In this document: positions 1-59,291 of the stretch, one piece after another | How positions within the stretch are numbered: position 1 is the first letter of the stretch | How the letters are laid out: every line of letters starts with the position of its first letter | Source of the DNA: a virus | Lineage: Duplodnaviria; Caudoviricetes | Reading direction: 5' to 3' (one strand) | Length of the DNA stretch: 59,291 nt | IMG/VR virus record: IMGVR_UViG_3300045996_001841 | Location: 1-59,291 of that record | Notes under the pieces: model-generated | Database searches by the model: none | What the model was told of the DNA's origin: nothing | Seen by the model: the letters and a program-made list of their open reading frames with translations, nothing else | Program-made: the position numbers and the translations under genes

Positions 1-127
1 GGCGGAATCAGCGCTTCGGCCGGCGCGCGGGGCGCGGTGAGCGCCTGTTTCAGGCTCTCGGACACCGGTGGCGGACCCGGGACCTGTTCGGTGCCCGCGG
101 CGACCTGTGCGACGAGCGCGGCCAGGG
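1..127. repeat. Terminal direct repeat, copy 1 (assembly overlap)
   Basis: Identical to 59165-59291. 127 nt is a common assembler k-mer, and an ORF reads through the junction. Confidence 0.95.
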
Positions 128-149
128 CGCTTTTCGCGCGTCCGCTCAT
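1..149 (-). CDS. N-terminal part of putative terminase small subunit (continues at 59164 to 58798 across the circular junction)
   Basis: ATG at 149 overlaps the TGA of the upstream ORF (ATGA). MSGRAKSALAALVAQVAAGTEQVPGPPPV runs in frame into SESLKQ..., giving 171 aa in total. Confidence 0.7.
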   Translation of the reverse strand, partial: MSGRAKSALAALVAQVAAGTEQVPGPPPVSESLKQALTAPRAPAEALIP

Positions 150-544
150 TGATCGCCCCCTTCCGAGCACGACACGTCTCCCCCCGCGGTGCAGACGGGG
201 GTGGAGACGACGTAGGTCTTGTAGCCGGTCTTCGTGCCATCCTCCGAGCGCACCGCAAAGCGCACCGTGAACGACACCTGCCCGCGTCCGGGCTCAATTC
301 GGTCGAAATCCCGCGTCCAGATCCGCGCCTCGACGGCCCGGCAGCTCCCTTCCTTCTTCCCGGGCCCTTCCGGCAGGTAGTAGAGGCAGTAGTCGAGGGC
401 GTCGTCGAACCGATCCTTGTCGATGGAGGCGGTGACCCGGACCAACCGGAGCCCGATCCCGAGGGGGTTGTGGCAGCGCAGCGCAATCGGCGTCGCGCGA
501 GCCGCCAGCAACAGGACGATGAGGGTGGTGAGGGCCCGGCGCAT
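146..544 (-). CDS. Hypothetical secreted/membrane protein, first gene of packaging operon
   Basis: 132 aa ORF with signal-like N-terminus MRRALTTLIVLLLAA and several Cys; coupled to terS. Confidence 0.65.
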   Translation of the reverse strand: MRRALTTLIVLLLAARATPIALRCHNPLGIGLRLVRVTASIDKDRFDDALDYCLYYLPEGPGKKEGSCRAVEARIWTRDFDRIEPGRGQVSFTVRFAVRSEDGTKTGYKTYVVSTPVCTAGGDVSCSEGGDQ

Positions 545-574
545 CGCTTCAGCGTGCGCCGGGTGGGGAGAAAA

Positions 575-600
575 CGCTAGTTGGAGGCTCGTTTACGGGC
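575..600 (-). promoter_or_regulatory. Candidate late promoter/operator motif CCCGTAAACGAG-N8-TAGCG, copy 1
   Basis: Same motif and spacing at 51936-51960; both lie upstream of late operons. Confidence 0.6.
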
Positions 601-603
601 GGT

Positions 604-1095
604 TTACCCTTGCATGTCCGTGGGGCAGTAGGGCACCGGCGGCACATACTCGGAGTGGTAAGGGTTCGACTGGTTCCAGGTCAGGCCCTCGTCCTTCATC
701 CGGATCAAGCGGTTCCGGTAGGCCGGGCTGACGAAGACCGAGGTGTCGACCGTGCCATCTTCCCGGCGGGGGAGGGATTCTACCTGCGGCGGATAAAGCG
801 CGTGCATCCACACCGCGGCGGTGTAACATTTCTCCCAACCGGCGAACTCGGGGGAGGTCGGGTCCTGGTCCGGGTCGACGCCTTCCCGCAGTGTCGGAAT
901 TTTGACATTGATGGGCTCGGGCTCAGGTTCTTGCAGGGCGGCGATGGCGTCCTTGAGCGACGAGGCCTGCTGAGCTACCCTTTCGTGCAGCGCATTCAGG
1001 TCAGAACGATACTTGTCGAGCCGGGTAAGGCGTGTTTCAACCAGGGATAGCTTGCGTTTCAACGCGCGGACCAGCTCCTTGTTACCGTAGCGCAT
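604..1095 (-). CDS. Hypothetical protein with N-terminal coiled coil
   Basis: SD AAAGGAG precedes ATG 1095 (MRYGNKELVR...); has its own sigma70 promoter. Confidence 0.75.
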   Translation of the reverse strand: MRYGNKELVRALKRKLSLVETRLTRLDKYRSDLNALHERVAQQASSLKDAIAALQEPEPEPINVKIPTLREGVDPDQDPTSPEFAGWEKCYTAAVWMHALYPPQVESLPRREDGTVDTSVFVSPAYRNRLIRMKDEGLTWNQSNPYHSEYVPPVPYCPTDMQG

Positions 1096-1117
1096 GTGTG
1101 TGGCTCCTTTGTGGGGT

Positions 1118-1146
1118 AGTATGGAGTCGGGAACCCGGGTTGTCAA
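1118..1146 (-). promoter_or_regulatory. sigma70-type promoter, leftward
   Basis: TTGACA-17 nt-CATACT on the minus strand. Confidence 0.75.
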
Positions 1147-1279
1147 GAGGATTCTAGGAGTCCCGCTCGTCGTCCCGTGGACCTAGCCAAGAATCGACGG
1201 GTCGGGGCCCCCCGCGAAAAGCGTTCCCGCGATTCCGGCGCCTAAGTCATTACAGGTCAGTAACATACGGGCTCGTGTT

Positions 1280-1331
1280 CCTCGAGCCTGCCACCCCTCG
1301 AGCCCTGGCCCTCGAGCCCTGGCCCTCGAGG
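1280..1331. repeat. Tandem 14-nt repeat CCCTCGAGCCCTGG with four CTCGAG cores
   Basis: Full units at 1295-1308 and 1309-1322; partial units at 1280 and 1323. Confidence 0.85.
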
Positions 1332-1512
1332 CGGGCCTATGTGCTGCGCTGTCAGTGGGTTAGAGGGAAAGGAGCGGACTACCTTGAGGTAAGGGCCTCG
1401 AGCAGGTTTTCGCCAAGGTGCCTATTTCCTTAGGCGAAACACGCGCGATTTCCTTAGGAAAAACCCCTTGTGTCTGATAATGGCTGTTATGTTAACTTGA
1501 TTTGGCCTTTAG

Positions 1513-1525
1513 AATCAATGACTTA
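1513..1525 (+). promoter_or_regulatory. IHF-consensus site
   Basis: AATCAATGACTTA matches WATCAANNNNTTR exactly. Confidence 0.55.
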
Positions 1526-1917
1526 GGCCCGGTGTCCTGTTATGGGGACAGGCGCGTGGATTGGTCGAGGATTCTGGCGGGGTCCACGCGCGGTCCAGTG
1601 AAGCCGGATATATGAGCAAGCGCTCAGATGTCGATCCACGCTAATATACGAGGTGTGGATCGGGTAATCGCCTAGATTCCAAAAGACTTAACCCGTTTGA
1701 TCCATATGATCCATACTTTTTCTATTAATAGGAGCTATGTGTATTCCAGAACCCCGGGCCCGGAGCCCTGGACCTCGCTGGCAGCAACGATTTCATTTTT
1801 CCCGTTTATGTGTCACACACGACTTAAGTCCTTATCCCTCAATCACCTATCCCGATCCACACCCCACTTTTCCGTTCATAAATCCGGTCAAAGTGGATAG
1901 AACACGTAAAAGAACGC

Positions 1918-1946
1918 TTGACACGTGCCGCGCGTCCGTTTATATT
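1918..1946 (+). promoter_or_regulatory. sigma70-type early promoter
   Basis: TTGACA-17 nt-TATATT. Confidence 0.85.
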
Positions 1947-1987
1947 GTCCTCACTACGGCAATTCCGCCATGTATACGGAGGCCCGA

Positions 1988-2137
1988 ATGCTTTTCACCC
2001 TCACGATCATCACGCCAAAAGGTCAGACCGTCACCTATGGTCTGACACAGACCGAGGTCAATCGCACCTTGCAGGGCTGGTTTGATTGGTTGGATCGTTG
2101 CCCGAACGTGTCGATCCGTTTCGAGGTGAGGCAATGA
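1988..2137 (+). CDS. Small early hypothetical protein (49 aa)
   Basis: GGAGG SD then ATG 1988, directly after the promoter. Confidence 0.65.
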   Translation: MLFTLTIITPKGQTVTYGLTQTEVNRTLQGWFDWLDRCPNVSIRFEVRQ

Positions 2138-2199
2138 TCGCCTTTGTCCTCGGTTCGCTGCTCCTGTTGATCGTGGCTGTCTGCACCTGGGAGGCCTAA
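2134..2199 (+). CDS. Tiny hydrophobic peptide (21 aa)
   Basis: ATGA-coupled; MIAFVLGSLLLLIVAVCTWEA. Confidence 0.45.
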   Translation: MIAFVLGSLLLLIVAVCTWEA

Positions 2200-2202
2200 A
2201 TC

Positions 2203-2544
2203 ATGTTTGAAGTCATCGTCTCGAACATCGGGAACGTTTACAGCGGCACCAACAGCGATCATGCATGGGAAGTGTATCGATCCTATGTGCTCCTGAGCCA
2301 AAACCCGGATTCCGGACGCGCGTCCGGTGAAACAGTCGCACTGTTCAACGGAGAAAACCTCGAGGCAGAGCACATGACCAGCAAGCGCACTGAAGCCATC
2401 GACGAAGCCCTGACGCGAGTCCTAGACCGCATGGGCACTAAGGGTGAGACGCTTGACGAGGCCATTGAAGCCGTCTACGCCGATTACGGTGGTTTAGCAT
2501 TTGCGCGCTTGCTGAAGCGTGCGGCTCAAGGAGAACGCGCATGA
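2203..2544 (+). CDS. Early hypothetical protein
   Basis: GGAGG SD; part of tight gene chain. Confidence 0.7.
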   Translation: MFEVIVSNIGNVYSGTNSDHAWEVYRSYVLLSQNPDSGRASGETVALFNGENLEAEHMTSKRTEAIDEALTRVLDRMGTKGETLDEAIEAVYADYGGLAFARLLKRAAQGERA

Positions 2545-2864
2545 CCAAGACAGAAGAACAAAGCTGGCAGGAAGCCCGACGACTTGAGCAGGAATACGCG
2601 CGGCAGGTCAGCGATGATCGCACGGATAAGGCGCTCGACATTTCACCGTCAGCGGTGATGGCATCGTGTGCGTTTTGCGGAGTTGATTACACTCACCAAA
2701 TCGCTACGTGCGGGACGTGCGGTCGCTCGACATGCCCAGATCATAGGGTCAACGACCACGCCTCACGCTGCAATGACTGCGCGGTAGCGTTTTACACCAT
2801 TACGCGAGAGCAGATAGCAGAGCTGCTTTCAAGTCCCGGCGCACCGTTTCAATTGGAGGAATAA
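2541..2864 (+). CDS. Cys-rich (Zn-binding) hypothetical protein
   Basis: CxxC, CxxC, CxxH and CxxC motifs; AAGGAG SD. Confidence 0.7.
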   Translation: MTKTEEQSWQEARRLEQEYARQVSDDRTDKALDISPSAVMASCAFCGVDYTHQIATCGTCGRSTCPDHRVNDHASRCNDCAVAFYTITREQIAELLSSPGAPFQLEE

Positions 2865-2989
2865 TGTTCACCCTCACCTATCACCTACACGGCCGGCTGA
2901 CGATCGAAGTCCTCACCTATTCGCAGGCGCGCCTGCGAATGGCGACGCTCGACGCGCGAGGGATTCCCTCCACGTTAACCCTGAGGTAA
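2864..2989 (+). CDS. Small hypothetical protein (41 aa)
   Basis: TAATG coupling at both ends; GGAGG SD. Confidence 0.55.
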   Translation: MFTLTYHLHGRLTIEVLTYSQARLRMATLDARGIPSTLTLR

Positions 2990-3228
2990 TGACAATGGCA
3001 GCAGGAATGATGCAAAAACCGGGAAGCAAGCTAGGACCGTGCAAGCAATGTAAACATAGAGACTGCCAGCAAACACGCGCGGATGCTGCGGCGTTGTGCA
3101 CGTTCTGTGACAAACCAATCGGTTATGGCGTTGGTTTCTACCGCTCGCGTGGAGCGCTTGCTCACGCACTGTGTTCTGAGGCGGCCGTCGATCGCAACGA
3201 TCCGAAGGTAACACTGTTTTTTGGTTGA
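2989..3228 (+). CDS. Cys-rich hypothetical protein
   Basis: CxxCxHxxC, CxxC and HxxC motifs. Confidence 0.65.
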   Translation: MTMAAGMMQKPGSKLGPCKQCKHRDCQQTRADAAALCTFCDKPIGYGVGFYRSRGALAHALCSEAAVDRNDPKVTLFFG

Positions 3229-3246
3229 TCTGAAAGGATAAGCGCC

Positions 3247-4095
3247 ATGTATACGCTGAATCGTTACCTCAAGGAAGCGCTAGACCACGGAACCCTGGAT
3301 TTTATGGGCCTGACGTTTGCCACCGACTACGCGGAACCTGGCTATACGGCCGGCGAAAAAGGCGTCGCGTTTGGCAACTGGAACGATCGAACGCGCTGGA
3401 ACCCTGAGACACAGCGATCGGAGCCTGTCAACGGGAAACTGGGCCCAAAAGGGTCCACAGTCCCCTCGAGGTTGGGCAAGGTCCTCGAGGCCGCGGGCTA
3501 TGAGATTGAATGGAGCGACGAATGGACCACGTGCGAGGACTGTAATCGCGCGATCCGCACGTCAGCGGATTCCTACGGATGGCGCGCGTCCTACGTGATG
3601 ATTGATGACTGCGCGATCGTGTGCGAGGACTGCGCAGTCAAAGATCCCGATACCCTGCTCGAGCAATACGTCAACGATCCGCATCGCGCGATGACCTTCG
3701 ATTTCGATTTCGAGGGGAACGGCTGGAAGAAATGGAACTCGGAGCGATTTGAAAACGGGTTTCACCCTGGACAGACGGACGATCCGCGCACGATTGCGAA
3801 AGAGGTTGAGGCGGACGGGTATCCGGAGTGGGTCTTCCATATTCCAGCCGTGGGGCAATTTGACATCCATTTCAACGTTTACGTGAAGGTCCGGCCAGCG
3901 CTCGAAGTGCTCGACCGCGCGATCGATCGCTTCGATCACACGGGTGAGGACCTGAACCTGGACCTGTATGGGGCGCGCGAAATCCTGGCAGCCTGCCGGG
4001 ATCATCTGGCCGGGTGCGATTACGTGAAGACCGATCGCCAACTACGCGCAGTGATCTCGGATCTGCTGTTGGACCTCGAGGCCGGCCGTCGCTGA
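3247..4095 (+). CDS. Early phage hypothetical protein with Zn ribbon
   Basis: 282 aa, two CEDC motifs, AAAGGA SD. Confidence 0.8.
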   Translation: MYTLNRYLKEALDHGTLDFMGLTFATDYAEPGYTAGEKGVAFGNWNDRTRWNPETQRSEPVNGKLGPKGSTVPSRLGKVLEAAGYEIEWSDEWTTCEDCNRAIRTSADSYGWRASYVMIDDCAIVCEDCAVKDPDTLLEQYVNDPHRAMTFDFDFEGNGWKKWNSERFENGFHPGQTDDPRTIAKEVEADGYPEWVFHIPAVGQFDIHFNVYVKVRPALEVLDRAIDRFDHTGEDLNLDLYGAREILAACRDHLAGCDYVKTDRQLRAVISDLLLDLEAGRR

Positions 4096-4155
4096 AGTCC
4101 TTGCACACGATCCACAACCCCTCGGGGTTGTGGATCGAATGGAGGGATCAGCCCT
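4089..4155 (+). ncRNA. Repeated structured intergenic RNA motif, copy 1
   Basis: Flanks identical to copy 2 and enclose a 30-nt hairpin at 4108-4137. Confidence 0.75.
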
Positions 4156-4178
4156 ACCACTGAAAGGAGCAATGCGCC

Positions 4179-4739
4179 ATGCGAACGCAACAAGATCACA
4201 AGGTCCGCGCGGTCAGCCTCGCCAACTTAGAGGCTATGTGCAATCGAGCCTCCGGCATGTGTCATCGGTTCTCCGTGTCCAAGGTGTCCCGATCGCGCGT
4301 GCACGTGGACTACTCGAACCCTGACGAATACGGGCACGAACGGCCGATTACCGCGGTCTTTCCCTGCATTCCAAACGATTTCGAGCCTGAGAACCCGATC
4401 GTCCTGATCGGCGCAATGCTGCGCACGATTGGCGGTGATGGTGATCCGGATTACGACTATCAGCAGTTCGATCCGATCGTCAGCGGGTCGGCGCTCTACC
4501 GCTCGAGGACAGACTGGCGGACCAGACAAGAGATCAGCGGCGATCGGTATCTCTGCCCCGATAACGTGGAGCGAACGGTCGATTGGAACCACTCTTACAC
4601 CGACGATCGGATGGCTGCCTTCAATGTGACGGCTGAAGTAAAGCCTCCGGATTATTGGGATCAGATTGGCGCGCGTCGCGTGTTTGTCTTCTTCCCCTGG
4701 TCGGATCTGACGCCCGTTCGCGCGGAGGTTCAATCATGA
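4179..4739 (+). CDS. Early hypothetical protein
   Basis: AAAGGAG SD; 186 aa. Confidence 0.75.
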   Translation: MRTQQDHKVRAVSLANLEAMCNRASGMCHRFSVSKVSRSRVHVDYSNPDEYGHERPITAVFPCIPNDFEPENPIVLIGAMLRTIGGDGDPDYDYQQFDPIVSGSALYRSRTDWRTRQEISGDRYLCPDNVERTVDWNHSYTDDRMAAFNVTAEVKPPDYWDQIGARRVFVFFPWSDLTPVRAEVQS

Positions 4740-5062
4740 CACCCCGCTTTTATCGCGCGGAGGGGCCTGTCCGATCGCTCCTGGTCCCGTGTCGGTTCGT
4801 CTGTTTTGCGAATCGTGAGATCACGACGGGGAAAGGCAAACGCACCAGGACGCGCGTGCAATGTGTCGCGTGGGAGGCCTGGAACCCCGATCCCACCCTC
4901 GAGGCCCACATGGCACGGCTGCCGGGATCGGGATCGTTCTACTGGTTGAATGCCATTCGCGTCCTGGTGGCGGCAAAGGCGGCAATGCGCGCCGATCCCA
5001 GCATTCACCAGATCAAGCTTGAAACGATTTCAGGACAGGAGATTGGCCGGTTGTATCGCTGA
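4736..5062 (+). CDS. Early hypothetical protein
   Basis: GGAGG SD and ATGA overlap (MTPRFYR...). Confidence 0.7.
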   Translation: MTPRFYRAEGPVRSLLVPCRFVCFANREITTGKGKRTRTRVQCVAWEAWNPDPTLEAHMARLPGSGSFYWLNAIRVLVAAKAAMRADPSIHQIKLETISGQEIGRLYR

Positions 5063-5122
5063 AGTCCTTGCACACGACAGACGAGCCTCGAGGCTCGTCT
5101 GTCGAATGGAGGGATCAGCCCT
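5056..5122 (+). ncRNA. Repeated structured intergenic RNA motif, copy 2
   Basis: Same flanks as copy 1 around a different perfect 30-nt palindrome at 5075-5104. Confidence 0.75.
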
Positions 5123-5142
5123 TCGACACAAAGGAGCAGCAG

Positions 5143-5481
5143 ATGGCAAGCGAACACGAAAACCTGCACGAGTTCTACGCGGCCACGAAGGCACAGCAGC
5201 CGGCAGAGGCCTGCCGGATCGCCTACACGATCGAGCTGACTGCGGACGAATACCGCTCAGCCGAATACATGAGTGCTCGAGGGTATCTCGGCTGCGTCAC
5301 GGAGCACGCCACGGAAACCGAGGATCGGGACGATGGATCCGTGGTTCTCAAGTTCACGGAGTCCGATGCCTGGAACGTGCAGCAGGTGTGTGAAGACGAC
5401 GAGCACGCGGTGTGGAGCCTCACTACCCCGTCCACGTCCCTCGGACAGAAGTTCCAAGCGTTCCTCGATCAAATTGTCTGA
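5143..5481 (+). CDS. Acidic early hypothetical protein
   Basis: AAAGGAG SD before ATG 5143 (MASEHENL...). Confidence 0.7.
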   Translation: MASEHENLHEFYAATKAQQPAEACRIAYTIELTADEYRSAEYMSARGYLGCVTEHATETEDRDDGSVVLKFTESDAWNVQQVCEDDEHAVWSLTTPSTSLGQKFQAFLDQIV

Positions 5482-5485
5482 GGGG

Positions 5486-5514
5486 TTGACAGAAAGCCTG
5501 TCGTTTGCTATATT
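5486..5514 (+). promoter_or_regulatory. sigma70-type early promoter with extended -10
   Basis: TTGACA-17 nt-TATATT, with TG two bases before the -10 box. Confidence 0.85.
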
Positions 5515-5556
5515 GCCTGTTAGAGACGACGGAGCAAGGCACAGCAGGAGGCCGGC

Positions 5557-5868
5557 ATGGTTGAAACACTCCCCGTGATCTTTCGCGCTGGCAAGGAACA
5601 CGGCCAGATCTGGATTACGGCCGTCTTCCCCACATTGCAGGGGACCGATGATCGGAACACGTTCACGATCTACCAGCACATAGGGCAGCATGGGGCCGGC
5701 CGCTACGAGTGGTATCGCCGGACCCGGCCGGCGCGCCCCTCGGAGTATGCGGATTTGCTCAAGGAACTGCGCGGGATCTACGAAACGCCGGGACCAGGAG
5801 ACACGCCAGCGATCCGCCTCGAGGTTCGACAGCGCATGCACGCGAGTTACCGCCGACAGCGAAGCTGA
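5557..5868 (+). CDS. Phage early hypothetical protein
   Basis: AGGAGG SD; VIFR...AVFP...HIGQH...TRPA.P.EY.DLLKEL pattern that I recognise from small phage proteins. Confidence 0.75.
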   Translation: MVETLPVIFRAGKEHGQIWITAVFPTLQGTDDRNTFTIYQHIGQHGAGRYEWYRRTRPARPSEYADLLKELRGIYETPGPGDTPAIRLEVRQRMHASYRRQRS

Positions 5869-5873
5869 AAGGA

Positions 5874-5932
5874 GGCCGAAACCCTCGAGCAGTCCTCGAG
5901 GGTCCGCACGTGAAGCGTGCGCTGATGAGGCT
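5874..5932 (+). ncRNA. Hammerhead ribozyme, type II
   Basis: GGCC-GAAA-stem III (CCCUCGAG/CUCGAGGG)-UC-stem I (CGCACG/CGUGCG)-CUGAUGA-GGCU. The full catalytic core is present, with predicted GUC cleavage after 5904. Confidence 0.92.
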
Positions 5933-5937
5933 ACACA

Positions 5938-6063
5938 ATGAAAACAGGTTACACGCGACTCAGGAAACGTGACTGGTATGTGCAGGGTGGGTTCAGCAAT
6001 CCGCGCCTCTTTCGCCGGATGCGCGGCGGCGTGTGGCACTACTACCGGCTGACCTACTACTAG
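5938..6063 (+). CDS. Small basic/aromatic protein (41 aa)
   Basis: MKTGYTRLRKRDWYVQGGFSNPRLFRRMRGGVWHYYRLTYY; GAGG SD lies inside the ribozyme 3' end. Confidence 0.6.
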   Translation: MKTGYTRLRKRDWYVQGGFSNPRLFRRMRGGVWHYYRLTYY

Positions 6064-6120
6064 AGAGAGAGGGCGCAATCCCGCGCCGGCAGTCCGGCCC
6101 GAATGGGCTGAGGTGACGCC

Positions 6121-6876
6121 ATGAAGAAAACAGACAAAGACAAGCAGGACGCGATCGATCAACTGCGGGAATGGCTGAAGCCCGGGGATACGGTCTATAC
6201 GATCCTCGAGCACGTGTCCCGGTCCGGCATGAGTCGCACGATCCGCGTAGTCGTGCCTTACGTGAGGGACGACGGCAGGATCGATCACTTGCACCCCAAT
6301 TACAGCGTAGCGAAGGCGATCGGCGCGCGGCGCAAGGGCGACGGGATCGTCATGGGCGGCTGCGGGATGGATATGGGCTTCGCCCTGGTCTATGAGCTGT
6401 CCTCCGTGCTCTATGGGCATCTCCGTTGCGAGGCCTGCGGCAAGTATCCCAGCGGGGAATACCGGACGATCATCGATGCAATGATTACCTCGTCGCGTGG
6501 CGCGGATCTCGTGATCACGTGCGAACACTGTCAGGAGCGGCTGTCCGGCGGCTATCAATGCCTCGGCAAAGGCAAGTGCCCCTCGAACTATCACGTCAAC
6601 CATCGGGATACGATCCAGTGCCCCGGAACCGAGGTGTATAACCCGGACGGGCCCAACACCGGCCATCGCTGTTACTGGCAGCGGGGGATCGGGTGGGTCA
6701 TTCCGAGTGATGAAACGGATCCGGCGCGTTTGGTCAATCCCGATCCGAGTGATGAGGCTTGGATCCGGATCTGTCCGACGTGCAACGGCACGGGCCGGAT
6801 TCCCAACCCCGAAGGCCCGGAGCGGTTCGATTTGCTCCACACGGACGGATACGCGCTCCGTCATAGGTGGCTGTAA
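6121..6876 (+). CDS. Phage hypothetical protein with Cys-rich insertions
   Basis: LKPGDTVYTILEHVSRSGMSR...GCGMDMGF core plus several CxxC motifs. Confidence 0.8.
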   Translation: MKKTDKDKQDAIDQLREWLKPGDTVYTILEHVSRSGMSRTIRVVVPYVRDDGRIDHLHPNYSVAKAIGARRKGDGIVMGGCGMDMGFALVYELSSVLYGHLRCEACGKYPSGEYRTIIDAMITSSRGADLVITCEHCQERLSGGYQCLGKGKCPSNYHVNHRDTIQCPGTEVYNPDGPNTGHRCYWQRGIGWVIPSDETDPARLVNPDPSDEAWIRICPTCNGTGRIPNPEGPERFDLLHTDGYALRHRWL

Positions 6877-7058
6877 TGTATCGCGTAAATTGGGACAACT
6901 GCGCGCATGCGTGCGGCACCTTTCCGGATCGGTTTGCTACGTATGAGGAGGCAGACGCCTACGGGCGCGCCTGGCAGGCTGAGATGGAAGCCGTCGATCC
7001 GGTTGATCCGGTTGAGGACGGCTACTCCTACGAAGTGATCGAGGAGCCGGAGCCATGA
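6876..7058 (+). CDS. Small acidic hypothetical protein
   Basis: TAATG coupling (MYRVNWDN...). Confidence 0.6.
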   Translation: MYRVNWDNCAHACGTFPDRFATYEEADAYGRAWQAEMEAVDPVDPVEDGYSYEVIEEPEP

Positions 7059-7354
7059 TCAAAGCTACAGACGCCGCCGTGCAACTGTGGATTAACCGGT
7101 ATGGGCCGCCGTGGGCGGCCCGCCCGGTATCGATTCACGAGATCATCAACCAGAATGCCGACTGCCCGAAACGGCGCGGCAAAGAGCTGGAGCGGGCGAC
7201 CGCCCTGGCGTCGATGCGCGCGTGGGTCCGGTCGGACCTGCGGCGAGGGGATTCGGCAGCGGGATCGTTGCATCGTCTGCTCGTGGTGCTCGATCCGTGC
7301 AGCCGGCGCGCCAGCATCGCGCGACGCTGGCTCCGGAGACTCGAGGGAGCCTAG
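7055..7354 (+). CDS. Hypothetical protein
   Basis: ATGA coupling. Confidence 0.55.
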   Translation: MIKATDAAVQLWINRYGPPWAARPVSIHEIINQNADCPKRRGKELERATALASMRAWVRSDLRRGDSAAGSLHRLLVVLDPCSRRASIARRWLRRLEGA

Positions 7355-7357
7355 ACC

Positions 7358-7540
7358 ATGCTGAAAACAACGATCCGGAAAATCACGAACCTGCGGAATC
7401 CGGGGAAGCCCTGGTCGCTGCAATGGCAAACGGAGAACATGCCCGCGCCCGCGTTCTGGTATTTCGCCACGGAGGACGAAGCGCAGCAGGAAGAACGAAA
7501 CCTGCACACGCAGCGGCGTTCACAAAAGGATCTCCGATGA
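7358..7540 (+). CDS. Hypothetical protein
   Basis: GGGAG SD; fits gene chain. Confidence 0.6.
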   Translation: MLKTTIRKITNLRNPGKPWSLQWQTENMPAPAFWYFATEDEAQQEERNLHTQRRSQKDLR

Positions 7541-7755
7541 GCGAGCCCACGATCCACTTTGCGCGGCGAAGCGATGCCGCAGAGCGCGTCGAAATGGGGC
7601 CGGCGTGGTGCAACGCCGGCCGCGCCTCGCGCACGGAGTTTGAACAATACGTGACCGCGATCTTCGATCACGTCACGTGCAAGAACTGTCTCCGGAGCGC
7701 GCGGGCCTACCTGGAGCGCGTCGATCCGAGCCCTGTGGGTTGGGAGGAAGGTTAA
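7537..7755 (+). CDS. Hypothetical protein (H...C...CxxC)
   Basis: ATGA coupling (MSEPTIHF...). Confidence 0.6.
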   Translation: MSEPTIHFARRSDAAERVEMGPAWCNAGRASRTEFEQYVTAIFDHVTCKNCLRSARAYLERVDPSPVGWEEG

Positions 7756-7829
7756 TGGAGATCGCTCTACTCTGCGCGGCGGCCGCGCTCGTCGTTGGCG
7801 TGTTGGCGTTTGCATGGGGAGATAGATAA
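7755..7829 (+). CDS. Tiny membrane peptide (24 aa)
   Basis: TAATG-coupled at both ends; MEIALLCAAAALVVGVLAFAWGDR. Confidence 0.5.
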   Translation: MEIALLCAAAALVVGVLAFAWGDR

Positions 7830-8131
7830 TGCATCTCACCTGGTCCTACGTCGAAGCGGGCGGTTATGACTGCATGACGGACGCGCTCTATGTGGTCGAT
7901 CTCGAGCGGAAGAACCCGCAGATCCCGATCGCGGTGATGGATCTGGCGAACTACGGTCAGGAGAACAACGAACCCGCGCACCAGGACAGCGTGCGCGCGG
8001 CGGAGCGCTACGTGAAAATGTTCGTGCACGCGCCGGCCATGTGCCAGCTCTTGAAAGACCTTCAGCCGGACGCGACGCCGGAGCGCGCAGCGGAGATTCA
8101 ACGGTTAGTTGATGCAGTGAGGGTGCCATGA
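7829..8131 (+). CDS. Hypothetical protein
   Basis: Coupled ORF of 100 aa. Confidence 0.65.
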   Translation: MHLTWSYVEAGGYDCMTDALYVVDLERKNPQIPIAVMDLANYGQENNEPAHQDSVRAAERYVKMFVHAPAMCQLLKDLQPDATPERAAEIQRLVDAVRVP

Positions 8132-8406
8132 AAATCCAGACACGTCTCGTGCGTCCGCACGGATCGAACGCGGGCGCGTTCTACGTCACCGACCTGACGG
8201 ACCGGACGCCGGGGGTGATTGCTGCGGGCTTGGCGGAACAGCACGCGCGGGAGCTGGCCGCCGCGCCGGCGCTGCTCAAGTTGCTGATCAAGGCCGCGCC
8301 GTTCTGCCCGGTCACGGTGCAGGACGAGATCGCCATGCTGCGCGCGTTAATGGGGTTGTGCGAGCGGTGCCACGGAAACGGCTGCTGCCATTGTCAAGGA
8401 GACTGA
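8128..8406 (+). CDS. Hypothetical protein with C-terminal CxxCxGxGCxxCxG
   Basis: ATGA coupling; DnaJ-like Cys repeat. Confidence 0.65.
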   Translation: MKIQTRLVRPHGSNAGAFYVTDLTDRTPGVIAAGLAEQHARELAAAPALLKLLIKAAPFCPVTVQDEIAMLRALMGLCERCHGNGCCHCQGD

Positions 8407-8407
8407 T

Positions 8408-8602
8408 GTGCGACAAACCCTCGAGCAGTCGATCCTGCGTCGCGTCCGCCGCTACAGCCCGGACGAAGATCCCTGCACGTGCACGGACCAGGGCCCGCGG
8501 TGCCCCGCGTGTCAGCGCACGAAGGCTCACGTCAGCAAGCTCTATCCGTGCGAGCTGTCGGACAGCACCCTCGAGGAGCTGACGAAGCCGGGGGTGTCCT
8601 GA
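8408..8602 (+). CDS. Small Cys-containing hypothetical protein
   Basis: AAGGAG SD; CxC...CxxC. Confidence 0.55.
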   Translation: MRQTLEQSILRRVRRYSPDEDPCTCTDQGPRCPACQRTKAHVSKLYPCELSDSTLEELTKPGVS

Positions 8603-8766
8603 TGGGCGGCACGTCACCAGTCTGCCCGTTCTGCCGCAAGCTCTGCGCGGCGGGCGGGGTCAAGGATCACGTCAAGGTGAAGCACCCGGAGCAGTATACG
8701 AAGTGGGTCAAGCTCGGCCAACTGCCGTATTGGCACTACGACGAGGACGGGGAGCTGAAGTTCTGA
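8602..8766 (+). CDS. C2H2 zinc-finger protein
   Basis: CPFC-x11-H-x4-H followed by PE. Confidence 0.6.
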   Translation: MGGTSPVCPFCRKLCAAGGVKDHVKVKHPEQYTKWVKLGQLPYWHYDEDGELKF

Positions 8767-8777
8767 TAGAGGGAACC

Positions 8778-8975
8778 ATGACGATCGTAATCACGCTGCA
8801 CACGCACGAGGACGAGGCTGCCCGACAAGAGGGGAGTCTGTTTGAGACGGCGCGTCTTCTTGAGTTGGTCACGGACCGACTGCTCGCCGGGAGTTGGCCG
8901 ATGAACGGGCCGGTCTATGACGCGGGTGGGAACCAGTGCGGCACGGTCACGGTGCATGTCACGCCAGCGTCCTAA
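8778..8975 (+). CDS. Hypothetical protein
   Basis: GAGGG SD; MTIVITLHTH... Confidence 0.6.
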   Translation: MTIVITLHTHEDEAARQEGSLFETARLLELVTDRLLAGSWPMNGPVYDAGGNQCGTVTVHVTPAS

Positions 8976-9117
8976 TCGTCGCTGGCATTTCGTGCCGAAG
9001 CGCTGCCGATGGTGCCTGCGGTGGTTTGGCACCTTCCGCGGCATGGAGGACCACGTGAAGGCGAAACATCCGGAGAAGACGTGGCAGGGGTTCTGCAAAT
9101 CGTGGTGGACGTGGTGA
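8956..9117 (+). CDS. C2H2 zinc-finger protein
   Basis: CRWC-x12-H-x4-H followed by PE, with canonical hydrophobic positions. Confidence 0.6.
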   Translation: MSRQRPNRRWHFVPKRCRWCLRWFGTFRGMEDHVKAKHPEKTWQGFCKSWWTW

Positions 9118-9127
9118 AGGAGGACGT

Positions 9128-9499
9128 GTGTTGAAACGAATGGTGATAGGTGCCGTGGTGCTTGGCGCGTTAGCCGTGCCAGCGAGCGCGCAGTTCCCGA
9201 ACTGGCTGTGGAACGGGCACATGGATTACCCGCTGCCGGCGAGCCCGTGTCCGTTCAACGTGGACATCGTGCACACGCAGGGCATCGTGCACCAGGGGCA
9301 GTTCTGGACGCTCACCACCTGCGCGGACAATACCGTGTGGATGCGGCAGTTCACCGCCCCGCTGCCGGGTCCGCCGCCCGTGCCGGAGCAGTGGAACGCT
9401 GACGCCTCGAGCATCACCTGCCCCGGGCCGCACAGTGCGTGCGCCCTGCTCCCGGCCGGCACGTATGACCGCGTGTGGGCGAACGGGATCGGGCGATGA
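9128..9499 (+). CDS. Secreted hypothetical protein
   Basis: AAGGAGG SD; signal peptide ...LGALAVPASA|Q; 4 Cys. Confidence 0.7.
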   Translation: MLKRMVIGAVVLGALAVPASAQFPNWLWNGHMDYPLPASPCPFNVDIVHTQGIVHQGQFWTLTTCADNTVWMRQFTAPLPGPPPVPEQWNADASSITCPGPHSACALLPAGTYDRVWANGIGR

Positions 9500-10038
9500 C
9501 GTTGGAAATCTGCGACGGCCACGACGTTGGCAATCGTCCGTTGTCGTGCATCAATTGCGCGCGTGCGCTCGGACGCAAGGAAGGCGAGGAACGGGCGCTC
9601 CTCTCCGCGCCCCCTCCCCCGCCGTCAGCCGAGGGGCTGCGGACGCTGGTGCAACACGTCAGGCATTTCCTAGGGCCTGATTGGGGCGAGCCTACAGAGC
9701 CACATCATCAGGAGTCGTTTCTGGTGATGGCGATCAACCATCTGGCCGGTTCACGCGACAGCTTTAGAGCTGCATGGGAGGCCGAGGAAGCGAAACGCAA
9801 GGAACTGGAATCCCTGCTCGGGCAGGCCGAGGCCGACATCCACGCTCAGGGTTGCGCTGGAGGACCGATGATGAATACCTATCGTCTCGTGGTGTTGGCG
9901 CTTCTCGCGTCCATCAAAGCGGATACGGCGGACATCGCTTGGATTCAAGCTGCATACTCAGTCGTGACGATCATCATCTGGATGGCTGTGATAGTGGAGT
10001 TCATAAGGACGACGTGGAAGCGAAAGGAACCGCGATGA
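9496..10038 (+). CDS. Hypothetical protein with coiled coil and C-terminal TM segments
   Basis: ATGA coupling; possibly a fusion of two small genes. Confidence 0.55.
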   Translation: MTLEICDGHDVGNRPLSCINCARALGRKEGEERALLSAPPPPPSAEGLRTLVQHVRHFLGPDWGEPTEPHHQESFLVMAINHLAGSRDSFRAAWEAEEAKRKELESLLGQAEADIHAQGCAGGPMMNTYRLVVLALLASIKADTADIAWIQAAYSVVTIIIWMAVIVEFIRTTWKRKEPR

Positions 10039-10391
10039 CGTCCGAGGACGCCGACGATTATGCGTGGGCGTTGGATCGCGTGACTCGCATGTGCGCGGCG
10101 AATGAAGTCAACGCCCAAGTCTACGGCGTGAAGTTGTTGAAGGGCCAAGGCTACCCGAATGAGACGTTTAGCTATGCCCAAGACTATCAGGCCCTGTCAA
10201 TCGTCCTGTCTGCGCTCCAGCAGGCCGACCAGGAGCGGGACCAGCTCCGCGCCGAACTGGCAGCGGCGAGGGAGGCGTGTCCGGTTTCGCGGATGGATCG
10301 TTTCGCGGATGCGTCACTGCTCGCCGTAGTCAATGAACAGGTGTTTCAGTTGTTCCGGAGGATGCAATCCCGGGCACCGGAGGACCGATGA
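10035..10391 (+). CDS. Hypothetical protein
   Basis: AAAGGA SD; MTSEDADD... Confidence 0.65.
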   Translation: MTSEDADDYAWALDRVTRMCAANEVNAQVYGVKLLKGQGYPNETFSYAQDYQALSIVLSALQQADQERDQLRAELAAAREACPVSRMDRFADASLLAVVNEQVFQLFRRMQSRAPEDR

Positions 10392-10498
10392 CTGTCGCGA
10401 CGTTACTTGTGGTGTGTCTGACAACCCACCTTGCCGCCGTTGCGGTTGGCATCACAATCGGCCGGCGGTTGTGGAGATGGTGGGAATCGAGAGCGTGA
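10388..10498 (+). CDS. Small membrane peptide (36 aa)
   Basis: GGAGG SD, ATGA coupling, hydrophobic stretch. Confidence 0.45.
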   Translation: MTVATLLVVCLTTHLAAVAVGITIGRRLWRWWESRA

Positions 10499-10536
10499 AC
10501 GGCGGCATGTCGCCGTCGTAGTGTGAAGGAGTGTGT

Positions 10537-11529
10537 ATGCGACGAAAACTTCGAGCAACGCTGATCGTCTGTCTGCTCGGCCTGACGACAACCGTCTCAG
10601 CGTTCGTGTTGTCCGGTCACAGTTGGGGCACGACCGAGGTGCCCTACTACGTGAACGCCACGAACCAGGACGGGGTGTCACAGACCGCGGTCCTGGCGGC
10701 GGTGCAGGCCGCTGCCGCGGAATGGAACGCCACCTCGGACGTGCAGCTCGTCTACGCCGGGCTGACCACGACGACCGGGTTCACGCTCAACGGCAAGAAC
10801 GAGATCGTGTTCGTGCCGGGCTCGAGCCCGACGACGGCGCACGCCATTGCCAAGAAATACGTCGACAGTGAGGGCCGCATCTTCGAGGCGGACATCAACC
10901 TCTATGACGTCGGCGTGAACTGGTTCGGCGGCAGCACGGGCTGCTCGAGCGGCTACTACATTCAGGACGTGGTGACGCACGAGCTGGGACACCTGTTCGG
11001 GATCAGCCACTCGAATGTCAACGAGGCCACCATGTGGGGCAGCTCGGGCTTCTGCGCGACGTGGAAGCGCACGCTCCACGCCGACGACATTGCGGCAATG
11101 GCGGAAATGTATAGCGCGGCCCCGCCGCCGCAGGGCGACACCTACGTGACGGTGCCGGCCTCGGTGCCCGACACGAGCCTCATTTGCATCGAAGGCGCCA
11201 ACAGCCAGTCCGGGTGCATCAGCGCCGGCGCGCTGCGCGAACAGTTGTTTGGACCCAACGAGCCGCCACCCACGGGCCCGACGCTCGCGATCACGGCCTG
11301 GCTCCTTGGCACCGATGGGAAGTGGCGCGTGCAGTTCGATTGGGGGAACATCACTTCGACCAACGTCTACATCTACAAGAACGGCGTCCAGTGGAAGAAC
11401 GTCGCGGCGACGCAGGACGTGGGTGTGTATTACAGCACGGGGAGCACGAGCCCGGGGCCCTACACGTTCAAGGTCTGCGAAGCCGGCACGACGATCTGTT
11501 CGCCCGACGTCACGGGCAGCGGCAGCTAA
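10537..11529 (+). CDS. Secreted matrixin-family (M10/metzincin) metalloprotease
   Basis: HELGHLFGISHS zinc motif, ATM Met-turn, LHADDI, signal peptide, C-terminal beta domain. Confidence 0.88.
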   Translation: MRRKLRATLIVCLLGLTTTVSAFVLSGHSWGTTEVPYYVNATNQDGVSQTAVLAAVQAAAAEWNATSDVQLVYAGLTTTTGFTLNGKNEIVFVPGSSPTTAHAIAKKYVDSEGRIFEADINLYDVGVNWFGGSTGCSSGYYIQDVVTHELGHLFGISHSNVNEATMWGSSGFCATWKRTLHADDIAAMAEMYSAAPPPQGDTYVTVPASVPDTSLICIEGANSQSGCISAGALREQLFGPNEPPPTGPTLAITAWLLGTDGKWRVQFDWGNITSTNVYIYKNGVQWKNVAATQDVGVYYSTGSTSPGPYTFKVCEAGTTICSPDVTGSGS

Positions 11530-11556
11530 CGTTCAACGCAAGTCTGGAGGATCACG

Positions 11557-12606
11557 ATGTTCACTAGAATGAGCCGCCTCACGAGGGTGGTCACGATCAT
11601 CGGCGTGGTTGTCGTCAGTCTCCTCGCGTATGAGCACGTCTCCGCGCAGTCCGGGTGTTCTGGCTGCACGGCCCAATCGGCGGACCACTCCAATGCGGGC
11701 ATGTTCCGGCTGACCGCCTCGACCACGCGCGGCGCGGGGTTCACGGATTGGCTGCGCGTGATCGCCTATATCGTGGACCTGCCGACGCACTGCCCGCAGG
11801 GGCAGGCGACGACGGGCGCGTGCCTAGACGACGCGATTACCGGGAATGCTGTTGTCACCGCGGCGTCGCCCGGGTGCGGCATGTGGGCCGGGATTTCCCA
11901 CCACGGCTACCGGATCGGGGGGACCGGCTACGCGATTCAGGAGAATCGCGAGACGGAACTTTACGCGGGCCCGTGCGAGACGCCGCCCGACGAGTGCGGA
12001 GAAGACGAGTATTGGGACGGGGAGCGGTGTATTCCGATCTACTGCCCGATCATCATCAACACGGATCAGGACCAGAAGTATAAGCTCACGTCGGCGGATA
12101 AGGGTGTGCTGTTCGACATCGACGGCGACGGCGACCTCGATCAGGTCGCCTGGACCGAACTGGGATCGTCCACAGCGTTCCTTGCGCGCGACGTGAACGG
12201 CGACGGACAAATCACCAGCGGCAAGGAGCTGTTCGGCAACTACACGGTCGAGGGGCAACAGAACGGCTTCGACGCGCTCCTCGCGGTGGCGACGCGCGTC
12301 GACGGTCGGGCGCGACCCCTGCTCAATTCCACCAGTGCGCTGTTCAATCAACTGCTGCTGTGGCGGGACGTGAACCACAATGGCATCAGTGAGGCGGACG
12401 AACTGACGCCAGCCGGCGAGGAGATTTACGGGATCGCGATGGCGTATCAGCAGCACTTCCGCAAGGACGGTTTCGGCAACGAGTATCGGTATCGCGGGTG
12501 GGTCTACACCGTTGGACCCGGCGGCAATCCGATGCACAACCCGGACGCCGCAAAGGCGCGGCGCCGGTTCGTCTTCGACGTCAACCTCGCGGGAGGCGGA
12601 CAGTAA
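11557..12606 (+). CDS. Secreted Ca-binding DxDGDG-motif protein
   Basis: Signal peptide; FDIDGDGD...AW...FLARDVNGDGQITSGKELFGN...LLLWRDVNHNGISEADEL domain; Cys-rich N-half. Confidence 0.75.
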   Translation: MFTRMSRLTRVVTIIGVVVVSLLAYEHVSAQSGCSGCTAQSADHSNAGMFRLTASTTRGAGFTDWLRVIAYIVDLPTHCPQGQATTGACLDDAITGNAVVTAASPGCGMWAGISHHGYRIGGTGYAIQENRETELYAGPCETPPDECGEDEYWDGERCIPIYCPIIINTDQDQKYKLTSADKGVLFDIDGDGDLDQVAWTELGSSTAFLARDVNGDGQITSGKELFGNYTVEGQQNGFDALLAVATRVDGRARPLLNSTSALFNQLLLWRDVNHNGISEADELTPAGEEIYGIAMAYQQHFRKDGFGNEYRYRGWVYTVGPGGNPMHNPDAAKARRRFVFDVNLAGGGQ

Positions 12607-12638
12607 CCCTTCAACCCGTGGCCGGGGCCTCGAGCCTC

Positions 12639-12659
12639 GGCCACGGCACAGTCAATGCA
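12639..12659 (+). promoter_or_regulatory. sigma54-like -24/-12 promoter
   Basis: GGCCAC-GGCACAGTCAATGC (GG-N10-GC); near-identical copies at 13790 and 18109. Confidence 0.6.
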
Positions 12660-12672
12660 GAGTAGGGTCCCC

Positions 12673-12846
12673 ATGAGTGATGAACTGGTCAACCTGAAAG
12701 AAGCCGCCGCGATCCTGCGGTCGACGCCGCGGACGGTCAACAAGCTGATTGCCGAGGGCAAGCTGCCGGCGTCGCGGATCTCGGACCGCGTGGTGCGGAT
12801 CCGGAAGGCGGACGTCGAAGCGCTGCTGCCGAAGAAGGCGTCATGA
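12673..12846 (+). CDS. Excisionase-like helix-turn-helix DNA-binding protein
   Basis: LVNLKEAAAILRSTPRTVNKLIAEGKLPASRI...RIRKADV (HTH_17-like). Confidence 0.85.
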   Translation: MSDELVNLKEAAAILRSTPRTVNKLIAEGKLPASRISDRVVRIRKADVEALLPKKAS

Positions 12847-13061
12847 ACATGCTCGGCCAGATCCGCCAGCAACAAGCCTGTCGCGCGGCGGCCGATATGC
12901 CGAAGGGCACCATCGTCACGCTGCTCAAGCGGCCACGCTTCGGCGTGCGGCCGATTCGACGCAACAAGGAGCGTGTGCACGGGGTTACGACTCACGACGT
13001 GATCAAAGGCTCGATCGTGTGGGTCACGTTCTTCGGACCAGGCTCAGCGAGGATCGCATGA
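12843..13061 (+). CDS. Hypothetical protein
   Basis: ATGA coupling. Confidence 0.6.
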   Translation: MNMLGQIRQQQACRAAADMPKGTIVTLLKRPRFGVRPIRRNKERVHGVTTHDVIKGSIVWVTFFGPGSARIA

Positions 13062-13477
13062 CCGAACCCACTCTCCTCGAGGCCGTCGAAGCGCAGTTCG
13101 CGTTGCAGGATCTCCTGCGCACCGACGAGCGCGCGGCCAAGCGCCAGATCAGTGACGCCTTTCACGCGGCCACGGGCTACTACGCGCCGGGCTGGGAGCT
13201 GATTGACTACAGCCACCAGACGCGCCTGAAGCGCGACGCAGCCTTCGCGGCGTGGCTCGGTGAGCGCAAGGCGCAGAACCAGGCGGAGCTGCGGGCCCTG
13301 GTCGCGGCGCACCGGATGCTGGTCGAGCGGATGCAACCGCTGGTCGACGCGATCGAGGAAGCCTACAACTACCTGAACGGACCTTCATGCGGATCGCATT
13401 GCAACTGCCTCCTGCACCGCATGGAGAGCGTCCTCGGCAAACCCGATTCGCGCGGCACGGCGCCGGAGACTTACTGA
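13058..13477 (+). CDS. Hypothetical protein
   Basis: GAGGA SD; MTEPTLLEAV... Confidence 0.7.
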   Translation: MTEPTLLEAVEAQFALQDLLRTDERAAKRQISDAFHAATGYYAPGWELIDYSHQTRLKRDAAFAAWLGERKAQNQAELRALVAAHRMLVERMQPLVDAIEEAYNYLNGPSCGSHCNCLLHRMESVLGKPDSRGTAPETY

Positions 13478-13647
13478 TGATCGGCCTCCTCTGCCTGTTC
13501 GGCGGCTGGGTCCTGCTCCTCGCCACCATCCTTCTCATGTGGTGGGATGCGTGGCGGGATCGGGACTGGTCGCTCCTCGGCGCCGTCACCCTCCTGCTGC
13601 TGTCCGTTCTCGGTGGCACCCTCGGCTGGTTCCCGACCATCCGATGA
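13477..13647 (+). CDS. Small two-TM membrane protein
   Basis: TGATG coupling; two hydrophobic helices. Confidence 0.6.
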   Translation: MIGLLCLFGGWVLLLATILLMWWDAWRDRDWSLLGAVTLLLLSVLGGTLGWFPTIR

Positions 13648-13874
13648 CTCCGAAACTGTGGAAGGTCCACCTTGAGTCCGCGGATGGTTCCCGCCGAATC
13701 ATCTACACGCGCTACCTCGGACGCTTCCTTCAGGATTGGCAGACCGGGCGCTTGTATGAATACATCGCGATCGATCTCCATGCTGGCGAGGCCACGGCAC
13801 GGTCCTTGATGGGACCGAGCCATGCGAAAATTGCTCGTTCCCCTGCTCCTGTTGCGCCTCTCCGTCCCCGCTGA
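13644..13874 (+). CDS. Hypothetical protein
   Basis: ATGA coupling (MTPKLWKVHL...). Confidence 0.45.
   Translation: MTPKLWKVHLESADGSRRIIYTRYLGRFLQDWQTGRLYEYIAIDLHAGEATARSLMGPSHAKIARSPAPVAPLRPR
13790..13810 (+). promoter_or_regulatory. sigma54-like -24/-12 promoter (variant -12)
   Basis: GGCCAC-GGCACGGTCCTTGA; predicted +1 near 13821, next to ATG 13822. Confidence 0.5.
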
Positions 13875-15180
13875 GGGGCTGACCCGACTCGACATCCCCA
13901 ACTGCGTCGGCGCCGACAACAACGTCGCCGGTGGTTACGTGGCCTCCGTCCGAGACAGCCATCTCGAGACGCACGCCGGGCGGATTGAGCTGCCGCCGGG
14001 CGGCAACTTCCTCTACCCCACCATCGCGCGGGACTCCACCCGCTTCGCTGGCCTCGGGAACCTGAACGATCGGGTCTACGAGTCCGCCGGCGGATGGCAG
14101 GATCACGGCCTCGGGTTCGGCGTCAACCCGGTCATCTACGACGTGCGCGACGTGCTCCGGATCGTGTGGGGCCCGGGCACGCCGACCGGGAGCCAGGGCT
14201 GGCGCTACCTGGCCGACAACGGGAACCTCGTCACCGGTGACGAGTCCTACGCCGACCCGGCGCGCCACCTGTGGGAATACACGGACCGCGGCGACATCTC
14301 CTGCGGCCAGGGCGGCGACGAGAACGGGCTCCCGTGCCTCGTGCGCGGCCGGCGCGTGCAGGTCGAGCCCGGTATCGTGCGGTGGGTGGACTTCGATCGC
14401 GAGGGCGACACGCTGGCGCTGGCGTGGGTGCGGTTCGACACGGCCTCGTGCGGGCTGCTGTGGCTGACGGTCGCCGAACTCGAGGCGCTGCCGACGTTCA
14501 CGGTGCCCGGCGGCACGACCCCGCCGCCCCCGCCACCTCCCCCGCCGCCGCCCCCGCCCCCGCCCCCGGTGCAGGAGCCGGCGAGCTTGCTTGACACGGT
14601 GCGCGCGGTGCGCGCCCGGGTGGACGGCCAGCCGACGAACCCGCAGCTCGCGGCCATGCTGAACGAGATCGCCTGGCTCCATCGGGCCGAGGGGTGGGGC
14701 TTGTCGAAGAAGCCGGGTGGGCACAATTGCCCGACGCCGCCGCCGGCCGCGGTCCTGATTGCCTGTGACATCCTCCACCACAAGCCGACGAACCTCCTCT
14801 ACGACGTCTTCGGGAGCGTGGAGGCCGGCGCGACGCCGCAGTGGGGAAGCGTCGGACCCCCGCTGACGCCGGACCGGGAGTGGCTGGCACCCATCGCCCC
14901 CTCGGGCACGGAGCCTGAGCCGCCGCCCCCAACCGATGACCTGAAGCTCGTGGTCGCGGTGCTCCAGGCCCGGGTCCTGGCCCTCGAGGAGACGGTGCGA
15001 AGGGTCGACGACACCTTGGTGTCGATGGGGCAGCGCGTAGGCGCCCTGGAGAACGGCGTGCCCGAGGACCGGGTGTCAGCCCTGATCGACCAGGCGATCG
15101 CCTCGCTCCGGGTCACGGGACGCACGGAGCGGGCCTTCTTCGGACATTCTCACCAGGTCGAACTGAAGGTCGTGCGGTGA
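13822..15180 (+). CDS. Secreted multidomain protein with poly-Pro linker and C-terminal coiled coil
   Basis: 452 aa; signal-like N-terminus, beta-rich domain, long Pro run (14521-14568), paired Cys. Confidence 0.75.
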   Translation: MRKLLVPLLLLRLSVPAEGLTRLDIPNCVGADNNVAGGYVASVRDSHLETHAGRIELPPGGNFLYPTIARDSTRFAGLGNLNDRVYESAGGWQDHGLGFGVNPVIYDVRDVLRIVWGPGTPTGSQGWRYLADNGNLVTGDESYADPARHLWEYTDRGDISCGQGGDENGLPCLVRGRRVQVEPGIVRWVDFDREGDTLALAWVRFDTASCGLLWLTVAELEALPTFTVPGGTTPPPPPPPPPPPPPPPPVQEPASLLDTVRAVRARVDGQPTNPQLAAMLNEIAWLHRAEGWGLSKKPGGHNCPTPPPAAVLIACDILHHKPTNLLYDVFGSVEAGATPQWGSVGPPLTPDREWLAPIAPSGTEPEPPPPTDDLKLVVAVLQARVLALEETVRRVDDTLVSMGQRVGALENGVPEDRVSALIDQAIASLRVTGRTERAFFGHSHQVELKVVR

Positions 15181-15386
15181 ACAACACGTTCTGGCGGGAC
15201 CGACATCAGCGCTTCTTCCTCGAGACACCCCGCCGAATGCGTCGGACGGTCCGGGTCGCCGAGTCTCCACTCGGCGGCCCGAACTTAATCATGCGCGCGA
15301 TATACGAGGCGACGTCCCGGCGCCCGCTCCAGAGGTGGTGGGCGTGGGTGTCACCGCGCTGCAAGGCTTGGTTCGCCCGCTTTTGA
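15177..15386 (+). CDS. Small basic hypothetical protein
   Basis: GTGA coupling. Confidence 0.45.
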   Translation: MNNTFWRDRHQRFFLETPRRMRRTVRVAESPLGGPNLIMRAIYEATSRRPLQRWWAWVSPRCKAWFARF

Positions 15387-15887
15387 GAGTGCTCGCAGAT
15401 ACGGCGGGCCAGTTTCCAACAGCTTTCGCTCCTTTTCAGATACATGCACGGTCCTCACGAAGTGGCGCTGCCGGAGGACTTGCACAGCCCACCGAAGGGT
15501 ATTGCGATCCATCTGCGGGAGCCGCGTATACAGCTCCGGGGTTGTCGCCGGCGCCACGGCCAGTGCCGTGTAGACCTGCTGCAAGGACGGTCCGAGTCGT
15601 GCAGGACGGACCTTCGTCACCGTGTAACGCACGCGAGGCGAGGGCTCCGGCACCGGGTCGGTGCGACGGACGTAGGGCGCGATCTGATCGACCAGGCCGG
15701 ACAGCACGAGCGTCGTGGTGTCGAGGCGAGGTTGACGTCGCTGCTCACGCGCCAGGTAGCCAAGCGCCAGCATCTTGCGAGGCTGTCGCACGGCGGAGTG
15801 GAGGAGGGAGTCGCGAAGTTGCTCGCGAACGGTGGGATTGCGGACTGCCGCAGCAAGTCCGTCAGGCGTGACGTAAAAGTTCAGCAT
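15351..15887 (-). CDS. Putative winged-HTH regulator (lone antisense gene in the + arm)
   Basis: C-terminal SLQQVYTAL...TTPELYTRL..MDRNTLRWAVQVLRQRHFV pattern; fills a gap in + strand coding. Confidence 0.6.
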   Translation of the reverse strand: MLNFYVTPDGLAAAVRNPTVREQLRDSLLHSAVRQPRKMLALGYLAREQRRQPRLDTTTLVLSGLVDQIAPYVRRTDPVPEPSPRVRYTVTKVRPARLGPSLQQVYTALAVAPATTPELYTRLPQMDRNTLRWAVQVLRQRHFVRTVHVSEKERKLLETGPPYLRALSKAGEPSLAAR

Positions 15888-15900
15888 GCCTGAAAAGGGA

Positions 15901-15916
15901 AGCAAACACCGCTCCA
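15901..15916 (-). promoter_or_regulatory. sigma54-like -24/-12 promoter, leftward
   Basis: TGGAGCGGTGTTTGCT (GG-N10-GC); ATG 15887 falls at about +4. Confidence 0.45.
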
Positions 15917-15970
15917 AATTGTCCACACCCGAAACACTAAACATTTTCGTGGTCGCGATTACAGACCTGT

Positions 15971-17869
15971 ATGAAAAGTTCACAAATGGCCCTGCCAATT
16001 CGACACAGTGTGAAACCCGGATGGTCGCCTGATACTCCCCCCGACCTCGCCAACCATAGCACAATCTACTTGGATGCGGAAACCAACGGGGTGAAGTGGG
16101 CCGAAGGGGCGCGGCCGGTCGGGTGGGCGGTGCGCGCCGGCGGCGTGTCCCACTACCTCCCCTTCGGACACCGCGGCGGCGGGAACCTGTCCGAGGAGAC
16201 GGTGAAGGAGTGGGCGCGACGCGAGCTGCGCGGCAAACAGATCATCAACCACTCGACGAAGTTCGACATGCTCATGGCGCGGGCGTGGGGCGTCGACCTC
16301 GAGGCGCAGGGCTGCACGTTCCGTGACGTCGCACACTCCGCGGCGCTGCTCGACGATCATCGGAAGGACTTTGGGCTCGACGCACTCGGGCGTGACTACC
16401 TCGGACTCGGGAAGTTGGACGCCGGGCCGAAGAAGGACCTGGCGGAGCTGCCGGCGTGGGACGTGTCGGAGTATGCGAAGCGGGACGTCGATCTGGTCGA
16501 TCAGCTCTACGCCACGCTGGCCCCGGAACTGTCTGCGCAGCAGCTCGATGTCGTGCAGCAGCTCGAGGACGACGTGCTACCGGCCGTCGTCGAAATGGAA
16601 TGGAACGGAATGCCGCTCGACGTCTATCTCTGCGACGCATGGGAACGAGAGAGCAAAAGGCTCCTCGAGAAGATGCGGTGGGAGGTGGCGAAGCGCCTCG
16701 GGTTCAGTCCAAATCCGGACTCGCCCAAGGACATGGTAAAGGTGTTCCACCACTTCCGCATTGGGGTCCTGTTCACGGCCAACGGCACACCGTCCTTCAC
16801 CAAGGACATCATGAAGGCCGCCGCGGCGCAGGACGACAGCGGCACCATTCAGCTCCTCTACGAGATCGGCAAGCTCGTGGATCTACGCTCGAAATACCTC
16901 GAGAAGTATCTCCGCGAGCACGTCAACGGGATCATCCACGGGAACCTCTGGCAGCTCATGACGGACGACGGCGGCACGGTGTCCGGCCGCTTCAGCATGT
17001 CGAACCCGAACCTCCAGCAGGTGATGGGGATCGACAAGCACCTCCGCGAATACGGGTTCATTCCCGCGCGCCTCGTCCAGTTCCTCGGCTACACGTGGGA
17101 CCAGTTCAAGTTCAAGGTGATCAAAGGCGAGAAGGTCCCCTACGCCTGGTATGTGAAGGAGCTGTTCCGGAACCCGGACGGCGCCCTCTGGCTGGCCGCC
17201 GACGCGAAGCAGATCGAGTATCGGATCTTCGGCCACTACTCCGAGTCCGAGAACATCATTGGCCGCTACCGCGCCGACCCGGAGACGGACTTCCACAACA
17301 TCGTCCAGGCCATGATCCTCCCGGTTCGCCCGGACATCAACCGAACCGAGACGAAGACAGCGAACTTCCTGAAGATTTTCGGCGGCGGGAACGGCGCACT
17401 TGCGCGCAACCTGAACATCGACGACGCTCTCGCGGCGGAGATCAACGCCGCCTACGACGAGGCCTTTCCCGAGGCCAAGGCGTTGCTTCAGCGTGTAATG
17501 GGCGTCGCCGAATCGCGCGGGTGGGTGAAGACCATCCTCGGGCGCCGGTGCCGGTTCCCGCTGGTGAAGGTGCAGGGCCGCGGCGGCAATACGTGGCGGG
17601 AGCGGGAGCGCACGCACAAGGGCCTGAACGGCGTCGTCCAAGGCAGTGCGGCCGACGTCAACAAGCGCATCATTGTCGAGGTCCATCGCGCCCGCAAGCA
17701 CCTCGAGGTGACACCGCGCGTGACGGTGCACGACGAGTGGAGCGGTGGGCTCCACAACCCCGCGAAGGAATCCACGGTCCGAGATTTGCTGAACACCCAA
17801 TACATCCCCTTCAAGATCCCGATCCTGTGGGACGTGAAGACCGGTCGCACGTGGGGCGACTGCAAATAA
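15971..17869 (+). CDS. polA: DNA polymerase family A with 3'-5' exonuclease
   Basis: Exo I LDAETNG, Exo II NHSTKFD, Exo III YAKRD; SGRFSMSNPNLQQ; motif A DAKQIEYR; motif B KTANF; QGSAAD; motif C VHDE. Confidence 0.95.
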   Translation: MKSSQMALPIRHSVKPGWSPDTPPDLANHSTIYLDAETNGVKWAEGARPVGWAVRAGGVSHYLPFGHRGGGNLSEETVKEWARRELRGKQIINHSTKFDMLMARAWGVDLEAQGCTFRDVAHSAALLDDHRKDFGLDALGRDYLGLGKLDAGPKKDLAELPAWDVSEYAKRDVDLVDQLYATLAPELSAQQLDVVQQLEDDVLPAVVEMEWNGMPLDVYLCDAWERESKRLLEKMRWEVAKRLGFSPNPDSPKDMVKVFHHFRIGVLFTANGTPSFTKDIMKAAAAQDDSGTIQLLYEIGKLVDLRSKYLEKYLREHVNGIIHGNLWQLMTDDGGTVSGRFSMSNPNLQQVMGIDKHLREYGFIPARLVQFLGYTWDQFKFKVIKGEKVPYAWYVKELFRNPDGALWLAADAKQIEYRIFGHYSESENIIGRYRADPETDFHNIVQAMILPVRPDINRTETKTANFLKIFGGGNGALARNLNIDDALAAEINAAYDEAFPEAKALLQRVMGVAESRGWVKTILGRRCRFPLVKVQGRGGNTWRERERTHKGLNGVVQGSAADVNKRIIVEVHRARKHLEVTPRVTVHDEWSGGLHNPAKESTVRDLLNTQYIPFKIPILWDVKTGRTWGDCK

Positions 17870-17872
17870 TTA

Positions 17873-17901
17873 TTGACGGGCTCGTAGCCCGTCTGTAGAC
17901 T
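17873..17901 (+). promoter_or_regulatory. sigma70-type promoter containing an inverted repeat
   Basis: TTGACG-17 nt-TAGACT; GACGGGCT-cgt-AGCCCGTC overlaps the -35 box and spacer. Confidence 0.6.
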
Positions 17902-17913
17902 CTGGAGCATTCC

Positions 17914-18108
17914 GTGAAGAAACCGAGAAAGCCGGTGATGGTGCGTGACCCGGAGGCGATCCTCTACGGGCAGGTAGTGCGGGCGATCAATGGGTATGAT
18001 CGGCGCACCTGCTACAGCCGCGATGGGGTTACCCGCGTGATGGCCGCAGTCGCGGATCGCTTTGGAGTGAAGCTCGCCAAGATCGTGCGAGTCGTCGGCG
18101 AGTTCTAA
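17914..18108 (+). CDS. Small possible DNA-binding protein
   Basis: 64 aa; VMAAVADRFGVKLAKIVRVV is HTH-like. Confidence 0.55.
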   Translation: MKKPRKPVMVRDPEAILYGQVVRAINGYDRRTCYSRDGVTRVMAAVADRFGVKLAKIVRVVGEF

Positions 18109-18129
18109 GGCCACGGCACGGTCCATGCT
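18109..18129 (+). promoter_or_regulatory. sigma54-like -24/-12 promoter
   Basis: GGCCAC-GGCACGGTCCATGC (GG-N10-GC), intergenic, heading the replication operon. Confidence 0.6.
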
Positions 18130-18233
18130 TCCGTTCGGGGAACCAGAACCATCATCAACCATCGTGCGAGAGGGCCTGTGTGCGCATCCCGCGTGCCCGG
18201 CTCTCGCGCCGTGCCCTGTTCATGAGAGGCCCC

Positions 18234-18614
18234 GTGGCAACCGAAAGCGAACTGACTGGCAAAGTCCTCCGCGCTATCAAGCAGCGTTTCCCTGGCAGCT
18301 TTGCGATCAAGATCAACGACCGGACGACGGCCGGGATTCCTGACGCCATCCTCGTCGTGCAGGGCTTCGTGTTCTTCGTCGAGTTCAAGAAGATGGAACG
18401 CGGCGAGTCGGCTGGCGACCTGTGGGCCAAGGTGTCGGCCATTCAGCGTGCGATGATGGCGCAACTCGTGCGCGCCGGGGCGCGCGTGTTGCTCGTTGGC
18501 CTGCGCAACGTGAAGGAGCACGTGGTGTGGGACATTGACGACGCCGGCGGGGCGACACCGCTGCTGCTTGGTTTCGATAACCTCCTCGAGCTGCTGGACG
18601 AGGCCACCCGCTAG
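18234..18614 (+). CDS. VRR-NUC (PD-(D/E)XK) nuclease / resolvase
   Basis: TESEL...GIPDAILV...FFVEFK...SAIQ motifs. Confidence 0.85.
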   Translation: MATESELTGKVLRAIKQRFPGSFAIKINDRTTAGIPDAILVVQGFVFFVEFKKMERGESAGDLWAKVSAIQRAMMAQLVRAGARVLLVGLRNVKEHVVWDIDDAGGATPLLLGFDNLLELLDEATR

Positions 18615-18997
18615 TGGCCTGCTACGCCGTCTCCCTCAACCGCCGCACCGTCTCCGGCGCCATGAACCCGCGGTGGAAGGGGCACACCCGCCTCCATCGT
18701 GACGACGTGAAGGACATTCGCCAGTGGGTCCGGAGCGAAGGCTTCGGGATGGCGCTGGTCGACCAGGTGGCCGCGCTGCAAGAGGCGTATCCGCTGAATG
18801 CACGCACCCTCGAGGACGTGATCCGGAATCAGTCGTGGTTCGACGCCACGTATGACCGCACGGTCCCCCTTTTGCTAGAAGAACCATCGTCCCCCATCGT
18901 CCACTCCGGACCGATGTTGTATCTGATTCTGTTGGCGCTGCTAATACGCGGCGCACTCGGAGGCACCCCTCGTGGAACTGCTCGAAGCCGTCCTTGA
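18614..18997 (+). CDS. Hypothetical protein
   Basis: Coupled ORF; HTH-like middle and hydrophobic C-terminus. Confidence 0.6.
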   Translation: MACYAVSLNRRTVSGAMNPRWKGHTRLHRDDVKDIRQWVRSEGFGMALVDQVAALQEAYPLNARTLEDVIRNQSWFDATYDRTVPLLLEEPSSPIVHSGPMLYLILLALLIRGALGGTPRGTARSRP

Positions 18998-19799
18998 TCT
19001 CGACCGTCGCCTCGTGGCGATCGATCTGGAAACCACCTCCGCGGCGCCCTCGCAGGCGCGTATCGTGGAGATCGCCGTCATCGCCATCGACCCGGCGCGG
19101 TATGAACGAGCCCCTGGCGACGCTGCGGAATTGCTCGTGCCCGCCAAGCGCACCGAATGGTGGACGCTGGTCAACCCCGGCGTGAGCATCCCCGCCGAGG
19201 CGACCGAGAAGCACGGGATCAAAGATGAGCATGTGCTCGACAAGCCCCGCTTCGAGGCGCTGGCGCCGCGGCTGGCCGCCGCGCTCACCGGTGTCGACTT
19301 CCTCGGCTACAACGTGCGCTACGACCTCGAGGTTCTGGCGTGCGAGTTCGAGCGGGTCAAGCAGCCGTGGGCCCCGGGCGATGGGCGCGCGATCGATCCG
19401 CTCCGGTTGTGGCAGGTGCAGTCGCCACGCACGCTGTCCGACGCGCACCAGGAGTTCGTCGGCACGCCCCTCGAGGACGCGCACTCCGGACAGAACGACA
19501 TTGCCGGCACGCTGCGCGTGCTGGTCGGGCAGCTCGCGCGGTGGCCGCAGCTCCCGCACACGGTCGCCGGGCTCGACGCGCTGCTCAATCCGAAGAACCC
19601 GAACCACGTGGACCCGGGTGGCCGGATCGTGTGGCGCGATGGCGTGGCCGTCATGAACATCGGCAAGCACAACGGCCTGCCGCTCAGCAAGGTGCCTCGG
19701 TCCTATCTCGAGTGGGCGCTCGGCGCCGACTTCCCGCTGGCCGTGAAGGCCATCTTCCGTGACGCCCTGGCCGGCAAGTATCCGCAGAGGACCGCATGA
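18972..19799 (+). CDS. DEDDh 3'-5' exonuclease (DnaQ/ExoX-like)
   Basis: IDLETT, HGI, GYNVRYD, AHSGQND; C-terminal IGKHNG..LSKVPRSYLEW. Confidence 0.9.
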   Translation: MELLEAVLDLDRRLVAIDLETTSAAPSQARIVEIAVIAIDPARYERAPGDAAELLVPAKRTEWWTLVNPGVSIPAEATEKHGIKDEHVLDKPRFEALAPRLAAALTGVDFLGYNVRYDLEVLACEFERVKQPWAPGDGRAIDPLRLWQVQSPRTLSDAHQEFVGTPLEDAHSGQNDIAGTLRVLVGQLARWPQLPHTVAGLDALLNPKNPNHVDPGGRIVWRDGVAVMNIGKHNGLPLSKVPRSYLEWALGADFPLAVKAIFRDALAGKYPQRTA

Positions 19800-19975
19800 C
19801 ACACCGCGAAGCTCGCGCCTCCCTCGGCTCCCGCACCGTGCGGCGGGCCGGCACGAAGACGAAGGTCATCCCCGGCGGCTCGCAGAAGAAGCCGCCGAAG
19901 TATCGCTTCGCGCGTGTCGGCCGCAACCGCACGCGGCCCGCGATCCTGGTCGCGCGGAAGGTGCGCAATGGCTGA
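19796..19975 (+). CDS. Small highly basic protein (59 aa)
   Basis: ATGA coupling; R/K-rich. Confidence 0.55.
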   Translation: MTHREARASLGSRTVRRAGTKTKVIPGGSQKKPPKYRFARVGRNRTRPAILVARKVRNG

Positions 19976-20045
19976 AGCCTTCGTCGCCCTGTGGGTCTTC
20001 GGCATCGTGTTCTCCTGGCTCCTCGTGCGGGGAGGGCAGCGATGA
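19968..20045 (+). CDS. Tiny membrane peptide (25 aa)
   Basis: MAEAFVALWVFGIVFSWLLVRGGQR, coupled to the next gene. Confidence 0.45.
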   Translation: MAEAFVALWVFGIVFSWLLVRGGQR

Positions 20046-20311
20046 AGAAGCCGGTCAAGACGCTCGACTGCAACACGAAGTTGCGCGACGAGATGGTCGA
20101 GGCGCTGCTCACGGTGATTAGCCACTACGAGGACCACCGTAAGGTGTCCAACTCGGACATCACGAGCGCCTGTCTCCTGATGACGCGCCGCGTGTTCGCG
20201 GTGGCGGTCAAAAACTCGAAGACCAAAGAAGGGCGCGTCCACAACAAACGCATCCTCGCGCAGTCCCTCGCCAAGGCGGCGATGGAGCTATGTCCGGAGG
20301 CGGTGCACTGA
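20042..20311 (+). CDS. Hypothetical protein
   Basis: GGAGG SD; MKKPVKTLD... Confidence 0.65.
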   Translation: MKKPVKTLDCNTKLRDEMVEALLTVISHYEDHRKVSNSDITSACLLMTRRVFAVAVKNSKTKEGRVHNKRILAQSLAKAAMELCPEAVH

Positions 20312-20970
20312 TGATCTACCACACGATCGTCGCCGACCCGCCGTGGCAGTATCGCAACAAGCTCGACATGAGCGATGGCGTCGAGCGGTCCGCGATGTCG
20401 CAATACAGCACCATGACGCTGCCGGATATTCAGAATTTTCTGACGTTTTCGCTCGTGACAACCATTCTCCGAGAAGGGTATCCAGTGTCGCCGTATTACG
20501 AGGACCGCTGGACGGATGCTCGAATTGCGGACGTCATTGCTCCGGACGCGCACCTCTGGCTGTGGGTCACGAACCCCTTCCTGATCGACGGCTCCGGCGC
20601 CGCGGTCGCGAAGGCGTGGGGCTTCGAGCCCAAGGCCCTCTGCACGTGGGTGAAGGGGCGGCTGACCATCGTGGAGCTGGAGGACGGGACGTTCAAACCG
20701 TCCTTCAAGCACCACCTCGGGATGGGCCGCTACGTCCGCGGCTGCACGGAGCACATGCTGTTCTGCGTCCGAGGGAAGGGACAGACCCTCGTGCAGGACA
20801 AGGGCGTGCCGAACTACTTCTTCGCCAAACGGACCGAGCACTCGGCCAAGCCGGACGAAGCGTTCGCGCTCGTCCGCCGCGTGAGCCCGGGTCCGTATCT
20901 ATCGATCTTCGAGCGCACCTGGCGCGAGGGGTTCGACGCGATTGGGAATGAATTGCCGGAGGCCGTATGA
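20311..20970 (+). CDS. MT-A70 family N6-adenine methyltransferase
   Basis: TIVADPPW, LWLWVTN, WGF, TWVK, TEHMLF, HSAKPD. Confidence 0.92.
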   Translation: MIYHTIVADPPWQYRNKLDMSDGVERSAMSQYSTMTLPDIQNFLTFSLVTTILREGYPVSPYYEDRWTDARIADVIAPDAHLWLWVTNPFLIDGSGAAVAKAWGFEPKALCTWVKGRLTIVELEDGTFKPSFKHHLGMGRYVRGCTEHMLFCVRGKGQTLVQDKGVPNYFFAKRTEHSAKPDEAFALVRRVSPGPYLSIFERTWREGFDAIGNELPEAV

Positions 20971-21116
20971 AGGAATACCGCGTCGTCGTGTCGCGCACGG
21001 AAGTGCGCCAGGTGCAGGCTGAGTCCGAGGATGACGCCGCCGAGCGTGCGAGGAACGAGGACGGCGAACGTCTCTCGGAGCAGGACCTCGAGGTCCTGAG
21101 TGTCGAGGAGCTGTGA
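20967..21116 (+). CDS. Small acidic hypothetical protein (49 aa)
   Basis: GGAGG SD; MKEYRVVVSRTEVRQVQAESEDDA... Confidence 0.6.
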   Translation: MKEYRVVVSRTEVRQVQAESEDDAAERARNEDGERLSEQDLEVLSVEEL

Positions 21117-22738
21117 GCTACACGATCCGCTGGCCGCAGGCGCGGCTTCAGCCCTACGACCATCAGCGCGAAGGGGTGCGGAAGCTCCTCCAGAACCCCG
21201 CCTACGCGCTGTTTGATGAGATGGGCGTGGGTAAAAGCAAGCAGGTCGTCGACACCGCGTGCGTGCTCTACGAGCACGGCGAGATCGACACGCTGATCAT
21301 CGTCTGCCCGGCGTTCGCTCGCTCCGTCTGGTCGAGCCCGGACCCCGTGCTCGGGGAGTTCGCCAAACACGTCTGGAAGTCCATCCCCTACCGGATCGAC
21401 GAATACTCATCGAAGAACCCGAAGCTTCCGCCACCGGTCGAGATCCTGAAGGTCATCGTCACCAACCCCGAGTTCCTGCGGGTGCTGACGCGCGACCCGC
21501 TGCTCAAACAGAAGCGGATCCCGTTCCTCGACAAGACCGTGCACCTCAAGCCGATCGTGGCCTACGCCGCCGCGCGCAAGACGTGGCTCGTGGTCGACGA
21601 GTCGTGGATGGTGCAGGCGCCGGACGCCGACCAGACCAAGGCCGTCGAGCGCCTGGCCCGGAAGTGCCTACGGGTGACGCTCCTGAACGGGACGCCCGGG
21701 AATCCGTATCAGCTCTACTCGCAGTTCCGGATCCTGAACCCCGACATCTTCGACGACGCGCCCAACGCCTTCACCTTCAAGCGCCGTTACTGTCTGATGG
21801 GCGGCTACATGGCGAAGCAGATCGTCGGCTACCAACGTGAGGAGGAGTTTCGACGACGGACCGCGCCGTATGCGGTCCGGAGACTCGCTGCCGAGTGTCT
21901 GGATCTCCCGCCCGTGCTCGAGCCGATCACGATCGAGGCCCGACTGACGCCGGCGACCTGGAAAATCTATAAGACCATGCGCGACGAGCTGGTCGTGTGG
22001 TTGTCGAAAAGCGAGGCTTCCATCTCGGCACAGGCCGGGGTCCGGACCCTCCGGCTCCGGCAGATCCTCGCTGGGTTCCTCGGCGGCGTGCAGTCGTTCG
22101 GGGAGGACCTGTTCCCGTCCGAGCATGAGTGGGCCGGCCATTTCACAGACTGCGCCGCGGCGAAGTGTGTCGACTGCGAGCCTCCGTGTGACTGCACGTG
22201 CGAGTCGGTCCGTCGACAGCAAGCGACGCGCGAGATCGGCCGGGAGAAGCTGGACGCCGTGCTCGCGTTCGTTGAGGCACAGGATGTGCAGAAGGGCGTG
22301 ATCTGGTGCGGGTTTCGGCCGGAGATGGCGCGGATGGCCGAGGCGCTGCGGAAGACCGACCGCACGGTCCACCTCTTGCAGGGACAACAGGACACCGATG
22401 AGCGTGAGCAAGCGAAGATGGCGTTCGCGCCTGGCGGCGATCCTGCGCCGGCGTGGCTGGTGGGGCATCCGCAGGCCGGCGGCGCCGGTATCAACCTGGC
22501 CGCTGCCAGCCTAGCGATATACGTGACCAACACCTCGAGCCTGCTGCTCCGGCAGCAGTCCGAGAAACGGATCGACCGGCCCGGGCAGACGCAGCGCTGC
22601 CGGTTCGTGGACGTGGTAGCCGTGGGCCCGGACGGGCAGAAGACGGTCGACCACGCCATCGCCAAGGCGCTTCGAGCGCGCGAGGAGATCGCGAACTACA
22701 CCGCGGCCACGTGGCGGCAGATCCTCGAGGAGGAGTAG
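21113..22738 (+). CDS. SNF2-like superfamily 2 helicase
   Basis: YDHQ, DEMGVGKS, VDES, LNGTP, GGAGINL, QSEKRIDRPGQ. Confidence 0.92.
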   Translation: MSYTIRWPQARLQPYDHQREGVRKLLQNPAYALFDEMGVGKSKQVVDTACVLYEHGEIDTLIIVCPAFARSVWSSPDPVLGEFAKHVWKSIPYRIDEYSSKNPKLPPPVEILKVIVTNPEFLRVLTRDPLLKQKRIPFLDKTVHLKPIVAYAAARKTWLVVDESWMVQAPDADQTKAVERLARKCLRVTLLNGTPGNPYQLYSQFRILNPDIFDDAPNAFTFKRRYCLMGGYMAKQIVGYQREEEFRRRTAPYAVRRLAAECLDLPPVLEPITIEARLTPATWKIYKTMRDELVVWLSKSEASISAQAGVRTLRLRQILAGFLGGVQSFGEDLFPSEHEWAGHFTDCAAAKCVDCEPPCDCTCESVRRQQATREIGREKLDAVLAFVEAQDVQKGVIWCGFRPEMARMAEALRKTDRTVHLLQGQQDTDEREQAKMAFAPGGDPAPAWLVGHPQAGGAGINLAAASLAIYVTNTSSLLLRQQSEKRIDRPGQTQRCRFVDVVAVGPDGQKTVDHAIAKALRAREEIANYTAATWRQILEEE

Positions 22739-23080
22739 GTGATTCAGTCGACGCTGGCCGAGTGCATTGTGAACCCGGAGTTCCGGGTGCTTCAGGTGTT
22801 CCCGAAGCTCGGGCGCTTGAAGTTGGTCGAGCAACAACTGCTGAACCTTCTCCAGAAGGAGGGGGTGCAGTTCTGGCTCACACGCGCGAGGCACGAGTTT
22901 CGGTTCGCGAACGGCTCGACATTCCGCTTGGTGGTGCTGCGTGACCATCTTGATATGCGGCGCCTGCAAGGACTCGAGTATCACATGGTGCAGGGGAGAG
23001 CCCCGACCGCTGCCCTTCGCGCAGAGTTGAGAGCACGTCTTCGTCCATATCGAGGAGGCCCACGTGGGACGGGAAGCTAG
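22739..23080 (+). CDS. Hypothetical protein
   Basis: GAGGAG SD; 113 aa. Confidence 0.6.
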   Translation: MIQSTLAECIVNPEFRVLQVFPKLGRLKLVEQQLLNLLQKEGVQFWLTRARHEFRFANGSTFRLVVLRDHLDMRRLQGLEYHMVQGRAPTAALRAELRARLRPYRGGPRGTGS

Positions 23081-23231
23081 AGTCAAGAAGGATCGCAGAC
23101 AAATCCGCAAGGCCCTCGGGCCTGAAGTCGTCGACGGCATCCGCGTCCTCGGCAAGCGGACCGATCTCGCCACGCACGTGCTGACCCGAGGGTTCTTCGG
23201 GCGGCTGCGGTGGCTGCTGAGGGGGCGCTGA
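23064..23231 (+). CDS. Small basic protein (55 aa)
   Basis: GAGGAGG SD before GTG; coupled to the next gene. Confidence 0.55.
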   Translation: MGREARVKKDRRQIRKALGPEVVDGIRVLGKRTDLATHVLTRGFFGRLRWLLRGR

Positions 23232-23725
23232 TGGCACGGAATTGGGCGTTCATGCAGGACCGGTTCCCGGTGCTGCCCGAGGAGCCGACCTACGAGGACG
23301 TGCTCCAGGCGGTGCGGGATTCGGTCGCCGGCTACGAGCTGCCGGCGCTTGGCGAAGTGCTGACCGGCATCCTCGAGCGCAAGGCGAAGGCCGAGGAGCT
23401 GATGGCGGGGATCGAGGCCGAGGAGAAGGGGATCCAGTCCGTCATCATCCGCATGCTCGAGGACCGGGGGCTCACGAGCCTAACCACGAAGAACGGGATG
23501 AAGTTCGCCCTCGACCCGCAGGTCGACGCCAAGGTGCCGCAGGATCAGCGCGAGGCGCTGGTGAAGTGGATCGAGGCCAACAGCATGAAGTCGTTACTCT
23601 CCGTCCACGGGCAGACGCTCTCGGCCATGTGCCGCCGGCGCCTCGAGGCGGGGGAGGAGCTGCCGGACGGGGTGGAGATGGTGCCCCGGAATCAGCTCAA
23701 GGTATCCGGGCGCGCCCGGAAATAG
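23231..23725 (+). CDS. Coiled-coil phage replication-module protein
   Basis: VHGQTLSA...GEELPDGV motif, typical of the gene preceding SSB in polA phages. Confidence 0.7.
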   Translation: MARNWAFMQDRFPVLPEEPTYEDVLQAVRDSVAGYELPALGEVLTGILERKAKAEELMAGIEAEEKGIQSVIIRMLEDRGLTSLTTKNGMKFALDPQVDAKVPQDQREALVKWIEANSMKSLLSVHGQTLSAMCRRRLEAGEELPDGVEMVPRNQLKVSGRARK

Positions 23726-23737
23726 CTACGTCCGGAG

Positions 23738-23821
23738 ACAGGGACGGTCCACTGCGCCGGGCGTGATCGTTGGCAGTGGACGCAGGCGCCTAAGAGCCTG
23801 TTGCAACGGGCCCTGTTTTTT
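23738..23821 (+). ncRNA. Candidate three-way-junction cis-regulatory RNA / terminator upstream of SSB
   Basis: ACAGGG/CCCTGT closes GTCCACTGC/GCAGTGGAC and GCAGGC/GCCTGT; a T-run follows. Confidence 0.55.
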
Positions 23822-23847
23822 GAAACACGAACAAGGAGACTGGAATC

Positions 23848-24633
23848 ATGGCACGAAGCAAAGCAGTAGACGTCGAGACGGTCGAGGGTCCCGCGACCCA
23901 GGCCCTCGCGACACAGACGCAAGTGAAGCAGACCGAGCTGGCGGTCTACGAGGGCGCCGACGCGACCGACGCCCGCGGCAAGACGAATATTTCGCGTGAG
24001 GACATCCGCCTCCCGCGCCTGGCGATCTGTCAGCAGATGTCGCCGCAGCGTGACGAGAGCAAGCCGCAGTTCATCGAAGGGCTCAAGGAGAAGGAGCTGT
24101 TCAACACGCTGACCGAGCAGGTCTACGGGAAGGGCCCCCTCGAGTTCATCGTGCTGCGTCTAGACAAGCGGGCGAACATCACCGACAAGGACGGCAACAT
24201 CATCGAACGCAGCATCCCGTGGGACGATCCGCGCAACGAGTTCACGCAGGACCCGGAGAACCCCGGCCAGCGGATCCCGCCCGAGGGGACGCGGTTCTAT
24301 GACTTCATCATCATGCTGGTCGAGACGCGCGAGATCATCGTGCTCAGCATGAAGAAGACGCAGGTCCCGGTCGCCAAGTCCCTCGTCACCTTCATGTCGC
24401 TCCGTCCCGGCGCGACATGGGCCGGCAAATACAAGGTGTCGACCGTCACAGACTCCCGCAACAACAAGAACTTCGGCAACTATAAGGTCCTCCCCGGCGG
24501 CCCGGTGGACAAGGATCTCTACGAGTATGCCGAGAAGGTCTACGACCTGCTCGCGGCCTCGAACATCAGCGTCGACGACACCGACACCGGTGAGCAGGCG
24601 GCCGAGCGCGTCGACGACAACGTGCCCTTCTAA
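23848..24633 (+). CDS. Putative single-stranded DNA-binding protein
   Basis: AAGGAG SD; DIRLPRLAICQQMSPQ; acidic tail ending DDNVPF; precedes primase. Confidence 0.75.
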   Translation: MARSKAVDVETVEGPATQALATQTQVKQTELAVYEGADATDARGKTNISREDIRLPRLAICQQMSPQRDESKPQFIEGLKEKELFNTLTEQVYGKGPLEFIVLRLDKRANITDKDGNIIERSIPWDDPRNEFTQDPENPGQRIPPEGTRFYDFIIMLVETREIIVLSMKKTQVPVAKSLVTFMSLRPGATWAGKYKVSTVTDSRNNKNFGNYKVLPGGPVDKDLYEYAEKVYDLLAASNISVDDTDTGEQAAERVDDNVPF

Positions 24634-24692
24634 CGCAACGGTCGGACGCCGTGCCCGGAATAGGCCGGGCGTTGGCGGTGCCCCCCGACCCA

Positions 24693-24720
24693 GGAGCCGA
24701 GGACCCCCATCCTCGGCTCC
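24693..24720 (+). terminator. Strong intergenic hairpin (terminator or processing site)
   Basis: 11-bp stem GGAGCCGAGGA/TCCTCGGCTCC; no clear U tract. Confidence 0.4.
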
Positions 24721-24733
24721 GCCTCCCCCATAG

Positions 24734-26881
24734 GTGCGGACATTGCCGTTGCGACGGGAAGACATCGAAGCGTTGATTGCGGCCGGCTGGTCGCCGGTCC
24801 CCATCCTCAAGGGTCGAAAGAACCCCATCGATCCGGACTGGCAGAACAAGACCTACGCCCCTGAGCACTTCCCCGAGGACGCCAACGTCGGCGTCCACTG
24901 TGGCGAGAAGTCCGGCTGGCGCGTCGACGTGGACCTGGACGGGAAGGAAGCCATCGCCGTCGCGCGTGAGCTGCTGCCCGATACCGGCCTCGTGCATGGG
25001 CGCCCGGGCAAGCCGCTCTCGCACCGGTGGTATCGTGCCGAGAAGGCCGAGACGAAACAGTTCACCGATTTGAACGGCGTCATGCTGGTCGAGCTGCGCT
25101 CGAACGGCGGGCAGACCGTTGTGCCCCCGAGCACGCACCAGTCGGGCGAGGCCATCACGTGGGTCGAGCAGCGCTCCCCGCTCACGATTGACGCCCCCGT
25201 GCTCCTGCACCACGTGCGCGCGGTCGCCATTGCGGCGCTCCTGGCGCAGAACTGGCCGACTGGCGGACGCCACGCCGCGTCCGGCCCGCTGGCCGGGTTC
25301 CTGCTCCGCGTCGGCTTCGAGGAAGCCCTCGTGGTCCGCATCATCGAGCAGGCGGCCCGGGCCGCCGGCGACGACGAGGTGAAGGACCGGGTGCGGGTCG
25401 CCGAGGACACGTGCCGGAACCACGCCGCCGGGAAGAAGACGACCGGCGCCCCACGCCTGGCAGAACTGATGCCCCGCGGCGCGGAGATCGTCAAGAAGGT
25501 CTATCAGTGGATGGAGCGCGAGGGCGACGACGCCCTCGAGCAGTTGAACGAGATCCACTTCGTCGCGCAGCTCGGCTCGGACACCGTGGTCGGCACGGAG
25601 CGGGACAACGGCCGGCCGCCGACCTTCTCCAGCTTTGAGCAGTTCCGCCTCCGGTATTACAACCGGTTCATCGGCAAGAAGAAGCTCGGGGAGTTCTGGC
25701 TCGAGCATCGGCACCGGCGCACGTATCGCGAGGTCGTGTTCGCCCCGCCGCCGCTCACCTGCCAGGAGGACGACTACAACCTCTGGACCGGGTTCACGGT
25801 GGAGCCGGACCCGAACCCCGTCCCCGAGGATCGGTGCCCCCGGTTCCTCGACCATCTGTGGCGCGTGATCTGTAACGGCGACGCTGACATCTTCAACTAC
25901 CTCCTCGACCACCTCGCGCTGATCGTGCAGCGGCCGGGCGACATCAAAGCCACCGGCATCGCCGTCGTCATGCGGGGCGACGCCGGCGCCGGCAAGGGCA
26001 CGTTCGTCGAGCTGTTCGGGTCGTTGTTCGGGGTCGGCCGGCACTACATTCAGGTCGACAAGCAGAAGCACCTGACCGGCGCCTTCAACGACCATCTCTC
26101 GGGCAAGGTCGTGGTCTTCGCCGACGAGGCCGTGTGGGCCGGCGACAAGCGGGACATCGGCGCGCTGCGCCGCCTGGTCACCGAGCGTTACGTCACCGTC
26201 GAGCGGAAGTTCAAGGATGCGGTGACCGAGCAGAACTGCATTCACCTGTTCATGGCGACGAACGAGGATTGGGTGTGGCCGGCCTCCGTCAAGGAGCGTC
26301 GCGGGTTCATCCTCGACATCCACAAGCAGGTGCACACGAATCAGGCCTACTTCAACGCCATCTACGACGAGTGGGACGCCGGCGGCGCGCAGGCGTTCCT
26401 GGCCTTCTGTCAGCAACGCTACGTGCCCAACAACCGGCTCGGTCCGATCCCGTCAACCGCCGCCCTCGAGCATCAGCAGAACCTCTCGTTCGACCCGGTG
26501 CTCATGTGGTGGAAGGAGAAGCTGTATAAGGGCGAGCTGGGCCTGGACGGGTGGCCGGAGTTCGTGTCCTCCGACTGGCTCCACACCAACTACATCGAAG
26601 CGATGCAGTTCCTCGGGATCACCCGCCGCGTCGGCGAGATCGAGCTGCTGATGCGGATGAAGACGCTGCTGCCGAAGGGGACAAAGCAGGAGCGCCGGCG
26701 CGTGATGGTCAACACCGCGAAGTTCGGGCCCCCGAACCCGGTCAACCTGATGCGCCGCGGGATTGCGCTGCCCCCGCTCCAGGCCTGCCGCGAGTCATTT
26801 GATAAACACGTCGGCCACCCGGCGCAGTGGCCGGAGGACGAGCCCGGAATCCAGCCCCGTTTGACCGAGGAGTTGTCATGA
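24734..26881 (+). CDS. Bifunctional primase-polymerase fused to SF3-like helicase (NrS-1/DUF5906-like)
   Basis: KNP...NVG...VDVDLD...H...QTVVPPSTH; Walker A GDAGAGKGT; Walker B VVFADEA; MATN. Confidence 0.92.
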   Translation: MRTLPLRREDIEALIAAGWSPVPILKGRKNPIDPDWQNKTYAPEHFPEDANVGVHCGEKSGWRVDVDLDGKEAIAVARELLPDTGLVHGRPGKPLSHRWYRAEKAETKQFTDLNGVMLVELRSNGGQTVVPPSTHQSGEAITWVEQRSPLTIDAPVLLHHVRAVAIAALLAQNWPTGGRHAASGPLAGFLLRVGFEEALVVRIIEQAARAAGDDEVKDRVRVAEDTCRNHAAGKKTTGAPRLAELMPRGAEIVKKVYQWMEREGDDALEQLNEIHFVAQLGSDTVVGTERDNGRPPTFSSFEQFRLRYYNRFIGKKKLGEFWLEHRHRRTYREVVFAPPPLTCQEDDYNLWTGFTVEPDPNPVPEDRCPRFLDHLWRVICNGDADIFNYLLDHLALIVQRPGDIKATGIAVVMRGDAGAGKGTFVELFGSLFGVGRHYIQVDKQKHLTGAFNDHLSGKVVVFADEAVWAGDKRDIGALRRLVTERYVTVERKFKDAVTEQNCIHLFMATNEDWVWPASVKERRGFILDIHKQVHTNQAYFNAIYDEWDAGGAQAFLAFCQQRYVPNNRLGPIPSTAALEHQQNLSFDPVLMWWKEKLYKGELGLDGWPEFVSSDWLHTNYIEAMQFLGITRRVGEIELLMRMKTLLPKGTKQERRRVMVNTAKFGPPNPVNLMRRGIALPPLQACRESFDKHVGHPAQWPEDEPGIQPRLTEELS

Positions 26882-27123
26882 GCACCCCCTATGAACGGGT
26901 GTCGACCCGGATTGCCCAATTAGTAAGTGAACTGATGGAAGACGACATGCGGACTGCGGCAGACTTGATCCGCGCCGGCATCCCACACGAAACCCTCCGG
27001 CGTGTCCTCATTGGCACGCACGACATGCAGCTCTCGACCATCGTCCGGGTCGCGGAGCAGTTCGACTGTGACGTCGTGCTCAACTTCCGCAAGCGCACGG
27101 CACCATCTGTGCAGAAGGATTGA
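26878..27123 (+). CDS. XRE-like HTH protein
   Basis: RAGIPHETLRRVLIG...MQLSTIVRVAEQFDC. Confidence 0.75.
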   Translation: MSTPYERVSTRIAQLVSELMEDDMRTAADLIRAGIPHETLRRVLIGTHDMQLSTIVRVAEQFDCDVVLNFRKRTAPSVQKD

Positions 27124-27125
27124 CA

Positions 27126-28460
27126 ATGCCCGCTGGTATCTGTCGCACGTGTAAAACCGCTCCGATCACGCGCTACTCGAAGACCGGCGAGTGTGCCGCC
27201 TGTTCGCAACAGACACAGAGCTTTGAGCGCCGCAAAGCTCCCACCGCAATTCCATCGGCCCGTGAGGGGATTTCGGTGAAGGGCGATGCCGCGGAGGTGT
27301 CGAAGGTCGTCTACAAACCCATTCACACGCTTGCGGAACTGATTCGCGTCTGCGAGGTGGACACGACGGAGTGGGAGGTCGAGCGCTACACGTGCATGGG
27401 GCAGCAGCAGGTATCGGTGCCGCGATCGACCGGGAGCAAGCAGGAGGGCTGGCGGCGTGAGAGCGCGGAGCCTGTGCTCCGGCAGATGTTCCACGTCAAG
27501 GCTTGGTTGAAGCGCAAGACCCCACTGGTCAAGAGCCTCGAGCGCGCCCGAGTCGAGTTGGTCAAGGATCTGCGCGCGGCGGCGCCCAAACCCAAAGCCG
27601 TGAAGCACCGCTTTCCGCAGGGCGGATGGCTGTTCGAGTTCTGCCCCTTCGACCTGCACCTCGGGAAGCTGGCCTGGTCGGACGAGACGGTCACCAACTA
27701 CGACACCGCCATTGCCGAGGACCTGTTCAAAGCCTCCCTCGAGTTCCTGTTGGATCGTGCGCTGAAGCTCTCCGATGGAAAGCTCGAGCGGATCCTCTGT
27801 GTGTTCGGCAACGACGCCGCGCACATTGACAGCAAGAAGGCCGAGACGACGGCCGGCACCCGCATGGATGCGGACTCCCGCTACCTGCGCGTGTTCCGCC
27901 GCTTGGTCGCGATTCACCGAGAGGCTGTCGACCGACTGGTGGAGGTCGCGCCGGTCGACATCGTGATCGTGCCGGGGAACCACGACGAGCAGACCGCGTT
28001 CCTCATGGGCGCCGTCCTCGAGGCGCTGTATGAGAAGCACCCGCACGTCACGATCGACAATAACCCGAAGCTCCGGAAGTATTACCGGTTCGGCACCAAC
28101 CTGTTCGGATTCACGCACGGGGACTCGGAGAAGGTGAGCGAGCTGCCGCTGACGATGGCACGCGAGGTGCCGGAGCTGTGGTCGCAGGCCGCGTCACGCG
28201 AGTGGCATATCGGCCACAAGCACATTTCCGAGAAGTTCGAGACGCGCGGTGGGCGCATGGAGCAGGACTTCTTCAGCGACAAGGGCGTGCGCGTGCGCAG
28301 GCTGACTTCGCTCTCGGCCCACGACTTTTGGCACACCCGTCACGCCTATATGGATCGACGAGCCTGTGAAGGGTTCGTGTTCCACAAAACAGCAGGTTTT
28401 ACAGACCATTTAAGTTTCAACGTGGACCATTTTACGGGACAGGCTTTAACGATCAAATGA
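27126..28460 (+). CDS. Calcineurin-like metallophosphoesterase with N-terminal Zn finger
   Basis: DLHLG, GND, PGNHD, THGD, GHKH; N-terminal CxxC...CxxC. Confidence 0.88.
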   Translation: MPAGICRTCKTAPITRYSKTGECAACSQQTQSFERRKAPTAIPSAREGISVKGDAAEVSKVVYKPIHTLAELIRVCEVDTTEWEVERYTCMGQQQVSVPRSTGSKQEGWRRESAEPVLRQMFHVKAWLKRKTPLVKSLERARVELVKDLRAAAPKPKAVKHRFPQGGWLFEFCPFDLHLGKLAWSDETVTNYDTAIAEDLFKASLEFLLDRALKLSDGKLERILCVFGNDAAHIDSKKAETTAGTRMDADSRYLRVFRRLVAIHREAVDRLVEVAPVDIVIVPGNHDEQTAFLMGAVLEALYEKHPHVTIDNNPKLRKYYRFGTNLFGFTHGDSEKVSELPLTMAREVPELWSQAASREWHIGHKHISEKFETRGGRMEQDFFSDKGVRVRRLTSLSAHDFWHTRHAYMDRRACEGFVFHKTAGFTDHLSFNVDHFTGQALTIK

Positions 28461-28825
28461 GTTCTTCTGCTGCCTACTCCCGGCGTTGGCGCGAACGGCA
28501 TCCGGAGCGCCATCACGAGCGCCAGCGCAAGCAGTTGGCGCGCCCCGAGCGCCCGTCCGCCATGCGCAAAGCACACTTGCGTCGGGCCTACGGGCTGTCG
28601 CTCGAGGACTACGAGCAACTGGTGGCCTCTCACGAGGGTCGGTGCGCGATCTGTAAGCATAGTGAGGTAGGGAATTTGCCTGTCGATCATGATCACAAGA
28701 CAGGCCGCATTCGTGGACTCTTGTGTCAACGCTGCAACCGAGCCATCGGCATGTTCAAGGACTCTCCTGAGCTGTGCGACGCAGCGGCGCACTACCTCCG
28801 TAAGCACAGAAAGGCAAACGAATGA
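28457..28825 (+). CDS. Endonuclease VII-family (His-Me) nuclease
   Basis: CAIC...VDHDHKTGRIRGLLCQRCNRAIG. Confidence 0.92.
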   Translation: MSSSAAYSRRWRERHPERHHERQRKQLARPERPSAMRKAHLRRAYGLSLEDYEQLVASHEGRCAICKHSEVGNLPVDHDHKTGRIRGLLCQRCNRAIGMFKDSPELCDAAAHYLRKHRKANE

Positions 28826-29106
28826 CCTGGATCCTATGGGCCGCGCTCCTACTACTGCAAAACGCCAGCTTCACGCTGGTCAGCCGGGCGCGCAACTCGA
28901 AGTCGCTCTCCTACCACGCCTTCGCCTCCGTGTGCAGCAACGGTGTCTGGTTCATCTCCCTCGGGTTCTCCGTCGACAAGCTGAACGACGCCTGGAAGGC
29001 TGAGGGATGGGTGCTCCTGGTCGTGACCGCGCTGTTCTACACCGCGTGCACCGTCGCCGGCTCGGTCGGGATGCACCATTTTCTGATGACGAAGGTGGAG
29101 AAGTGA
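28822..29106 (+). CDS. Small three-TM membrane protein
   Basis: Three hydrophobic segments; ATGA coupling. Confidence 0.7.
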   Translation: MTWILWAALLLLQNASFTLVSRARNSKSLSYHAFASVCSNGVWFISLGFSVDKLNDAWKAEGWVLLVVTALFYTACTVAGSVGMHHFLMTKVEK

Positions 29107-29507
29107 AATACCCCGCCCCGCCCGTCGTGCAGCTCGTGCCGAAATACGGTCTGCGCGACTGCGTAGTGTCGGCTCTGGCCGCCTACCTGAACCGCCCCTA
29201 CGAGGAGGTGGTCGCCGCGGCGGCGCACGTCTACCCGAACTTCTGGAAGATCGGGCTCGAGAACCCGCACACGGTGCGCATCGCCCGGCGGTTGAAGTGC
29301 CCGGTGAAGTGGGTGATGGACTACGACATCGACGAAGACTCAGGTGTCCTCGGGATCTCCTACAACGTCGGCACCAATGAGCACGCGGTGCTGCTCCTCG
29401 AGGGGCGGATCGTGGAGCTAGAAGATAAGCAGCTCACGACATGGGAACCGGCCGCGTATCTCACGGCCCATAACGCGCGGCCCGGGCGACTGCTCGTGCG
29501 GCGCTGA
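29103..29507 (+). CDS. Papain-like (C39-like) cysteine peptidase-fold protein
   Basis: DCVVSALA and HAVLL putative catalytic motifs. Confidence 0.6.
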   Translation: MKYPAPPVVQLVPKYGLRDCVVSALAAYLNRPYEEVVAAAAHVYPNFWKIGLENPHTVRIARRLKCPVKWVMDYDIDEDSGVLGISYNVGTNEHAVLLLEGRIVELEDKQLTTWEPAAYLTAHNARPGRLLVRR

Positions 29508-29514
29508 GGAACGC

Positions 29515-30138
29515 ATGAAGAAGATCATCGGCGTCGATATCGACGGCGTGTTGGCGGACTTCAATAAGGGCTTCCGCGAAGTCCTGAAGACTGTCTCCGG
29601 CCGCGACTTGTTCAACGGCGAGGTGTGGCCGCCATGCTGGGACTGGCCGACGCACTACGGCTACACGCCGGAGGAGATCGCGGCGGCGTGGCAGGCCGTC
29701 GCCACGAACCCGACCTTCTGGTCCTCCCTCGACCACTACGAGGACGCGCGGCCGATGCTCAAGGCGCTGGTCGCGCAGGTCCGCGAGGAGGACGCCGAGG
29801 TCTACTTCATCACCTCGCGTTACGAGAGCAAGGGCCTGCACGGACAGTCGCTCATGTGGCTGCTCCGCAAGTCCCTCGGGTTCCTCCGTCCCGGCGAAGC
29901 GGTGCTGCCGACCGTGGTGATTGCGCGGGGGAACAAGGGCCTGCTGGCGCAGGGCCTCGGGCTCACGCACTTCATCGACGACAAGCCGGAGAACTGCGTC
30001 AGCGTCGCGCTGGCGAACCCGCGGTGTGTCGTCGTCCTGCTCCGGCGCTCCTACAACCAGGGCCAGGCGTTACAGCTCTGGCAGGACTACAAGATCGTCA
30101 ACGTCGCCAGCCTGTCGGAGTTCGTCGAGGAGTTGTAA
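29515..30138 (+). CDS. HAD-family 5'(3')-deoxyribonucleotidase-like protein
   Basis: GVDIDGVLADF, FITSR, K, FIDDKPEN, YN. Confidence 0.88.
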   Translation: MKKIIGVDIDGVLADFNKGFREVLKTVSGRDLFNGEVWPPCWDWPTHYGYTPEEIAAAWQAVATNPTFWSSLDHYEDARPMLKALVAQVREEDAEVYFITSRYESKGLHGQSLMWLLRKSLGFLRPGEAVLPTVVIARGNKGLLAQGLGLTHFIDDKPENCVSVALANPRCVVVLLRRSYNQGQALQLWQDYKIVNVASLSEFVEEL

Positions 30139-30141
30139 CCG

Positions 30142-30351
30142 GTGCCTCTCCCTACGGATCAAGAACAGTTCGACCGCGCGTTTCAGCGATGGCTGAGGAC
30201 CGGCGGCGTTGACCCCGAGGGCTCCCGGGTGATGTGGGAGCGGTTCTACCGCGGCTTGGACCGACACGTGCCGACGAAGTGCAAACACGGGCTCACGGTT
30301 CTCACGTGCGCCGAATGCAACCTCGAATACTACAAGGGCGGGAACAAATGA
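30142..30351 (+). CDS. Small Cys/His hypothetical protein
   Basis: CKHG...CAEC. Confidence 0.55.
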   Translation: MPLPTDQEQFDRAFQRWLRTGGVDPEGSRVMWERFYRGLDRHVPTKCKHGLTVLTCAECNLEYYKGGNK

Positions 30352-30917
30352 GCGATCCGAAGATTGGGCCCGGCGGCGCGCCGACCCGGGCCACGACCAT
30401 CCCCGAGGACGCAGCCGGGCGGAAGGCGCACCCGGTCGCCAGCGGCGTTCTCGACTACTTCCCTGACGCGCTGGTCGCCGTGGCCGCCGTCTCGTATGCC
30501 GGCAACGAGCAGCACAACCCCGGGCAACCGCTCCATTGGGCGCGCGGGAAGTCGGCCGATGAGTCCGACGCGCTGATGCGCCACTTCCTCCAGCGCGGCA
30601 CGTTGGACACGGACGGGTTCCGCCACTCGGCGAAGATGGCCTGGCGGGCGCTGGCGCTGTTGCAGAAGGAGATCGAGGCGGAGCAGGCTGGCGTGCCGGC
30701 TGAGGGCGTGCTCAACAAGCAGCCGAAGTTCGTGCCACTGCCCGTGGGCGTGCCATTCAGCTCCATCTACCACTGCCCCTGCGGCTCGATCTGCTACAAG
30801 GACGGTGATCTCTCCTACAACGCTCGCACGCAGCTCCTCCACACCTGTTTCGAGGAAACGCGCTCTCTTGAGGGTGTGCGCGACGTCGGTGGCTTCGTGC
30901 CGGGGCGACAGGACTAA
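30348..30917 (+). CDS. dATP/dGTP diphosphohydrolase-domain protein (DUF5664-like)
   Basis: GVLDYFPDALVAVA.VS..GNEQHNPGQPLHWAR...DALMRH...HSAKMAWRALA. Confidence 0.8.
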   Translation: MSDPKIGPGGAPTRATTIPEDAAGRKAHPVASGVLDYFPDALVAVAAVSYAGNEQHNPGQPLHWARGKSADESDALMRHFLQRGTLDTDGFRHSAKMAWRALALLQKEIEAEQAGVPAEGVLNKQPKFVPLPVGVPFSSIYHCPCGSICYKDGDLSYNARTQLLHTCFEETRSLEGVRDVGGFVPGRQD

Positions 30918-31249
30918 TGGGCCGCCACTTCCGCACGGCGGCGCAGCTCGCGCCGGCCGACCACGAGGAGTTCCCCCGCAGTCTCGTCCTGTTCCGCCTC
31001 GAGGCGCAGCGGGAGGCCCGGGCGCTGGTGCGCCTGGCCGCCCGCACAGAGTGCGACCTCGAGGAGCTGCTTGGCGTGCCCCCTCGGATTCGCGAGCACG
31101 TGAAGGCGTTCTGCCGCGCGCATCCCGAGGAGCATCGGCGGTTCGTGCTGGCCTTCCGCTACCGGGCCCTTGTGCTACGATATGTCAGAAAGTTGCTGAA
31201 AGGGGAGGACAATGGCGGAGGAGAAGGACAGACTGTTCCCGAAGTATGA
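30917..31249 (+). CDS. Hypothetical protein
   Basis: TAATG coupling. Confidence 0.6.
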   Translation: MGRHFRTAAQLAPADHEEFPRSLVLFRLEAQREARALVRLAARTECDLEELLGVPPRIREHVKAFCRAHPEEHRRFVLAFRYRALVLRYVRKLLKGEDNGGGEGQTVPEV

Positions 31250-31475
31250 GCAAGTGGACGTCAAGCGCCTCGAGGTCTACTTCCTCGGGGATAAGGCGCA
31301 AACGTTCCCCATCGGGCCTGACGATCGCCTCGTGGACAACCCTCTGCCCGACATCCTCGCACAGATCACACGTGCGGACGGCACCATCGAAACGATCCAC
31401 CACCGCAACGTCTGTTACACCGTGCTCCGCACGGTCAGCGTCAAGCGCAAGGTGACCCCGGAGGAGGGAGCTTAG
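31212..31475 (+). CDS. Hypothetical protein, last gene of the + arm
   Basis: GGAGG SD; stop overlaps the stop of the converging gene. Confidence 0.65.
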   Translation: MAEEKDRLFPKYEQVDVKRLEVYFLGDKAQTFPIGPDDRLVDNPLPDILAQITRADGTIETIHHRNVCYTVLRTVSVKRKVTPEEGA

Positions 31476-34400
31476 CTCCCTCCTACCGGCTTCGTCGCCA
31501 GGATCGTCGAAAGGTCCCCGGACGGCACGTCCTCGAGGACCACCAGGTTCCGGATATACGACACCCAATTGCGGAAGTCCGGTCGCACAACACTGTCTAC
31601 TGACGTGTTGTATTCGGCCCACCACGCTCGAATCGAGTTTTGGTTCGCGTCGCTGATAACAGTGCGCGTGTCGAGCGACGTTTGCAGCCCTGAGAAGATC
31701 GTCACCGTCCCCTGCACTTCATCGTTGACATACATCGAAATCAGGTCGTAGTCATTGACCTTGACCTCGATCTTCACGAAGATGCGGGTCCAGCGGTTCG
31801 GGAAGACGACGAACGTATTGTGCGCACCGGCGCCGCTCGGGCACCCGCCACCGGACCGCGGGCGCAGCGGATCCCGGTGCGCGTTCGGACCCAGCCGGTA
31901 GCCGTCCGAGTCCGCGTAGCTCGCGGGTCCGCACGTGAAGTTGTAGTGCCGCATGTTGATGGTGCCCACATGCAGGGCCGGGTTGAACGCAGCCGTCTGA
32001 CAGCACGCCGAGCCGCTGTTGTAGGCAATGCGCGGCTCAGCCCAAATCGTCCCTCGGGAAGCGTTACCGCTCGAAATCTGGAACGTCTTGTGCGTATCGA
32101 ACCCGCTGAACGCCGCAGCTCCGAGGAAGCTGCTTGTCATGTAGACGTCCCACGTAATGAGGTAGGTGTGCTCCTCGTTGGAAGGCGTCTCAATCGGGAC
32201 CGTCAACTGCGTCGGCAGGCTGTTCGTCCCGAGCTGCACGTCCTCACCGCTGCTATGCGAGGCCGCCGTCGTGCCGAAACGCCCGCGCGACACGTAGACG
32301 CTGTTGCCGCTCCGCACGGACCCATCCGGGCCCTGCACAACCGTCATGATCTCGTTGTCGATCTTGAGAGCGCGGTCCTTCCGATACGGGTTGATCGTGT
32401 CCGAGGACGTGGCGATGGGGATTAGCGTGTCGTCCGCATCGATCGCCCCGGTCAGCGAGGCGATGTTCGCCACCCACGGCGGAATAAGAACTTTCGCGGC
32501 GTCCTGCTTGTTCGGATCTGTATCGCCAGCAGGATTATAGGTTACGTGAGCACTAATTCCCGGCGGGCTCTGCTGATACGTGATCAACTGGTTCTGCCAC
32601 CGCGGAGACGACTGCGAGGTCTGCCCGGCGAGCGGACGCAGACTGACGCAGAGCGGAATCCCATCGGTCGTGTTCTGGTAGACATCGCCCCGCGCGCACA
32701 GTTGCTCGAAGAAGGTGTGCGGCCCCGCCGATCCCGCCGCGTTGATCGTGATCGAGAACGCCTGCGTGTCCGAGTCCGCCGCGGAGTCCGTGGCGAGCGC
32801 CGTCCACGAGCAGGTGCCGGCGTTGGTCGGCGTGCCGCTGATCGTGCCCGAGCTGCTGAGCGTGAGGCCGGCGCACTGCGCGTCCCCATCGTTGAGCGTC
32901 GTGCCGGCGCCGTTGTTCGACCAGGTAATCGGCGCCACGCCGCCGGTCGATACCAACTGGTGCCCGTAGGTGGAGTCCTCGACGGCGGAAGGTAGCGTCG
33001 CCGGCGACGTGATCACGAGGTCGGGCACGCTGTAGGTGACCGTAATGCTGTCGGAGGCGTCGTTCCCCGCCTCGTCCTCGGCCGTGCAGGTGATGATGTT
33101 CGTGCCCACCTGTAGCGCGATGCTACGGGACCAGCTCGTCGTGCCCGTCGCGTTGCCCGTGCCGCCGGCGGAGTTGACGCAGAACACGCGCGTCACGGCG
33201 ACGTTATCGCTGGCCGTGCCGGCGATGGTCGTGGGTGTCGTGCTGGTCGGGAAGTTGCTCCCACCGTTCGTCGTGATCGTAATCGTCGGGTCTGTCGAGT
33301 CCGTAGGCGTGAACGTGACCGTCAGCACGTCGACGTCATCGTTCGCCGCCGCGTCGGCCGCGGTCACCGTGATCGTGTTCGCCCCGCTCCCGAGGGTCGT
33401 GATGTTGAAGGACCACGCAGTCGTGCCCGTCGCCGTGCCGCTGGCCGGCGTGCACGTCGGGCAGGTCCAGGTCACCTCGTCGACTCCGGTGTTGTCCGCC
33501 GCCGTGCCGGCGACCGTCAGGGCCGCCGTCGACGTCGCAAACGTGGTCGCCGTGGTCGGAGAGGTGATCGACACCGTGGGGTCCTCGGTGTCGCCGCCGG
33601 CGCGCGTGATGATAAGAGTGTCCGAGCGGCACACTGCGGAGATGTTGCAGGCCGTCACGACGATCGTGTTCGTGCCGACCCCGAGGGTCAGGCCGCCGGC
33701 CGAGACGTCCTGGTCGACCACCGTGAAGTCGTCGACCGTGTTCGAGGGGGTGATTTGGTCCGCCGCCGCGGTCAGTGCGCCCCATCCGAGGCCGACGTCC
33801 ACCGCGTTGTCGCAAAAGCTGTCCGTCGCCGTCGTCCGCGACACGCCGTTCTGCGTCACCGTGAGCGAGGTGCCGTTGATCTCGGCCACGATCACGTCGC
33901 CGATGTTCACGTCCCCGGTATAGGGGGTGCCGAGCGTCGTCGGTGTGCCGGCCACCCGCTTGAACAGCTCGAGGGTGTTGGTCGCCGCGTTCGGACGCCA
34001 CACGACGCCGCAGTAGTTGGAGGCGTCCTGATACCCGAAAATGAGCGCCGTGCTGCGTGCCCCGTTCGACGCCAAGCCGGTGATGCGGGCGGACACCGTG
34101 TAGTGCGTGCCGGTGATCTCAACGGCCGGCGTTGCCATGTAGAGGAGAATCGACGTGCCGCTCGAGTCGGGGGACGCGGGGCGCACGTAGTCGTCCGCGT
34201 GGTTCGACACGGAGTTCGTGCCGGCGGTGTCGACGGCCTCCGCCCAACTGGTGCCGGTCGGCGTGGGCGTGTGCGAGGCCAGGTCCACGGTGCTCGCGGT
34301 GTTGAAGTTGTCCTCGAGCACGACGGTCGGCGTCGTGCCGCCGCTGATCGTCCACGCCTCGGTGCCGCTCGCGTCGCCGCTGGTGGGCGTGCACTCGGCA

Positions 34401-34639
34401 CACGTCCACTCAACCGTCGCGATGCCGGAGGTGTCGATCGCCGTGCCGGCGATCGTGACCGTCGCCTCGGCTGTGGAGAAGGACGGATCAATGGTCGGCG
34501 TGGAGATGGTGACGGACGGGACCGCGTGCAGTCGATCGTAACGGCCCTTGAACCGGGAGCGCAGGCTGGATTCCTGCGCAGTGGCGCCGCTGAGCGCAAG
34601 TGTCAGCAGCGTCACCAGAACAGCAGCTTTACTCCGCAT
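31472..34639 (-). CDS. Signal-peptide-bearing multi-Ig-domain protein (putative appendage/adhesin)
   Basis: 1055 aa; ...ALSGATA|Q; repeated P.V.IT.PT...GTA.D..GV..V.W...G.A.GT..W Ig units, a He_PIG-like unit and lectin-like beta domains. Confidence 0.8.
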   Translation of the reverse strand: MRSKAAVLVTLLTLALSGATAQESSLRSRFKGRYDRLHAVPSVTISTPTIDPSFSTAEATVTIAGTAIDTSGIATVEWTCAECTPTSGDASGTEAWTISGGTTPTVVLEDNFNTASTVDLASHTPTPTGTSWAEAVDTAGTNSVSNHADDYVRPASPDSSGTSILLYMATPAVEITGTHYTVSARITGLASNGARSTALIFGYQDASNYCGVVWRPNAATNTLELFKRVAGTPTTLGTPYTGDVNIGDVIVAEINGTSLTVTQNGVSRTTATDSFCDNAVDVGLGWGALTAAADQITPSNTVDDFTVVDQDVSAGGLTLGVGTNTIVVTACNISAVCRSDTLIITRAGGDTEDPTVSITSPTTATTFATSTAALTVAGTAADNTGVDEVTWTCPTCTPASGTATGTTAWSFNITTLGSGANTITVTAADAAANDDVDVLTVTFTPTDSTDPTITITTNGGSNFPTSTTPTTIAGTASDNVAVTRVFCVNSAGGTGNATGTTSWSRSIALQVGTNIITCTAEDEAGNDASDSITVTYSVPDLVITSPATLPSAVEDSTYGHQLVSTGGVAPITWSNNGAGTTLNDGDAQCAGLTLSSSGTISGTPTNAGTCSWTALATDSAADSDTQAFSITINAAGSAGPHTFFEQLCARGDVYQNTTDGIPLCVSLRPLAGQTSQSSPRWQNQLITYQQSPPGISAHVTYNPAGDTDPNKQDAAKVLIPPWVANIASLTGAIDADDTLIPIATSSDTINPYRKDRALKIDNEIMTVVQGPDGSVRSGNSVYVSRGRFGTTAASHSSGEDVQLGTNSLPTQLTVPIETPSNEEHTYLITWDVYMTSSFLGAAAFSGFDTHKTFQISSGNASRGTIWAEPRIAYNSGSACCQTAAFNPALHVGTINMRHYNFTCGPASYADSDGYRLGPNAHRDPLRPRSGGGCPSGAGAHNTFVVFPNRWTRIFVKIEVKVNDYDLISMYVNDEVQGTVTIFSGLQTSLDTRTVISDANQNSIRAWWAEYNTSVDSVVRPDFRNWVSYIRNLVVLEDVPSGDLSTILATKPVGGS

Positions 34640-35409
34640 TACCGGGGTTCTCCAATGCCAAGGACGGTCAGTTTTTTCGTGCCGCCGGCCGCAGCCGAGG
34701 CCATTTTGTAAGCCGCCATGCCCGTCGTCACGAATCGATTTGAGGTTGTCACGCCGTTTGCCGTGTAGGTGCCCGTCGCGGACACGATCTTATATTGCGT
34801 GCCGCACTCGACTCCGCCGGATCCGCCGGCGATCAGTGTATAGGTGACCCCTGCGGTGTAAGTGGAGGTCGCGTTCGCGCACATTTGCACAACAATCAAG
34901 TCGTCAGCAAAGGTGGTCGTCGGCGCGACCGAGACGTCGTGCACCGTGCCAGAGGGATCCGTCGATCCGCTGGCGGTCACGTCGAGCGCACTCGACGTCG
35001 CCATTCCGCTGACTTCCATCGCCGTGATGTTCAGGAACGACGTGCCCGTGTTGATCGTGACCGTGACGGTCGTCTGCCCGCCCGCTGTGATCTGGCACGA
35101 CCAGATATACGCGCGCACGTCGACGGAGCCGTTGGAGTGCTCATTCTGCACGTCCGGACTCGCGCCGCTGCACACGTTCGTGCCGTCCGTGCTCGGCGTC
35201 AGGGTGCGGGTGGCGTGCAACAGACCGCCGCTCACCACGAGGAGGTTCCCCGCCGTGAGGCCGCTGACCGTGACGGAGCACGTCGACGCGCCAGAGCAGC
35301 GGTTGGTCTGCGACTGGACGACCGTGATGGCCGCCTCGGTCGGCGCGGCCCACAGCCACGCCGCCAGGAGCGTCAGGACGATCCGCTTACTTGTAGTTGA
35401 CCATGCCAT
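34639..35409 (-). CDS. Signal-peptide-bearing beta-rich virion-like protein
   Basis: ...WAAPTEA|AITVVQS...TAGNLLVV; C-terminal LTVLGIG. Confidence 0.75.
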   Translation of the reverse strand: MAWSTTSKRIVLTLLAAWLWAAPTEAAITVVQSQTNRCSGASTCSVTVSGLTAGNLLVVSGGLLHATRTLTPSTDGTNVCSGASPDVQNEHSNGSVDVRAYIWSCQITAGGQTTVTVTINTGTSFLNITAMEVSGMATSSALDVTASGSTDPSGTVHDVSVAPTTTFADDLIVVQMCANATSTYTAGVTYTLIAGGSGGVECGTQYKIVSATGTYTANGVTTSNRFVTTGMAAYKMASAAAGGTKKLTVLGIGEPR

Positions 35410-36985
35410 AGACACCTACCGCTGCGTTCGTGTTGTCCGTGCTGGTGGGGCCGCCGGTGAGGCAATACGAGATCCCCGTGCTGAAGCTGATGCCGACCGG
35501 CAAGGACACCGTGACGCCGGCGCCCGAGGTCGACGCGGGGACCGGAATCGTGGTGACGTAGCCGGTCGCCGAGCTGCACGTCGGCGCAGACGCGGTGTTA
35601 TACAGCCGCAGGTAGTAGAGCGTCGCGGTCGTGTTGATCAGCGTGATCCCGTAGACGTTGCCGGCCGAGGCCTTGACGTTGGTCGAGTTCGTGCTGGCCG
35701 CCGAGGCGACGTTGAAGGTGTCCGCGCCGTTCGCCGTCTGCGCGTCAAGCTGGACGCGGCCGGCGAGCGCCGACCCGGCGCCGAGTTCCACCGACAGCTC
35801 GTTGGCCGCCGTGACGTTGGCCCCGCGCTCGTTCGACGGATCGCGGATCTGGATGTAGCCGACGCCGTTCGCCGAGCCGCGCCAGCTCACCGAGTTCCCC
35901 TCGGTCACGGTGCCGACCGAGGCGTCGTCGAACCGGAGCATGGTCTGTGGACCGGTGGTTAGCGCTACGTTATCGTAAATGGCGTCGGCCGAGAGGTTCG
36001 TTTCGATGTTCGCCAGGGAGTTCTGCGCAGCCTCGGTCGCCACCTCGATCGAGGTGAGGGTCGTCTCTACGCCGTCGAGGTGCCCGATGATCGTGGTCTG
36101 GTTCGCGGCCGAGGACGCGCCAGTCGGGAGCGTGATCGTGCCCGAGACGTTGTTGATGTTCCAGGTGCCCGACTGCGTGACCCCGCCGATGACGTTCGCA
36201 CCGGTCGGCAGCGCCGAGTCGACGACCGCGCTGACCCACAGCCGGCCGGCCGACATCTGCAACGACTCGTAATCGCCGTCCGCACCCGAGGTGTTGGCGG
36301 GGGTCGCGGTGCGCCGCGCGAAGGCGGGCGTGCCGAGGTCCGCGTTGGCCGAGGCGACGTCCTCTGCCACCGACGTGCCGCCCGAGCCGCCGAAGCTGCT
36401 GATCTGGTTGCCGCTCGAGTCGACGATGGCGACCGCGGGAGCGCGGTGCGAGCCGGCCGAGACGCCGGTGACGCCGATCAGGTTGCCGCCCACGTTGATG
36501 CCCGTGTAGCTGGCGTCCGCCGGGACCGTCGAACCCGTCGCGCTGGCCGCCGCGTTGGCCCCGCCGCCAGCGGCGCCCGAGGAGGCCCCGCCTCCGGTCG
36601 TCGTGCCGAGCAGGACCACGGTGGCGGTGCCGCTCGTCCACGCCGTCGAACGTGCCCGAATGCGCCGGCAGCCGGCCACCGCGCCCGTCCAGACGCCCGT
36701 CGACGTCAAGCTGGTCGCCGCCGTCGTGCTGTTCGTCGGGGTGATGCGGATGGCCTGGTAGTTGGAGTTGTCGATCGAGCACTCGACCACGATCGTGCCG
36801 GTGAAGGTGCCGGTGACCTGAAGCCCCAGCGTGCCAGCGCCCTGCGCGTTCGAGATCAGCACCGACTCGTCGTTGGCGTCGATGTCTCCCGAATCGTGGA
36901 ACGACCAGAGCTTGACCGTTGACTGCGCCGACGCGGGCGCGGCGAGCGCCAGGACCAGACCGATCAGCAGAATGAGTTTCTTCAT
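35387..36985 (-). CDS. Signal-peptide-bearing tail fibre/appendage-like protein
   Basis: GGAGGA SD; MKKLILLIGLVLALAAPASA|Q; Gly/Ser/Thr-rich; C-terminal STNVKASAGNVYG...YLRLYN...GISFSTGISY domain. Confidence 0.75.
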   Translation of the reverse strand: MKKLILLIGLVLALAAPASAQSTVKLWSFHDSGDIDANDESVLISNAQGAGTLGLQVTGTFTGTIVVECSIDNSNYQAIRITPTNSTTAATSLTSTGVWTGAVAGCRRIRARSTAWTSGTATVVLLGTTTGGGASSGAAGGGANAAASATGSTVPADASYTGINVGGNLIGVTGVSAGSHRAPAVAIVDSSGNQISSFGGSGGTSVAEDVASANADLGTPAFARRTATPANTSGADGDYESLQMSAGRLWVSAVVDSALPTGANVIGGVTQSGTWNINNVSGTITLPTGASSAANQTTIIGHLDGVETTLTSIEVATEAAQNSLANIETNLSADAIYDNVALTTGPQTMLRFDDASVGTVTEGNSVSWRGSANGVGYIQIRDPSNERGANVTAANELSVELGAGSALAGRVQLDAQTANGADTFNVASAASTNSTNVKASAGNVYGITLINTTATLYYLRLYNTASAPTCSSATGYVTTIPVPASTSGAGVTVSLPVGISFSTGISYCLTGGPTSTDNTNAAVGVYGMVNYK

Positions 36986-37209
36986 GACTGTCCTCCGGGC
37001 CGCCAGCGTGCCATAGCCGCCACGCCCCATCCTTTCAGCTTTTGCCATTGCGCCGACGCTGCGACGGAGAAGCCCTTGCCGAGGGACTTACTACCCTCGA
37101 TCTTGACCGCCACGTCCTGCCCTTCCGCCTTCTCAACCTTCACCTCGACGCCCTCCTCGAGGGCGCTGAGATCCTTGAACGCTTTGTCGGTGAAGATGGG
37201 CTCAGTCAC
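36982..37209 (-). CDS. Hypothetical protein
   Basis: 75 aa, coupled to neighbours. Confidence 0.6.
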   Translation of the reverse strand: MTEPIFTDKAFKDLSALEEGVEVKVEKAEGQDVAVKIEGSKSLGKGFSVAASAQWQKLKGWGVAAMARWRPGGQS

Positions 37210-37567
37210 GGTAGGCCGCCCACCCGAACATCCGGAGCGCCGACCAGCGGAGGCCTGCGCGGAAGTCGGTCATCCCGAGGAGTTTGAGCGCTTCGCGATA
37301 CACCGCGTCCGCGTCGCCACGGGTCAGATTCATGGAATCGCCGTAGCGGTAGAGGAAATCGTGAACCACTCCAGCCTCGGGGTAGTCCGTCTTCGGCGCG
37401 ACGATCCACGCCAGGCGGGGCATCGAGTTGAGGTCGCACTCGAACCCGGCTGGGACCGTCACCAGCTTGCCGAGGTGGGCTGAGTAGTAGCGGAACCTCC
37501 GCTCCAACCGCCATCGGCGGCCCCTATCCAGCGGCTCCAGGTAAAGACGGTCGAGGAACTTGGACAT
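37202..37567 (-). CDS. DUF1353 family protein
   Basis: VPAGFECDLNSMPR...AGVVHDFLY...RGDAD..YREAL...LRMFG. Confidence 0.85.
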   Translation of the reverse strand: MSKFLDRLYLEPLDRGRRWRLERRFRYYSAHLGKLVTVPAGFECDLNSMPRLAWIVAPKTDYPEAGVVHDFLYRYGDSMNLTRGDADAVYREALKLLGMTDFRAGLRWSALRMFGWAAYRD

Positions 37568-37572
37568 GATGG

Positions 37573-37752
37573 TTACTCAGGGCTGATGACACGATCGAGT
37601 TTGCCCTCGACGCGGACCAACCAGTCCTTCATATCCTGCCGACTCTGTTCCAAGTTTGCAATGCGCGGCTCCAAACGAGCGAGGTAAACGACAACCCCGA
37701 GCGCGGGGCCCCCGATGGTAACGGCCAGGCCGATGGCAGTGGTAATCTCCAT
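37573..37752 (-). CDS. Holin-like small membrane protein (1 TM plus coiled coil)
   Basis: AAAGGA SD; N-terminal TM; C-terminal ...VEGKLDRV. Confidence 0.55.
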   Translation of the reverse strand: MEITTAIGLAVTIGGPALGVVVYLARLEPRIANLEQSRQDMKDWLVRVEGKLDRVISPE

Positions 37753-37763
37753 GATCGGTTCCT

Positions 37764-40724
37764 TTACTGCTTCTTCGGCACGAACGGCCGGTTGACGATC
37801 GCCACTTTTCCGTGGCGTTTGAGCATGTCCTCGAGTTGCCGTTTCCGGTCCCGTTCTTCCGAAGCGGCCACGGATTCCAGGTCGACCTGCTGCGGCTTCA
37901 TGCCCGTCAGGAGCTTGAGCCACTTCGCGGCGCCCTGGTAGTCCCCACCGAACATCTGATCCAGCGTGTTGAATCCGCGAGCCGTGAACAGGCTGCGCGC
38001 AAGCAGCAGTCGCTCGGGGTCGGCGACATACTGGATTCGCTTCTGCCCCGGCACCGGCTTCGCCTTGCCATCCGGTCCGGTCATGAACACCGGCTTCTCG
38101 ACCTCCTTGATTTTCAGGAAGTCCTTCACCGGCTGCGGTGCCGTCTTGTATTCGCGAGCGTCGTAGACGTCCTTCAGATCCTTCTGGCGGAACGAGTCCT
38201 TGCCGAACGCCAGCTCCAGCGTCAGCTTCATCGGCGGCGTGAGCTGCGAGATCGCCCGCAGCGCCGGCGTGCGCGAGACGTCGAACTGGTCGGCGAACTG
38301 CTCGACCGGGGTGCCGAAGTTGGCGAGATACTGCTTGACGCCCGTCTCCGGGTCGCCGCCCATCTTGATCGCGAACGAGCTGCGGAGGTAGGCCGGCAGA
38401 CCCTCGCGCTCCTCGCCCGAGGCGTGCTCGCCCATGTTGTCGAACGCCTTCATGACGTTCGAGATCCGCTCCGGGTGCTCGCCAAGCGTCCGCAGTTGCA
38501 GCTCCGCGTTCTTCCGCGTGAACGAGTAGAACGGCACCAGCCGGCGCATGACCTTACTCTCGAACTTCGTCAGCGCGCGGTAGTCGAAGCCGGCCTTGGT
38601 CGCGATCTCGAGCGCCTGCTCCACAGTCTTTCCCTGGCGCAGCGCCGTGATATACGCGGTCGCTTTCTGCTGCGATTCGATGAACGCGCCCATCGCCTGC
38701 GCGGCCCGGAAGTGCGGCGCCTTGCTGCTCAGCGGGTTCTTCGAGGTGGTTTTGGTGAACGCCTCGTCCGCGGTCGCGTTCGCGATGTCGGCGACGTAGC
38801 TGTCCGAGGTGCCGAAGCGCTTGACGAACGGCGCCGTGACCGTCTCCATTGGGACTTCACGACCGCGCATCGCAATGGTCGCACCCTTGGCTCCCTCCGG
38901 TTTGGCAATGGACTTGGCGATCCGCATCCCGTCCGCCACGTTGTCGGGGCGGAGCGCCGCAGCGCCGAGCACTTCGTAGTTCTGCACCAGGCCGGACAGG
39001 TAGTTGCGTGCGTGGAAGGCGGGGAACAGACCGGTGACAGACCGCTTGAACAACGACTGCACGGCGTCGAAGCCCGTCGCCTTCGCGAGCTTGTCCACCG
39101 TCGTCATTTCGTTGTTCACCAGGTTGTCGAGGAAGCGCTTGTCGTTCTCGAGGAAGTAGCCCACCGGCTTGCCGAAGCCGCCCTTCTCCTTCATCAGGAA
39201 GTAGCCGGCCTTGCGCGCGGCGTCCTCGTTGGCAAACTCAGTGAGCGGCTTGCCCACCTCGTCGACCAGCTCCTTGAGGGTCTGTCGCGTGGTGGCATCC
39301 TTGGCGATCTCAAACTCGCGGCGCGCGAAGGCCTCGGCCGGGTTGCGGACCAGTTCGTCGTCCTTCAGCAGCGCCTTGAACTGTTTCTTGTAGCCCTCGG
39401 ATCCGACGCGCACGCCGGCCGTGCCCTCGAAGAACTTCTTCACGCGGTCCTTCGCGAGGGAGGGGAAGTAGGTTTCGTAGGGGTCGGCGATCTCGCCCAT
39501 CTGCGCAAACTCTTTGTTGCGCGTGATCTGCTCGTCGATCGTCTTCTGCACCACCGGGTCCGGCGACTTCGCGACCTCGGTCGCGCGGCGCTTGCCCTCG
39601 AGGCGGAACGCCGCGTTGGTTTGCGCCGCCTCGATCTGCTCGGCGCCAACCTTGTTCGCCATTTCGTGCGCGGTGCCGAGGCGCGCGTCTGCCTGTGCGG
39701 TCGGCCGCAGACCGGGCGTCTTGTCGTCCAGTCCTCGGGCCGCAGCGGCAAGCTCCAGACCAATGCCCCGTTCGCCGACTGCCTGGTCGGCCTTCTTCAG
39801 CGCCGTGCCCTCGAGGAGCTTCTGCGCCGACTCGCCGGCTTCGCGCATTTCCAACTCGGCGTGCTTGCCCGAGAGCAGCTTCTCGACGAACTCCTCGCGC
39901 TGCTCCGGGTTCAGGCCCTTGATCAGCCGTTCGACGTTCTCGCGAACGATCTTGTCTTTGATCTGCGCGAGCGCACTCTGAAGCTCGAGGGCCTTGTTGC
40001 CGACGCCCTTCGAGGTGCCGTAGGCGTAGACGAACGCATTCCCCGCGGCGTCCTTCGCCTTGGTCAACCCATCGGTCACGTAGTCCACCATCTTCGCGGT
40101 CACCTGCGGGGCGACCTTCGATCCGGCCTTCACAGCGCCGCGCGTGGCCGCGCCTCCCACTGCACTTGCCGCATCGACGCCGCTCTTGACCAAGCGCCCG
40201 CCGACATAGGTGGTTGGATCCAGGGCAATGTCAGCCGCAGTGCCGGTAATGAAGTTCGCCACGCCGGACAGCGGGACCTTCGTGCCGCCGAAGCCGCCGA
40301 GGTTTTGAGGCACCGTGATGTCGAGGCCCGACACCTGTGGGAGGATGTCGCCGAAGGTGCGACGGTTGGGGTTCTGGTCGATCCCTGTCGCGGCCGACTT
40401 CAAGTCATTGTAGATGGTGGAGAGATAGGCCTTTCCGCCCTGGAGCACAGACCCGGTGTCCATCCCCGTCGCCACAGCTTCCGCCGGGTTGAACGAGCCG
40501 AGCGCCTTGCCGAGGCGGTGCAGCAGCGAAAGCGTCTTCGGCTGGTTGGTGATCTCTTGCGCTTCGTTCCCGAGGCCTTCCTGGTGGGCGAGCGTCGACA
40601 GCCCTTCGATGGTGTTCAAGTCCGCCTTCTCGGCAGGCGCACCTCCGCGCGTCAGCCCGGCGAAGCTCGGGCCACCGGATCCGCCACTGGTCAGCCCGGC
40701 GAAGTTGAACTGCTGCTCCGGCAT
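37764..40724 (-). CDS. Large internal virion / DNA ejection protein
   Basis: 986 aa, helical, last of the ejection cluster; FHARNY.SG, FDY, VPFYSF motifs. Confidence 0.75.
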   Translation of the reverse strand: MPEQQFNFAGLTSGGSGGPSFAGLTRGGAPAEKADLNTIEGLSTLAHQEGLGNEAQEITNQPKTLSLLHRLGKALGSFNPAEAVATGMDTGSVLQGGKAYLSTIYNDLKSAATGIDQNPNRRTFGDILPQVSGLDITVPQNLGGFGGTKVPLSGVANFITGTAADIALDPTTYVGGRLVKSGVDAASAVGGAATRGAVKAGSKVAPQVTAKMVDYVTDGLTKAKDAAGNAFVYAYGTSKGVGNKALELQSALAQIKDKIVRENVERLIKGLNPEQREEFVEKLLSGKHAELEMREAGESAQKLLEGTALKKADQAVGERGIGLELAAAARGLDDKTPGLRPTAQADARLGTAHEMANKVGAEQIEAAQTNAAFRLEGKRRATEVAKSPDPVVQKTIDEQITRNKEFAQMGEIADPYETYFPSLAKDRVKKFFEGTAGVRVGSEGYKKQFKALLKDDELVRNPAEAFARREFEIAKDATTRQTLKELVDEVGKPLTEFANEDAARKAGYFLMKEKGGFGKPVGYFLENDKRFLDNLVNNEMTTVDKLAKATGFDAVQSLFKRSVTGLFPAFHARNYLSGLVQNYEVLGAAALRPDNVADGMRIAKSIAKPEGAKGATIAMRGREVPMETVTAPFVKRFGTSDSYVADIANATADEAFTKTTSKNPLSSKAPHFRAAQAMGAFIESQQKATAYITALRQGKTVEQALEIATKAGFDYRALTKFESKVMRRLVPFYSFTRKNAELQLRTLGEHPERISNVMKAFDNMGEHASGEEREGLPAYLRSSFAIKMGGDPETGVKQYLANFGTPVEQFADQFDVSRTPALRAISQLTPPMKLTLELAFGKDSFRQKDLKDVYDAREYKTAPQPVKDFLKIKEVEKPVFMTGPDGKAKPVPGQKRIQYVADPERLLLARSLFTARGFNTLDQMFGGDYQGAAKWLKLLTGMKPQQVDLESVAASEERDRKRQLEDMLKRHGKVAIVNRPFVPKKQ

Positions 40725-40727
40725 GGT

Positions 40728-41588
40728 TTATCGGAAGTTCGGGTTGTTCTTCAGGAACCGATCGACGTTTTCCTTCGTGACATCGAAGCCGCCCTGCTTG
40801 AGGACGTCCGCGACCTTCGCCTCGAGTGGGGTGCCCGGTTTGAACGGCGCCACCATGATGCGATCCTCGTTCGGCTTCGTGAACGCCTGATCGAGAGCTT
40901 GGAACACGCGCTGCGCAGAGAGGGCCGGGTTCCCCGTCGCCATCCGCGCCAGGTTCCGCTGCAATTCCGCCTTCGCGCGCTCGTAGGTGTAGGCCTGGCC
41001 CGTCTCCGGGTCAACCTTCTGCGGCAGGCTGGCGATATACTGCGCGGCCTCCGGCGGCAACGCGAGCTGCTTGGTCTGCTCCGCCTGTGCGCGATTGTCG
41101 TCGTTCAACTTGTCGCGCTGAAGCATTAGAGCAACGGCATTCGAGAGGTTCGCCTGTGCGCGAGCATTGTTCTCGGAGACGCGATCCCGTCCCGTCTGCA
41201 CGTCGCTGACCGGGTTGATCCCGTGCAGCTTGTAGAGCGCCGCCAGGCGCACGTGCTCGGGCTGCGTCGCGTCCTTCGACAGTTGCTCGAGGCCGGCGCG
41301 CTGCGCGTTCTCCCGCTCCATCTGTGCGGTCTTCTCCGCAGCCGCCGCGGCGGAGGCCTTCGCCTGTGCCGTGCGCTGCTCGTCGAGCGTCTTCTGTGCG
41401 AGCTTCTTCGCCTCGAGGGTTTCCTCAAGCTGTTGCTTCTTGAACGCTTCATCAGCCTGAGTCGCACGTCGCCGCTCCTGCTCCTGTGAGAGACGGAACA
41501 GCATGGATTGTTCGACTTCCCGCTGTGCCAGCATGTCCTCGAGGGACTGCTGCTGACTGCCGAGGGCTGTAGCGAAACTGAAGGCCAT
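40728..41588 (-). CDS. Putative ejection protein (coiled coil)
   Basis: Q/A/E-rich helical protein; position. Confidence 0.65.
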   Translation of the reverse strand: MAFSFATALGSQQQSLEDMLAQREVEQSMLFRLSQEQERRRATQADEAFKKQQLEETLEAKKLAQKTLDEQRTAQAKASAAAAAEKTAQMERENAQRAGLEQLSKDATQPEHVRLAALYKLHGINPVSDVQTGRDRVSENNARAQANLSNAVALMLQRDKLNDDNRAQAEQTKQLALPPEAAQYIASLPQKVDPETGQAYTYERAKAELQRNLARMATGNPALSAQRVFQALDQAFTKPNEDRIMVAPFKPGTPLEAKVADVLKQGGFDVTKENVDRFLKNNPNFR

Positions 41589-41594
41589 GTGCGT

Positions 41595-42260
41595 TTACCG
41601 GGTGTCGTCGGAACCCGCGAGTCCGGCGCCTGCATCTGCCTGCGCCTGCTCGAGGAGCCGTTTGATGATGGACTCGGTTTCGTTCTGCTTCGCGGTCGCC
41701 TGCGCGCCCTTCAGCGCCCCGCCGATCATGCCGGCCGCGCCGGTGATCTTCTCGAGCAGCCCCGCCTTCGGAAGGGCCGAGGGCGAGAACTTCTCGAGGG
41801 CCGGCAGCGCGTCGAACTTCGAGCCACCCATGAGCGACTGAAGCGCCTGGTTGTTGAGGACCGACGCGGCCTCCTTCCCCTGCGCGCCGAGCGCGGACGG
41901 ACGCGCGCCGCCGGAGAAGCTGATGTTGGGGATCCCCTCGGGCCGGCTGAACGACGCATCCCGCATGTTCATCACGAGCGCCGACTTCAGCGCCTTGAGG
42001 TAGGCGTCGCTCTGTGCGGTGCGCCCCTCGTTGCGCTGCCGCAGGTCAAGCTCCTGTCGGCCCATGAGTGCATTCTCGTGATCCGCCATCGCGCGGCGGC
42101 GGATCTCGTCCTGCAACATGATGTTGTTCGTCTCGTCCTTGCGACCCGCCTCGGCACCCTTGGCGATGCCGCCGGCCGCGTCGAGGCCCGCAGAGATGAG
42201 AGGGCCAACGCCGGGGATGAACCCGGTCGCACCCTTGAGGAGTCCACTCCAGAAGCCCAT
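41595..42260 (-). CDS. Putative ejection/pilot protein
   Basis: MGFWSGLLKG..FIPGVGPLISAGL Gly/Ala-rich amphipathic N-terminus. Confidence 0.7.
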   Translation of the reverse strand: MGFWSGLLKGATGFIPGVGPLISAGLDAAGGIAKGAEAGRKDETNNIMLQDEIRRRAMADHENALMGRQELDLRQRNEGRTAQSDAYLKALKSALVMNMRDASFSRPEGIPNISFSGGARPSALGAQGKEAASVLNNQALQSLMGGSKFDALPALEKFSPSALPKAGLLEKITGAAGMIGGALKGAQATAKQNETESIIKRLLEQAQADAGAGLAGSDDTR

Positions 42261-42272
42261 CGTCCTACTCCT

Positions 42273-43106
42273 TTAGAAAAGCGACTGGAGCGCGGCGTTG
42301 TTCCAATACGCCTCGCGGTCCGCAATGTTGAAGCCGAGGCTCTGCCCGAACTGTTGGTTCTGAAGCATGGTCCGCAGCGCGTCGAGGTTGAGGCCGCCCG
42401 TGCCGAGCTTGTCCTTCAGGTTCAGTTCGGCCTGGCCGAGGCTCCCCGACTGCGCCAGGCCCTCCCGCTTGATCGCCGCTTCAATGTCGGCGAGGTCACG
42501 CTGGAGGTCCATCGTCTGATCGGCCGTGAGCATCCCCTTGAGGCTCCCGAGGGCTTCCTGAATCTCCCGGCGCCGGTTCTCCAGCTCGCGCGAGACGAGC
42601 TGCGCTTCCATGCCACCGATGTCCTGCCCTTGGCGCGCAAACTCCCGCGCCCGGCGCGCTTCCATCTCGCCGCTCGAGTCCATACCCTGCGCGCTGGCGC
42701 GCTCCGCGGCGTCGGACAGGTAGCTCTGCGTCGCGCGCTGGCGATTGGCGGCGTAGGCGTCGGCCTGCTGGCGGAAGTTCGGGTCGTTCCGGTCGATCGT
42801 CGTCCCCTGCGTCGCCCGCTGGAGATACGAGTTGCGCACCACGTCCTGCGTGCCCTGGTTGGTCGTGTTCGGCAGCGGCGCGGCCCCCGGCGTCGCCGAG
42901 TAGGTCTGCGCATTCTGCGCCTGCTGGTTGATGTTCGAGGCAGCCGGCCCGGCAGGGGTCGACCCAGGCGGCGCAGACCCAGGCGGCGCAGCGCCCTGCG
43001 ACTGCTTCCACGACTGATACTGCTGCCATTGAGGGTGAGACTCCCCTAGCCCCTCAATGTTTCGCTGGAAGATGGGATTTGCAAACTCTTGTTCGATCGT
43101 CGCCAT
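42273..43106 (-). CDS. Putative ejection protein
   Basis: Q/A-rich helical protein; position. Confidence 0.65.
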   Translation of the reverse strand: MATIEQEFANPIFQRNIEGLGESHPQWQQYQSWKQSQGAAPPGSAPPGSTPAGPAASNINQQAQNAQTYSATPGAAPLPNTTNQGTQDVVRNSYLQRATQGTTIDRNDPNFRQQADAYAANRQRATQSYLSDAAERASAQGMDSSGEMEARRAREFARQGQDIGGMEAQLVSRELENRRREIQEALGSLKGMLTADQTMDLQRDLADIEAAIKREGLAQSGSLGQAELNLKDKLGTGGLNLDALRTMLQNQQFGQSLGFNIADREAYWNNAALQSLF

Positions 43107-43120
43107 TGTGGGCCTCGTCG

Positions 43121-43810
43121 TTACCGATTGTTACCCATCAAACCCAAAAGTGCATCCCGGTCCAGCCTGTTTCCGGGCTGAAGCAAGCTCTGAATGTATT
43201 GCTGCGCCTGCGCGTAGAACCCGTCGTCGGTCGGAATGAGCGCGTTCGTCATGTCGAGGGCGCCTCCGCCCATTGACATATCCATCGCGCTCGCCAGGCC
43301 GGACTTCGGCGCGCCGCCGCCCGTCTGGAACGCCGCCCCGTATTCCCCGCGGCTGGCGCCAGTGAAGATGTCAACCTCGCCCACCCCCGGGATGTTCACC
43401 TTGTCCTTGCCGTTGAACGTCGTGCCCGGATAGGCCTTCTGGATCGCCGCGATGGCCGCGTCCCGCTCCTCCTGCGACTGGAGCCGACCATCGCCGCCCG
43501 AGGCCTCCTGAAGGATGCGACCGGTGACATACTTCGGCGTCTGGTGGTTGGCGTCCGCCCACTTCGTCTGGTCGAAGCCGGCCAGCACGTTCCCGAAGTT
43601 CTGTGCGGTCGACTCCGGTTTCGCGTAACCGTCCGTGTTCCACGCAGAAGTGTCCGGACCCTTCGGCGCCTCTGGCGCCGGGGCGGGCGCGCTCGGCTCG
43701 AGGCCGGGCACGGTGGTCGGCTGGCGCCGGCGGATCGGTGAGCCGTCTTCGACGCCAAGCTCCTCGAGCAATGCCTGACGATCGTAGTTGTCGCTATCCT
43801 TGAACAGCAT
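43121..43810 (-). CDS. Hypothetical virion protein
   Basis: AAGGAG SD; 229 aa. Confidence 0.65.
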   Translation of the reverse strand: MLFKDSDNYDRQALLEELGVEDGSPIRRRQPTTVPGLEPSAPAPAPEAPKGPDTSAWNTDGYAKPESTAQNFGNVLAGFDQTKWADANHQTPKYVTGRILQEASGGDGRLQSQEERDAAIAAIQKAYPGTTFNGKDKVNIPGVGEVDIFTGASRGEYGAAFQTGGGAPKSGLASAMDMSMGGGALDMTNALIPTDDGFYAQAQQYIQSLLQPGNRLDRDALLGLMGNNR

Positions 43811-43820
43811 GTCCGGCTCC

Positions 43821-44072
43821 TTACGTCACGATCCCGAGCTGCGCCAGAATGGCGGCTTGCTGCTCGGGCGTGAGCTTTGTGAAGTTCTCCGCCATTTGGT
43901 TCTTGACCCGCTCCTCGTAACCGCGCACCAGCGCCTCGAGGTAGTCGCGTGTTTTCGTCTGGACATACTCGGCGATGGTCAACGTCGTGCCGTTGTCGGC
44001 GTTGTGGCGCGCGACCGCGGCGATCAGCGCTCGCTCGTGTCGTGCATCCGTCGTAATCGTGTAGTCCGGCAT
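43821..44072 (-). CDS. Small hypothetical protein (possible fibre chaperone)
   Basis: TAATG-coupled to the fibre-like gene. Confidence 0.6.
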   Translation of the reverse strand: MPDYTITTDARHERALIAAVARHNADNGTTLTIAEYVQTKTRDYLEALVRGYEERVKNQMAENFTKLTPEQQAAILAQLGIVT

Positions 44073-45019
44073 TACTGCACCTCAAACTGCGCGATCCCGG
44101 TGACCGCGGTGTTGTTCGCGCTCGCGGTCCAGGCCGTCAGGTCGCGCTTTCGGATGATCATTGTCGTGCCGCCGGCGACCACAACCCACGTGCCAGAATC
44201 ACGAACGCCGTTGTCCGAGATGTCGAGGGCTGCGGCACCCATCTGACGCGCCGCAACAAACCCTCCAGGGATCGCCAACAACAGGTCGGTGCCGAGCACG
44301 CCGCCGACCGACGTCGCCGCCAAGGAGAACGCCACCTTGAGCGTCTTCCCGAGCAACGTATACGCGAACGTCACCTGGTCGCCCGAGGCAACCGTCCACG
44401 TCATGCCGCCGGACCCGGTGAAGTTGCCGGCCGCGTGCGTGACCGCGGTCCAATACCCAGCCGCCGCCGCGCGCCCACGCTCGAACATCCCGTTCTGCAC
44501 GTAGAGGCTGTCGATACGATCCGAACTCACCCCGAGGTTGCCGTCGCCGAGGACCAGTCCCTTGCCGCTGTGTGGCAGCAGGAGATACTTCCCGAGGACC
44601 GAGCTGTAAGCGACGCGCACCACCGGGAACGAGTTACGCACCGAGTCCGTGGCGATCTTGTCGGTGATCTGAAACGCCACCTCCGCGGCAGACACGAACC
44701 CGGGCGGGCTGCCGACGTGCACCGCCCACCCACGATCCTCCGCACTCTTGAACGCGACGCCAACATTGTCCGCGCCGACGACATCGTTCAGGTTGTCGGA
44801 GATTTCCACCTGTCCGAACTGTCCGGACCCCGCAGCCTCGAGGTCCCCTTCGGCTACAATGTCCCCCGTCACCGTTACGCTATCTGCCGTAACGGCTGCG
44901 TGACTTCCGTCGTCATGGTGCTCGAGACTCGCCCACCCCTGAATCAGGGCGACCAGTGACTCCAGCTCCGCCCGCGTCGTGGCATCCAGGCGCTCGGCGA
45001 AGCGCAGCGCGATCAGCAT
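44072..45019 (-). CDS. Tail fibre/needle-like protein (no signal peptide)
   Basis: EHHDDGSH motif; C-terminal YTLLGKTLKV.F...L.IP knob domain; follows the nozzle gene. Confidence 0.7.
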   Translation of the reverse strand: MLIALRFAERLDATTRAELESLVALIQGWASLEHHDDGSHAAVTADSVTVTGDIVAEGDLEAAGSGQFGQVEISDNLNDVVGADNVGVAFKSAEDRGWAVHVGSPPGFVSAAEVAFQITDKIATDSVRNSFPVVRVAYSSVLGKYLLLPHSGKGLVLGDGNLGVSSDRIDSLYVQNGMFERGRAAAAGYWTAVTHAAGNFTGSGGMTWTVASGDQVTFAYTLLGKTLKVAFSLAATSVGGVLGTDLLLAIPGGFVAARQMGAAALDISDNGVRDSGTWVVVAGGTTMIIRKRDLTAWTASANNTAVTGIAQFEVQ

Positions 45020-46885
45020 TTAGACACCCAAGTTGCCGCGCTGCAATTCCCACCGCAGCCCGAGCGAATTGACGACCCACGGAGACACCGCACGCGCCGA
45101 CTCGTCGCCGAACTCGATCTGCACGGCGGTGCAACTGCCCATGCGCAGGTCGTCGACCGGCGTGACCACATAGTCCTCCGTCGCCGCGGGCGCCAGGGAC
45201 ACACTGCGGAAGTCGCCGCTCTCGGCGCCGTAGTCGCGCACGATCCGCGCGCTGATCGACACGCCGGCCAGCGCCTCGGAATCGAACACCCCACCCTTGA
45301 TCTCAGAACGTCCGATCAGACTGCCCGGGCGATACGCGCGGGTGAGAACATACGCGCGGAACGTCACGCCCGCGTCGTCGGTCGCCCCATCCTCGTCGGC
45401 GCGCACGATCGCGTGCGTCGCGAACGCGGCCTTCTGCACTCCGAGGTGCGGTTGCTCGTTCCACTCCACGCACGCCGTCACGCTGTCGCCCGGCACGGTG
45501 TGCAGCACGAAGCCGCCCGACTGCGCGTCATACACAATGCGCGTGTCCGGTTCGGTCGCCGCGTCGAGGGCCACGTGCCACCACACCTGGCGCTTCTGTG
45601 CGTGATACACGGCACGCATCGTGACGCTGTTCGATTGGTTCACGCGGCGCCACAACTGTTGGATGTTTTGCCCCAGCTCGAGCACGCCCTGCGGACCGAA
45701 CACGCACGGACCGACCTTCGGATCGGTGAAATAGATGACCGGGCGGCCCTGCGAATCCGTGCCGGCCACCACGGAATCTTTCATGGCGCCGTGTGTGCGA
45801 GAGTAGATCGAGGGCAGATACGCGGCCTGTGCCGCACCGGTGCGCGACAGCCCGTAGATGGTGCTGCGCTTGAACACAATGATCTTGCTCTCGAACCGCT
45901 CCGCTCCAGTGATGCCGCCGTCCGTGCCCGCGTCCAGGTCGATGAAGTTGTCGATCGGGATCCGCTCGTCGTTCCCGATCCCGGGTGCCGCGCCGACCGG
46001 CGACCACACGACACGAGAGTCGAGGTCGTCGTTCTCGTAGTCGCCCATCGCAATGAGTCGGTCCTCGTCCGGCACGAGGATCCGCGCGCTCCGCGGCGGC
46101 ACGTATTCGCCCTCGTCCGGCGACAGCTCGAAATCTGAGGTCGTCACCTGTGCGCTGGTCAAGGAGTCGTCGTAAGTCGCCGTGGCGACCGTGACGCTGG
46201 CGATCTGGTAGAAGTTCGCGTTGTCGACGCTCTCCTCGACAATCCAGTGCGTTTCCGATTCGTTGATCAACGCCGGCCGCGAAATGCGGGCTGACGCGCC
46301 GCTGCCGCTCGGCACGAACGTCTGCGTGCTCGAGGGCTCCGACTGGAGATTGTTCACGGAATCGAACCACCGCGTGCGGTAGTAGCGCGTGTCGCTGAAT
46401 ACGCCGGCGCCCTGGTCCGCCACGGTCGGCGCAGCGGACGTCGCGGCCAGGCCCACACGACGGATCTGCGTGCCGTCGTAGACATGGAGGCGGTTCAGCG
46501 CCGTGCCTCCGGAGGTCGTCGACTGCACCGCGAAGAAGAACTTCCCGTGCAGGCTGACCGCGGAGACGTCCACCCCGAGGAACAGGTCCGCCGGCGTGAC
46601 GCTCGGCGTCGTGTCCGCGTAGGCGTCGTCATAGAACATGAACACGTGGTCCGCGTCGAACGCCCACAACCGGTCGTCATCCGGGTCCGACGTCGGCGTG
46701 TGCACGCCGAACCAGTTCTGCTGCGGCAGGCCCGTCACCGCCGAGGCACACCCGTTCCGCCGGCCCGCAAGCGTCGCGGTCCAATACTCGATGTTCCACG
46801 CCTCCGCGACCTGGTTGTCGCGGATGGTGGCGGGGTGGTTGTCGTTGATTCCACCCCTAAGATCGGTCAGCAGCAGCTCGGGCAT
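45020..46885 (-). CDS. Tail nozzle / stabilisation protein (P22 gp10-like beta-propeller)
   Basis: DLRGGIN...RRNG...SRVVWS...GGITG...IIVFKRSTIY; position after adaptor. Confidence 0.75.
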   Translation of the reverse strand: MPELLLTDLRGGINDNHPATIRDNQVAEAWNIEYWTATLAGRRNGCASAVTGLPQQNWFGVHTPTSDPDDDRLWAFDADHVFMFYDDAYADTTPSVTPADLFLGVDVSAVSLHGKFFFAVQSTTSGGTALNRLHVYDGTQIRRVGLAATSAAPTVADQGAGVFSDTRYYRTRWFDSVNNLQSEPSSTQTFVPSGSGASARISRPALINESETHWIVEESVDNANFYQIASVTVATATYDDSLTSAQVTTSDFELSPDEGEYVPPRSARILVPDEDRLIAMGDYENDDLDSRVVWSPVGAAPGIGNDERIPIDNFIDLDAGTDGGITGAERFESKIIVFKRSTIYGLSRTGAAQAAYLPSIYSRTHGAMKDSVVAGTDSQGRPVIYFTDPKVGPCVFGPQGVLELGQNIQQLWRRVNQSNSVTMRAVYHAQKRQVWWHVALDAATEPDTRIVYDAQSGGFVLHTVPGDSVTACVEWNEQPHLGVQKAAFATHAIVRADEDGATDDAGVTFRAYVLTRAYRPGSLIGRSEIKGGVFDSEALAGVSISARIVRDYGAESGDFRSVSLAPAATEDYVVTPVDDLRMGSCTAVQIEFGDESARAVSPWVVNSLGLRWELQRGNLGV

Positions 46886-47351
46886 CGACTAGGTTCCACG
46901 CCGCACGGAAGTTGGCATCCCACGTTTCAGGGTGTGGCTTGCCCGGCCGCCACCCGTCGATGTATGTATTCCACCCGAGGTTCGACTCGTCGCGCGTTGG
47001 GAGTGGCATCGGCACCGTCCACAGCAACAGCCGCGCAAACCCGCACGCTACGGTGTCGTTGTGCTCGATCGCATCGTGAACCGAGAACGACGTCGCCTCG
47101 GGATAGCCCAATGTCTCGAGGAGGTTCCTCGCGTGCGCGCGAGTCGCCGGGTGCGTCATCACGCCGACAATGCCCCCAAGCTCGAACTGAAAGAACCCGC
47201 GCGCCGGTCCGCGAATCTGCCGACGATGCTTGAACTTCGACTCCTGCAACCCGATCGCCAGCAGCATCGCCGTCGCGCGCTCTGAGCGCATCTTCTCCGG
47301 CAGTAACGAGTAGGCCACGGGGATCGTGTGCGTGAGCGTGTGGATCAACAT
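46857..47351 (-). CDS. Putative lysozyme-fold endolysin
   Basis: LLAIGLQES...RRQ..GPARGFFQFE...FARLLLW...WRPGKP. Confidence 0.7.
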   Translation of the reverse strand: MLIHTLTHTIPVAYSLLPEKMRSERATAMLLAIGLQESKFKHRRQIRGPARGFFQFELGGIVGVMTHPATRAHARNLLETLGYPEATSFSVHDAIEHNDTVACGFARLLLWTVPMPLPTRDESNLGWNTYIDGWRPGKPHPETWDANFRAAWNLVDARAAADRS

Positions 47352-47353
47352 GA

Positions 47354-48019
47354 TTACGTCACGAAGGGTCGACCATAGAAGTTCCACCACCAGGAGCCCT
47401 GCCACAAGTTGTCACCTTGCACGCGATGCAGGTAATTCGACTTGGCGATGAAATACCGCAGCTCACCGGTGCGACGGTTCATCTTCGCTTCGGCCTTGGC
47501 AGCCTCGTCCGGACGCCCGAGGTGATCCATCTCGTCGGCCAGCGCACCGAAGACCAGGATGTCGTGGAAGTCCTCGGGGAACGCGGGCACGTCAACACCC
47601 GACAGATCCGTGCCGGCGACCAGCCCATCGATCTTGATCGCGTAGGCATCGTCGGGCACCGGCAGCAGTTGGATCGTGCAGCCCGTCGCCGTGTAGGCGA
47701 TGACCGCATACGAGTCTGGTGCGCCGCTTAAGGTGTTCGAGGCGTCGATGTTGCGGATTTGATCGAGCGTCAGCTCAGTCAGGATGCGGTTGAGGGATTC
47801 GATGCGGAGCGTCCGTGGCTTGATCACCGCGGGCGTGATCGTCGCCGTGGCGGCGACGGTGTTGACAGAGACGGATCCACCACGGACCCGTCCCATGTTG
47901 ATGGAGGTGACGAGCGCCCGATAGCGCTCGTTGATGAACTCGCCGACGCGCGTTTGCGCGGTGGCCGACGACTGATTCGTGCGGCTCAGAACCCGGCTAC
48001 GAATCTGCGTAAACGTCAC
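47354..48019 (-). CDS. Head-tail adaptor protein
   Basis: MTFTQIRSRV...FINE.Y...LLPVPD..Y...PEDFHDILVFGAL. Confidence 0.8.
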   Translation of the reverse strand: MTFTQIRSRVLSRTNQSSATAQTRVGEFINERYRALVTSINMGRVRGGSVSVNTVAATATITPAVIKPRTLRIESLNRILTELTLDQIRNIDASNTLSGAPDSYAVIAYTATGCTIQLLPVPDDAYAIKIDGLVAGTDLSGVDVPAFPEDFHDILVFGALADEMDHLGRPDEAAKAEAKMNRRTGELRYFIAKSNYLHRVQGDNLWQGSWWWNFYGRPFVT

Positions 48020-48031
48020 GGCCAGCCTCCG

Positions 48032-48472
48032 CTATTCGTCCTCGAAGTCCCCGTTCTTCCGGCGCTTCTTGATCTCCTCCGCCTCTGCGAGGATCTTGGT
48101 GATCAGAATCTCGAACGTCGGGGCGTCACCCATGAGCCGCATCCGCTCCATCATGTCCTTGTTCTTGACACGGACGTAGAGGTTGCGGTCCTTTTTGATG
48201 ACTTCCACCCGGCGGTCCAAGTAACGGCCCGGGGTGACTTTGTTCAGGCCCTCGATCTCGGCGTTGGTCAGCCGCTTATCGGAGCACTTGAAGTCGTTGT
48301 AGTAAATCGCTTCCCACTTCAGCTTCGGCCGCGGGCCGCCCGTGGGATTGAACGGCGTGCGGCGTTCGATCTCGAGGACGGTCTTCTGTCGCCGGCCTCG
48401 AACTTCCTTCGTCAGCTCGGTCAGCGTATCGCTGACTTGCTCGAGCGTGCTCTCAAGCGTTGGTCCTGCCAT
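48032..48472 (-). CDS. Hypothetical protein
   Basis: AGGAG SD; 146 aa. Confidence 0.7.
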   Translation of the reverse strand: MAGPTLESTLEQVSDTLTELTKEVRGRRQKTVLEIERRTPFNPTGGPRPKLKWEAIYYNDFKCSDKRLTNAEIEGLNKVTPGRYLDRRVEVIKKDRNLYVRVKNKDMMERMRLMGDAPTFEILITKILAEAEEIKKRRKNGDFEDE

Positions 48473-48602
48473 GTTGTCGCTCCTGACTGGAGGTGCGCGT
48501 CGGGACTGTGGGCTCCGACAAGCGCTGTGGGGTGCCCCCGGTATTTCTGGCCCCGGGGGCGTTGGCCGTCTCGCTGTTTAAGGTCGCGAGGTTCCTATGT
48601 CA

Positions 48603-49070
48603 CTACGAGCCGAGGTTGTCGGTCGCGAACGGATAGTTCAGTTCGACGGTCGCCACACCACCGCTGATCGCGGAGCGGCCGATCGCGCCGACCACCAGGT
48701 CGCCCGCCACCGCGGCGTCGTCGACCGAGCCGGCCGTCGCGGTCGAGAAGATTTTGCCGTTGTCGGCAAAACCCGCCAGGACCTTCGCGGCAGTGTTCTT
48801 CCCGTAAATCTGGAACCAGCCGTAGCTCGACGCCACAACCGCAGCCTTCGCCACCGCGACGCGGCCAACCGCGTTCGCGACGAGCAGCGTGGTCACGTGC
48901 GCTTCGTCGAAGCTGACCCACGAGCCTGCCTCGCAGGACGCCACGCCCTGGAGGTAGATGAACTCGTTGCCGTCTTCGTCGAACTGGCGCATCCCGAGGG
49001 GGTTCTTCTGCGTCGAGTGGACTTCATCCACCTCACCGACGCTCGCTGACGGATAACCAATCAGAGGCAT
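48603..49070 (-). CDS. Capsid decoration/cement-like protein
   Basis: Follows capsid gene; PLG....DGNEFIY...YGWFQIYG. Confidence 0.7.
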   Translation of the reverse strand: MPLIGYPSASVGEVDEVHSTQKNPLGMRQFDEDGNEFIYLQGVASCEAGSWVSFDEAHVTTLLVANAVGRVAVAKAAVVASSYGWFQIYGKNTAAKVLAGFADNGKIFSTATAGSVDDAAVAGDLVVGAIGRSAISGGVATVELNYPFATDNLGS

Positions 49071-49122
49071 GATGCTGTTCTCCCTGTTCTTACGACAATC
49101 GTTGAATGTGAAAGCGTGTCAC

Positions 49123-49150
49123 CCGGGGAGAGGCGTGTGCCCCTCCCCGG
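49123..49150 (-). terminator. Hairpin downstream of the capsid gene
   Basis: CCGGGGAGGGGC-acac-GCCTCTCCCCGG; weak U tract. Confidence 0.45.
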
Positions 49151-49157
49151 TCAGCGA

Positions 49158-50093
49158 CTACGTGCGGGTCAGCACCGCCAGGCGCGACTTGTTGTTCGTC
49201 TTGCTCTGGAGCACCGAGAACAGCTTCACGACGTAACCCTCGGCGTTCGGCAGCTCGATCGTCTCGCCCTTCTTGCGGAACGCGCTCTTGAACACGGTCA
49301 GCTTGAAGGCCTTGCTGAGGAAGTAGATCCGGGTGCCGCCGTGCTGCGAGAACACGTAACGGGCCGTCTTGAACGCGAGGATTTTGAAGCCCGCGTCCGC
49401 TTGCTGTGAGTCGACGTAGCGCCGGAGATCCTGCTGCGTCGCTTCGTAGATCGCCTGCGTCTCGGCGTCCGAGGCAAGCAGGCTGGGGGACATGCTCGAG
49501 CCCGAGCCCTTCGTGCACTCGTTCCACGCCTCGGTCATCTTCGCTTCGATGTCCGAACCGTTCGAGGCGTAGGTGTCCGAGTGGTTACGCCAGAACAGCT
49601 CGGTCGCGGCGTTGATGCCGCCGACCGTGCCCTGACCGGAGTCGGGGACGATGGTCTGGAGGCCGAGGAACCCATCGGTCGAGGACTGGAACAGCGCTTC
49701 CTCGATCAGGTCATCATGCGAATTGATGCCGTTCTCGAGCAGCGCCTTGACCAGGCTGACCTTCTGGTTCGTCTCGGGGTTCTTCGCCTCGTCGGCCTTC
49801 GACCAGGTGATCGGAATGGAGAGCTGCGCCGGGTCATACTCGGCCGCCGTCAGGACTTCGGTCTTGCTGGTCGAGGTCGGCTGAAGGTCGGTCGCGAGGA
49901 AGCCCGCGTTCTGGTTCCGCTGGTAGTCGAGGGTCGCCTCGATCTTCGGGCCACCGGGGATGCGCTCGATGAGCTTCTGTCGCTCCATCTCACGCATGAG
50001 GGCGGATTCGTGCCACTGGTTCGCGGCCTTCCGCATTTCATTCACGACGTCGCTGTAGGACGCCGCGAGAATCTGGCTGACTGAGAGAGCCAT
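49158..50093 (-). CDS. Major capsid protein
   Basis: 311 aa after scaffold; GG.KI..L.Y...FLGL..IV...GTVGGIN....FWRN...DAGF..L.F. Confidence 0.85.
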   Translation of the reverse strand: MALSVSQILAASYSDVVNEMRKAANQWHESALMREMERQKLIERIPGGPKIEATLDYQRNQNAGFLATDLQPTSTSKTEVLTAAEYDPAQLSIPITWSKADEAKNPETNQKVSLVKALLENGINSHDDLIEEALFQSSTDGFLGLQTIVPDSGQGTVGGINAATELFWRNHSDTYASNGSDIEAKMTEAWNECTKGSGSSMSPSLLASDAETQAIYEATQQDLRRYVDSQQADAGFKILAFKTARYVFSQHGGTRIYFLSKAFKLTVFKSAFRKKGETIELPNAEGYVVKLFSVLQSKTNNKSRLAVLTRT

Positions 50094-50225
50094 GATGGTT
50101 CACCTCGTGAAACACACGTAAACGAGATCACGTCCGTGCAGGACGCACGTCCTGCGTGACTCGCCTGTGTCGCGCGGCGAACGCGGGGATACCGTGGGGT
50201 CGGCGCCGTATCGTGGCGCCAGTCG

Positions 50226-51245
50226 TTACCGTTCGAGCTTCGCCGCGTTGCGCGCGATGATCGCTTCGAGCGGGTCTACACCTTCCGGCACCGCGTTCGG
50301 CGCGGCGGCCGGGCCCGGGCGCGGCACTGCCGCGGCTTCCGGACGTTTGTTCAACTCGGCCAGCAACTCGGCGCGCATCGTGTCGCGGTCCGCCTGCAAC
50401 GCGGGGATGACCACCGCGCGGTAGGCGTCGTCGAGCTGCGCTGACGGGTTCTGCGCCAGGTATTGCTTCATCGCATCTTCGTGCTTGGCGAAGTGCGGCC
50501 AGTTCTTCCGAGCTGTCTCGAGGACGCCGCGTTGTCGCGTGCGGGCCTCGTTGAGCTTCTGCTCGGACCGGAAGCGCTGCTCCATCGGACCGAAGCGCTC
50601 CTCGAACTTCTTCGAGATCCGCTCCTCAGCCTCGGCGGCGGCTTGCGACCGGTTCCATTCGAGCAACTTCTCGATACCTTCCTCGGTATACCCGAGGGTG
50701 CCATCGGCGTTCAGCTTGTCAGGCGCCGGTCGACCGTCGCCAGAGGCTTTCGGGGCCGCGGCGGGAGCGGCGGCCGGCTGTGCCGGAGCCTCGGCTCCCA
50801 CGAGCTGCCGGATGATCGCGCCGATCCGCTCGTCGCCGAGCAGCACCTTCGCGAAGACCTCGGGCCGTTCCTCCGCGATGCGGAACGCCTCGAGGGATTC
50901 TCGGACGTTCGGCTCGCGGGCCCACGCCAGTTCGGCGAGCTGCGCGTTGACCGCAGCCACCGCATCGTCGTGGTCTTTCCGCGCCTTCGCGAGGATGGCC
51001 TCGTGTCGGTCGAGCGGAATCGGTCCCCTGCGGACCGGTTTTGCCACGGGCTCGGTCGGCGCTGTTGCACCAGCGGCGGCCGGGTCGGTGACTGCGGAGG
51101 CCTCAGACGGATCCGACGCTACGGCCGGTTCGGTTGAGGATGAGCCCTCCGCACTAGCTTCAGTTCCAGGGTCAGCAGCGGGTGCAGCTTCTTCGCTTCC
51201 GATGCTGGAGATCGACGCAGAAATCACACTTTCGAGATCGGCCAC
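50226..51245 (-). CDS. Scaffolding protein
   Basis: Low-complexity acidic N-terminus, IPLDRH motif, coiled coils; precedes capsid. Confidence 0.75.
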   Translation of the reverse strand: MADLESVISASISSIGSEEAAPAADPGTEASAEGSSSTEPAVASDPSEASAVTDPAAAGATAPTEPVAKPVRRGPIPLDRHEAILAKARKDHDDAVAAVNAQLAELAWAREPNVRESLEAFRIAEERPEVFAKVLLGDERIGAIIRQLVGAEAPAQPAAAPAAAPKASGDGRPAPDKLNADGTLGYTEEGIEKLLEWNRSQAAAEAEERISKKFEERFGPMEQRFRSEQKLNEARTRQRGVLETARKNWPHFAKHEDAMKQYLAQNPSAQLDDAYRAVVIPALQADRDTMRAELLAELNKRPEAAAVPRPGPAAAPNAVPEGVDPLEAIIARNAAKLER

Positions 51246-51288
51246 AAGGCCTCCGTTGGTGTCGCGGTGTCGGCCGCGGTGTTACGAA

Positions 51289-51573
51289 CTACCGAATCTT
51301 GCCGCGCGTCACGCGACGGCCGGCGATCATCTGGCCCCGGCGCCGCTGTGCGGCGGTCAGGCCCTCGAGGGGATCTGCTTCGACCTCTACCTCGGCGACC
51401 GGCTCGGGCTCAGCGACCGGCTCGGGAGCCGGTGGGGCGAGGTCAGGTTGACCACGCTTGCCATCTTCCTGGTCCCGCTGCGCCATTGGACGCGGGTCAA
51501 CCGGGCGCTTGAAAACCGGATGAAGCTCAGGCTCAACCGGTTCGCTGGCCTCAGAAATCTCTGATTCACTCAT
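51289..51573 (-). CDS. Hypothetical protein (P/E-rich with basic tail)
   Basis: ATGA coupling. Confidence 0.55.
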   Translation of the reverse strand: MSESEISEASEPVEPELHPVFKRPVDPRPMAQRDQEDGKRGQPDLAPPAPEPVAEPEPVAEVEVEADPLEGLTAAQRRRGQMIAGRRVTRGKIR

Positions 51574-51902
51574 CGTCGATACCCGTCACAATTTGGTGGC
51601 TTCGGGGTTTCCCCCATGATCGTCCAGCCGTTCTCGCGCGCCGTGCGTCGAATCTCCGACTTGGAGTAGAACTTCCGCGGGGTCCCGTCTGCGTTGCAGA
51701 TGGCGTTCGTGACTTCGTAGCCACCCGGGATGTCGTCACCGATCACCCCGGGCGCCTGGTTCACGGCGTTCGCCGTCTCGTGCATTGCTTTACCGCATTG
51801 ACATACAGGCTCCGGGTCGTAGTCCCACCGCAGGTCAGTCTTGCGCTCTCCGCATTCGCATGCGAAGTGGCGCAACTTAAAGATTGAACGCTCTGCGCTC
51901 AT
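51570..51902 (-). CDS. Zn-ribbon (FmdB-like) protein
   Basis: FACECG...PVCQCG...SKSEIRR. Confidence 0.7.
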   Translation of the reverse strand: MSAERSIFKLRHFACECGERKTDLRWDYDPEPVCQCGKAMHETANAVNQAPGVIGDDIPGGYEVTNAICNADGTPRKFYSKSEIRRTARENGWTIMGETPKPPNCDGYRR

Positions 51903-51935
51903 GCAGGCACCATCATCTCAACGGCTCTCCGGTAT

Positions 51936-51960
51936 CGCTACAGTGGCACTCGTTTACGGG
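51936..51960 (-). promoter_or_regulatory. Candidate late promoter/operator motif CCCGTAAACGAG-N8-TAGCG, copy 2
   Basis: Matches 575-600; upstream of head genes. Confidence 0.6.
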
Positions 51961-51963
51961 TGG

Positions 51964-54855
51964 TTACCGGATGATCCGCATCCGGAACGGACCGTTCGCC
52001 AACGCGACTTGGAAGAAGTCGAAGTTCCCCACCGCACCGGTGACGCCGCCGTTGGTGTCCATCACGAGGCGCCACGTCTGCTCTCCGGGCTGGAGCACCA
52101 CCCCGGACTTAACCAACAGTTGCCAGCTTTGCCACCCGCCCGTGTTCGGCACCGTCATCGGCCCGGTCACGTCCTCACCGTCGACCTCGAGGTGGAAGGT
52201 TCCTCCTGCGCCATCGGAGGCGATCATGAACGAGAAGTTGTAGCGCCCGCCCGATCCCACGTCGACCGTATACTGGAGCCATTCGCCGGCGCCGACGAAC
52301 GACAGGGTGTAACCGCCGCCAGGTCCTTCGGAGACAGAAATGTCCACCTCCGTGTCGCGGTATTCCCCACCCTCATTCTCCGCAGAATTGTCGGCGTAAG
52401 CCGAGCCTGAACCGCCTTCGTCGAAGTCCTCGCACTGCACGGTCCCGGGGATGTCCTCCGGCGTGCCACCGAAGGGTGACGTGCCCGAGTTGTCGCCGGA
52501 GAGGGCGATGTCGGTCCACTCCTCGATCGCGTCGATGTCGGCGCCGATGTCGGCGCCATCCGTGCCGGCTTGGAACAACGGGCTGCCGCTCGTCACGCGG
52601 AAGTTCTCGCTCGCGTAGTCGACGAAGTAAGCCTCGAACGTCGTCTGGTCGGGCGTGAGACAGTTCGTGCAGTCGGTATAGAACGAGGAGTTGGCCCCTT
52701 GGATGACGTTATGGGCCCACTCCTTACTCGCGCCACTGGAGATCACCGCCCACGTGTCGTTCCCGTTCGGGCTCGAGAACCCGCTCAGTCCCTCGTAGTT
52801 GAACCCGAACCCAGTGCCCGGCGGATCCCCGTCGACCCCGTGCATGAAGATGTTGTTCTTGATCTTCAGGTTCTCGTGCGTCCACATTTCATCGCACGAA
52901 ATGTTGGCCGAGGAGGTCACGACGAAGTAACCGCGGTTCGAGGAGCTGCTGATGAACGTGTTGTGATCGAACGTGATGTTCGTGCCGGCGAAGATGTTCC
53001 GTCCGCACTCGGAGGGCTTCATGTTCCCGCCCGGCATGTAGACCGTCCAGATGTAGTGCCCCTGGTCGGACCCGAGCTGATAGAACAGGTTGTTCTGAAC
53101 CGTGATGTTCTCGGCCACGCCCGCGGGCCGGGTGCCCGTCTCGGACTGCGCAACCGAGATCGCGCCGGGGCCCATGCGGATCATGTTGTTGCGGAACGTC
53201 AGGTTGCGCGTGACCGCCGATACCATCTGATCGTCGTTCTTCAGGTGCAGCGTGATCGCCGCACTCTGCTGCCCGACCACGTTCCACCACGTCTGCTCGA
53301 ACAGGTTCCCCTCGATCAGGCACGACGACCCCAAGGTCGCACCGCACTCCTTCGTCTCGAACAGGTTCTTGATCGACCACTCGTTCCCGTCCGTCGTCGG
53401 CACGTCTTCGCTGGTGCCCGCGTCGCCGACGTCGGTGAACGTGCACGTGCCCGTGCCGGCGGAGCACCCGGCATCCGCCGCGCTGATCGAGAACCGGATG
53501 TTCTGCCCACCCGAGGTCCGTCCGTAGATGTAATACTCGCCGTCGTAGGTGGGGGTCACGTTCGCGGAGGCGTTCCACGTCAGCTCGCAGGCGTTGTTCA
53601 CGCCGGACACCACGCAGCTCCCCTCCGCGCTCGCCGTCGAGCGGAAGACCTGCGCCTGATCGACGTTGTGCCGCGCGACGATCTTGTAGTGGTAGGTCGC
53701 GTCCGCCAGCGATCCACCTGTGGTGCCGGCGCCGGACGGCGTTCCCGGCGTGGGCACCACCGGGCCGCGCCAGGCCAACGGTTTGAGAAGGTGGTTCTTC
53801 TGGAACGTCAACGATCCGACGTGCAGACTCCACCGCACCATCGCGCCCACCGAAGGCGTGCCGGTCAGCGCGGGTGTCACCGTGATCGTCGTGCCGACGA
53901 TCGACGTCACCTTCGCGGACTGCTCCACCCCGAGGGTGGGGCCTCCAACACCGATCCACTGCCCGACCTCAAGTTCGTCGACGTGCCCGACCGTGAACTC
54001 GCTGGCCGAGGCCGCCGAACTCACCGTCGTCGACTCGCGCGCAATGACGTCGAAGCCGCCGATAAGGACGTTCTCGCTCGAGCCTTCGAGGTAGTTGTTG
54101 ATGATCGTCACCGGCCCCGGGGTGTTGGAGACGGTGATCGCCTGGCCGTCGTTCTGGTGTGTCTTACAATCCTTGAAGTAGTTGTTGGTGACCAGGATGT
54201 CTTTCGCGGCAATGTTCATGCAGCGAAGCTGCCCGCTCACCGGGTCGCCGTAGACGACGTTCTGATCGAAGATGATGTTCGAGGGGACCTTTGCTTTGGT
54301 GTCCTGGTGGATCGCGGATCCCGCGAATGAGATGTCCCAATACCCGAACAGGATCAGCGTGCCGCCACCATAGAGGTTGGAGGTGACGCCAATGTGCTGC
54401 ACCTTCCACCACTTCGCGACGCACGGCGGCGAGCCGCACTCCCCGGGCAGCTCCGTGCGCAGCGCGGGCGTGTTGTTGACGACGACCTTCAGCTTGGCGA
54501 GCGTTGGCAGGTAGGCCGGCGTGATCCGGACGTTCGCCGCAGGGAACTCGGAGTCGTCCAACAGGAAACCGGACGCATCGACGCCCGTGCGCAGCGTGAT
54601 GTAACACGTCGCGTCGTTCGCCGGGCACGACTTGGACGGCAGCACGAACTGCCCTTCGTAGGTGATGTTCTCCTCGAGCAGCACGAAGTCGCCCGGGACC
54701 GCATCGTCGAGGGCGGACTGGAGCTGCGCGTTCGTGTAGGTCGCATCGCCACCAGCCGACGTGCCGCTGTTGTAGACTTTCCGCACCGTCTGCGCGGTGG
54801 CCGGGGCCGCGCAGACGATCGTCAGGAGCAGAACAACCAGTGTGCGATGCAGCAT
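51964..54855 (-). CDS. Secreted right-handed beta-helix protein with C-terminal CBM6-like domain
   Basis: Signal ...CAAPATA|Q; NNY/GNL/NNL/HNT beta-helix rungs; PGTVQCEDFDEGG...GEWLQYTV...PNTGGWQSW. Confidence 0.85.
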   Translation of the reverse strand: MLHRTLVVLLLTIVCAAPATAQTVRKVYNSGTSAGGDATYTNAQLQSALDDAVPGDFVLLEENITYEGQFVLPSKSCPANDATCYITLRTGVDASGFLLDDSEFPAANVRITPAYLPTLAKLKVVVNNTPALRTELPGECGSPPCVAKWWKVQHIGVTSNLYGGGTLILFGYWDISFAGSAIHQDTKAKVPSNIIFDQNVVYGDPVSGQLRCMNIAAKDILVTNNYFKDCKTHQNDGQAITVSNTPGPVTIINNYLEGSSENVLIGGFDVIARESTTVSSAASASEFTVGHVDELEVGQWIGVGGPTLGVEQSAKVTSIVGTTITVTPALTGTPSVGAMVRWSLHVGSLTFQKNHLLKPLAWRGPVVPTPGTPSGAGTTGGSLADATYHYKIVARHNVDQAQVFRSTASAEGSCVVSGVNNACELTWNASANVTPTYDGEYYIYGRTSGGQNIRFSISAADAGCSAGTGTCTFTDVGDAGTSEDVPTTDGNEWSIKNLFETKECGATLGSSCLIEGNLFEQTWWNVVGQQSAAITLHLKNDDQMVSAVTRNLTFRNNMIRMGPGAISVAQSETGTRPAGVAENITVQNNLFYQLGSDQGHYIWTVYMPGGNMKPSECGRNIFAGTNITFDHNTFISSSSNRGYFVVTSSANISCDEMWTHENLKIKNNIFMHGVDGDPPGTGFGFNYEGLSGFSSPNGNDTWAVISSGASKEWAHNVIQGANSSFYTDCTNCLTPDQTTFEAYFVDYASENFRVTSGSPLFQAGTDGADIGADIDAIEEWTDIALSGDNSGTSPFGGTPEDIPGTVQCEDFDEGGSGSAYADNSAENEGGEYRDTEVDISVSEGPGGGYTLSFVGAGEWLQYTVDVGSGGRYNFSFMIASDGAGGTFHLEVDGEDVTGPMTVPNTGGWQSWQLLVKSGVVLQPGEQTWRLVMDTNGGVTGAVGNFDFFQVALANGPFRMRIIR

Positions 54856-54864
54856 TCCCGCCCC

Positions 54865-56892
54865 CTAGTTCGATGGATTGCCGGACTGCGCGCCGCGCTC
54901 GTAGCGCTGGCCGAGCGGATCGACCTTCTCCGGCATCCCGCCGTGTTCGGTGACCTGCTTCTCGACGGCTTCGTTCGCCGGCATCGGCGCCACCGGGTCC
55001 GACTTCGACGGCTGCACCGAGTCGGCCAGCATCAGCTTCGCCGCTTCGATCTGCGCCTCGTCCGGCGGCTTGCCCCCGTTCATGAAGATCGCCAAGCAGA
55101 TCGGGCTCGTCGACAGGTCCTCACCCTTCATCGTGATGGACATTTTCGGCAGCGGCGGCTCCGGCGGCTTTGGCTTCGCCAAGTGCTTCGCCGGGTCGAG
55201 CCCGTGCGCCATCAGCACTTCAGCCACCAGCGATGTCGGCTCGATCATCGGGTCGCGGCGCAGCAGCTTATAGAGGTTCAGCACCTCGTTCCGCTTGCCG
55301 TTGATGTCGATCTTGAGCGCGGCATCCGGCTTCACGCGGAACGCATAGTCGTAACGCGCCTGCTGCTGGCCCCACTGCGCGAGCACCGTCTCGCCCTGTG
55401 CGCCGACGACCTCGACATACTCGGCGCCCAACTGGAACAACTGCATCAGCCCGAGGATGTTTTCGGCGATCTCCACGATGAAGCGCAGCACGCGCGCCTG
55501 CTCGTAGGACTGCCGCACGCTCGAGGCGCTGGCGATGATCTTGGCCTCGGTCGCTGAGTCGACGGTCGGGTCGCCCGCCGAGCTTTGGTTCTGCGACATC
55601 GACCAGGCTTCGTTCAGGTCACTCTTGATCGTGTCCATGAACGCATAGGACTCACGCGGGAACGCGGCGCGGGCGACTTCGCCGATGGCCCGGTCGCCCG
55701 GCCCGTTCATCGGGATCATGTCCTGGTAGACGCCCTTCCGCAGCAGCTCCACGATGTCGTCGTCGACCAGGCTGACGTCGACCCACCGCACCGGCATCGA
55801 TCGATCCCGCTGCTTGAGCATCTGCGAGCGCGAGCGCATCGCCTCCTTGACCTGCGGCCGACCGGCCTGTGAGTCCGAGGGCGGGATCGCTTCATCGCTG
55901 ATCGAGGTCAGAGTCAGGACGACGAGCGGGTAGCGCTTCAGGCCGAACAGCTTCTCGCCCTGGAACGACTGCCACTTGAACGGCTCCTCGACGACCGGCT
56001 CCGCCTTCCCCTTGATCAGCACCGCGCGCCACAGCCGGCGCGGGTCGGGTTCGCTCGGGTCGATGGCCGAGCGCCGGTAGAACAGTTGCTCGAACTCGAT
56101 GAACTCGCCCGGCGCCTTCCGGTTCTCGTTCGCGGCCTCCTCGTTCACCGTATCCTCGGGCCCGACCGTGCCGTCCGCTTCGCAGCGATACGTCTCGTCG
56201 ATCCACTGGAGGCGCAGCGCGTCGGCCTTCGGCATCCGGCCGCGGAACCCGAGCCAGTCCGCCTTCTGCCAGTCGGAGCCGTTGAACTCCACCGGCCACA
56301 GGAAGTTCGCCGGCGACACCCGGTCCACGCCGTAGCCGCGGAACGCCGGCACCTTGGTCTTGACCGGCGCCAGCTCGCCCGCCGCCTCCATGATCGCCAG
56401 GTCCTCGGGCGCGCGCATCGACACGTCGACCGGCACGGCCTCGACCTCGCGATACGTTTCGATGAAGTAGGTGAAGGCGACCGCGATACCGGCGGCGTTG
56501 ATGACGTCGCCCAAGCACTCGTCGACGGTGTAGGCCAGGCGCACGCGCTCGGTCAGCTCGAAGTTCAGCGCGGCTGTCATCACCGGGGCGGCGCTTGCGG
56601 CCTCGGGCTGGCGCGGGAACAGCATGATCTCCGGCACCTGATGGAACAGCATCGCCTGCTTGTTCTTCGTGTAGGACCAGTCGACCGGCAGCGAGATCAT
56701 GTCCTGCTCGGGCATCAGCTCGAAGGGCTGGAGCTTCCGGTAGGCGACGTTTTCCTTCCAGGCGTCGAGCAGCGACTCCCGCTTGAAGCGTTCACACGCT
56801 TCGATCTTCGCGCGCCACTTCCCGTTGACCTTCGGCGCGGCCGGTGCCGCCGCGGGCTCGGGCTGTTCCACCGGTGCGATCTCAGCGTCCAT
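54865..56892 (-). CDS. Portal protein
   Basis: 675 aa after TerL; DRVSP.NF...SATEA motifs. Confidence 0.85.
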   Translation of the reverse strand: MDAEIAPVEQPEPAAAPAAPKVNGKWRAKIEACERFKRESLLDAWKENVAYRKLQPFELMPEQDMISLPVDWSYTKNKQAMLFHQVPEIMLFPRQPEAASAAPVMTAALNFELTERVRLAYTVDECLGDVINAAGIAVAFTYFIETYREVEAVPVDVSMRAPEDLAIMEAAGELAPVKTKVPAFRGYGVDRVSPANFLWPVEFNGSDWQKADWLGFRGRMPKADALRLQWIDETYRCEADGTVGPEDTVNEEAANENRKAPGEFIEFEQLFYRRSAIDPSEPDPRRLWRAVLIKGKAEPVVEEPFKWQSFQGEKLFGLKRYPLVVLTLTSISDEAIPPSDSQAGRPQVKEAMRSRSQMLKQRDRSMPVRWVDVSLVDDDIVELLRKGVYQDMIPMNGPGDRAIGEVARAAFPRESYAFMDTIKSDLNEAWSMSQNQSSAGDPTVDSATEAKIIASASSVRQSYEQARVLRFIVEIAENILGLMQLFQLGAEYVEVVGAQGETVLAQWGQQQARYDYAFRVKPDAALKIDINGKRNEVLNLYKLLRRDPMIEPTSLVAEVLMAHGLDPAKHLAKPKPPEPPLPKMSITMKGEDLSTSPICLAIFMNGGKPPDEAQIEAAKLMLADSVQPSKSDPVAPMPANEAVEKQVTEHGGMPEKVDPLGQRYERGAQSGNPSN

Positions 56893-58605
56893 TTACCGTC
56901 TCCTTCGCACCGATTCGGTGCCCAACACGGCTCGGCCCTGGCGACCGTAGATCGCCTGGCGCGCCTCCTTCGAGAGCGTCGACGTTTTCTTCTCGCGCGA
57001 CCCCGAGGGGCGCGTCATCAGCGCGTAGCGGACCGTATCGATCCAGTGGTCCTGCGCCTGTTTGATGTCCCCGAGCTTGGTCGGATGGCACTGCGCCATC
57101 GGGAAGGTTTGCACCAATAGTGGACACCCGGTCTTGTAGATTTGCAACTTGGGACGCGGGCCAAACCCCTCGTTTATTTCGTCTTTCAGATACTCGTGGA
57201 CCTTCACCCACCCGTTCACCCGGTCGGTGTTGGCCTGATACATGGAGATCCCGTGCTTGGCGAAGGTGTCCGCAATGGACTCGCCGAGCTGGTTGTCCGA
57301 CATCCACATATCCGGGCCGCCGCAGGTCATGCGGATCCGCATCCCCTGGCTGCGGCGCTTGATCTCCTTGGCCGCGTCCTTGGGCAGCGTCTTCTTGAAC
57401 GTGTATTCCATCACCGCGATCATCCGCCCGCTCGGCAGATGCGCGAACCAGGTGCACACGCCTTCGTCGGGGTCATAGCCCCAATCGATCGCCCGCGTCC
57501 AGTCGATCCACTCGCACTCGGCAATCGACCGGCCGTTGACCCGCGGCAGCTCCTCGACGACGTGCCACGGCACGATCCGCACTCGCACGTCGCCCGTGGC
57601 CTCGTCGGTCACGAGCAGCTTGCGATCCGAGATGAACTCCGAGAAGAACTGCCCCTCAACCGCGGTCCAGTCACCATCCCGATACATCTTCCGCAACGCC
57701 TCGGAGGGGAGGGCGTTGAGGCGCATTTCGTATTCTTCGCGGTTCTGGTGCGGGTTGTCCTCGATCGTGGCCGGAATGAACGAGAAGTGGTCCGGGTTAT
57801 AGCCCGGCCAGTCGTCGATCTCCGCGTCGACGTTCTTGTTGATGAAGACCTTGTAGAGCCACATGGCCCCCGGGTTGCTGCCGACCTTGATCAGCGGCAC
57901 GACCCCGGGCTTGACCGTGCGGAGACGCGAGCCGAGGAACCGGAACTGATACTGCGTGAACGTCGAGCCTTCGTCGAACCCGATCCACTCGAACTCGGAC
58001 GACAGATACAGCTTCAGCGCGTCGTCGTTGTCGACGTGGCCGAAGCGCAGCCGCGAGCCGTTGGCGTAGACGATGGTGTTCTCGGTCGCGCGCCACACGG
58101 CGCCGAGCATCTGCGCCTCCGAGGGACACTTGTCGAGGTGCGTGTCACGCAGTTCGGTGAAGTTCCGGCGGACGATCAGCGCGCGGTAGCCCGGAATCGA
58201 CAGGCACCGCATGTGCGCTTCGTTGCGCAGGGCCCACGACTTGCCCGTGCCGGCGCGCCCGCCGTAGAGCGTGTTGCGCGCCGTCGACAGGTGGAACTCG
58301 ACCTGCTTTGGCGTCGGCACGTAGAACGGTTTGCCGAGGACGTCGAGCCGCGGAATGCCGAGGTGCGCGTTGTCCGTCGTCCCGCACGCCGGGCACCGGT
58401 AGTCATACGGGACGTCCGGCTCGGGCCGGGCGTAGAAGTGCTCGAGGTGGGCCTGATGCGAGCAGGCCCCGCACTGCCACGGCAGCGTGTGCACCGCCGG
58501 CGCCGCGTCCTCCGTCGCCAGTTCGGCGATCGTCGGGCCGGGTTCGGCAATGATGGTCCCGGCCGCCAGGATCAGGCCGGCAAGGACCGAAATCAGGAGG
58601 CTCAT
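56893..58605 (-). CDS. terL: Terminase large subunit
   Basis: PTPKQ, YGGRAGTGKS, IGFDEG, SNPG, DNPH, GDW, IDWG, DHWIDTVRY; start inferred from ATGA coupling at 58605. Confidence 0.93.
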   Translation of the reverse strand: MSLLISVLAGLILAAGTIIAEPGPTIAELATEDAAPAVHTLPWQCGACSHQAHLEHFYARPEPDVPYDYRCPACGTTDNAHLGIPRLDVLGKPFYVPTPKQVEFHLSTARNTLYGGRAGTGKSWALRNEAHMRCLSIPGYRALIVRRNFTELRDTHLDKCPSEAQMLGAVWRATENTIVYANGSRLRFGHVDNDDALKLYLSSEFEWIGFDEGSTFTQYQFRFLGSRLRTVKPGVVPLIKVGSNPGAMWLYKVFINKNVDAEIDDWPGYNPDHFSFIPATIEDNPHQNREEYEMRLNALPSEALRKMYRDGDWTAVEGQFFSEFISDRKLLVTDEATGDVRVRIVPWHVVEELPRVNGRSIAECEWIDWTRAIDWGYDPDEGVCTWFAHLPSGRMIAVMEYTFKKTLPKDAAKEIKRRSQGMRIRMTCGGPDMWMSDNQLGESIADTFAKHGISMYQANTDRVNGWVKVHEYLKDEINEGFGPRPKLQIYKTGCPLLVQTFPMAQCHPTKLGDIKQAQDHWIDTVRYALMTRPSGSREKKTSTLSKEARQAIYGRQGRAVLGTESVRRRR

Positions 58606-58697
58606 GGGAGGCAGGCAGCCAGGATCCCAACCACCACGAGGACGATCAGGAGCGCGATCACGTCGCCGTCGTGCGGTTCCGACTGGTAGCTGTTCAT
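58602..58697 (-). CDS. Tiny membrane peptide (31 aa)
   Basis: MNSYQSEPHDGDVIALLIVLVVVGILAACLP; ATGA-coupled at both ends. Confidence 0.55.
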   Translation of the reverse strand: MNSYQSEPHDGDVIALLIVLVVVGILAACLP

Positions 58698-58798
58698 GGG
58701 TGTCGATCGCCCCTGTCGACGTAGAGCACCGCGGCCACCGGAAGCACGTAGACGAAGACCGCAATCACAACGAGCACGAAAATGGCGCCCGGATCCAT
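58694..58798 (-). CDS. Tiny membrane peptide (34 aa)
   Basis: MDPGAIFVLVVIAVFVYVLPVAAVLYVDRGDRHP; TGATG-coupled to terS. Confidence 0.55.
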   Translation of the reverse strand: MDPGAIFVLVVIAVFVYVLPVAAVLYVDRGDRHP

Positions 58799-59291
58799 CA
58801 CTCAGCCTCCACCGTTTCGACCTTGATCTGCGGCGTGCCCATTCCGGGTAGCATCACACCCACATTGACCTGCACGCCGGCGGGTCCGGCCTCCTTGACG
58901 ACCGGTTTCACGGCGCCACCGTGAATGAGCGCCCACTCCGCGGGCTTCGTATCACCCTCGGCCGCCGCCACTTTGGCGCCAATCAGGTGAATCTGCGCGT
59001 ATTCGTCCAGGTTCCGCTCGAGGCGGACCTTCGCGGCGCGCTTGATCTCAGCCAGCGTGCGGAGCGCCTGCACGTGATCGGCGCAGTAGACCGCCGATTC
59101 GGGGATCAGCACCATGCAGACCTGTTTCGACTCCGGATCGACGTGCCCGCAGCGCGCGGATCCAGGCGGAATCAGCGCTTCGGCCGGCGCGCGGGGCGCG
59201 GTGAGCGCCTGTTTCAGGCTCTCGGACACCGGTGGCGGACCCGGGACCTGTTCGGTGCCCGCGGCGACCTGTGCGACGAGCGCGGCCAGGG
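58798..59291 (-). CDS. Putative terminase small subunit (true start at 149 across the junction)
   Basis: Position upstream of terL; helical core GDTKPAEWAL; C-terminal VQVNVGV strand; Cys/His cluster. Confidence 0.65.
   Translation of the reverse strand, partial: LAALVAQVAAGTEQVPGPPPVSESLKQALTAPRAPAEALIPPGSARCGHVDPESKQVCMVLIPESAVYCADHVQALRTLAEIKRAAKVRLERNLDEYAQIHLIGAKVAAAEGDTKPAEWALIHGGAVKPVVKEAGPAGVQVNVGVMLPGMGTPQIKVETVEAE
59165..59291. repeat. Terminal direct repeat, copy 2
   Basis: Identical to 1-127. Confidence 0.95.

Follow-up and report, generated by a model that had tools for sequence, protein, structure and literature searches.

A repeated stem-loop in the early operon of an uncultured phage belongs to an uncatalogued family found at gene junctions of GC-rich phages

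What is a 67-nt sequence that stands twice at gene junctions of one phage operon, with identical flanks and a hairpin that differs between the copies? Most of the host-takeover and anti-defence genes without an assigned role are carried in phage early operons, and the order of their expression is poorly understood beyond a few model phages. The window analysed here (the whole stretch of DNA, 59,291 nucleotides) comprises an entire phage genome of 59 kb, terminal repeats included. An earlier note on it had described the repeat as a conserved, structured and intercistronic element of no known Rfam family, and our analysis supports each of these points.

The two copies and their fold

Both copies lie on the plus strand inside one early operon, which is probably driven from a sigma-70-like promoter at 1918-1946 (+; 11 of 12 consensus matches). 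A near-twin of this site at 5486-5514, also recognised by consensus scan only, would start the next transcription unit. Copy 1 (4089-4155) contains the UGA stop (4093-4095) of a 282-aa gene (3247-4095), and copy 2 (5056-5122) contains, at the equivalent position, the UGA stop (5060-5062) of a 108-aa gene (4736-5062). In both, the stop ends 6 nt before UGCACA. Two genes form a unit between the copies, bordered by 19 and 18 identical bases. Each copy precedes a gene with its own RBS, AAAGGAGCA: at 4163-4171 (feature 4163-4181) for the 186-aa gene at 4179-4739, which begins with the AUG at 4179, and at 5130-5138 (feature 5130-5145) for the 112-aa gene at 5143-5481, which begins with the AUG at 5143. 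All these genes are on the plus strand, and the stops, boxes and starts are where the earlier note had placed them. Start and stop codons overlap at 4 of the 7 operon junctions; the operon genes are therefore otherwise tightly coupled.

The two repeats and the identity of their flanks were borne out by flank scans. Each flank occurs exactly twice in the window, even with up to three mismatches allowed, for 0.06 and 0.05 occurrences expected by chance, and two or more matches were obtained in 0 of 100 shuffles. The conserved 5' flank UCCUUGCACA (4098-4107 in copy 1, 5065-5074 in copy 2) carries UCCUU and CA, and the conserved 3' flank AAUGGAGGGA (4138-4147 and 5105-5114) carries a Shine-Dalgarno-type GGAGG. 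Between them stands the variable upper hairpin (4108-4137 and 5075-5104).

The predicted fold starts at its base with a GCUGA/UCAGC helix that includes the UGA stop (4091-4095 with 4148-4152 in copy 1), followed by an AG bulge. Above it come UCCUU/AGGGA with one U.G pair (AGGGA at 4143-4147), a G.G mismatch, CA/UG (4104-4105 with 4140-4141), a 2x2 internal loop and, at the top, a 13-bp upper stem closed by a 4-nt loop. Four of the five bases of GGAGG (4141-4145 in copy 1) are paired. This fold agrees with the flank-to-flank pairing and fixed bulges described earlier. The folding energies are -48.8 and -47.1 kcal/mol (z-scores -4.50 and -4.64), and 0 of 200 shuffles fold as well. All 25 pairs form in each copy (50 of 50 cells). 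The same note had called the hairpin fully covarying. All of the differences between the upper stems are indeed compensated, but only 5 of the 13 pairs differ, and 14 of 500 shuffles equal that result.

At the gathering score, Rfam 15 gave 0 matches over the whole window. With E values up to 10, the region 3900-5300 matched two microRNA models only, with scores well short of their thresholds (26.6 vs. 56.4 bits and 17.4 vs. 80 bits). A self-cleaving motif had been proposed for the element. Like several known ribozyme classes, it is conserved and located between phage genes, and its internal-loop bases are invariant. Nevertheless, a single hairpin with 1x1 and 2x2 loops offers neither a junction nor a pseudoknot, and the ribozyme models of Rfam gave no match even at E up to 10. 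We consider a small self-cleaving ribozyme extremely improbable.

Several other candidates were dropped. Mimicry of 16S rRNA reached 7 of 8 and 6 of 8 bases at its best place; a stricter scan with one mismatch per flank found nothing in 16S rRNA, and the same scan matched 48 of 3000 shuffles. Stop readthrough or bypassing would extend the upstream protein by 6 to 253 codons in an inconsistent frame.

A stem-loop family in other phages

We searched for relatives with covariance models. The first, R1, was built from the two window copies alone, which score 96.3 (copy 1) and 97.7 bits (copy 2). It matched four other records (L016, L017, L018, and L024; up to 29 bits, E 7.5e-5). A second model, R2, additionally matched L020 and L021. 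The window copies belong to its seed, so that their R2 scores (52.3 bits for copy 1, core 4094-4148; 52.1 bits for copy 2, core 5061-5115) are scores of seed members. The covariance-model search thus bore out the existence of viral relatives, all in uncultured phages. A flank pattern taken from the other lineages then matched 97 stretches of the viral collection, of which 8 loci were convincing (L053, L046, L101, L047, L050, L064, L127, and L069). Ten stretches of the L045 type were discarded, being inside an open reading frame, and L080 could be placed neither in nor out of the family. In genome contigs, the same pattern matched at least 120 stretches; among the matches listed, only two have stems, which are weak (6 bp), and the two matches in L202 have no hairpin. 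Searched with the window's own flanks, exactly or nearly so, the viral, metagenome and genome collections gave no match, and the window-type pattern gave four viral stretches, all without the hairpin. Five carrier loci and positions 1400-2600 of L017 gave 0 matches with Rfam. A literature search returned no description of the motif, and the two flank strings together gave primer coincidences only.

In the shared core, a stop codon is followed by a 2-9 nt spacer that ends in CC, then by UGCACA, a variable 8-14 bp hairpin and (G/A)AUGGAGG. The number of copies per record varies from 1 to 15, and one phage lineage carries 15 copies within 8.5 kb, at nearly every gene junction. The window copies have the flanks, the compensated hairpin and the stop-adjacent placement on the gene strand that define the family. 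They are divergent members of this uncatalogued family of stem-loops from the early operons of uncultured, GC-rich phages. What sets them apart from the other lineages is an A instead of a G before AUGG, a C-G closing pair and the lack of a nearby AUG.

Covariation was counted on 24 aligned copies from 9 records and placement on 32 copies; since copies within a genome are related by duplication, these counts are not independent events. Overall, 96.2% of the cells pair, for 37-47% in controls with slid alignments. Thirteen of 17 pairs are changed on both sides (92 cells), which 0 of 500 shuffles equalled. UGCACA and AUGGA are invariant in all 24 copies and the following GG in 23, and this invariant set includes unpaired bases and pairs that never covary, whereas the upper stem varies freely by comparison. 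All five core lower-stem pairs can form in 24 of 24 rows; in the single GGAAG copy, a U stands opposite the A. The helix measures 25 bp, with interruptions, in the window and about 16-21 bp in other copies. The lower helix extends over the stop codon in 17 of 31 minimum-energy folds, and a family-wide helix over the stop codon was rejected as not significant (as low a value arose in 442 of 5000 permutations and in 180 of 1000 shuffles).

Placement is equally regular. All 32 copies run in the direction of the reading frames beside them, and this also holds for the copies of L053, L046, L047, and L069 on the minus strand of their locus. In 31 copies, a stop codon ends 2-9 nt before UGCACA; in the 32nd, the preceding stop is that of a mini-ORF of 4 codons. 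Of 31 copies, 28 have 8-12 nt between the stop and the upper hairpin. An AUG lies 5-10 nt past GGAGG in 23 of 32 copies. The nine others, both window copies among them, have no start codon at a usable distance, and in L046 one copy is followed by a terminator-like hairpin and not by a gene. In these nine copies, where GGAGG cannot be the RBS of the next gene, it is nevertheless kept in eight, the ninth having GGAAG. Three points had escaped the earlier note: the Shine-Dalgarno-type GGAGG of the 3' flank is paired with a CCU(U) tract, this tract adjoins the stop codon, and other phages carry members of the same family, in most of which GGAGG would be the RBS of the gene that follows.

These data also bear on a role at the DNA level, i.e. 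as a portable linker or hot spot of recombination through which small early-gene cassettes are shuffled, or as a small mobile palindrome, with secondary effects on expression. The hairpins of one genome resemble each other, but those of different lineages do not, a pattern that suggests copying inside genomes. Both loop orientations are seen, in comparisons of copies as well as of orthologous sites. L017 differs from L024 and L016 by an indel with a breakpoint 5 nt upstream of one copy, L053 has tandem copies with a 4-codon remnant ORF, and the two-gene unit of the window is bordered by the 19 and 18 identical bases already mentioned. As the carriers have no common proteins, the element may have moved horizontally. 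However, the strict gene-strand orientation, the excess of G.U over A.C in the gene-strand helices (30 vs. 5) and the nucleotide-exact placement relative to stops and starts point to RNA. The phage genome has no match to a tyrosine recombinase/integrase (PF00589) or to a Y1 (HUH) transposase (PF01797), and the element ends have no core-site motif. In two soil DNA runs (X1, possibly the window's own sample, and X2), contigs span both copies, with no difference inside and no joints. A third soil run (X3) gave little coverage.

Integron attC sites have a consensus core motif. Like the element, they are imperfect palindromes in which the ends are conserved, the centre varies and some bases are unpaired, but they lack its strict tie to the gene strand and to stops and starts. 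The core consensus matched three times in 2591-5652, at chance level and never at the element ends. With neither enzyme family found in the genome nor the core motif at the element ends, a site of integron type or of REP type (which goes with a RAYT transposase) was rejected. A role at the DNA level is accordingly rated as decidedly improbable, and the gene-cassette recombination site suggested earlier as unlikely; the copies may still serve as passive recombination points.

Predicted masking of a Shine-Dalgarno-type sequence and its possible roles

Because AGG(G) pairs back to CCU(U), GGAGG is held in a weak lower stem, interrupted by the G.G mismatch and the 2x2 loop, under a strong upper stem. 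In free RNA, its mean unpaired probability is 0.21, with four of five bases paired (n = 32). We tentatively favour, at a little less than an even chance, a cis-acting, sense-strand mRNA element that masks this Shine-Dalgarno-type sequence until the ribosome terminating just upstream opens it. With the stop codon in its A site, this ribosome would cover the 5' flank and melt the lower stem, while the upper hairpin, which begins 8-12 nt past the stop, would stay intact. The freed GGAGG would then adjoin the terminating ribosome, and translation of the next cistron would be tied to the previous termination. The stable hairpin would probably also protect the 3' end of the upstream message. On this model, the element probably ties the expression of neighbouring genes together.

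In the window, the AAAGGAG of the next gene is located further downstream, and UCCUU can pair with either GGAGGG or AAAGGAG. The opening step is therefore predicted to unmask the real RBS. When the 5' flank was held single-stranded in folding, the unpaired probability of this RBS rose from 0.34 to 0.52 (copy 1) and from 0.25 to 0.75 (copy 2). Across the family, exposure of GGAGG with the flank open has a mean of only 0.43 and scatters from 0.001 to 0.905; in both window copies it falls below 0.01 because GGAGGG refolds with CCCU. The start-less copies (9 of 32) and the terminator-like hairpin of L046 also count against coupling.

These same copies suit a close rival, in which a host RNase III-type enzyme would cut in or near the internal loops. 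The early polycistronic RNA would be split, the upstream message capped at its 3' end by a protective hairpin and the downstream RBS region freed. We regard such processing as possible but somewhat unlikely. The element is intercistronic in an early operon. In the window, where a promoter-like site lies upstream, its interrupted helix of 25 bp stands between genes, as in T7-type sites. Its internal loops are conserved while the upper stem is free to vary, and the early intergenic regions of T7 fold into comparable loop-interrupted hairpins, with a sequence common to the sites. The phage genome has no RNase III gene, so the host enzyme would be used. On the other hand, processing needs neither a fixed distance of 2-9 nt from the stop nor an invariant GGAGG, nor a mini-ORF kept between tandem copies, and the helices of several copies are shorter than two turns. 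R2 revealed no sequence or structure likeness in the T7 early region (best score 10.6 bits, E 0.18). For the T7 folds we used positions that we take to be those of the RNase III sites, the T7 record carrying no such annotation. The T7 sites share with the element the repetition of intercistronic hairpins in early polycistronic RNA, in which an internal loop separates the upper from the lower stem. Yet T7 conserves the upper stem, where the present element conserves the flanks, and its sites have no fixed stop-codon distance or paired GGAGG.

Simple masking is also insufficient in one respect, since the unpaired UGCACA/GAU bases are invariant in phages without a detectable common protein. This points to a sequence-specific partner. 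Such a partner could be an RNA-binding protein of the host or phage, e.g. a translational repressor or activator of early genes, for which the element would be the operator, read at the UGCACA/GAUGG junction at the hairpin base. The invariance of UGCACA, AUGGA and, in all but one copy, GG, including unpaired and non-covarying positions, the comparative freedom of the upper stem and the 1 to 15 copies per record would fit an operator. Against this, no common phage-encoded partner was found by blastp (E 1e-6): no protein family is present in all 9 carrier records, or even in more than three. The sole family shared three ways, that of the 282-aa gene at 3247-4095, is missing from 5 of 5 other carriers tested, and co-occurrence of the element with this protein was rejected. 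An operator appears improbable. Relatives found through the 282-aa protein are at most 47% identical. The element is absent from three cultured actinophages with a homologue (one 16.9-bit match was judged to be chance), and a blastn search with 3200-6900 gave no match in isolate phages.

Returning to the opening of the lower stem by the terminating ribosome, an extended version may be considered, which we hold to be unlikely. The element would be a portable hand-over module: with the lower stem melted, the ribosome would be passed over the intact hairpin to a tethering GGAGG, so that the chain of early genes would be translated in relay, and the UGCACA/GAU junction would be read by the ribosome or some factor. 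Such a module being uniform, it would also provide a joint for swapping early anti-host genes. It would be a bacterial counterpart of the termination-reinitiation and shunting of eukaryotic viruses.

Comparison with known systems and significance

The start-associated sequences (SAS) and ESAS of cluster K mycobacteriophages are also multi-copy and orientation-biased, with a conserved box that has a Shine-Dalgarno core a few bases before the starts of non-structural genes, and inverted repeats often precede this box at a variable spacer. Their function is still unexplained, and their authors found little support for RNA hairpins in the ESAS arms. In contrast, the pairs of the present element are compensated, its consensus differs, and it also possesses a conserved 5' box linked to the upstream stop. 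At up to two mismatches, the 13-bp SAS consensus was not found next to starts in the window; its single match, on the minus strand at 17878-17890, is at chance level (1.47 expected; at least one in 73 of 100 shuffles).

Hairpins that mask an RBS until an upstream ribosome or heat opens them are known from translational coupling in RNA phages and operons and from ROSE-type thermometers. Here too, non-canonical positions weaken the helix in which the Shine-Dalgarno sequence is paired, and opening would control initiation. However, those hairpins are single and gene-specific, whereas the present element, with its invariant flanks, is a portable module that occupies as many as 15 junctions of one genome and recurs in unrelated phages. 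The ROSE models of Rfam gave no match. The promoter-early stem-loop (PeSL) cassettes of T4-type phages are repeated regulatory stem-loops beside small accessory early genes, with potential modular shuffling. The element likewise forms repeated stem-loop modules flanking small early genes, but PeSLs carry a promoter, while it carries an RBS-type box inside the operon.

The element is a compact RNA module with invariant flanks, strong compensatory support and nucleotide-exact placement between stop and start, and it recurs in phages without detectable common proteins. For the unexplained start-associated sequences of mycobacteriophages, it provides a parallel that can be tested. If coupling or processing is true, it would give a general rule for reading such operons, a ready-made part for multi-gene constructs in GC-rich bacteria, and a marker of early gene arrays in viral metagenomes.

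The two window copies and their operon

Two copies of the element lie on the + strand, at 4089-4155 and 5056-5122, where the earlier note had placed them. Each flank occurs exactly twice in the window, with no other occurrence even at 3 mismatches (about 0.05 expected; 0 of 100 shuffles gave two). Both copies are predicted to fold into a long interrupted hairpin (z-scores of -4.5 and -4.6). From the base upwards, it comprises a helix GCUGA/UCAGC that includes the UGA stop, an AG bulge, a helix UCCUU/AGGGA with one U.G pair, a G.G mismatch, a short CA/UG helix, a CA/AA internal loop and an upper stem of 13 bp with a 4-base loop. All 25 pairs are formed in each copy. The earlier observation is borne out, except that the description of the hairpin as fully covarying was too strong: five upper-stem pairs differ between the copies, all five being compensated, and the other eight are identical. 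The motif had also been assigned to no known RNA family, in agreement with Rfam, which gave 0 matches at gathering thresholds and, at E<=10, two sub-threshold microRNA artefacts only; no description of it was found in the papers searched either. R1, a covariance model built from these two copies, detected no further copy in the window (next best, 18.6 bits).

The record is a 59,291-base virus genome (64% GC) with direct terminal repeats, rated complete, the 127-bp repeat being identical at 1-127 and 59165-59291. Genes on the + strand occupy about 1-31.4 kb; their products include a family A DNA polymerase (30.2% identity or less to those of isolate phages), a SNF2-type helicase and a primase-polymerase. 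The rest consists of large - strand genes with Ig-like and carbohydrate-binding domains. No tRNA was found in the window, nor any gene for an RNase III, a tyrosine recombinase or a Y1 transposase. A perfect 13-bp hairpin without a U-tract (15252-15283) lies in the 150-nt gap between a gene end at 15180 and a start at about 15335, and a tandem 12-nt C/G-rich repeat (14521-14568), within reading frame 13822-15180, would be translated into a proline-rich stretch. One related viral contig, of 63 kb, ends in tandem units of about 30 nt rich in CCCGGGCTCCCTGGTGCCGCC (L003, 6560-6749).

Copy 1 separates a 282-aa gene (3247-4095) from a 186-aa gene (4179-4739), and copy 2 a 108-aa gene (4736-5062) from a 112-aa gene (5143-5481). 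None of these four genes has a Pfam family; the 282-aa protein matches a PHROG of unknown function. Upstream, the non-coding region 1150-1950 contains tandem repeats of 14 bp (1286-1342), two copies of a 17-nt repeat (1424-1464) and several long-range inverted repeats; it terminates in a strong sigma-70-like promoter (1918-1946) and may be an origin or control region. A near-twin promoter-like site (TTGACA, 17 nt, TATATT, with TG) stands at 5486-5514, right after gene 5143-5481, and from these two sites both copies therefore belong to one early operon, in which 4 of 7 gene junctions are start/stop overlaps. In a third intercistronic gap (5866-5937), the stop codon directly precedes AAAGGAGG, after which comes an unrelated hairpin of 9 bp (5873-5910); with only 10.1 bits under R1, this gap was rejected as a family member. 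Isolate homologues of the 282-aa protein come mostly from actinobacteriophages (11 records), and the one in Rhodococcus phage ChewyVIII (L268, 793-2292) adjoins an annotated OCR-like antirestriction gene. Together, these give a weak hint as to function and host.

Members and covariation of the wider family

The exact flank patterns of the window gave no match elsewhere in viral, metagenome or genome collections. Relatives of the 282-aa protein, none above 47% identity, were collected from 5 loci of viruses and 37 of metagenomes, and R1 gave repeated matches on the gene strand in four metagenome loci. One of them, L017, holds 15 copies within 8.5 kb, at almost every gene junction, plus one degenerate copy; at 5262-5374, a family copy precedes a second, degenerate one, in which the hairpin is longer and TCCACA replaces TGCACA. 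R2, a later model seeded with 26 copies, brought in L020 and L021. The shared flank pattern occurs in 97 viral stretches and accompanies a real hairpin behind a stop codon in 8 viral loci, namely L053 (5 copies), L046, L101, L047, L050, L064, L127 and L069; another 10 loci, located within a coding frame, were set aside. Whole-record scans yielded 5, 1, 1, 1, 1, 1 and 1 copies. The family core runs from a stop codon through 2-9 nt with CC at their end, UGCACA and a hairpin of 8-14 bp to (G/A)AUGGAGG. The window copies form a divergent subtype (A before AUGG, a C-G closing pair and an extra lower helix), of which a window-type search found no member beyond the window. None of 5 other carriers tested has the 282-aa protein family, and no candidate for a phage-encoded partner emerged, no protein family being common to more than three of the nine carrier records.

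Across 24 copies drawn from 9 records, pairing holds in 96.2% of cells, and both partners change in 13 of the 17 pairs (92 cells), a level equalled by 0 of 500 shuffles; slid partners pair in 37-47%. The five core lower-stem pairs are never broken and vary only from C-G to U.G, with one exception, a U-A in the sole GGAAG copy. Neither UGCACA nor AUGGA varies among the 24 copies, and the subsequent GG is kept in 23. Hairpin sequences are similar inside a genome and unrelated across lineages. The loop reads CTCAC or its reverse complement GTGAG in L017 (1475-7195) and L016 (110-2900), which points to DNA-level flipping of the palindrome. In the L017 lineage, copies differ in this orientation, as do orthologous sites in phages that are 95-97% identical, so the loop sequence is free. 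Gene-strand helices contain 30 G.U against 5 A.C, and all copies are co-oriented with their genes, which favours a sense-strand RNA over a DNA cruciform or an antisense RNA. Because copies sharing a genome are related, neither the covariation nor the strand counts are independent.

Position between genes and possible function

A reading frame of 35 codons or more terminates 2-9 nt (median 3) before UGCACA in 31 of 32 copies, and in 28 of these 31 the upper hairpin starts 8-12 nt beyond the stop. The 32nd copy comes after the stop of a 4-codon mini-ORF, which is enclosed by tandem copies and has a GGAGG spacing of its own. In this tandem (L053, 11516-11614), the mini-ORF AUG lies 7 nt past GGAGG and its stop, directly followed by CC, 3 nt before UGCACA. 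GGAGG stands 5-10 nt upstream of an AUG in 23 of 32 copies; the remaining 9, including both window copies, have a separate downstream ribosome-binding site, a too-close AUG or no gene. Spare intergenic room is always 3' of the element, never 5'.

In the free RNA, 4 of the 5 GGAGG bases are predicted to be paired (mean unpaired probability 0.21, n=32). A ribosome positioned on the stop codon would occupy the 5' flank without reaching the upper hairpin, and the simplest reading would be that upstream termination unmasks the ribosome-binding sequence. With the 5' flank held open, predicted mean GGAGG exposure rises to only 0.43, with wide scatter; in the window copies, GGAGGG is predicted to refold with CCCU instead. 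Since UCCUU can pair with either box, the predicted unpaired probability of the AAAGGAG site rises under the same constraint from 0.34 to 0.52 in copy 1 and from 0.25 to 0.75 in copy 2. Two features count against a purely translational role: the 9 copies without a usable start, and the invariant unpaired bases, which suggest a sequence-specific partner. RNase III-type processing is therefore a close rival. Within the family, the best candidate substrate is the 25-bp helix of the window, and T7 early intergenic regions fold into comparable hairpins with internal loops, although R2 detects no likeness to them.

Recombination and described analogues

Four observations fit copies acting as recombination points: hairpins resemble one another inside a genome, tandem copies enclose a remnant ORF, an indel between 96-97% identical relatives has its breakpoint 5 nt upstream of one copy, and the window's two-gene unit is bracketed by identical flanks. 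However, where the element fills every operon gap, an indel of any gene would be bordered by copies in any case. In the contigs of two soil runs, both window copies are unchanged and joints are absent.

The nearest described analogue is the SAS/ESAS of cluster K mycobacteriophages, presented in the relevant passages of PMC3203893 and PMC12699233 as a conserved Shine-Dalgarno-containing box ahead of start codons, often with inverted repeats upstream, whose function was still unknown in 2025. Its consensus is unlike that of the present element, and its authors found little support for RNA hairpins. The element is real, a structured RNA module of clear anatomy and putative mechanism that turns up in unrelated phages, and it represents a new family of a kind already known.

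Follow-up and report, generated by a model that had tools for sequence, protein, structure and literature searches.

The intergenic region downstream of an early gene in a soil phage genome raises the question of whether a self-cleaving RNA is encoded there and, if so, whether this RNA governs translation of the small open reading frame (ORF) that begins directly behind it. The window analysed here is the whole stretch of 59,291 nucleotides, a complete 59-kb soil phage genome that features direct terminal repeats and has a completeness estimate of 100%. A preliminary description of this DNA placed a type II hammerhead ribozyme among the translation signals of a 41-aa ORF and proposed that its folding or cleavage controls that ORF. 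Type II hammerheads located between phage genes have been known since 2011, and arrays of hammerheads flanking prophage genes have been proposed to process long phage transcripts, according to the account in PMC3088659. The processing of polycistronic RNAs into pieces of differing stability or translation efficiency is a published idea that is described as unproven (PMC3088659; PMC6765202), and a 2019 review regards the purpose of hammerheads between phage genes as undefined (PMC6765202).

Genomic context

The left half of the genome carries plus-strand genes, which are small genes without known function followed by genes for DNA polymerase A, a helicase, and a primase. In the right half the genes, the large terminase among them, lie on the minus strand. 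The ribozyme is located on the coding strand between two co-oriented early genes at 5557–5868 and 6121–6876 (Table 1), and the gap between the stop codon of the 103-aa gene and stem II is 5 nt. The putative sigma-70-like promoter at 5486–5514 is likely to be the start of the ribozyme-bearing transcript, as judged from its match to the consensus, and a terminator scan found no terminator-like site between this promoter and the ribozyme. The 103-aa protein matches no Pfam or PHROG family and a search with it returned one weak locus. A minus-strand ORF of 535 aa at 5257–6864 has no PHROG match and was taken as a shadow of the plus-strand genes. No tRNAs are present in the window. A search of the locus against a phage collection returned only a 57-nt match, from a Sphingobium phage.

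Table 1. Coordinates of the features at the ribozyme locus, all on the plus strand of the window.
Feature	Position	Strand	Sequence or composition	Basis or remark
Sigma-70-like promoter (putative)	5486–5514	+	TTGACA-17 nt-TATATT, TG before the second hexamer	consensus match 11/12
Upstream gene, 103 aa	5557–5868	+	GC by codon position 0.63/0.50/0.74	
Stop codon of the upstream gene	5866–5868	+	TGA, then AAGGA up to stem II	sequence
SD-like motif	5869–5875	+	AAGGAGG	ends with conserved A5873 and the two G that open stem II
Type II hammerhead, complete	5873–5933	+	all core positions present	sequence reading, Rfam and R1 alignments
Conserved flanking A, 5' side	5873	+	A	sequence
Stem II, 5' arm	5874–5877	+	GGCC	sequence, Rfam, fold, R1
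Core G12, A13, A14	5878–5880	+	GAA	sequence, Rfam, R1
Stem III	5881–5903	+	ACCCUCGAG-CAGUC-CUCGAGGGU	A5881–G5889 with C5895–U5903, loop CAGUC
Predicted cleavage site	C5904/C5905	+	C17 is C5904	position in Rfam and R1 alignments
Stem I hairpin, 17 nt	5905–5921	+	CGCACG-UGAAG-CGUGCG	sequence, fold, R1
Core C3, U4, G5, A6, U7, G8, A9	5922–5928	+	CUGAUGA	sequence, Rfam, R1
Candidate SD	5927–5930	+	GAGG (G8, A9, G10.1, G10.2)	7-nt spacer to ATG 5938
Stem II, 3' arm	5929–5932	+	GGCU, then conserved A5933	sequence, Rfam, R1
ORF of 41 aa, basic and aromatic	5938–6063	+	GC by codon position 0.50/0.48/0.76	composition like that of the neighbours
Downstream gene, 251 aa, function unknown	6121–6876	+	GC by codon position 0.59/0.47/0.77	PHROG 12365, E 2.2e-26

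Architecture of the ribozyme

The element has type II topology, with loops closing stems I and III and an open stem II, and its 13 core residues are in exact register with the three helices. The GUC triplet that precedes the predicted cleavage site occupies 5902–5904. Stem I pairs 5905–5910 with 5916–5921 in six Watson-Crick pairs, to which U5911.G5915 can be added to leave the loop (U)GAA(G). Stem II consists of four pairs, three G-C and one G.U, and its closing pair G10.1-C11.1 is G5929-C5877. The six-pair stem I and the open stem II agree with the preliminary description; the eight pairs given there for stem III become nine when A15.1-U16.1 (A5881-U5903) is included. The sequence that follows stem II is ACACA and then the ATG at 5938.

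Evidence that the element is a hammerhead

At gathering scores no Rfam family matches the window. When matches were reported by E-value, RF02276 (Hammerhead_II) aligned with the element over its full length, model positions 1–66, with a score of 33.1 bits that is below the gathering score of 37. At an E-value of 0.0069 this was the sole match at E ≤ 5 among 4227 families over 59,291 bases on both strands. The conserved core of RF02276, including A15.1-U16.1 and a residue other than G at H17, is present in the window element.

A descriptor was written that required GAAA, a stem III hairpin, UH, a stem I hairpin, CNGANGA, and stem II. It detected one site in the window, and among dinucleotide shuffles any loose hit occurred in 1 of 300 and an equal motif in none of the 300. 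Folding of the 80 nt at 5866–5945 produced a minimum-energy structure and a centroid structure that are both exactly the hammerhead three-way junction, at −29.3 kcal/mol with a z-score of −3.14, and one of 200 shuffled sequences was equally stable. In longer constructs other pairings appear. In a 181-nt context the 3' arm of stem I is drawn into pairing with coding sequence upstream in the minimum-energy fold, and over the 480-nt stretch 5521–6000, which begins at the predicted transcript start, the hammerhead helices can be imposed only at a cost of 4.1 kcal/mol. Since the competing fold is slightly more stable in these long constructs, cleavage would depend on co-transcriptional folding and on ribosome traffic.

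A further line of evidence is the covariance model R1, which was built from phage relatives as described below. R1 matches the window at 61.6 bits with an E-value of about 6e-15 over model positions 1–58, a score that is partly circular because 85 of the 121 relatives from which it derives were retrieved with a pattern of the window's own core and stem II. With filters off, the runner-up in the genome is 5081–5129 at 11.9 bits; this site is a 28-nt palindrome and holds no ribozyme. The sequence reading, RF02276, and R1 agree with the earlier assignment, a type II hammerhead whose core is complete and which lies on the coding strand amid phage genes, and the element at 5873–5933 is a genuine type II hammerhead that is predicted to be self-cleaving. 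Neither Rfam nor R1 detects a second hammerhead in the 59,291 bases, so that the ribozyme is present in a single copy. This result does not support the suggestion that the early transcript is cut several times with the help of duplicated hairpins, since one ribozyme allows at most one cut. The duplicated hairpins themselves were not recovered either, and a repeat search around the site found only short matches based on CTCGAG.

A family of short-loop phage hammerheads

The descriptor was first applied to 30 viral loci with a gene for a relative of the 251-aa protein, and it detected three hammerheads built in the same way in two of them, two in L007 and one in L010. A loose fourth match in L008, with loops of 47 and 64 nt, was disregarded. 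Viral contigs were then scanned with a pattern based on the window element's core and stem II, which returned at least 120 stretches. In the loci fetched, the descriptor found at least 152 hammerheads, with a maximum of 10 per locus (10 in L039, 8 in L093, and 7 in L087), and stem II has four pairs in 145 of 152 among the matches listed. After duplicates were removed, the matches listed contained 121 elements other than that of the window, of which 85 were matched by the pattern and 36 were independent of it.

The listed relatives share a number of regularities. An A directly 5' of stem II (position −1) is present in 116 of the 121 and in 32 of the 36 pattern-independent elements, an A directly 3' of stem II (position +1) is present in 94 of the 121, and the cleavage-site residue is C17 in 120. 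Among the pattern-independent relatives, 31 of 36 have a four-pair stem II. The stem I hairpin is 17 nt long in 103 of the 121 (76/85 pattern-matched and 27/36 independent), and in the 27 independent hairpins of this length the first loop base is always U. The UGAAG loop of the window recurs in L244, L138, L043, and L102. An upstream ORF ends between −1 and +26 nt from stem II in 105 of the 121 listed relatives, and in 87 of these 105 the distance is −1 to +3 nt. The window element shows all of the family features, namely the four-pair stem II, the 17-nt stem I, the loop U, A at −1 and +1, and C17.

Alignment A1, from which R1 was built, contains 110 distinct elements and excludes the window. 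Double changes occur at 15 of the 17 helical pairs and 97.9% of the cells are paired, values that document diversity and are not independent proof of the helices, as the sequences were preselected for pairing. Over 100 fetched loci R1 gave 145 matches that score from 31.1 to 77.4 bits. Judged by its sequence, the window element is an ordinary member of a very abundant short-loop subgroup of phage type II hammerheads.

This family also accounts for the behavior of the Rfam model. Among 53 descriptor-found hammerheads in 16 loci, only 5 reach the gathering score of RF02276, and a sixth Rfam match lies outside the descriptor set. The sub-threshold score of the window element is weak counter-evidence because so few of its relatives reach the cut-off. 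The gathering threshold misses about nine-tenths of the short-loop subgroup members examined, and annotation pipelines therefore probably under-report these ribozymes.

Loop I and the missing pseudoknot

In the Rfam consensus loop I measures about 10 nt and the 3' tail is conserved; loop I of the window element is 3–5 nt. In the account given in PMC3088659, most type II members carry a pseudoknot of at least four pairs between loop I and the 3' tail, and shortening of the pseudoknot slowed cleavage 20- to >100-fold at 0.5 mM Mg2+ (Perreault et al. 2011, PMC3088659). The same source also describes many hammerheads without any known contact. A pseudoknot of at least four pairs between loop I and the tail was rejected for the window, in which the longest Watson-Crick complement is 3 nt (GUG/CAC), equal to background. 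Throughout the short-loop subgroup, the pairing potential between loop I and the tail stays at the level of a control region. Another tertiary contact, suggested by the conserved A on either flank and the U...G ends of the loop, may take the place of the pseudoknot.

Conservation at the locus

Relatives of the 251-aa protein were found in 30 viral and 80 metagenome loci with full-length identities of at most 44%, and none of these loci has a hammerhead or a small ORF at the equivalent place. The closest full-length relatives, L156–L158, are 43–44% identical; in L156 a different 113-aa gene and a 40-nt spacer lie upstream, with no ribozyme and no small ORF. When R1 was applied to 100 loci encoding 251-aa relatives, hammerheads were detected only in L007 (two), L010/L199, L014/L228, L178, and L217, at varying positions. 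L178 features one full copy and one truncated copy that lacks the 5' arm and GAAA. The truncated copy has the same GGCU-GAC-AUG junction as L217 and lies about 35 nt before the homologous gene. As few loci carry a hammerhead and its position varies, the element is sporadic, much as a mobile cassette between genes would be.

Four soil DNA runs were compared with the window. In X1 and X2 the region is identical to the window, and these runs may be the source sample. In X3 one contig of 151 nt with a depth of 3.3 covers 5818–5933, where the alignment stops; there is no X3 cover over 5961–6011. The differences listed for X3, A5856G and an inserted GAAA behind 5866, both fall outside the ribozyme, while four more lie near the ends of the piece and are not shown. 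No listed change falls within 5874–5903. Helix covariation is seen at the family level only, in sequences selected for pairing, and no diverged orthologue was recovered at the locus.

Translation signals and the 41-aa ORF

The region contains two motifs that resemble Shine-Dalgarno (SD) sequences, and the preliminary description had assigned AAGGAGG to the 5' arm of stem II and both GAGG and ATG 5938 to the 3' arm. AAGGAGG does overlap the 5' arm, by 2 nt only. No ATG, GTG, or TTG follows it before 5890, and AAGGAGG is not a working SD because no start codon comes after it. The motif is kept in the X3 relative despite the GAAA insertion. GAGG spans core residues as well as stem II residues, and the ATG is 7 nt downstream. 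Of the 36 pattern-independent relatives, 17 have GAGG at this place, irrespective of a following start codon. The motif is a by-product of conserved ribozyme residues, and its presence alone therefore says little.

The 41-aa ORF resembles its neighbours in GC content by codon position, and the other two frames over it do not look coding by the same measure. The intergenic gap would be 252 nt if the ORF were absent. A search of 5.8 billion clustered proteins returned only the ORF itself, recorded on 3 contigs, and it matches no Pfam or PHROG family. Judged as an SD-led gene, the ORF has suitable spacing and GC3; conservation is lacking, given the self-match only and the absence of the ORF in L156. 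An alternative start within 5933–6120, GTG 5969, was rejected since its AGGA spacer is only 3 nt and its frame is not coding-like. On balance the 41-aa ORF is somewhat more probably real than spurious.

The usual arrangement in the family differs from that of the window. For next ORFs of at least 60 aa, the start is 21–30 nt past the ribozyme with an SD of its own in 46 of 104 cases and within 8 nt in 5 of 104. In the R1-based set the start is within 8 nt of stem II in 13 of 136 elements when ORFs of at least 40 aa are counted and in 11 of 136 for at least 60 aa, counts in which some first in-frame starts are probably upstream of the true start. One of these close starts is in L217, which encodes a relative of the 251-aa protein of the window. 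Its N7 is G, so that the core reads AGGAGG 5 nt before an ATG that lies 3 nt past stem II.

In thermodynamic modelling, cleavage altered the accessibility of the candidate SD only modestly. In short constructs the unpaired probability of G5929 and G5930 rises from 0.01 to about 0.3 upon cleavage, and in long constructs the mean SD accessibility is 0.19 before and 0.34 after cleavage. A literature search found no natural link between a hammerhead and an SD in phages.

Proposed mechanism and alternative explanations

The element at 5873–5933 is probably an active type II hammerhead in a polycistronic early transcript of this phage. Transcription would probably begin at the sigma-70-like promoter, and once the 3' strand CUGAUGA-GGCU has been transcribed the three-way junction would fold and cut between C5904 and C5905. 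The cut would part the mRNA of the 103-aa gene from a downstream RNA with the 41-aa ORF and the 251-aa gene. The former would end in the nine-pair stem III hairpin with a 2',3'-cyclic phosphate, and the latter would bear its 5'-OH on the first nucleotide of the stem I hairpin. The products would be joined only by the four pairs of stem II and are therefore expected to separate, which would free GAGG at 5927–5930 from the core and stem II. From general knowledge of RNA decay, the hairpins may stabilize the new ends by slowing exonucleases and 5'-end-dependent RNases.

A reading that assigns a further function to the ribozyme is that it acts as a translational switch for the 41-aa ORF, in which the SD is buried and ribozyme folding and 30S binding are mutually exclusive. 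Cleavage and loss of stem II would then turn the ORF on, or early ribosome binding would block cleavage. The 7-nt spacing of GAGG to ATG 5938, the pairing of G5929 and G5930 in stem II and their modelled release on cleavage in short constructs, the coding-like composition of the ORF within an otherwise 252-nt gap, and the recurrence of close starts in 11–13 of 136 relatives, with the AGGAGG core of L217, are all consistent with such a switch. It is nevertheless doubtful, since GAGG consists of G8-A9-G10.1-G10.2 and occurs in 17 of 36 independent relatives regardless of a start, the usual layout places an own SD and a start 21–30 nt downstream (46/104), and the ORF lacks homologues and does not occur ahead of the next gene's closest relatives. 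The alignment of X3 stops at 5933, the mean SD accessibility in long constructs shifts little, and a four-pair stem is a weak barrier to a ribosome. Additionally, by a rough estimate, about 2–3% of such sites in 64% GC DNA would be expected to have an ATG that opens at least 40 codons at such a spacing by chance. An extension of the switch to the family, which is more tentative still, holds that in a recurrent minority of phage type II hammerheads (about 8–10% of 136), the window element among them, the core and the 3' arm of stem II may serve as the ribosome binding site (RBS) of the next gene, so that cleavage and initiation would compete. If true, this would be a natural ribozyme switch in which RNA processing between cistrons is tied to the start of translation, and an upstream ribosome terminating 5 nt before stem II would be a second layer of control.

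Two other explanations call the activity or the identity of the ribozyme into question. The element could be a real hammerhead by descent that cleaves slowly or not at all in vivo and represents a mobile intergenic cassette in decay, without a present role. The missing loop I-tail pseudoknot, the single copy in the genome, and its absence from the closest relatives of the flanking gene fit this idea, and the truncated copy upstream of the homologous gene in L178 indicates that such elements do decay. Decay is improbable for the window element, in which every core position is intact and the three helices are perfect, and the R1 score of 61.6 bits is inside the family range. The pseudoknot is missing from the whole subgroup, which is nonetheless kept in arrays with as many as 10 copies at one locus and shows compensatory changes in each helix. 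A chance match, or a pair of DNA-level or terminator hairpins (stems III and I) that resembles a hammerhead, is suggested by the sub-cut-off Rfam score and by the very frequent palindromes containing CTCGAG, with CCTCGAGG occurring 36 times versus 2.1 expected. This explanation is scarcely credible given that no shuffle of 300 contained an equal motif, that R1 separates the element from the next best site by 61.6 versus 11.9 bits, and that the 13 core residues are in exact register with three helices. Neither hairpin is followed by a U-tract and the terminator scan is empty at the site. An active hammerhead that processes the early transcript is the preferred reading.

Comparison with known systems

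The element adds nothing categorically new, and Dataset S1 and Figures S4–S5 of PMC3088659 may already cover the short-loop subgroup and its regularities. The only unusual feature of the window element is that its core may double as the RBS of a very small gene downstream. As a single copy in a complete phage genome, with a candidate SD inside the ribozyme, it offers a clean case in which a proposed effect of cleavage on translation is easily testable. The regularities of the family, namely a stop codon abutting stem II, a hairpin at both RNA ends, and a tail complementary to the core, are handles on how these ribozymes fit into operons.

Like the window element, the members of the short-loop phage subgroup feature a four-pair stem II, a 17-nt stem I with U...G loop ends, flanking A residues, C17 after GU, and a stop codon directly before the ribozyme. 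The window element differs from most of them in several details. A G.U pair (GGCU), seldom seen in the subgroup, terminates its stem II, its gap to the upstream stop is 5 nt versus −1 to +3 nt in 87 of 105 relatives, and the next start is 5 nt past stem II versus the usual 21–30 nt. It also lacks the 'anti-core' tail and is present in a single copy, whereas arrays are common in the subgroup. The type II hammerheads described by Perreault et al. in 2011 (PMC3088659, RF02276) share with it the permutation, the 13 core residues, the G10.1-C11.1 pair, and a location among co-oriented phage genes, but the window element is without the loop I-3' tail pseudoknot of the consensus reported there and its loop I is 3–5 nt rather than about 10 nt. 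In Desulfovibrio vulgaris, three type II hammerheads were reported by cyPhyRNA-seq to cleave in vivo, at least one of which neighbours phage-derived genes (PMC8782182). These are also type II and are located in a bacterial genome, their products carry a 2',3'-cyclic phosphate and a 5'-OH, and the likeness to the window element is one of type and setting.

The proposed arrangement of the window also resembles an engineered one in that a hammerhead is located ahead of an RBS and would work alike. In insulators of the RiboJ type, a hammerhead placed before the RBS removes the upstream RNA and leaves a 5' hairpin, which makes expression independent of the upstream sequence. RiboJ was engineered from a plant satellite RNA ribozyme, whereas the window element is natural and features a candidate SD inside the ribozyme itself.

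Position of the upstream stop codon and the 3' tail

An upstream ORF, counted if it featured at least 60 open codons, ends close to stem II in 105 of the 121 unique relatives among the matches listed (viral loci L036-L155, L007, L178, and L199), with stem II starting at −1 to +26 nt from the ORF end. The gap between the stop codon and stem II is −1 to +3 nt in 87 of these 105 elements, again among the matches listed. The stop codon of such ORFs is often a UAG whose last two letters are supplied by the conserved A flanking stem II and by the first stem II G. Because the upstream ORF ends so close to stem II, a ribosome terminating there would sit over the ribozyme's 5' arm.

The 3' side of stem II features a second element in part of the family. 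A NUCAG sequence is found within 14 nt 3' of stem II in 39 of the 136 elements in the larger covariance-model set, among the matches listed; the corresponding count for a control region is 4 of 136. This tail is complementary to core positions C3 to N7 and not to loop I, and its first nucleotide is able to pair with N7 in all 39 cases (A or G with U7, and G with C7). Once the RNA has been cut, the tail could bring about refolding of the 3' product. The NUCAG tail is absent from the hammerhead of the window.

Variant and truncated relatives, and recurrence of stem I

Core position 4 is C instead of U, giving CCGAUGA, in some members of arrays, with 3 cases in total among the 121 elements of the matches listed, and these copies may be weakened or inactive hammerheads. 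The truncated copy in L178 lies ~35 nt upstream of a homolog of the 251-aa gene found downstream of the hammerhead in the window; it retains stem III, stem I, and CUGAAGA-GGCU and is without the 5' arm and GAAA. The hammerhead core in L217 is CUGAGGAGGCU, i.e., AGGAGG, and an ATG is located 3 nt downstream. A stem I identical to that of the window's hammerhead (CGCACG...CGUGCG, preceded by GUC and followed by CUGA) was found in 33 stretches of viral contigs, which carry differing stems II and III (L236-L267 and L096). The recurrence of one stem I with differing stems II and III suggests that phage hammerheads have exchanged stem I sequences or converged on them.

Positions of the features in the window and in the viral loci fetched for comparison
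Feature	Locus	Position	Strand	Remark
Sigma-70-like promoter	window	1918-1946	+	early region; near-consensus, 11/12 matches
Sigma-70-like promoter	window	5486-5514	+	early region; near-consensus, 11/12 matches
147-aa ORF	window	4950-5393
28-nt palindrome	window	5076-5103		perfect
CCTCGAGG, example sites	window	3464, 3483, 5086, 5817, 5894
NUCAG tail, examples	L093	3333, 4838, 5696
NUCAG tail, example	L128
NUCAG tail, example	L152
Hammerhead with CCGAUGA core	L007	491-553
Hammerheads with CCGAUGA core	L039	173-236, 410-473
Truncated hammerhead	L178	2410-2466
Hammerhead with AGGAGG core	L217	905-982

Early region and palindromes of the window

Both promoter candidates feature identical hexamers, TTGACA-17-TATATT. 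The GC content by codon position of the 147-aa ORF is 0.68/0.62/0.48, and because this pattern differs from that of the neighboring genes, the ORF is unlikely to be the frame in actual use at this position.

The most common 8-mer of the window genome is the palindrome CCTCGAGG, with 36 copies versus 2.1 expected from shuffles. It is read as xxC-CTC-GAG-Gxx (Leu-Glu) in the three genes checked, and some of the surplus of copies may come from the usage of codons and dipeptides. CTCGAG is also present in both stem III arms of the hammerhead. The 28-nt palindrome, GACAGACGAG-CCTCGAGG-CTCGTCTGTC, is located ~400 nt upstream of the second promoter-like site and has no U-tract on its 3' side; it may serve as a binding site for a protein or form a hairpin in the RNA.

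Comparison with the Rfam model

Only 5 of 53 short-loop phage hammerheads found by descriptor (16 loci) reach the gathering score of the Rfam Hammerhead_II model. This short-loop subgroup is likely under-reported by standard annotation.

Follow-up and report, generated by a model that had tools for sequence, protein, structure and literature searches.

Alone among bacterial sigma factors, sigma54 depends on an ATP-driven activator to open DNA. Promoters of this class carry the consensus TGGCACG-N4-TTGCW, in which the GC of the -12 element is near-invariant, and they need an AAA+ enhancer-binding protein acting from upstream sites. The leaderless mRNAs known to us come from sigma70-type promoters, the mRNA of lambda cI transcribed from PRM being one example. 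As defined in PMC12754779, an mRNA is leaderless when 5 nt or fewer separate the transcript start from the start codon. Judged by their listed titles and abstracts, the papers found to contain both terms do not deal with leaderless mRNAs from sigma54 promoters.

Use of sigma54 by phages has been known only rarely, and one published case was found: the Pseudomonas phage YuA, whose development is described as strictly dependent on the sigma54 of its host (PMC5053324, PMC10914365). The GenBank record of YuA holds three fragments annotated with "-24/-12 consensus" promoter activity, and no enhancer-binding protein is annotated within bases 1-50,000 of that record.

The phage genome and its relatives

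The window analysed here is the whole of record IMGVR_UViG_3300045996_001841, a complete phage record of 59,291 bp and soil origin, with 127-nt terminal repeats and no tRNA genes. The DNA between 12400 and 18400 has no blastn match among phage records, and a tblastn search of the same records with the polymerase gave none of at least 60% identity; the 30 matches listed are at about 30%, and YuA is not among them. No close relative in culture emerged. The scan of genome collections for a host returned only a 3.7-kb contig of a Peribacteria MAG and, from an Acidobacteriaceae MAG, a stretch of 30% identity, both of them uninformative. A link to myxophages, prompted by a 25%-identity capsid match, was discarded, Mx8 being devoid of strong sigma54-like sites. 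Soil contigs from four runs show no listed differences from the window at any site, and since their long pieces are identical to it, they are uninformative on site conservation. These DNA contigs likewise carry no information on transcription starts; among the matches listed, there were no RNA runs with window sequence.

The marker gene used for finding relatives was that of the family A DNA polymerase (15971..17869, +; Pfam PF00476, E 8e-45), whose N-terminus is conserved from about 15971. In IMG/VR, the search with the single protein found no relatives, and an alignment search was needed. The resulting tree places the window in a clade of 8 leaves together with L210, L245 and L223, while L185 and L181 fall in the next clade out (18 leaves). 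The relatives compared below, from IMG/VR and metagenome contigs, are G001-G004, L209/L210 and L245/L223. These soil-type phages have 60-67% GC and family A polymerases of 33-46% identity.

A recurrent repeat with sigma54-like architecture

The recurrence described in the first-pass annotation is exact: the 19-mer GGCCACGGCACRGTCMWTG is found at 12639, 13790 and 18109, always on the plus strand, and there are no further matches in the window at up to 3 mismatches. Shuffling the sequence 100 times gave a mean of 0.15 matches, and three matches were reached in only one of the 100 shuffles. All three copies sit at gene boundaries, oriented with the downstream genes, and all have a C instead of a T before the GG. 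Copy 1 (12639..12658, +) contains the -24-like element CGGCAC, with its GG at 12645-46, and the -12-like element ATGC, with its GC at 12657-58, and its core scores 13.0 bits in a position weight matrix (PWM). Copy 2 (13790..13809, +) reads CGGCAC-N5-TTGA, where GA at 13808-09 takes the place of GC, and scores 9.6 bits. Copy 3, CGGCACGGTCCATGC (18109..18128, +), begins directly after the stop of the gene at 17914-18108, has GG at 18115-16 and GC at 18127-28, and scores 11.8 bits.

Two further sites complete the set. The minus-strand site reported earlier at 15916-15901 is present as TGGAGCGGTGTTTGCT; it reads TGGAGC and keeps GG-N10-GC, with a core of 5.2 bits. A fifth, similar site, CGGCACCATCTGTGCA (27098..27113, +), scores 12.8 bits, ranks fifth in the window and has only the sigma54-like core in common with the repeat. 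The GG-N10-GC spacing is thus kept in four of the five sites, and the earlier observation that it is exact in copies 1 and 3 and at 15916(-), with GA in copy 2, was borne out. No upstream motif is common to all five: the only 7-mers found are shared by three sites, at differing positions. Across the repeat copies, conservation is highest in a part that takes in GGCCA, 5' of the -24 element, and the spacer varies less than the -12 region.

By sequence alone, the likeness of the window sites to sigma54 promoters is moderate. The copies have 2-3 mismatches in the 12 specified bases of TGGCACG-N4-TTGCW, a level at which the window is not enriched: the consensus scan at up to 3 mismatches gave 84 matches in the window versus 91 expected. 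In the PWM scan proposed by the first-pass annotation, with the matrix built from relatives, the copies rank 8-9 of about 118,000 window positions, but the cores score only 5.2-13.0 bits and an overall enrichment is again lacking. No window position has a core of at least 16 bits, and 7 reach at least 12 (2.66 expected, shuffle maximum 8); the window sites, at 5-13 bits, stay below the 16-24 bits of the training sites in the relatives.

Other sigma factor classes were considered as well. An ECF-type or sigma70-type reading of the repeat was rejected, as there is no conserved -10-like element at a fixed distance. No sigma70-like promoter was found before 12673 or 13822, and the only one between 11500 and 19000 is TTGACG-N17-TAGACT (17873..17901, +), before the gene at 17914, which is weak evidence alone given that 0.8 were expected.

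Downstream genes and distance to start codons

The -12 C (an A in copy 2) precedes the ATG codons at 12673, 13822 and 15887(-) by 14, 12 and 14 nt, respectively, and the site at 27098-27113 lies 13 nt before ATG 27126. If transcription starts 12 nt after the -12 base, simple arithmetic predicts leaders of 1-3 nt at 12673, 13822 and 15887(-). The near-leaderless layout proposed earlier thus agrees with the spacing at these three genes, but does not extend to copy 3, for which the ATG of the next gene, at 18222, lies about 93 nt downstream. The reported lack of a clear Shine-Dalgarno sequence was likewise upheld, with GGAG-type sequences absent at 12673, 13822 and 15887 and present at many other window genes. 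Only 3 of the 3,485 ATG or GTG codons in the window have a site of at least 8 bits 11-15 nt upstream, and two of them are the real gene starts 12673 and 27126. Gene starts with a core of at least 9.6 bits in a 3-nt interval number three, against about 0.03 expected by an arithmetic that takes such cores at about 1e-4 of positions and 80 called genes.

The first gene after copy 1 encodes a 57-aa DNA-binding protein of the HTH_17 (excisionase/MerR-like) type (12673..12846, +; PF12728, E 5e-11; PHROG 66). Since another ATG in the same frame, at 12655, falls within the -12 element of this copy, the start at 12673 is uncertain and 12655 could be the true one. Copy 1 also overlaps a 13-bp GC-rich hairpin (12616..12646, +; -33.6 kcal/mol, z -2.47) that follows the stop of the gene at 11557-12606; its 3' arm is GGCCACGG of the repeat, and it has no U tract. 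Copy 2 precedes the gene of a 452-aa protein of unknown family (13822..15180, +), whose N-terminus resembles a signal peptide and which contains a poly-proline linker and has no Pfam or PHROG match; here, the N-terminal MRKLLVPLLLL fixes the start at 13822. Downstream of copy 3 is the gene of a VRR-NUC-like nuclease (18222..18614, +; PHROG 93, E 3e-10), with homologues in the relatives, and the site at 27098 faces that of a DNA-repair exonuclease (ATG 27126, +; PHROG 704).

The minus-strand site precedes the gene of a 178-aa protein (15351..15887, -), divergent from the DNA polymerase gene. Homologues of this protein were found only in L209/L210 and L245/L223, with no database homologues beyond this cluster. 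Over 63 codons, the three codon positions show 28, 19 and 38 differences, the third being the most variable. The structural model has a pLDDT of 84-92 over residues 90-150. A winged helix is the probable fold of the C-terminal domain: regulators of this type give the best fold matches, none of them significant (E >0.3), and the search against PDB sequences gave nothing significant either (e.g., CarD, E 0.6).

Canonical sites in uncultured relatives

Many canonical TGGCAC-N5-TTGC sites are found in six related phage records. Since the PWM was trained on these relatives, their PWM counts are partly circular, which does not apply to the counts of the exact consensus. Exact TGGCAC-N6-TGC occurs 8 times in L209 (0.34 expected), 7 in G003 (0.67), 6 in G001 (2.3), and 3 each in G002 (0.42) and G004 (0.81). 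Among 37 sites of at least 16 bits in the six relatives, 12 are followed by an ORF-opening start 13-14 nt after the -12 C (13 nt in eight, 14 nt in four), where about one would be expected; at control positions, 6.2% have such a start over the whole 12-15 nt range. The layout is the same as that of the window sites. The nearest polymerase relatives, L250, L208, L211 and L119, have no strong sites in the DNA examined, and only single 15-mer matches to the repeat were seen in IMG/VR among the matches listed.

The most direct comparison is offered by the gene at 15351-15887(-). Its orthologues in L209, L245 and L223 are also divergent from the polymerase gene and are preceded by TGGCAC-N5-GTGC, 14 nt and ATG. 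Judged from these sequences, the site at 15916-15901 has canonical sites as its positional orthologues in the three sister loci. In L209, the homologue of the nuclease gene has a canonical site of 20.3 bits 65 nt before its ATG.

Proposed mechanism and alternative explanations

From the sites, their orientation and their spacing, we infer with modest confidence that the three copies and the sites at 15916-15901(-) and 27098 are sigma54-class (-24/-12) promoters for the host RNA polymerase, driving genes of DNA metabolism ("middle" genes). With a -12 base 12-14 nt before the start codon, transcripts from four of the five sites would begin 1-3 nt before the AUG and be translated as leaderless mRNAs, while the leader from copy 3 would be about 93 nt long. 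Support for the sigma54 reading, which the first-pass annotation had proposed, comes from the -24/-12 architecture, the 12-14 nt spacing, the canonical layout in the relatives, the lack of a sigma70-like promoter before 12673 or 13822 and the precedent of YuA. What weakens it are the low-scoring matches, the missing overall enrichment, the missing -12 C of copy 2, the conserved GGCCA outside the -24 element, the alternative start at 12655 and the lack of strong sites in the four nearest polymerase relatives.

It is also possible, though unlikely, that the repeat is a phage-specific operator or promoter element for a phage DNA-binding protein (the HTH_17 or the winged-helix-like one), its likeness to sigma54 promoters being incidental. 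The best-conserved bases, GGCCACGGCAC, extend 5' of any sigma54 element and contain the near direct repeat GGCCAC/GGCAC, copy 2 lacks the -12 C, the window has no overall sigma54 enrichment, and the gene directly after copy 1 encodes a DNA-binding protein, an arrangement typical of autoregulation. A precedent would be the 28-bp repeat of YuA, annotated as a promoter that needs a phage cofactor. However, such an operator leaves unexplained the fixed distance of 12-14 nt to the start codon, common to the canonical sites of the relatives, as well as the orthologous gene with canonical sites and the site at 27098 with its sigma54-like core only; moreover, the repeat is not palindromic and no -10-like element follows it.

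A role in RNA, whether in termination, in processing or as a signal for translation (for instance, with the WTG at the 3' end as start codon), seems very improbable. Copy 1 does supply the 3' arm of a strong hairpin that follows a gene, and ATG 12655 and ATG 18125 occupy the same position in the repeat, opening ORFs of 63 and 72 aa. Nevertheless, no fold is common to the three copies, with no equivalent of the copy 1 hairpin in copies 2 (z -1.19) and 3 (z +1.40), no U tracts follow them, and Rfam finds no families. The 72-aa ORF is not called coding and overlaps the nuclease gene in a different frame, and the TTG of copy 2 opens only about 22 codons. The least probable explanation, a functionless leftover of a local duplication or a recurrence by chance, would suit the low number of copies, only three, and the single occurrence of the 19-mer in each of two unrelated viral contigs, apparently within coding sequence. 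It is difficult to reconcile with the 0.15 copies expected by chance and with the position of all copies at gene boundaries in the orientation of the gene, while the unrelated flanks argue against a segmental duplication.

The sigma54-class reading raises the question of the activator. The first-pass annotation recognised no AAA+ activator in the phage, and none emerged from the six-frame search of the window with PF00158 (E up to 0.1) or from the Pfam and PHROG scans of 60 distinct ORFs. No sigma54 gene or Sigma54_DBD match was found in the phage, and G001-G004 have no match to PF00158 or PF04552. As the phage encodes no AAA+ enhancer-binding protein, either an activator of the host or a new kind of phage factor must be responsible for activation. 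The conserved GGCCA 5' of the -24 element, which sigma54 does not explain, might be the site for such a factor. More speculatively, and with considerable doubt, scattered uncultured soil phages, the present one among them and none encoding an AAA+ activator, might use sigma54-class promoters that are fused to start codons for part of their programme, yielding leaderless messages. A new small non-AAA+ factor would then allow promoter opening by the sigma54 holoenzyme in the absence of a bacterial enhancer-binding protein. This factor might be the winged-helix-like protein encoded beside the polymerase gene, or whatever binds the palindromes and the GGCCA extension.

If the proposed mechanism is true, the use of sigma54 by phages would be recurrent in soil viromes, sigma54 promoters could couple directly to leaderless translation, and phages would achieve activation while lacking an activator gene. 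The last of these points turns the identity of the activator into a question that a few defined promoters can test directly.

Comparison with known systems

The window sites resemble canonical sigma54 promoters in having GG and GC 10 nt apart and a core of the form CGGCAC...WTGC. The match is weaker, with GA in copy 2 and no common upstream activator sites, and the window sites, unlike canonical promoters, directly abut start codons in a genome without an activator gene. With respect to leaderless mRNAs, the predicted leaders of 1-3 nt, derived from spacing, fit the definition given in PMC12754779.

Among the relatives, the extended GG..C before TTG is common to their sites and those of the window. 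Their sites are canonical, numerous and of 16-24 bits, pointing with the genes, whereas those of the window are fewer and weaker. Sigma54-like sites cluster near the genome ends in G001, and in G003 and G004 a palindrome of the CCGGAATCCGG type lies just upstream of several sites, with no such palindrome in the window. Little gene content beyond replication genes is common to the window and these phages.

YuA (Yuavirus), with a GC content of about 64%, is like the window phage in its size of about 59 kb and in lacking an RNA polymerase of its own. It is not a close relative, having no DNA match to 12400-18400. It was also set aside as a sequence model, given that its middle repeat is unlike that of the window and the matrix finds no strong sites. 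The annotated -24/-12 fragments of YuA belong to the structural (late) region and score at most 10.5 bits with the matrix trained on the relatives, and no geometry abutting start codons was seen in YuA. Development dependent on host sigma54 is already published for YuA, and the layout in which such sites abut the start codon appears much clearer in several of the related phages.

Genome organization

At 59,291 bp, the phage record is complete and bears direct terminal repeats of 127 nt; its GC content is 64.4%, it has no tRNA genes, and its sequence occurs in soil metagenome runs. Approximately the first 10 kb hold small genes of unassigned function, among which canonical sigma70-type promoters are visible, such as TTGACA-N17-TATATT before 1970. 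Plus-strand genes of DNA metabolism extend from 10.5 to 31.5 kb, and encode among others an M10 peptidase, an HTH_17 protein, a family A polymerase, a VRR-NUC-like nuclease, an exonuclease subunit, a methyltransferase, a helicase, a primase, and a repair exonuclease. Structural genes, including those for the major head protein and the large terminase, occupy the minus strand from 31.5 kb to the end.

The early control region is likely the gene-poor, low-GC (54%) stretch of 874 nt at 1096-1969, which is bordered by divergent canonical sigma70-type promoters (TTGACA-N17-TACTAC towards 1095 on the minus strand, and TTGACA-N17-TATATT towards 1970 on the plus strand). Two early genes are preceded by an 83-nt direct repeat (4089-4171 and 5056-5138, 78% identical), in which the stems of the central hairpin differ wholly in sequence between copies while their pairing is kept, and the flanks are conserved, ending in AAAGGAGCA before the start codon. 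It may serve as a structured leader that has been conserved, or as a cassette combining terminator and promoter. Matches to the N-terminal domain of a dATP/dGTP diphosphohydrolase (PF18909) and to the Pam3 gp33-like DUF7307 in two proteins (30348-30917 and 23210-23725), together with a polynucleotide-kinase-like PHROG match at 29515-30138, hint at nucleotide-pool or DNA-modification functions. A secreted-looking protein of 452 aa holds a poly-proline linker encoded by a run of proline codons (CCN) at 14513-14581.

The repeat and its positions

A 19-mer has three exact matches in the genome, all on the plus strand, against 0.15 in shuffled sequences. Its conserved stretch is (A)GGCCACGGCACRGTCMWTG, and conservation ends on either side. 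Copy 1 (12639) follows the stop codon of gene 11557-12606, copy 2 (13790) stands ahead of gene 13822, and the first base of copy 3 (18109) comes directly after the stop codon of gene 17914-18108. The first-pass annotation had read these copies, together with the minus-strand site TGGAGCGGTGTTTGCT at 15916-15901, as possible sigma54-like, near-leaderless promoters of middle genes. All four are present and the spacings it quoted are correct, with the caveats that copy 1 contains an in-frame ATG (12655) and that the nuclease gene downstream of copy 3 probably starts at 18222, about 93 nt away.

Sigma54 likeness within the window

Taken alone, the window sequence is barely more sigma54-like than chance. 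The sigma54 consensus with up to three mismatches gives 84 matches against 91 expected, and the exact pattern TGGCAC-N6-TGC occurs twice against 0.64 expected. With a matrix built from the sites of relatives, copies 1 and 3 rank only 8th and 9th in the window, and the matches ranking above them are mostly inside genes. The assessment shifts once position is considered. Of the 3,485 ATG or GTG codons in the window, only three are preceded, at a distance of 11-15 nt, by a site of at least 8 bits, and the real gene starts 12673 and 27126 are among them. Copy 2 contributes the start 13822, with a core score of 9.6 bits. By our estimate, about 0.03 such gene starts would be expected by chance.

Canonical sites in relatives

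No close cultured phage relative was found, and relatives were sought instead by alignment of polymerase homologues, covering 75 IMG/VR and 80 metagenome loci. Although 140 of these 155 loci have no site of at least 16 bits, canonical sigma54-type sites are strikingly dense in locus pair L209/L210 and in four further uncultured relatives: G001 (L139), G002 (L162), G003 (L181), and G004 (L185). Nearly all of these sites are oriented with the genes. The untrained pattern TGGCAC-N6-TGC, compared with shuffles, is found 8 times in L209 (0.34 expected), 7 times in G003 (0.67), and 3 times in G002 (0.42); enrichment is weaker for G001 (6 against 2.3) and G004 (3 against 0.81). Six relatives together hold 37 sites of at least 16 bits. 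In 12 of these, the -12 C is followed at a distance of exactly 13 nt (eight sites) or 14 nt (four sites) by the start codon of an ORF of at least 40 aa; distances of 12 and 15 nt do not occur. At random positions, the frequency over the entire 12-15 nt interval is 6.2%.

In G001 (L196 and L198; complete, with terminal repeats), canonical sites are concentrated towards the two ends of the genome (359-12451 and 52191-53016), preceding small genes and having in common an extended downstream block, TGCATATGGGTRAGGC-ATG. This arrangement suggests that early genes of G001 are driven by sigma54-type promoters. At 9505-9770 of L209, a plus-strand ORF of 79-81 aa opens at ATG 9532 or at the in-frame 9526, which a canonical site precedes by 11 and 5 nt, respectively; the ORF overlaps in antisense with the 3' part of the winged-helix-like gene described below. 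The only non-replication protein common to the window (4736-5062) and G004 (60383-60709, minus strand) is one of 108 aa with 37% identity; in G004 its gene immediately follows a sigma54-like site at a spacing of 13 nt, and in the window it has an ordinary coupled start.

In a midpoint-rooted FastTree phylogeny of 131 polymerases, the window falls in a clade of eight leaves with L208, L250, L211, L119, L210, L245, and L223; the next clade outwards, of 18 leaves, contains L185 and L181, and L139 and L162 fall elsewhere. The minus-strand ORF 15351-15887 is, on comparative grounds, a real gene, because ORFs of L209/L210 and L245/L223 match the last 67 residues of its product at 43-49% identity, no homologue of any overlapping plus-strand ORF was found, and differences from its homologues are greatest at third codon positions. 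The orthologues in both locus pairs are divergent from the polymerase gene and are preceded by TGGCAC-N5-GTGC, 14 nt, and ATG; the corresponding position of the window reads TGGAGC-N5-TTGC, with an equal spacing of 14 nt to the ATG. In L209, a 20.3-bit site that resembles copy 3 stands 65 nt upstream of the ATG of the nuclease homologue. The reading is weakened by the four nearest relatives, which have no such sites in the DNA compared.

Alternative readings and candidate activators

The main rival explanation is that a DNA-binding protein of the phage uses the repeat as its operator. In its favor, the conserved GGCCA falls outside any sigma54 element, and copy 2 has no -12 C. Both readings are compatible and can apply together. 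As for other explanations, no RNA fold common to the copies and no match to Rfam families was found, no sigma70-like promoter was found before 12673 or 13822, and inspection revealed no fixed -10-like or ECF-like element downstream of the repeat. The first-pass interpretation is partly supported: on these sequence comparisons, we lean slightly towards reading the sites as sigma54-class promoters, weak and variant as a set, that are placed at leaderless spacing.

The earlier view that no AAA+ activator is recognizable in the phage holds: six-frame searches of the window with PF00158 and with the Sigma54_DBD profile PF04552 gave no match, and RNA polymerase, sigma factors, and enhancer-binding proteins are absent among the 60 distinct ORFs scanned. 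Neither profile scores above cut-off in G001-G004. The candidate activators are the 178-aa protein encoded at 15351-15887, the HTH_17 protein, or a host protein. The first of these is conserved next to the polymerase gene, and its C-terminal domain is modelled confidently, with winged-helix regulators as its best, non-significant, fold matches. No motif lies upstream of all five window sites (the three copies, 15916-15901, and 27098-27113 on the plus strand); shared sequence is limited to 7-mers that three of the sites carry at unequal positions. In G003 and G004, a CCGGAATCCGG-type palindrome is found just upstream of several sites, and palindromes of the type GGAATCCGG/CCGGATTCC precede several canonical sigma54-like sites by 5-35 nt (around 53090-53128 and 55815-55854 in G003, L201-L203, and around 60700-60950 in G004, L207); two palindrome-linked sites of G004 are divergent, about 50 nt apart. 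These palindromes may be a binding site of a regulator acting beside the -24 element.

Comparison with known systems

In the titles and abstracts searched, no description was found of phage sigma54 promoters that are fused to start codons. Reliance of phages on sigma54 is described as rare but not unprecedented, with the strict dependence of phage YuA on host sigma54 cited as a case (PMC5053324); a second source agrees and reports one sigma54-like YuA promoter (PMC10914365). The GenBank record of YuA annotates three '-24/-12' promoter fragments. Pectobacterium phage Q19 is reported to encode a putative sigma54-like protein.

Follow-up and report, generated by a model that had tools for sequence, protein, structure and literature searches.

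The late operon of the phage analyzed here ends in three genes whose predicted products begin with signal peptides, which raises the question of where these proteins fold and whether they are parts of the virion. The window, i.e., the whole stretch of DNA that was analyzed, is a complete phage genome of 59,291 bp and is podovirus-like.

Gene organization at the end of the late operon

The final three genes of the late operon are located on the minus strand from 36985 to 31472 and encode proteins of 532, 256, and 1,055 amino acids (aa), here called P0001 (35387 to 36985; ATG at 36985), P0002 (34639 to 35409, counted from its ATG; an alternative GTG at 35415 gives 258 aa), and P0003 (31472 to 34639). 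The coupled run leading into them starts with a gene for a 121-aa DUF1353 protein (37202 to 37567, minus strand; Pfam DUF1353, E value of 1.4e-18 and 66.7 bits with a cutoff of 22.5; phrog_1158, E value of 7.3e-29), and the stop codon of this gene overlaps the GTG of the next ORF. The 75-aa ORF preceding the P0001 gene (36982 to 37209, minus strand) matched no Pfam or PHROG family. The overlaps or coupling of the last three genes described in the initial annotation are present: the stop codon of the 75-aa ORF overlaps the ATG of the P0001 gene (ATGA), which has GGAGGA 5 nucleotides (nt) upstream; the P0002 ATG sits 23 nt before the P0001 stop codon; and the P0002/P0003 junction is TAATG, with GGAGAA upstream. 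All three ORFs look coding on the basis of a GC3 of 0.82 to 0.91 versus a GC2 of 0.57 to 0.59. They occupy the slot of tail fibers in T7-like layouts, closing the structural operon behind the internal protein genes, and are translationally coupled to that operon. A perfect 9-bp inverted repeat, GGAGGGAGC-TAA-GCTCCCTCC (31463 to 31483), lies where two convergent operons meet and contains the P0003 stop codon in its loop; lacking a T run, it did not appear in the output of the terminator scan.

Signal peptides and their conservation

The leaders were identified by eye from the translations as MKKLILLIGLVLALAAPASA|Q in P0001 (aa 1 to 20; 36926 to 36985, minus strand), MAWSTTSKRIVLTLLAAWLWAAPTEA|A in P0002 (aa 1 to 26; 35332 to 35409, minus strand), and MRSKAAVLVTLLTLALSGATA|Q in P0003 (aa 1 to 21; 34577 to 34639, minus strand). 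Each combines a basic n-region and an uncharged hydrophobic core with small residues at positions −3 and −1, and neither a lipobox cysteine nor a twin arginine was found in any of the three. The classic signal peptides proposed initially (ASA|Q, TEA|A, and ATA|Q) were thus found, each preceded by its own ribosome-binding site, and they are kept in homologues. A crude leader filter found a leader in 84 of the 120 P0001 homologues among the matches listed, and 35 of the 38 P0003 relatives inspected (full-length or C-terminal) carry one. Nineteen P0002 relatives were found and 17 aligned; four have a leader (P0125, P0129, P0135, and P0140), and the leaderless ones start with MAIAFVQS, at precisely the position where P0002 is predicted to be cleaved.

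Applied to the whole genome, the crude filter flagged 13 of 73 ORFs, namely, eight of the nine ORFs recognized by eye and five likely false positives, so that the count of nine rests on reading rather than on a validated predictor. These five doubtful calls speak for the possibility that the leaders are chance hydrophobic N termini or that the true starts lie downstream. We consider this very improbable, however: the ribosome-binding sites and the coupling both point to starts that include the leaders, recurrence in homologues exceeds chance, leaders are kept in distant homologues whose mature N termini vary, the leaderless P0002 relatives begin at the cleavage site, and the cysteines, described below, are even in number and tied to the leader.

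Cysteine content and oxidative folding

P0001, P0002, and P0003 contain 4, 6, and 18 cysteines, respectively, and all of the closely paired motifs noted before are present: CSGASTC (aa 40 to 46) in P0002 and WTCAECT (aa 78 to 84), ACNISAVC (aa 330 to 337), and WTCPTCT (aa 391 to 397) in P0003. In the P0003 family, where counts range from 6 to 26, 35 of 36 members have an even number. Leader-bearing members of the P0001 family have even counts in 78 of 85 cases and 1.46 cysteines per 100 aa, whereas for leaderless members the values are 12 of 31 and 0.32. Among 101 proteins with the P0001 C-terminal domain, 78 have both a leader and a cysteine pair, whereas 16 lack both. In four, the pair is present with no detected leader (two with non-ATG starts that are apparently cut at the 5' end, one with a clipped leader, and one missed by the filter), and three have a leader but no pair, one of them a false call. 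This association traces back to few evolutionary events (four leader changes, two cysteine changes, and only two independent pairs).

Since the leaders are kept in relatives and the cysteines behave as in disulfide-bonded exported proteins, the sequences support well that P0001 to P0003 are exported and disulfide bonded in the periplasm. Given their export signals and paired cysteines, the three proteins most likely acquire their fold outside the cytoplasm, an uncommon situation for late proteins of tailed phages.

Predicted structure of P0001 and its relatives

P0001 is predicted to be a trimeric fiber with a XepA/YomS-type N-terminal domain, a coiled-coil and Gly/Ser/Thr-rich shaft, and a disulfide-bearing C-terminal knob. 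The N-terminal beta-sandwich (aa 24 to 129; 36599 to 36916, minus strand; Cys69 and Cys106; pLDDT, about 91 to 98) was most similar in VIA to the C-terminal domain of XepA (6i56_B; Z score of 15.4, rmsd of 1.7 over 105 aa, 20% identity) and to YomS (6i5o_A; Z score of 14.2), the next row having a Z score of 9.9; neither Pfam nor sequence-level searches linked P0001 to these two proteins. Capsid cement and turret proteins share this fold, so P0001 could still bind virions. No recognizable virion attachment domain was found. The shaft (aa 160 to 419; 35729 to 36508, minus strand; low monomer pLDDT), with a coiled coil around aa 300 to 331, matches leaderless giant fiber-like ORFs in IMG/VR loci. 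Residues 300 to 532 were predicted to form a trimer with a score of 0.78, versus 0.00 for the best of three controls. In the calibration, 20 of the 30 solved pairs attained the mark, as did 1 of the 23 single chains; runs agreed on at least 87% of contacts, the partner pLDDT was at least 78, and the contacts were heptad spaced. The C-terminal beta-sandwich (aa 420 to 532; 35390 to 35728, minus strand; Cys470 and Cys508; pLDDT, >88) retains 60 to 80% identity among homologues; in fibers, it is usually the tip that varies.

Two related, near-complete viral records (98% and 100% complete) have the leader-bearing protein as their sole copy of the C-terminal domain. In cultured Caulobacter phages, leaderless and cysteine-less P0001 relatives stand apart from the annotated tail fiber. 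One leaderless relative, KSC gp046, adjoins a SAR endolysin and spanins, and another, S2B gp004c (277 aa), is encoded after a DUF1353 gene, in the interval that separates the small from the large terminase gene; this second relative aligns with both end domains of P0001 and probably consists of two beta-sandwiches.

P0002, P0003, and other leader-bearing ORFs

P0002 is probably a small, beta-rich exported protein of a mostly viral family (Atlas clusters at 0.96 to 0.97 are 91 to 95% viral). P0003 is built as a putative secreted glycan-binding, lyase-like enzyme. A ConA-like carbohydrate-binding module (aa 101 to 313; 33701 to 34339, minus strand) is nested between Ig-like strands, and Cys210 and Cys276 are each kept in 31 of 35 homologues. 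In the wide VIA search, this module resembled the receptor-binding domain of TM4 gp23 (Z score of 18.9), CBM66 (17.6), and the Douge baseplate protein (17.3). Three tandem Ig-like domains follow (aa 354 to 633; 32741 to 33580, minus strand), assigned by Pfam as Big_7 (aa 354 to 425; 23.7 bits, below the cutoff of 24.1), Glucodextran_B (aa 451 to 536; 27.2 bits; cutoff, 27), and He_PIG (aa 543 to 633; 29.2 bits; cutoff, 24); Foldseek returned tandem-Ig adhesins, with SraP and RTX adhesins as top matches. The C-terminal polysaccharide lyase-like beta-jelly-roll (aa 640 to 1055; 31475 to 32722, minus strand) was similar in the wide VIA search to PL14 alginate lyase (5gmt_B; Z score of 14.0 over 218 aa), glucuronan lyase (2zzj_A; 12.8), and GH131 (12.6), while Atlas gave leads at 0.80 only. 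It carries a small inserted domain (about aa 715 to 805) that recurs in viral and metagenome contigs. In one metagenome contig, a P0003 relative adjoins adaptor-like structural genes. The description of the late proteins as tail fiber-like fits P0001, with its shaft homology and predicted trimer.

Six further ORFs were read by eye as leader bearing: 146 to 544 and 51964 to 54855 on the minus strand and 9128 to 9499, 10531 to 11529, 11557 to 12606, and 13822 to 15180 on the plus strand. The nine ORFs total 4,194 aa, or 12,582 nt (21.2% of 59,291), in agreement with the earlier figure of about 12.6 kb. One of the other ORFs encodes a matrixin (M10 peptidase; E value of 1.5e-12), and the 963-aa ORF 51964 to 54855 has a CBM6 module (E value of 5.7e-18) and a weak beta-helix match. 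Leader-bearing ORFs are found in the early region as well and include the M10 peptidase gene, which makes export a general habit of this phage rather than a fiber-specific one.

Possible roles of the exported proteins

The initial annotation had suggested that the three proteins attach to virions at lysis or build a surface filament on the infected cell. Were they virion parts, P0001, perhaps with P0002 and P0003, would be exported, become disulfide bonded, and meet tail-bearing capsids only once holin and lysis functions have opened the compartments to each other, P0001 docking via its N-terminal beta-sandwich. The coupled genes in the fiber slot, the shaft homology, the predicted trimer, the sole C-domain copies with leaders, the cement and turret fold, the closeness of the ConA-like module to phage receptor-binding and baseplate proteins, and the P0003-like gene beside adaptor-like genes all point this way. 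Even so, we regard such maturation as rather unlikely. We know of no tailed phage that assembles via periplasm-matured virion parts, and no such case was among the papers listed in our literature searches. Moreover, a leaderless fiber-like candidate of 315 aa (44072 to 45019) follows a nozzle-like gene, cultured phages encode the leaderless relatives away from the annotated tail fiber, and leaders also occur on early-region proteins. XepA, the best fold match, is reported in excerpts of PMC6834076 to pass the membrane as an exported protein and to be missing from PBSX particles.

The proteins might instead stay in the periplasm or be displayed on the infected cell, where they would mask or change receptors (superinfection exclusion) or serve as adhesins, with no role after lysis. 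Real export signals and the adhesin-like Ig string and lectin module of P0003 would suit this, and for huge phages, excerpts of a preprint (bioRxiv 10.64898/2026.10.24.761521) propose that leader-bearing proteins encoded by the phage are displayed on the cell surface. However, the genes come last in the late operon, and no promoter-like site was found from 30800 to 38200, so that they would be expressed shortly before lysis, which is late for superinfection exclusion. Inspection of the P0001 to P0003 sequences revealed no anchor, lipobox, beta-barrel, or sorting signal, nothing indicated outer membrane passage, and we consider this role improbable.

We tentatively favor, at somewhat less than even confidence, a third reading, in which P0001 to P0003 are late products exported to act on the envelope or the surrounding matrix and do not become part of virions. 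Comparison supports well that each would be made with a cleavable SPase I leader, use the Sec pathway to cross the inner membrane of a Gram-negative host, and fold in the periplasm with disulfide bonds. Late in infection the proteins would accumulate there and might bind or cut envelope glycans (nascent O-antigen, capsule, EPS, or S-layer anchor). Membrane breakage, which the upstream DUF1353 protein of the phospholipase A2 class may aid, would release them as stable, oxidized, free glycan-binding or depolymerizing proteins that could clear matrix and receptors around the burst. Phospholipase A2 activity is described for TtaP, the founding member of DUF1353, in excerpts of PMC11525133.

The favored reading draws on the XepA fold outside particles, the position of the leaderless relatives, the secreted glycan-active fold set of P0003, the 315-aa ORF, and the other leader-bearing ORFs; the matrixin and the beta-helix/CBM6 protein fit a phage-encoded exported tool set. 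It is weakened by the same slot, shaft, trimer, sole-copy, cement and turret fold, and adaptor-neighbor observations that suit a virion part, by the absence of DUF1353 from all five other viral records carrying the leader-bearing fiber, and by the few events behind the leader-cysteine link. In addition, a Sec leader in a Gram-negative host reaches only the periplasm. Of the original proposal, export and disulfide bonding are well supported, but for virion attachment or a surface filament the XepA fold and the Caulobacter phage relatives point elsewhere.

Comparison with known systems

The closest structural counterparts are XepA (XkdY of PBSX) and YomS (SPbeta) of Bacillus subtilis prophages. 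As with P0001, XepA is encoded by a late gene after the tail fiber region and near lysis functions, and S2B gp004c (277 aa) is about as long as XepA (279 aa). XepA and YomS, however, are pentamers with no classical leader from a Gram-positive host, whereas P0001 has a Sec leader, a long predicted-trimeric shaft, and a different, conserved C-terminal domain with a cysteine pair.

Tail fibers are trimeric, leaderless, and assembled in the cytoplasm. P0001 to P0003 share with them the position at the end of the structural operon, the shaft homology and predicted trimeric coiled coil with knob of P0001, and the resemblance of the P0003 ConA-like module to mycobacteriophage receptor-binding modules. 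They differ in having cleavable Sec leaders and paired cysteines, in lacking a recognizable N-terminal attachment domain, and in that the C-terminal knob is the conserved part of P0001.

Sec- or SAR-exported endolysins, of which fOg44 Lys44 and P1 Lyz are named in excerpts of PMC6834076, are likewise late phage proteins that the host Sec system moves out of the cytoplasm ahead of lysis. They too have leaderless relatives, which depend on membrane lesions, and the P0001 and P0002 families pair in the same way. Unlike these endolysins, P0001 to P0003 are fiber-, lectin-, or lyase-like, and no peptidoglycan hydrolase domain was found in them.

In its predicted build, P0003 (CBM-like, Ig-like, and PL14/PL20/GH131-like jelly-roll) resembles tailspike and free phage depolymerases and secreted bacterial polysaccharide lyases with CBM and Ig linkers, as does the 963-aa ORF with its CBM6 module and weak beta-helix match. 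To our knowledge, phage depolymerases have no leaders and are either carried on the virion or made as soluble copies of virion proteins, whereas the putative lyase-like P0003 has one. By analogy, the three proteins may represent what XepA would be in a Gram-negative, Sec-dependent setting, combined with free depolymerases.

Genome organization and the late operon

At 59,291 bp, the window corresponds to a complete virus record of IMG/VR; it has a G+C content of ~64%, a terminal direct repeat of 127 bp, and ~73 ORFs identified by a codon-position screen. Plus-strand genes extend from ~3.2 to 31.5 kb, and the late operon occupies the minus strand from 59.2 kb down to position 31,472. Along the late operon, the gene for the large terminase (phrog_979; E, 4.2e-39) is followed by those for the major head protein (phrog_9953; E, 3.7e-23) and an SU10-type adaptor (Pfam; E, 1.8e-11), an ORF of nozzle size (621 aa), and unassigned ORFs of a size typical of internal proteins, one of them encoding 986 aa. 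The DUF1353 gene and a 75-aa ORF come next, and the last three genes, also on the minus strand, encode the fiber-like protein P0001 (532 aa; 35387 to 36985), the beta-rich protein P0002 (256 aa from its ATG; 34639 to 35409), and the multidomain protein P0003 (1,055 aa; 31472 to 34639). The gene layout is of the podovirus type. Before the DUF1353 gene lies a small ORF (37573 to 37752) predicted to encode a coiled coil along with one membrane helix; an XhlA-like identity, considered for this ORF and for gp006c of Caulobacter phage S2B, was dropped because no such Pfam match was found.

From DUF1353 onward, the genes form one coupled run. The DUF1353 stop codon and the GTG of the 75-aa ORF meet at the first junction, the 75-aa ORF and P0001 share an ATGA (with GGAGGA 5 nt before the P0001 ATG), P0002 has its ATG within P0001, 23 nt from the end, and P0002 and P0003 are joined by TAATG, with GGAGAA upstream. 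These junctions and ribosome-binding sites, together with the N-terminal sequences, bear out the initial annotation, in which the last three late genes were described as coupled and as each encoding a signal peptide. A perfect 9-bp inverted repeat (31463 to 31483), the loop of which is the TAA stop codon of P0003, is the end point of both the late operon and the plus-strand operon that converges on it. The repeat has no T run and was not reported by the terminator scan; it probably terminates transcription in both directions.

At the left end (positions 1 to 7000), the G+C content is 0.57 to 0.61, versus 0.63 to 0.68 elsewhere, and the codon-position bias is weaker. A plus-strand ORF (30234 to 30917) that matches the N-terminal domain family of dATP/dGTP diphosphohydrolases (PF18909; E, 9.9e-10) adjoins an NT5C-type 5'-nucleotidase ORF (29515 to 30138; E, 2e-10). 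Enzymes of these two types accompany nonstandard bases in some phage genomes.

No blastn match to the three-gene region was found among GenBank phages, no viral locus was recovered as a relative of the phage with the 986-aa protein, and the capsid protein had one viral relative (42% identity). By these sequence comparisons, close relatives of the phage are almost absent from the collections searched. A PDB sequence search returned nothing for the 621-aa ORF or for a leaderless, fiber-like 315-aa ORF (44072 to 45019). Of the 40 of the 73 ORFs covered by the Pfam or PHROGs scan, none was recognized as an endolysin, holin, or spanin, and PHROGs contained no family for P0001, P0002, or P0003.

Signal peptides

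The N termini of P0001, P0002, and P0003, read by eye, have a basic n-region, an uncharged hydrophobic core of ~10 to 15 residues, and small residues at positions -3 and -1; there is no lipobox cysteine or twin arginine. All three are thus predicted to be textbook signal peptidase I leaders, and all three pass our leader filter, a crude, home-made heuristic that flagged 13 of the 73 ORFs (eight of the nine leader-bearing ORFs recognized by eye plus five doubtful ones). Besides P0001 to P0003, six leader-bearing ORFs are visible. By this by-eye count the nine ORFs account for 21.2% of the genome (12,582 nt), in agreement with the earlier estimate that about 21% is devoted to exported proteins.

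The leaders recur in homologues. At least 628 relatives of P0001 were detected at E values of up to 0.001, and 84 of the 120 listed pass the leader filter; those failing it mostly have fiber-like "MADN..." N termini. For P0003, a leader is present in 35 of the 38 full-length or C-terminal relatives inspected. P0002 has 19 relatives, of which 17 were aligned: the leaderless ones start with MAIAFVQS at the position of the mature P0002 start (TEA/AITVVQSQ), and four of the 17 carry a leader ahead of the same mature residues. Since some homologues have a leader and others do not, the leader seems to be a separable add-on. A misplaced start codon or a chance hydrophobic stretch is at odds with this modular pattern, and we regard nonfunctional leaders as very improbable.

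In P0003, a short basic stretch follows directly after the leader (aa 22 to 40; ~34520 to 34576) and is disordered in the structural model. Most full-length relatives have at this site a basic motif of the type R-x-R-(W/F)-x-x-R (e.g., LRLRRRS, KLRGRWGSR, and LRSRFKGRY). It might direct sorting, belong to a propeptide, or bind the envelope.

Conserved cysteines

The paired-cysteine motifs listed in the initial annotation are present in the encoded proteins. The number of cysteines is even in 35 of 36 mature parts of the P0003 family (range, 6 to 26). Three cysteine pairs of P0003 are widely conserved: C210/C276 (each residue in 31 of 35 homologues), C393/C396 (in 26 and 23, respectively), and C589/C610 (in 20 each). 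Leader-bearing relatives of P0001 contain 1.46 cysteines per 100 aa, with even counts in 78 of 85 proteins. In the leaderless ones, the density is 0.32 per 100 aa, and 12 of 31 counts are even.

A profile of the P0001 C-terminal domain retrieved 101 proteins, of which 78 have both a leader and the cysteine pair and 16 have neither. The pair occurs without a detected leader in four (two with a non-ATG start and an apparent 5' cut, one with a clipped leader, and one missed by the filter), and a leader occurs without the pair in three, one of which is a false leader call. The only relatives of this domain found in cultured phages, those of Caulobacter phages KSC, S2B, and Cr30 and of Octadecabacter virus DB2, lack both the leader and the cysteine pair. 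On the C-domain tree, the leader changes four times and the cysteine pair twice, giving only two independent contrasts; therefore, the link between leader and cysteines is largely the inheritance of one clade. Repeated coevolution of the two traits was dropped as an explanation because two independent pairs provide too little power. The cysteine parity result stands apart from this caveat, and the cysteines of the P0001 and P0003 families behave, as far as their sequence patterns tell, like disulfide-forming residues. Sec export, leader cleavage, and disulfide bonding of P0001 to P0003, as predicted from these features, are well supported; the support comes from comparison, through the leaders kept in homologues and the even cysteine counts.

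Other leader-bearing ORFs

A 963-aa ORF on the minus strand (51964 to 54855; leader MLHRTLVVLLLTIVCAAPATA/Q) has a C-terminal CBM6 domain (E, 5.7e-18; PDB CBM6 chains with E values down to 1e-24) and a weak right-handed beta-helix match below the cutoff (E, 9e-4). It is located between the portal-sized and scaffold-like ORFs of the head module, an odd site for an exported glycan-binding protein. Four leader-bearing ORFs of 123, 332, 349, and 452 aa are found on the plus strand in the early/middle region (9128 to 15180). The 332-aa product belongs to the matrixin-type M10 metallopeptidases (E, 1.5e-12), and the other three matched nothing in Pfam or PHROGs.

Predicted structures of P0003 and P0002

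The P0003 model (mean pLDDT, 82) starts with the leader and the disordered basic stretch, followed by an Ig-like domain with a nested module (aa 101 to 313) predicted to be a lectin/glucanase beta-sandwich of the ConA-like type and putatively carbohydrate binding. The best fold match of this modeled module is the receptor-binding domain of TM4 gp23 (9n6a_A; Z, 18.9), followed by CBM66 (Z, 17.6) and a mycobacteriophage baseplate protein (8zdo_a; Z, 17.3). Three Ig-like domains come after this part according to Pfam (He_PIG, score of 29.2 versus a cutoff of 24; Glucodextran_B, 27.2 versus 27; and Big_7, which at 23.7 is slightly below its cutoff of 24.1). The C-terminal part is modeled as a 400-residue jelly-roll, whose best matches, taken for aa 651 to 1050 from the whole 1,055-residue model and not from the domain alone, are PL14 alginate lyase (Z, 14.0 over 218 aa), glucuronan lyase (Z, 12.8 over 207 aa), and GH131 (Z, 12.6 over 234 aa). 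Language-model leads for the jelly-roll also point, weakly (0.80), to polysaccharide lyase families, and Pfam detected no lyase family in P0003. A small domain with the motif KIDNEIM ... V-RG-FGTTAA-H is inserted at aa ~715 to 805 (~32225 to 32497). This sub-domain alone was matched at 10 viral and ~30 metagenome loci, and its sequence suggests a sub-domain that moves among phage proteins.

No tblastn match among cultured phages was found for the P0003 C-domain, P0002, or the 315-aa ORF, and a search for P0003 in five metagenome-assembled genomes (MAGs) gave a single match at the level of the Ig domains. On a 5-kb metagenome contig, a P0003 relative is located beside homologues of the adaptor and 146-aa genes of the window, so the P0003 family is phage-borne too. 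P0002 clusters are 91 to 95% viral (0.96 to 0.97), and the P0002 fold recurs as an appendage on large bacterial surface proteins. Foldseek with the whole P0003 model retrieved only tandem-Ig adhesins. A role resident in the envelope, in exclusion or as an adhesin, is in our judgment improbable, yet less so than nonfunctional leaders.

Many members of the P0002 family end in a Gly-rich stretch followed by L-(L/M)-G-(V/I)-G (~34642 to 34700 in the window), with endings such as VLGIGE, LLLGVGE, LVGVGC, and GLMGVG. Possible roles for this C-terminal motif are those of a docking strand or a tag.

Relatives of P0001 and their gene context

The P0001 family has hundreds of metagenomic members, almost all of them on viral contigs. 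Its C-domain is common in viral contigs (48 loci) and was found at only six loci among 185,579 cellular species genomes (Acidobacteriaceae, Phenylobacterium, Magnetococcales, and other proteobacterial MAGs), all belonging to Gram-negative lineages. In two viral records, with completeness of 98% and 100%, the sole copy of the C-domain is in the leader-bearing protein. At several viral or MAG loci, a leader-bearing P0001 homologue is followed by one or two more leader-bearing ORFs; a relationship of these to P0002 or P0003 was dropped, as BLAST gave no match. A Pfam scan of 10 ORFs of these loci (nine downstream ORFs and the 1,047-aa fiber homologue at one locus) yielded one hit over the cutoff (Gly_rich_2) and one sub-threshold ConA-like match.

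In phage KSC, the leaderless relative gp046 immediately precedes the SAR endolysin and spanin genes, far from the annotated tail fiber. The order in S2B is tail fiber, two ORFs, DUF1353, a small membrane ORF, small terminase, the P0001 relative gp004c, one ORF, and large terminase, and it repeats the order of DUF1353, small ORF, and then P0001 seen in the window. In Cr30, a leaderless C-domain relative shares a small plus-strand island (4269 to 6502) among minus-strand genes with a 45-aa membrane ORF and an annotated beta-1,4 xylanase gene, and this pairing is a second link of the P0001 C-domain to glycan-active enzymes. A constant association of DUF1353 with the leader-bearing fiber was discarded, since DUF1353 was present in none of the five other viral records with such a fiber. 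Phospholipase A2 activity is reported for TtaP, a DUF1353 protein akin to those of prophages, and the authors expect other DUF1353 proteins to share it (PMC11525133).

Possible fates of the exported proteins

We favor, at slightly less than an even chance, the view that P0001 to P0003 are late exported proteins that would act on glycans of the envelope or matrix and be freed, in stable form, at lysis. This is preferred because the sole strong fold match is to an exported, nonvirion prophage protein, because the leaderless relatives in cultured phages neighbor lysis or packaging genes outside the fiber slot, and because P0003 has the build of a secreted glycan-active enzyme. It is also preferred because the phage is predicted to export many other proteins, including the M10 peptidase and the CBM6 protein with the weak beta-helix match, and because the leaderless fiber-like 315-aa ORF comes after the nozzle-like gene. 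However, the genes of P0001 to P0003 occupy the fiber slot, P0001 is homologous to fibers and is predicted to be a trimer, and its fold is found in capsid-decorating proteins too. In addition, a Sec leader alone stops short of carrying a protein past the outer membrane. These points therefore leave some room for virion parts matured in the periplasm, which we consider unlikely, but clearly less so than an envelope-resident role. A generalization of that alternative, by which a widespread group of Gram-negative tailed phages would have Sec-exported fibers or receptor-binding proteins that are disulfide bonded in the periplasm and join otherwise complete particles only at lysis, is similarly doubtful.

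Folding and assembly of the late proteins of tailed phages are assumed to take place in the reducing cytoplasm. The large P0001 family, with fiber-like late proteins predicted to have a Sec leader and conserved disulfide pairs, would break this rule, and about one-fifth of the genome of one phage, counting leaders recognized by eye, is spent on exported proteins. Periplasm-matured fibers, if true, would represent a route of assembly that Caudoviricetes are not known to use, and the question raised, the periplasmic maturation of virion parts, is directly testable. Phage-made proteins that are oxidized, stable, and, as their models suggest, glycan binding or glycan cutting could also be of practical use.

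Comparison with known exported phage proteins

Among the papers listed, our literature search showed no description of Sec-exported fiber-like proteins in tailed phages; one may still exist. Huge phages are reported to encode leader-bearing sortase substrates and outer membrane proteins (bioRxiv 10.64898/2026.10.24.761521).

The AlphaFold2 model of P0001 (mean pLDDT, 70) contains two confident beta-sandwiches (aa 28 to 128 and 420 to 532) and a poorly modeled Gly/Ser/Thr-rich middle, which matches leaderless giant fiber-like ORFs of 1,000 to 2,300 aa in viral contigs. For the C-terminal domain, nothing scored over a Z of 7.7 (nucleoplasmin cores), which reflects a common arrangement only. When residues 300 to 532 were modeled in three copies, a heptad-spaced coiled coil, intertwined strands, and a knob were predicted, with a score of 0.78 versus 0.00 for the best of three controls; 20 of 30 solved pairs and 1 of 23 single chains attain the mark used for this score. 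The runs had at least 87% contact agreement and a partner pLDDT of at least 78. A trimeric shaft, as in tail fibers, is thus predicted for P0001, as a matter of model confidence at the three copies used.

The modeled N-terminal domain of P0001 superposes on the C-domain of XepA, the exported protein of Bacillus subtilis prophage PBSX (Z, 15.4; root mean square deviation [RMSD], 1.7 over 105 aa), and on YomS of prophage SPbeta (Z, 14.2; RMSD, 2.1 over 108 aa), whereas the best remaining match has a Z of 9.9. Foldseek gave an E value of 4.6e-6 for the likeness to XepA/YomS. The identity in the structural alignments is 15 to 20%, and no Pfam family (E values of up to 0.1) or PHROG was matched. 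XepA is reported to be a late protein that is exported past the membrane, is missing from mature PBSX particles, forms a pentameric dumbbell, and is cytotoxic (PMC6834076); a further paper only cites that work (PMC12494034). XepA is pentameric, whereas the C-terminal half of P0001 is predicted to be trimeric. Whichever fate applies, P0001 to P0003 offer a testable Gram-negative counterpart for the "exported" prophage proteins of the XepA type.
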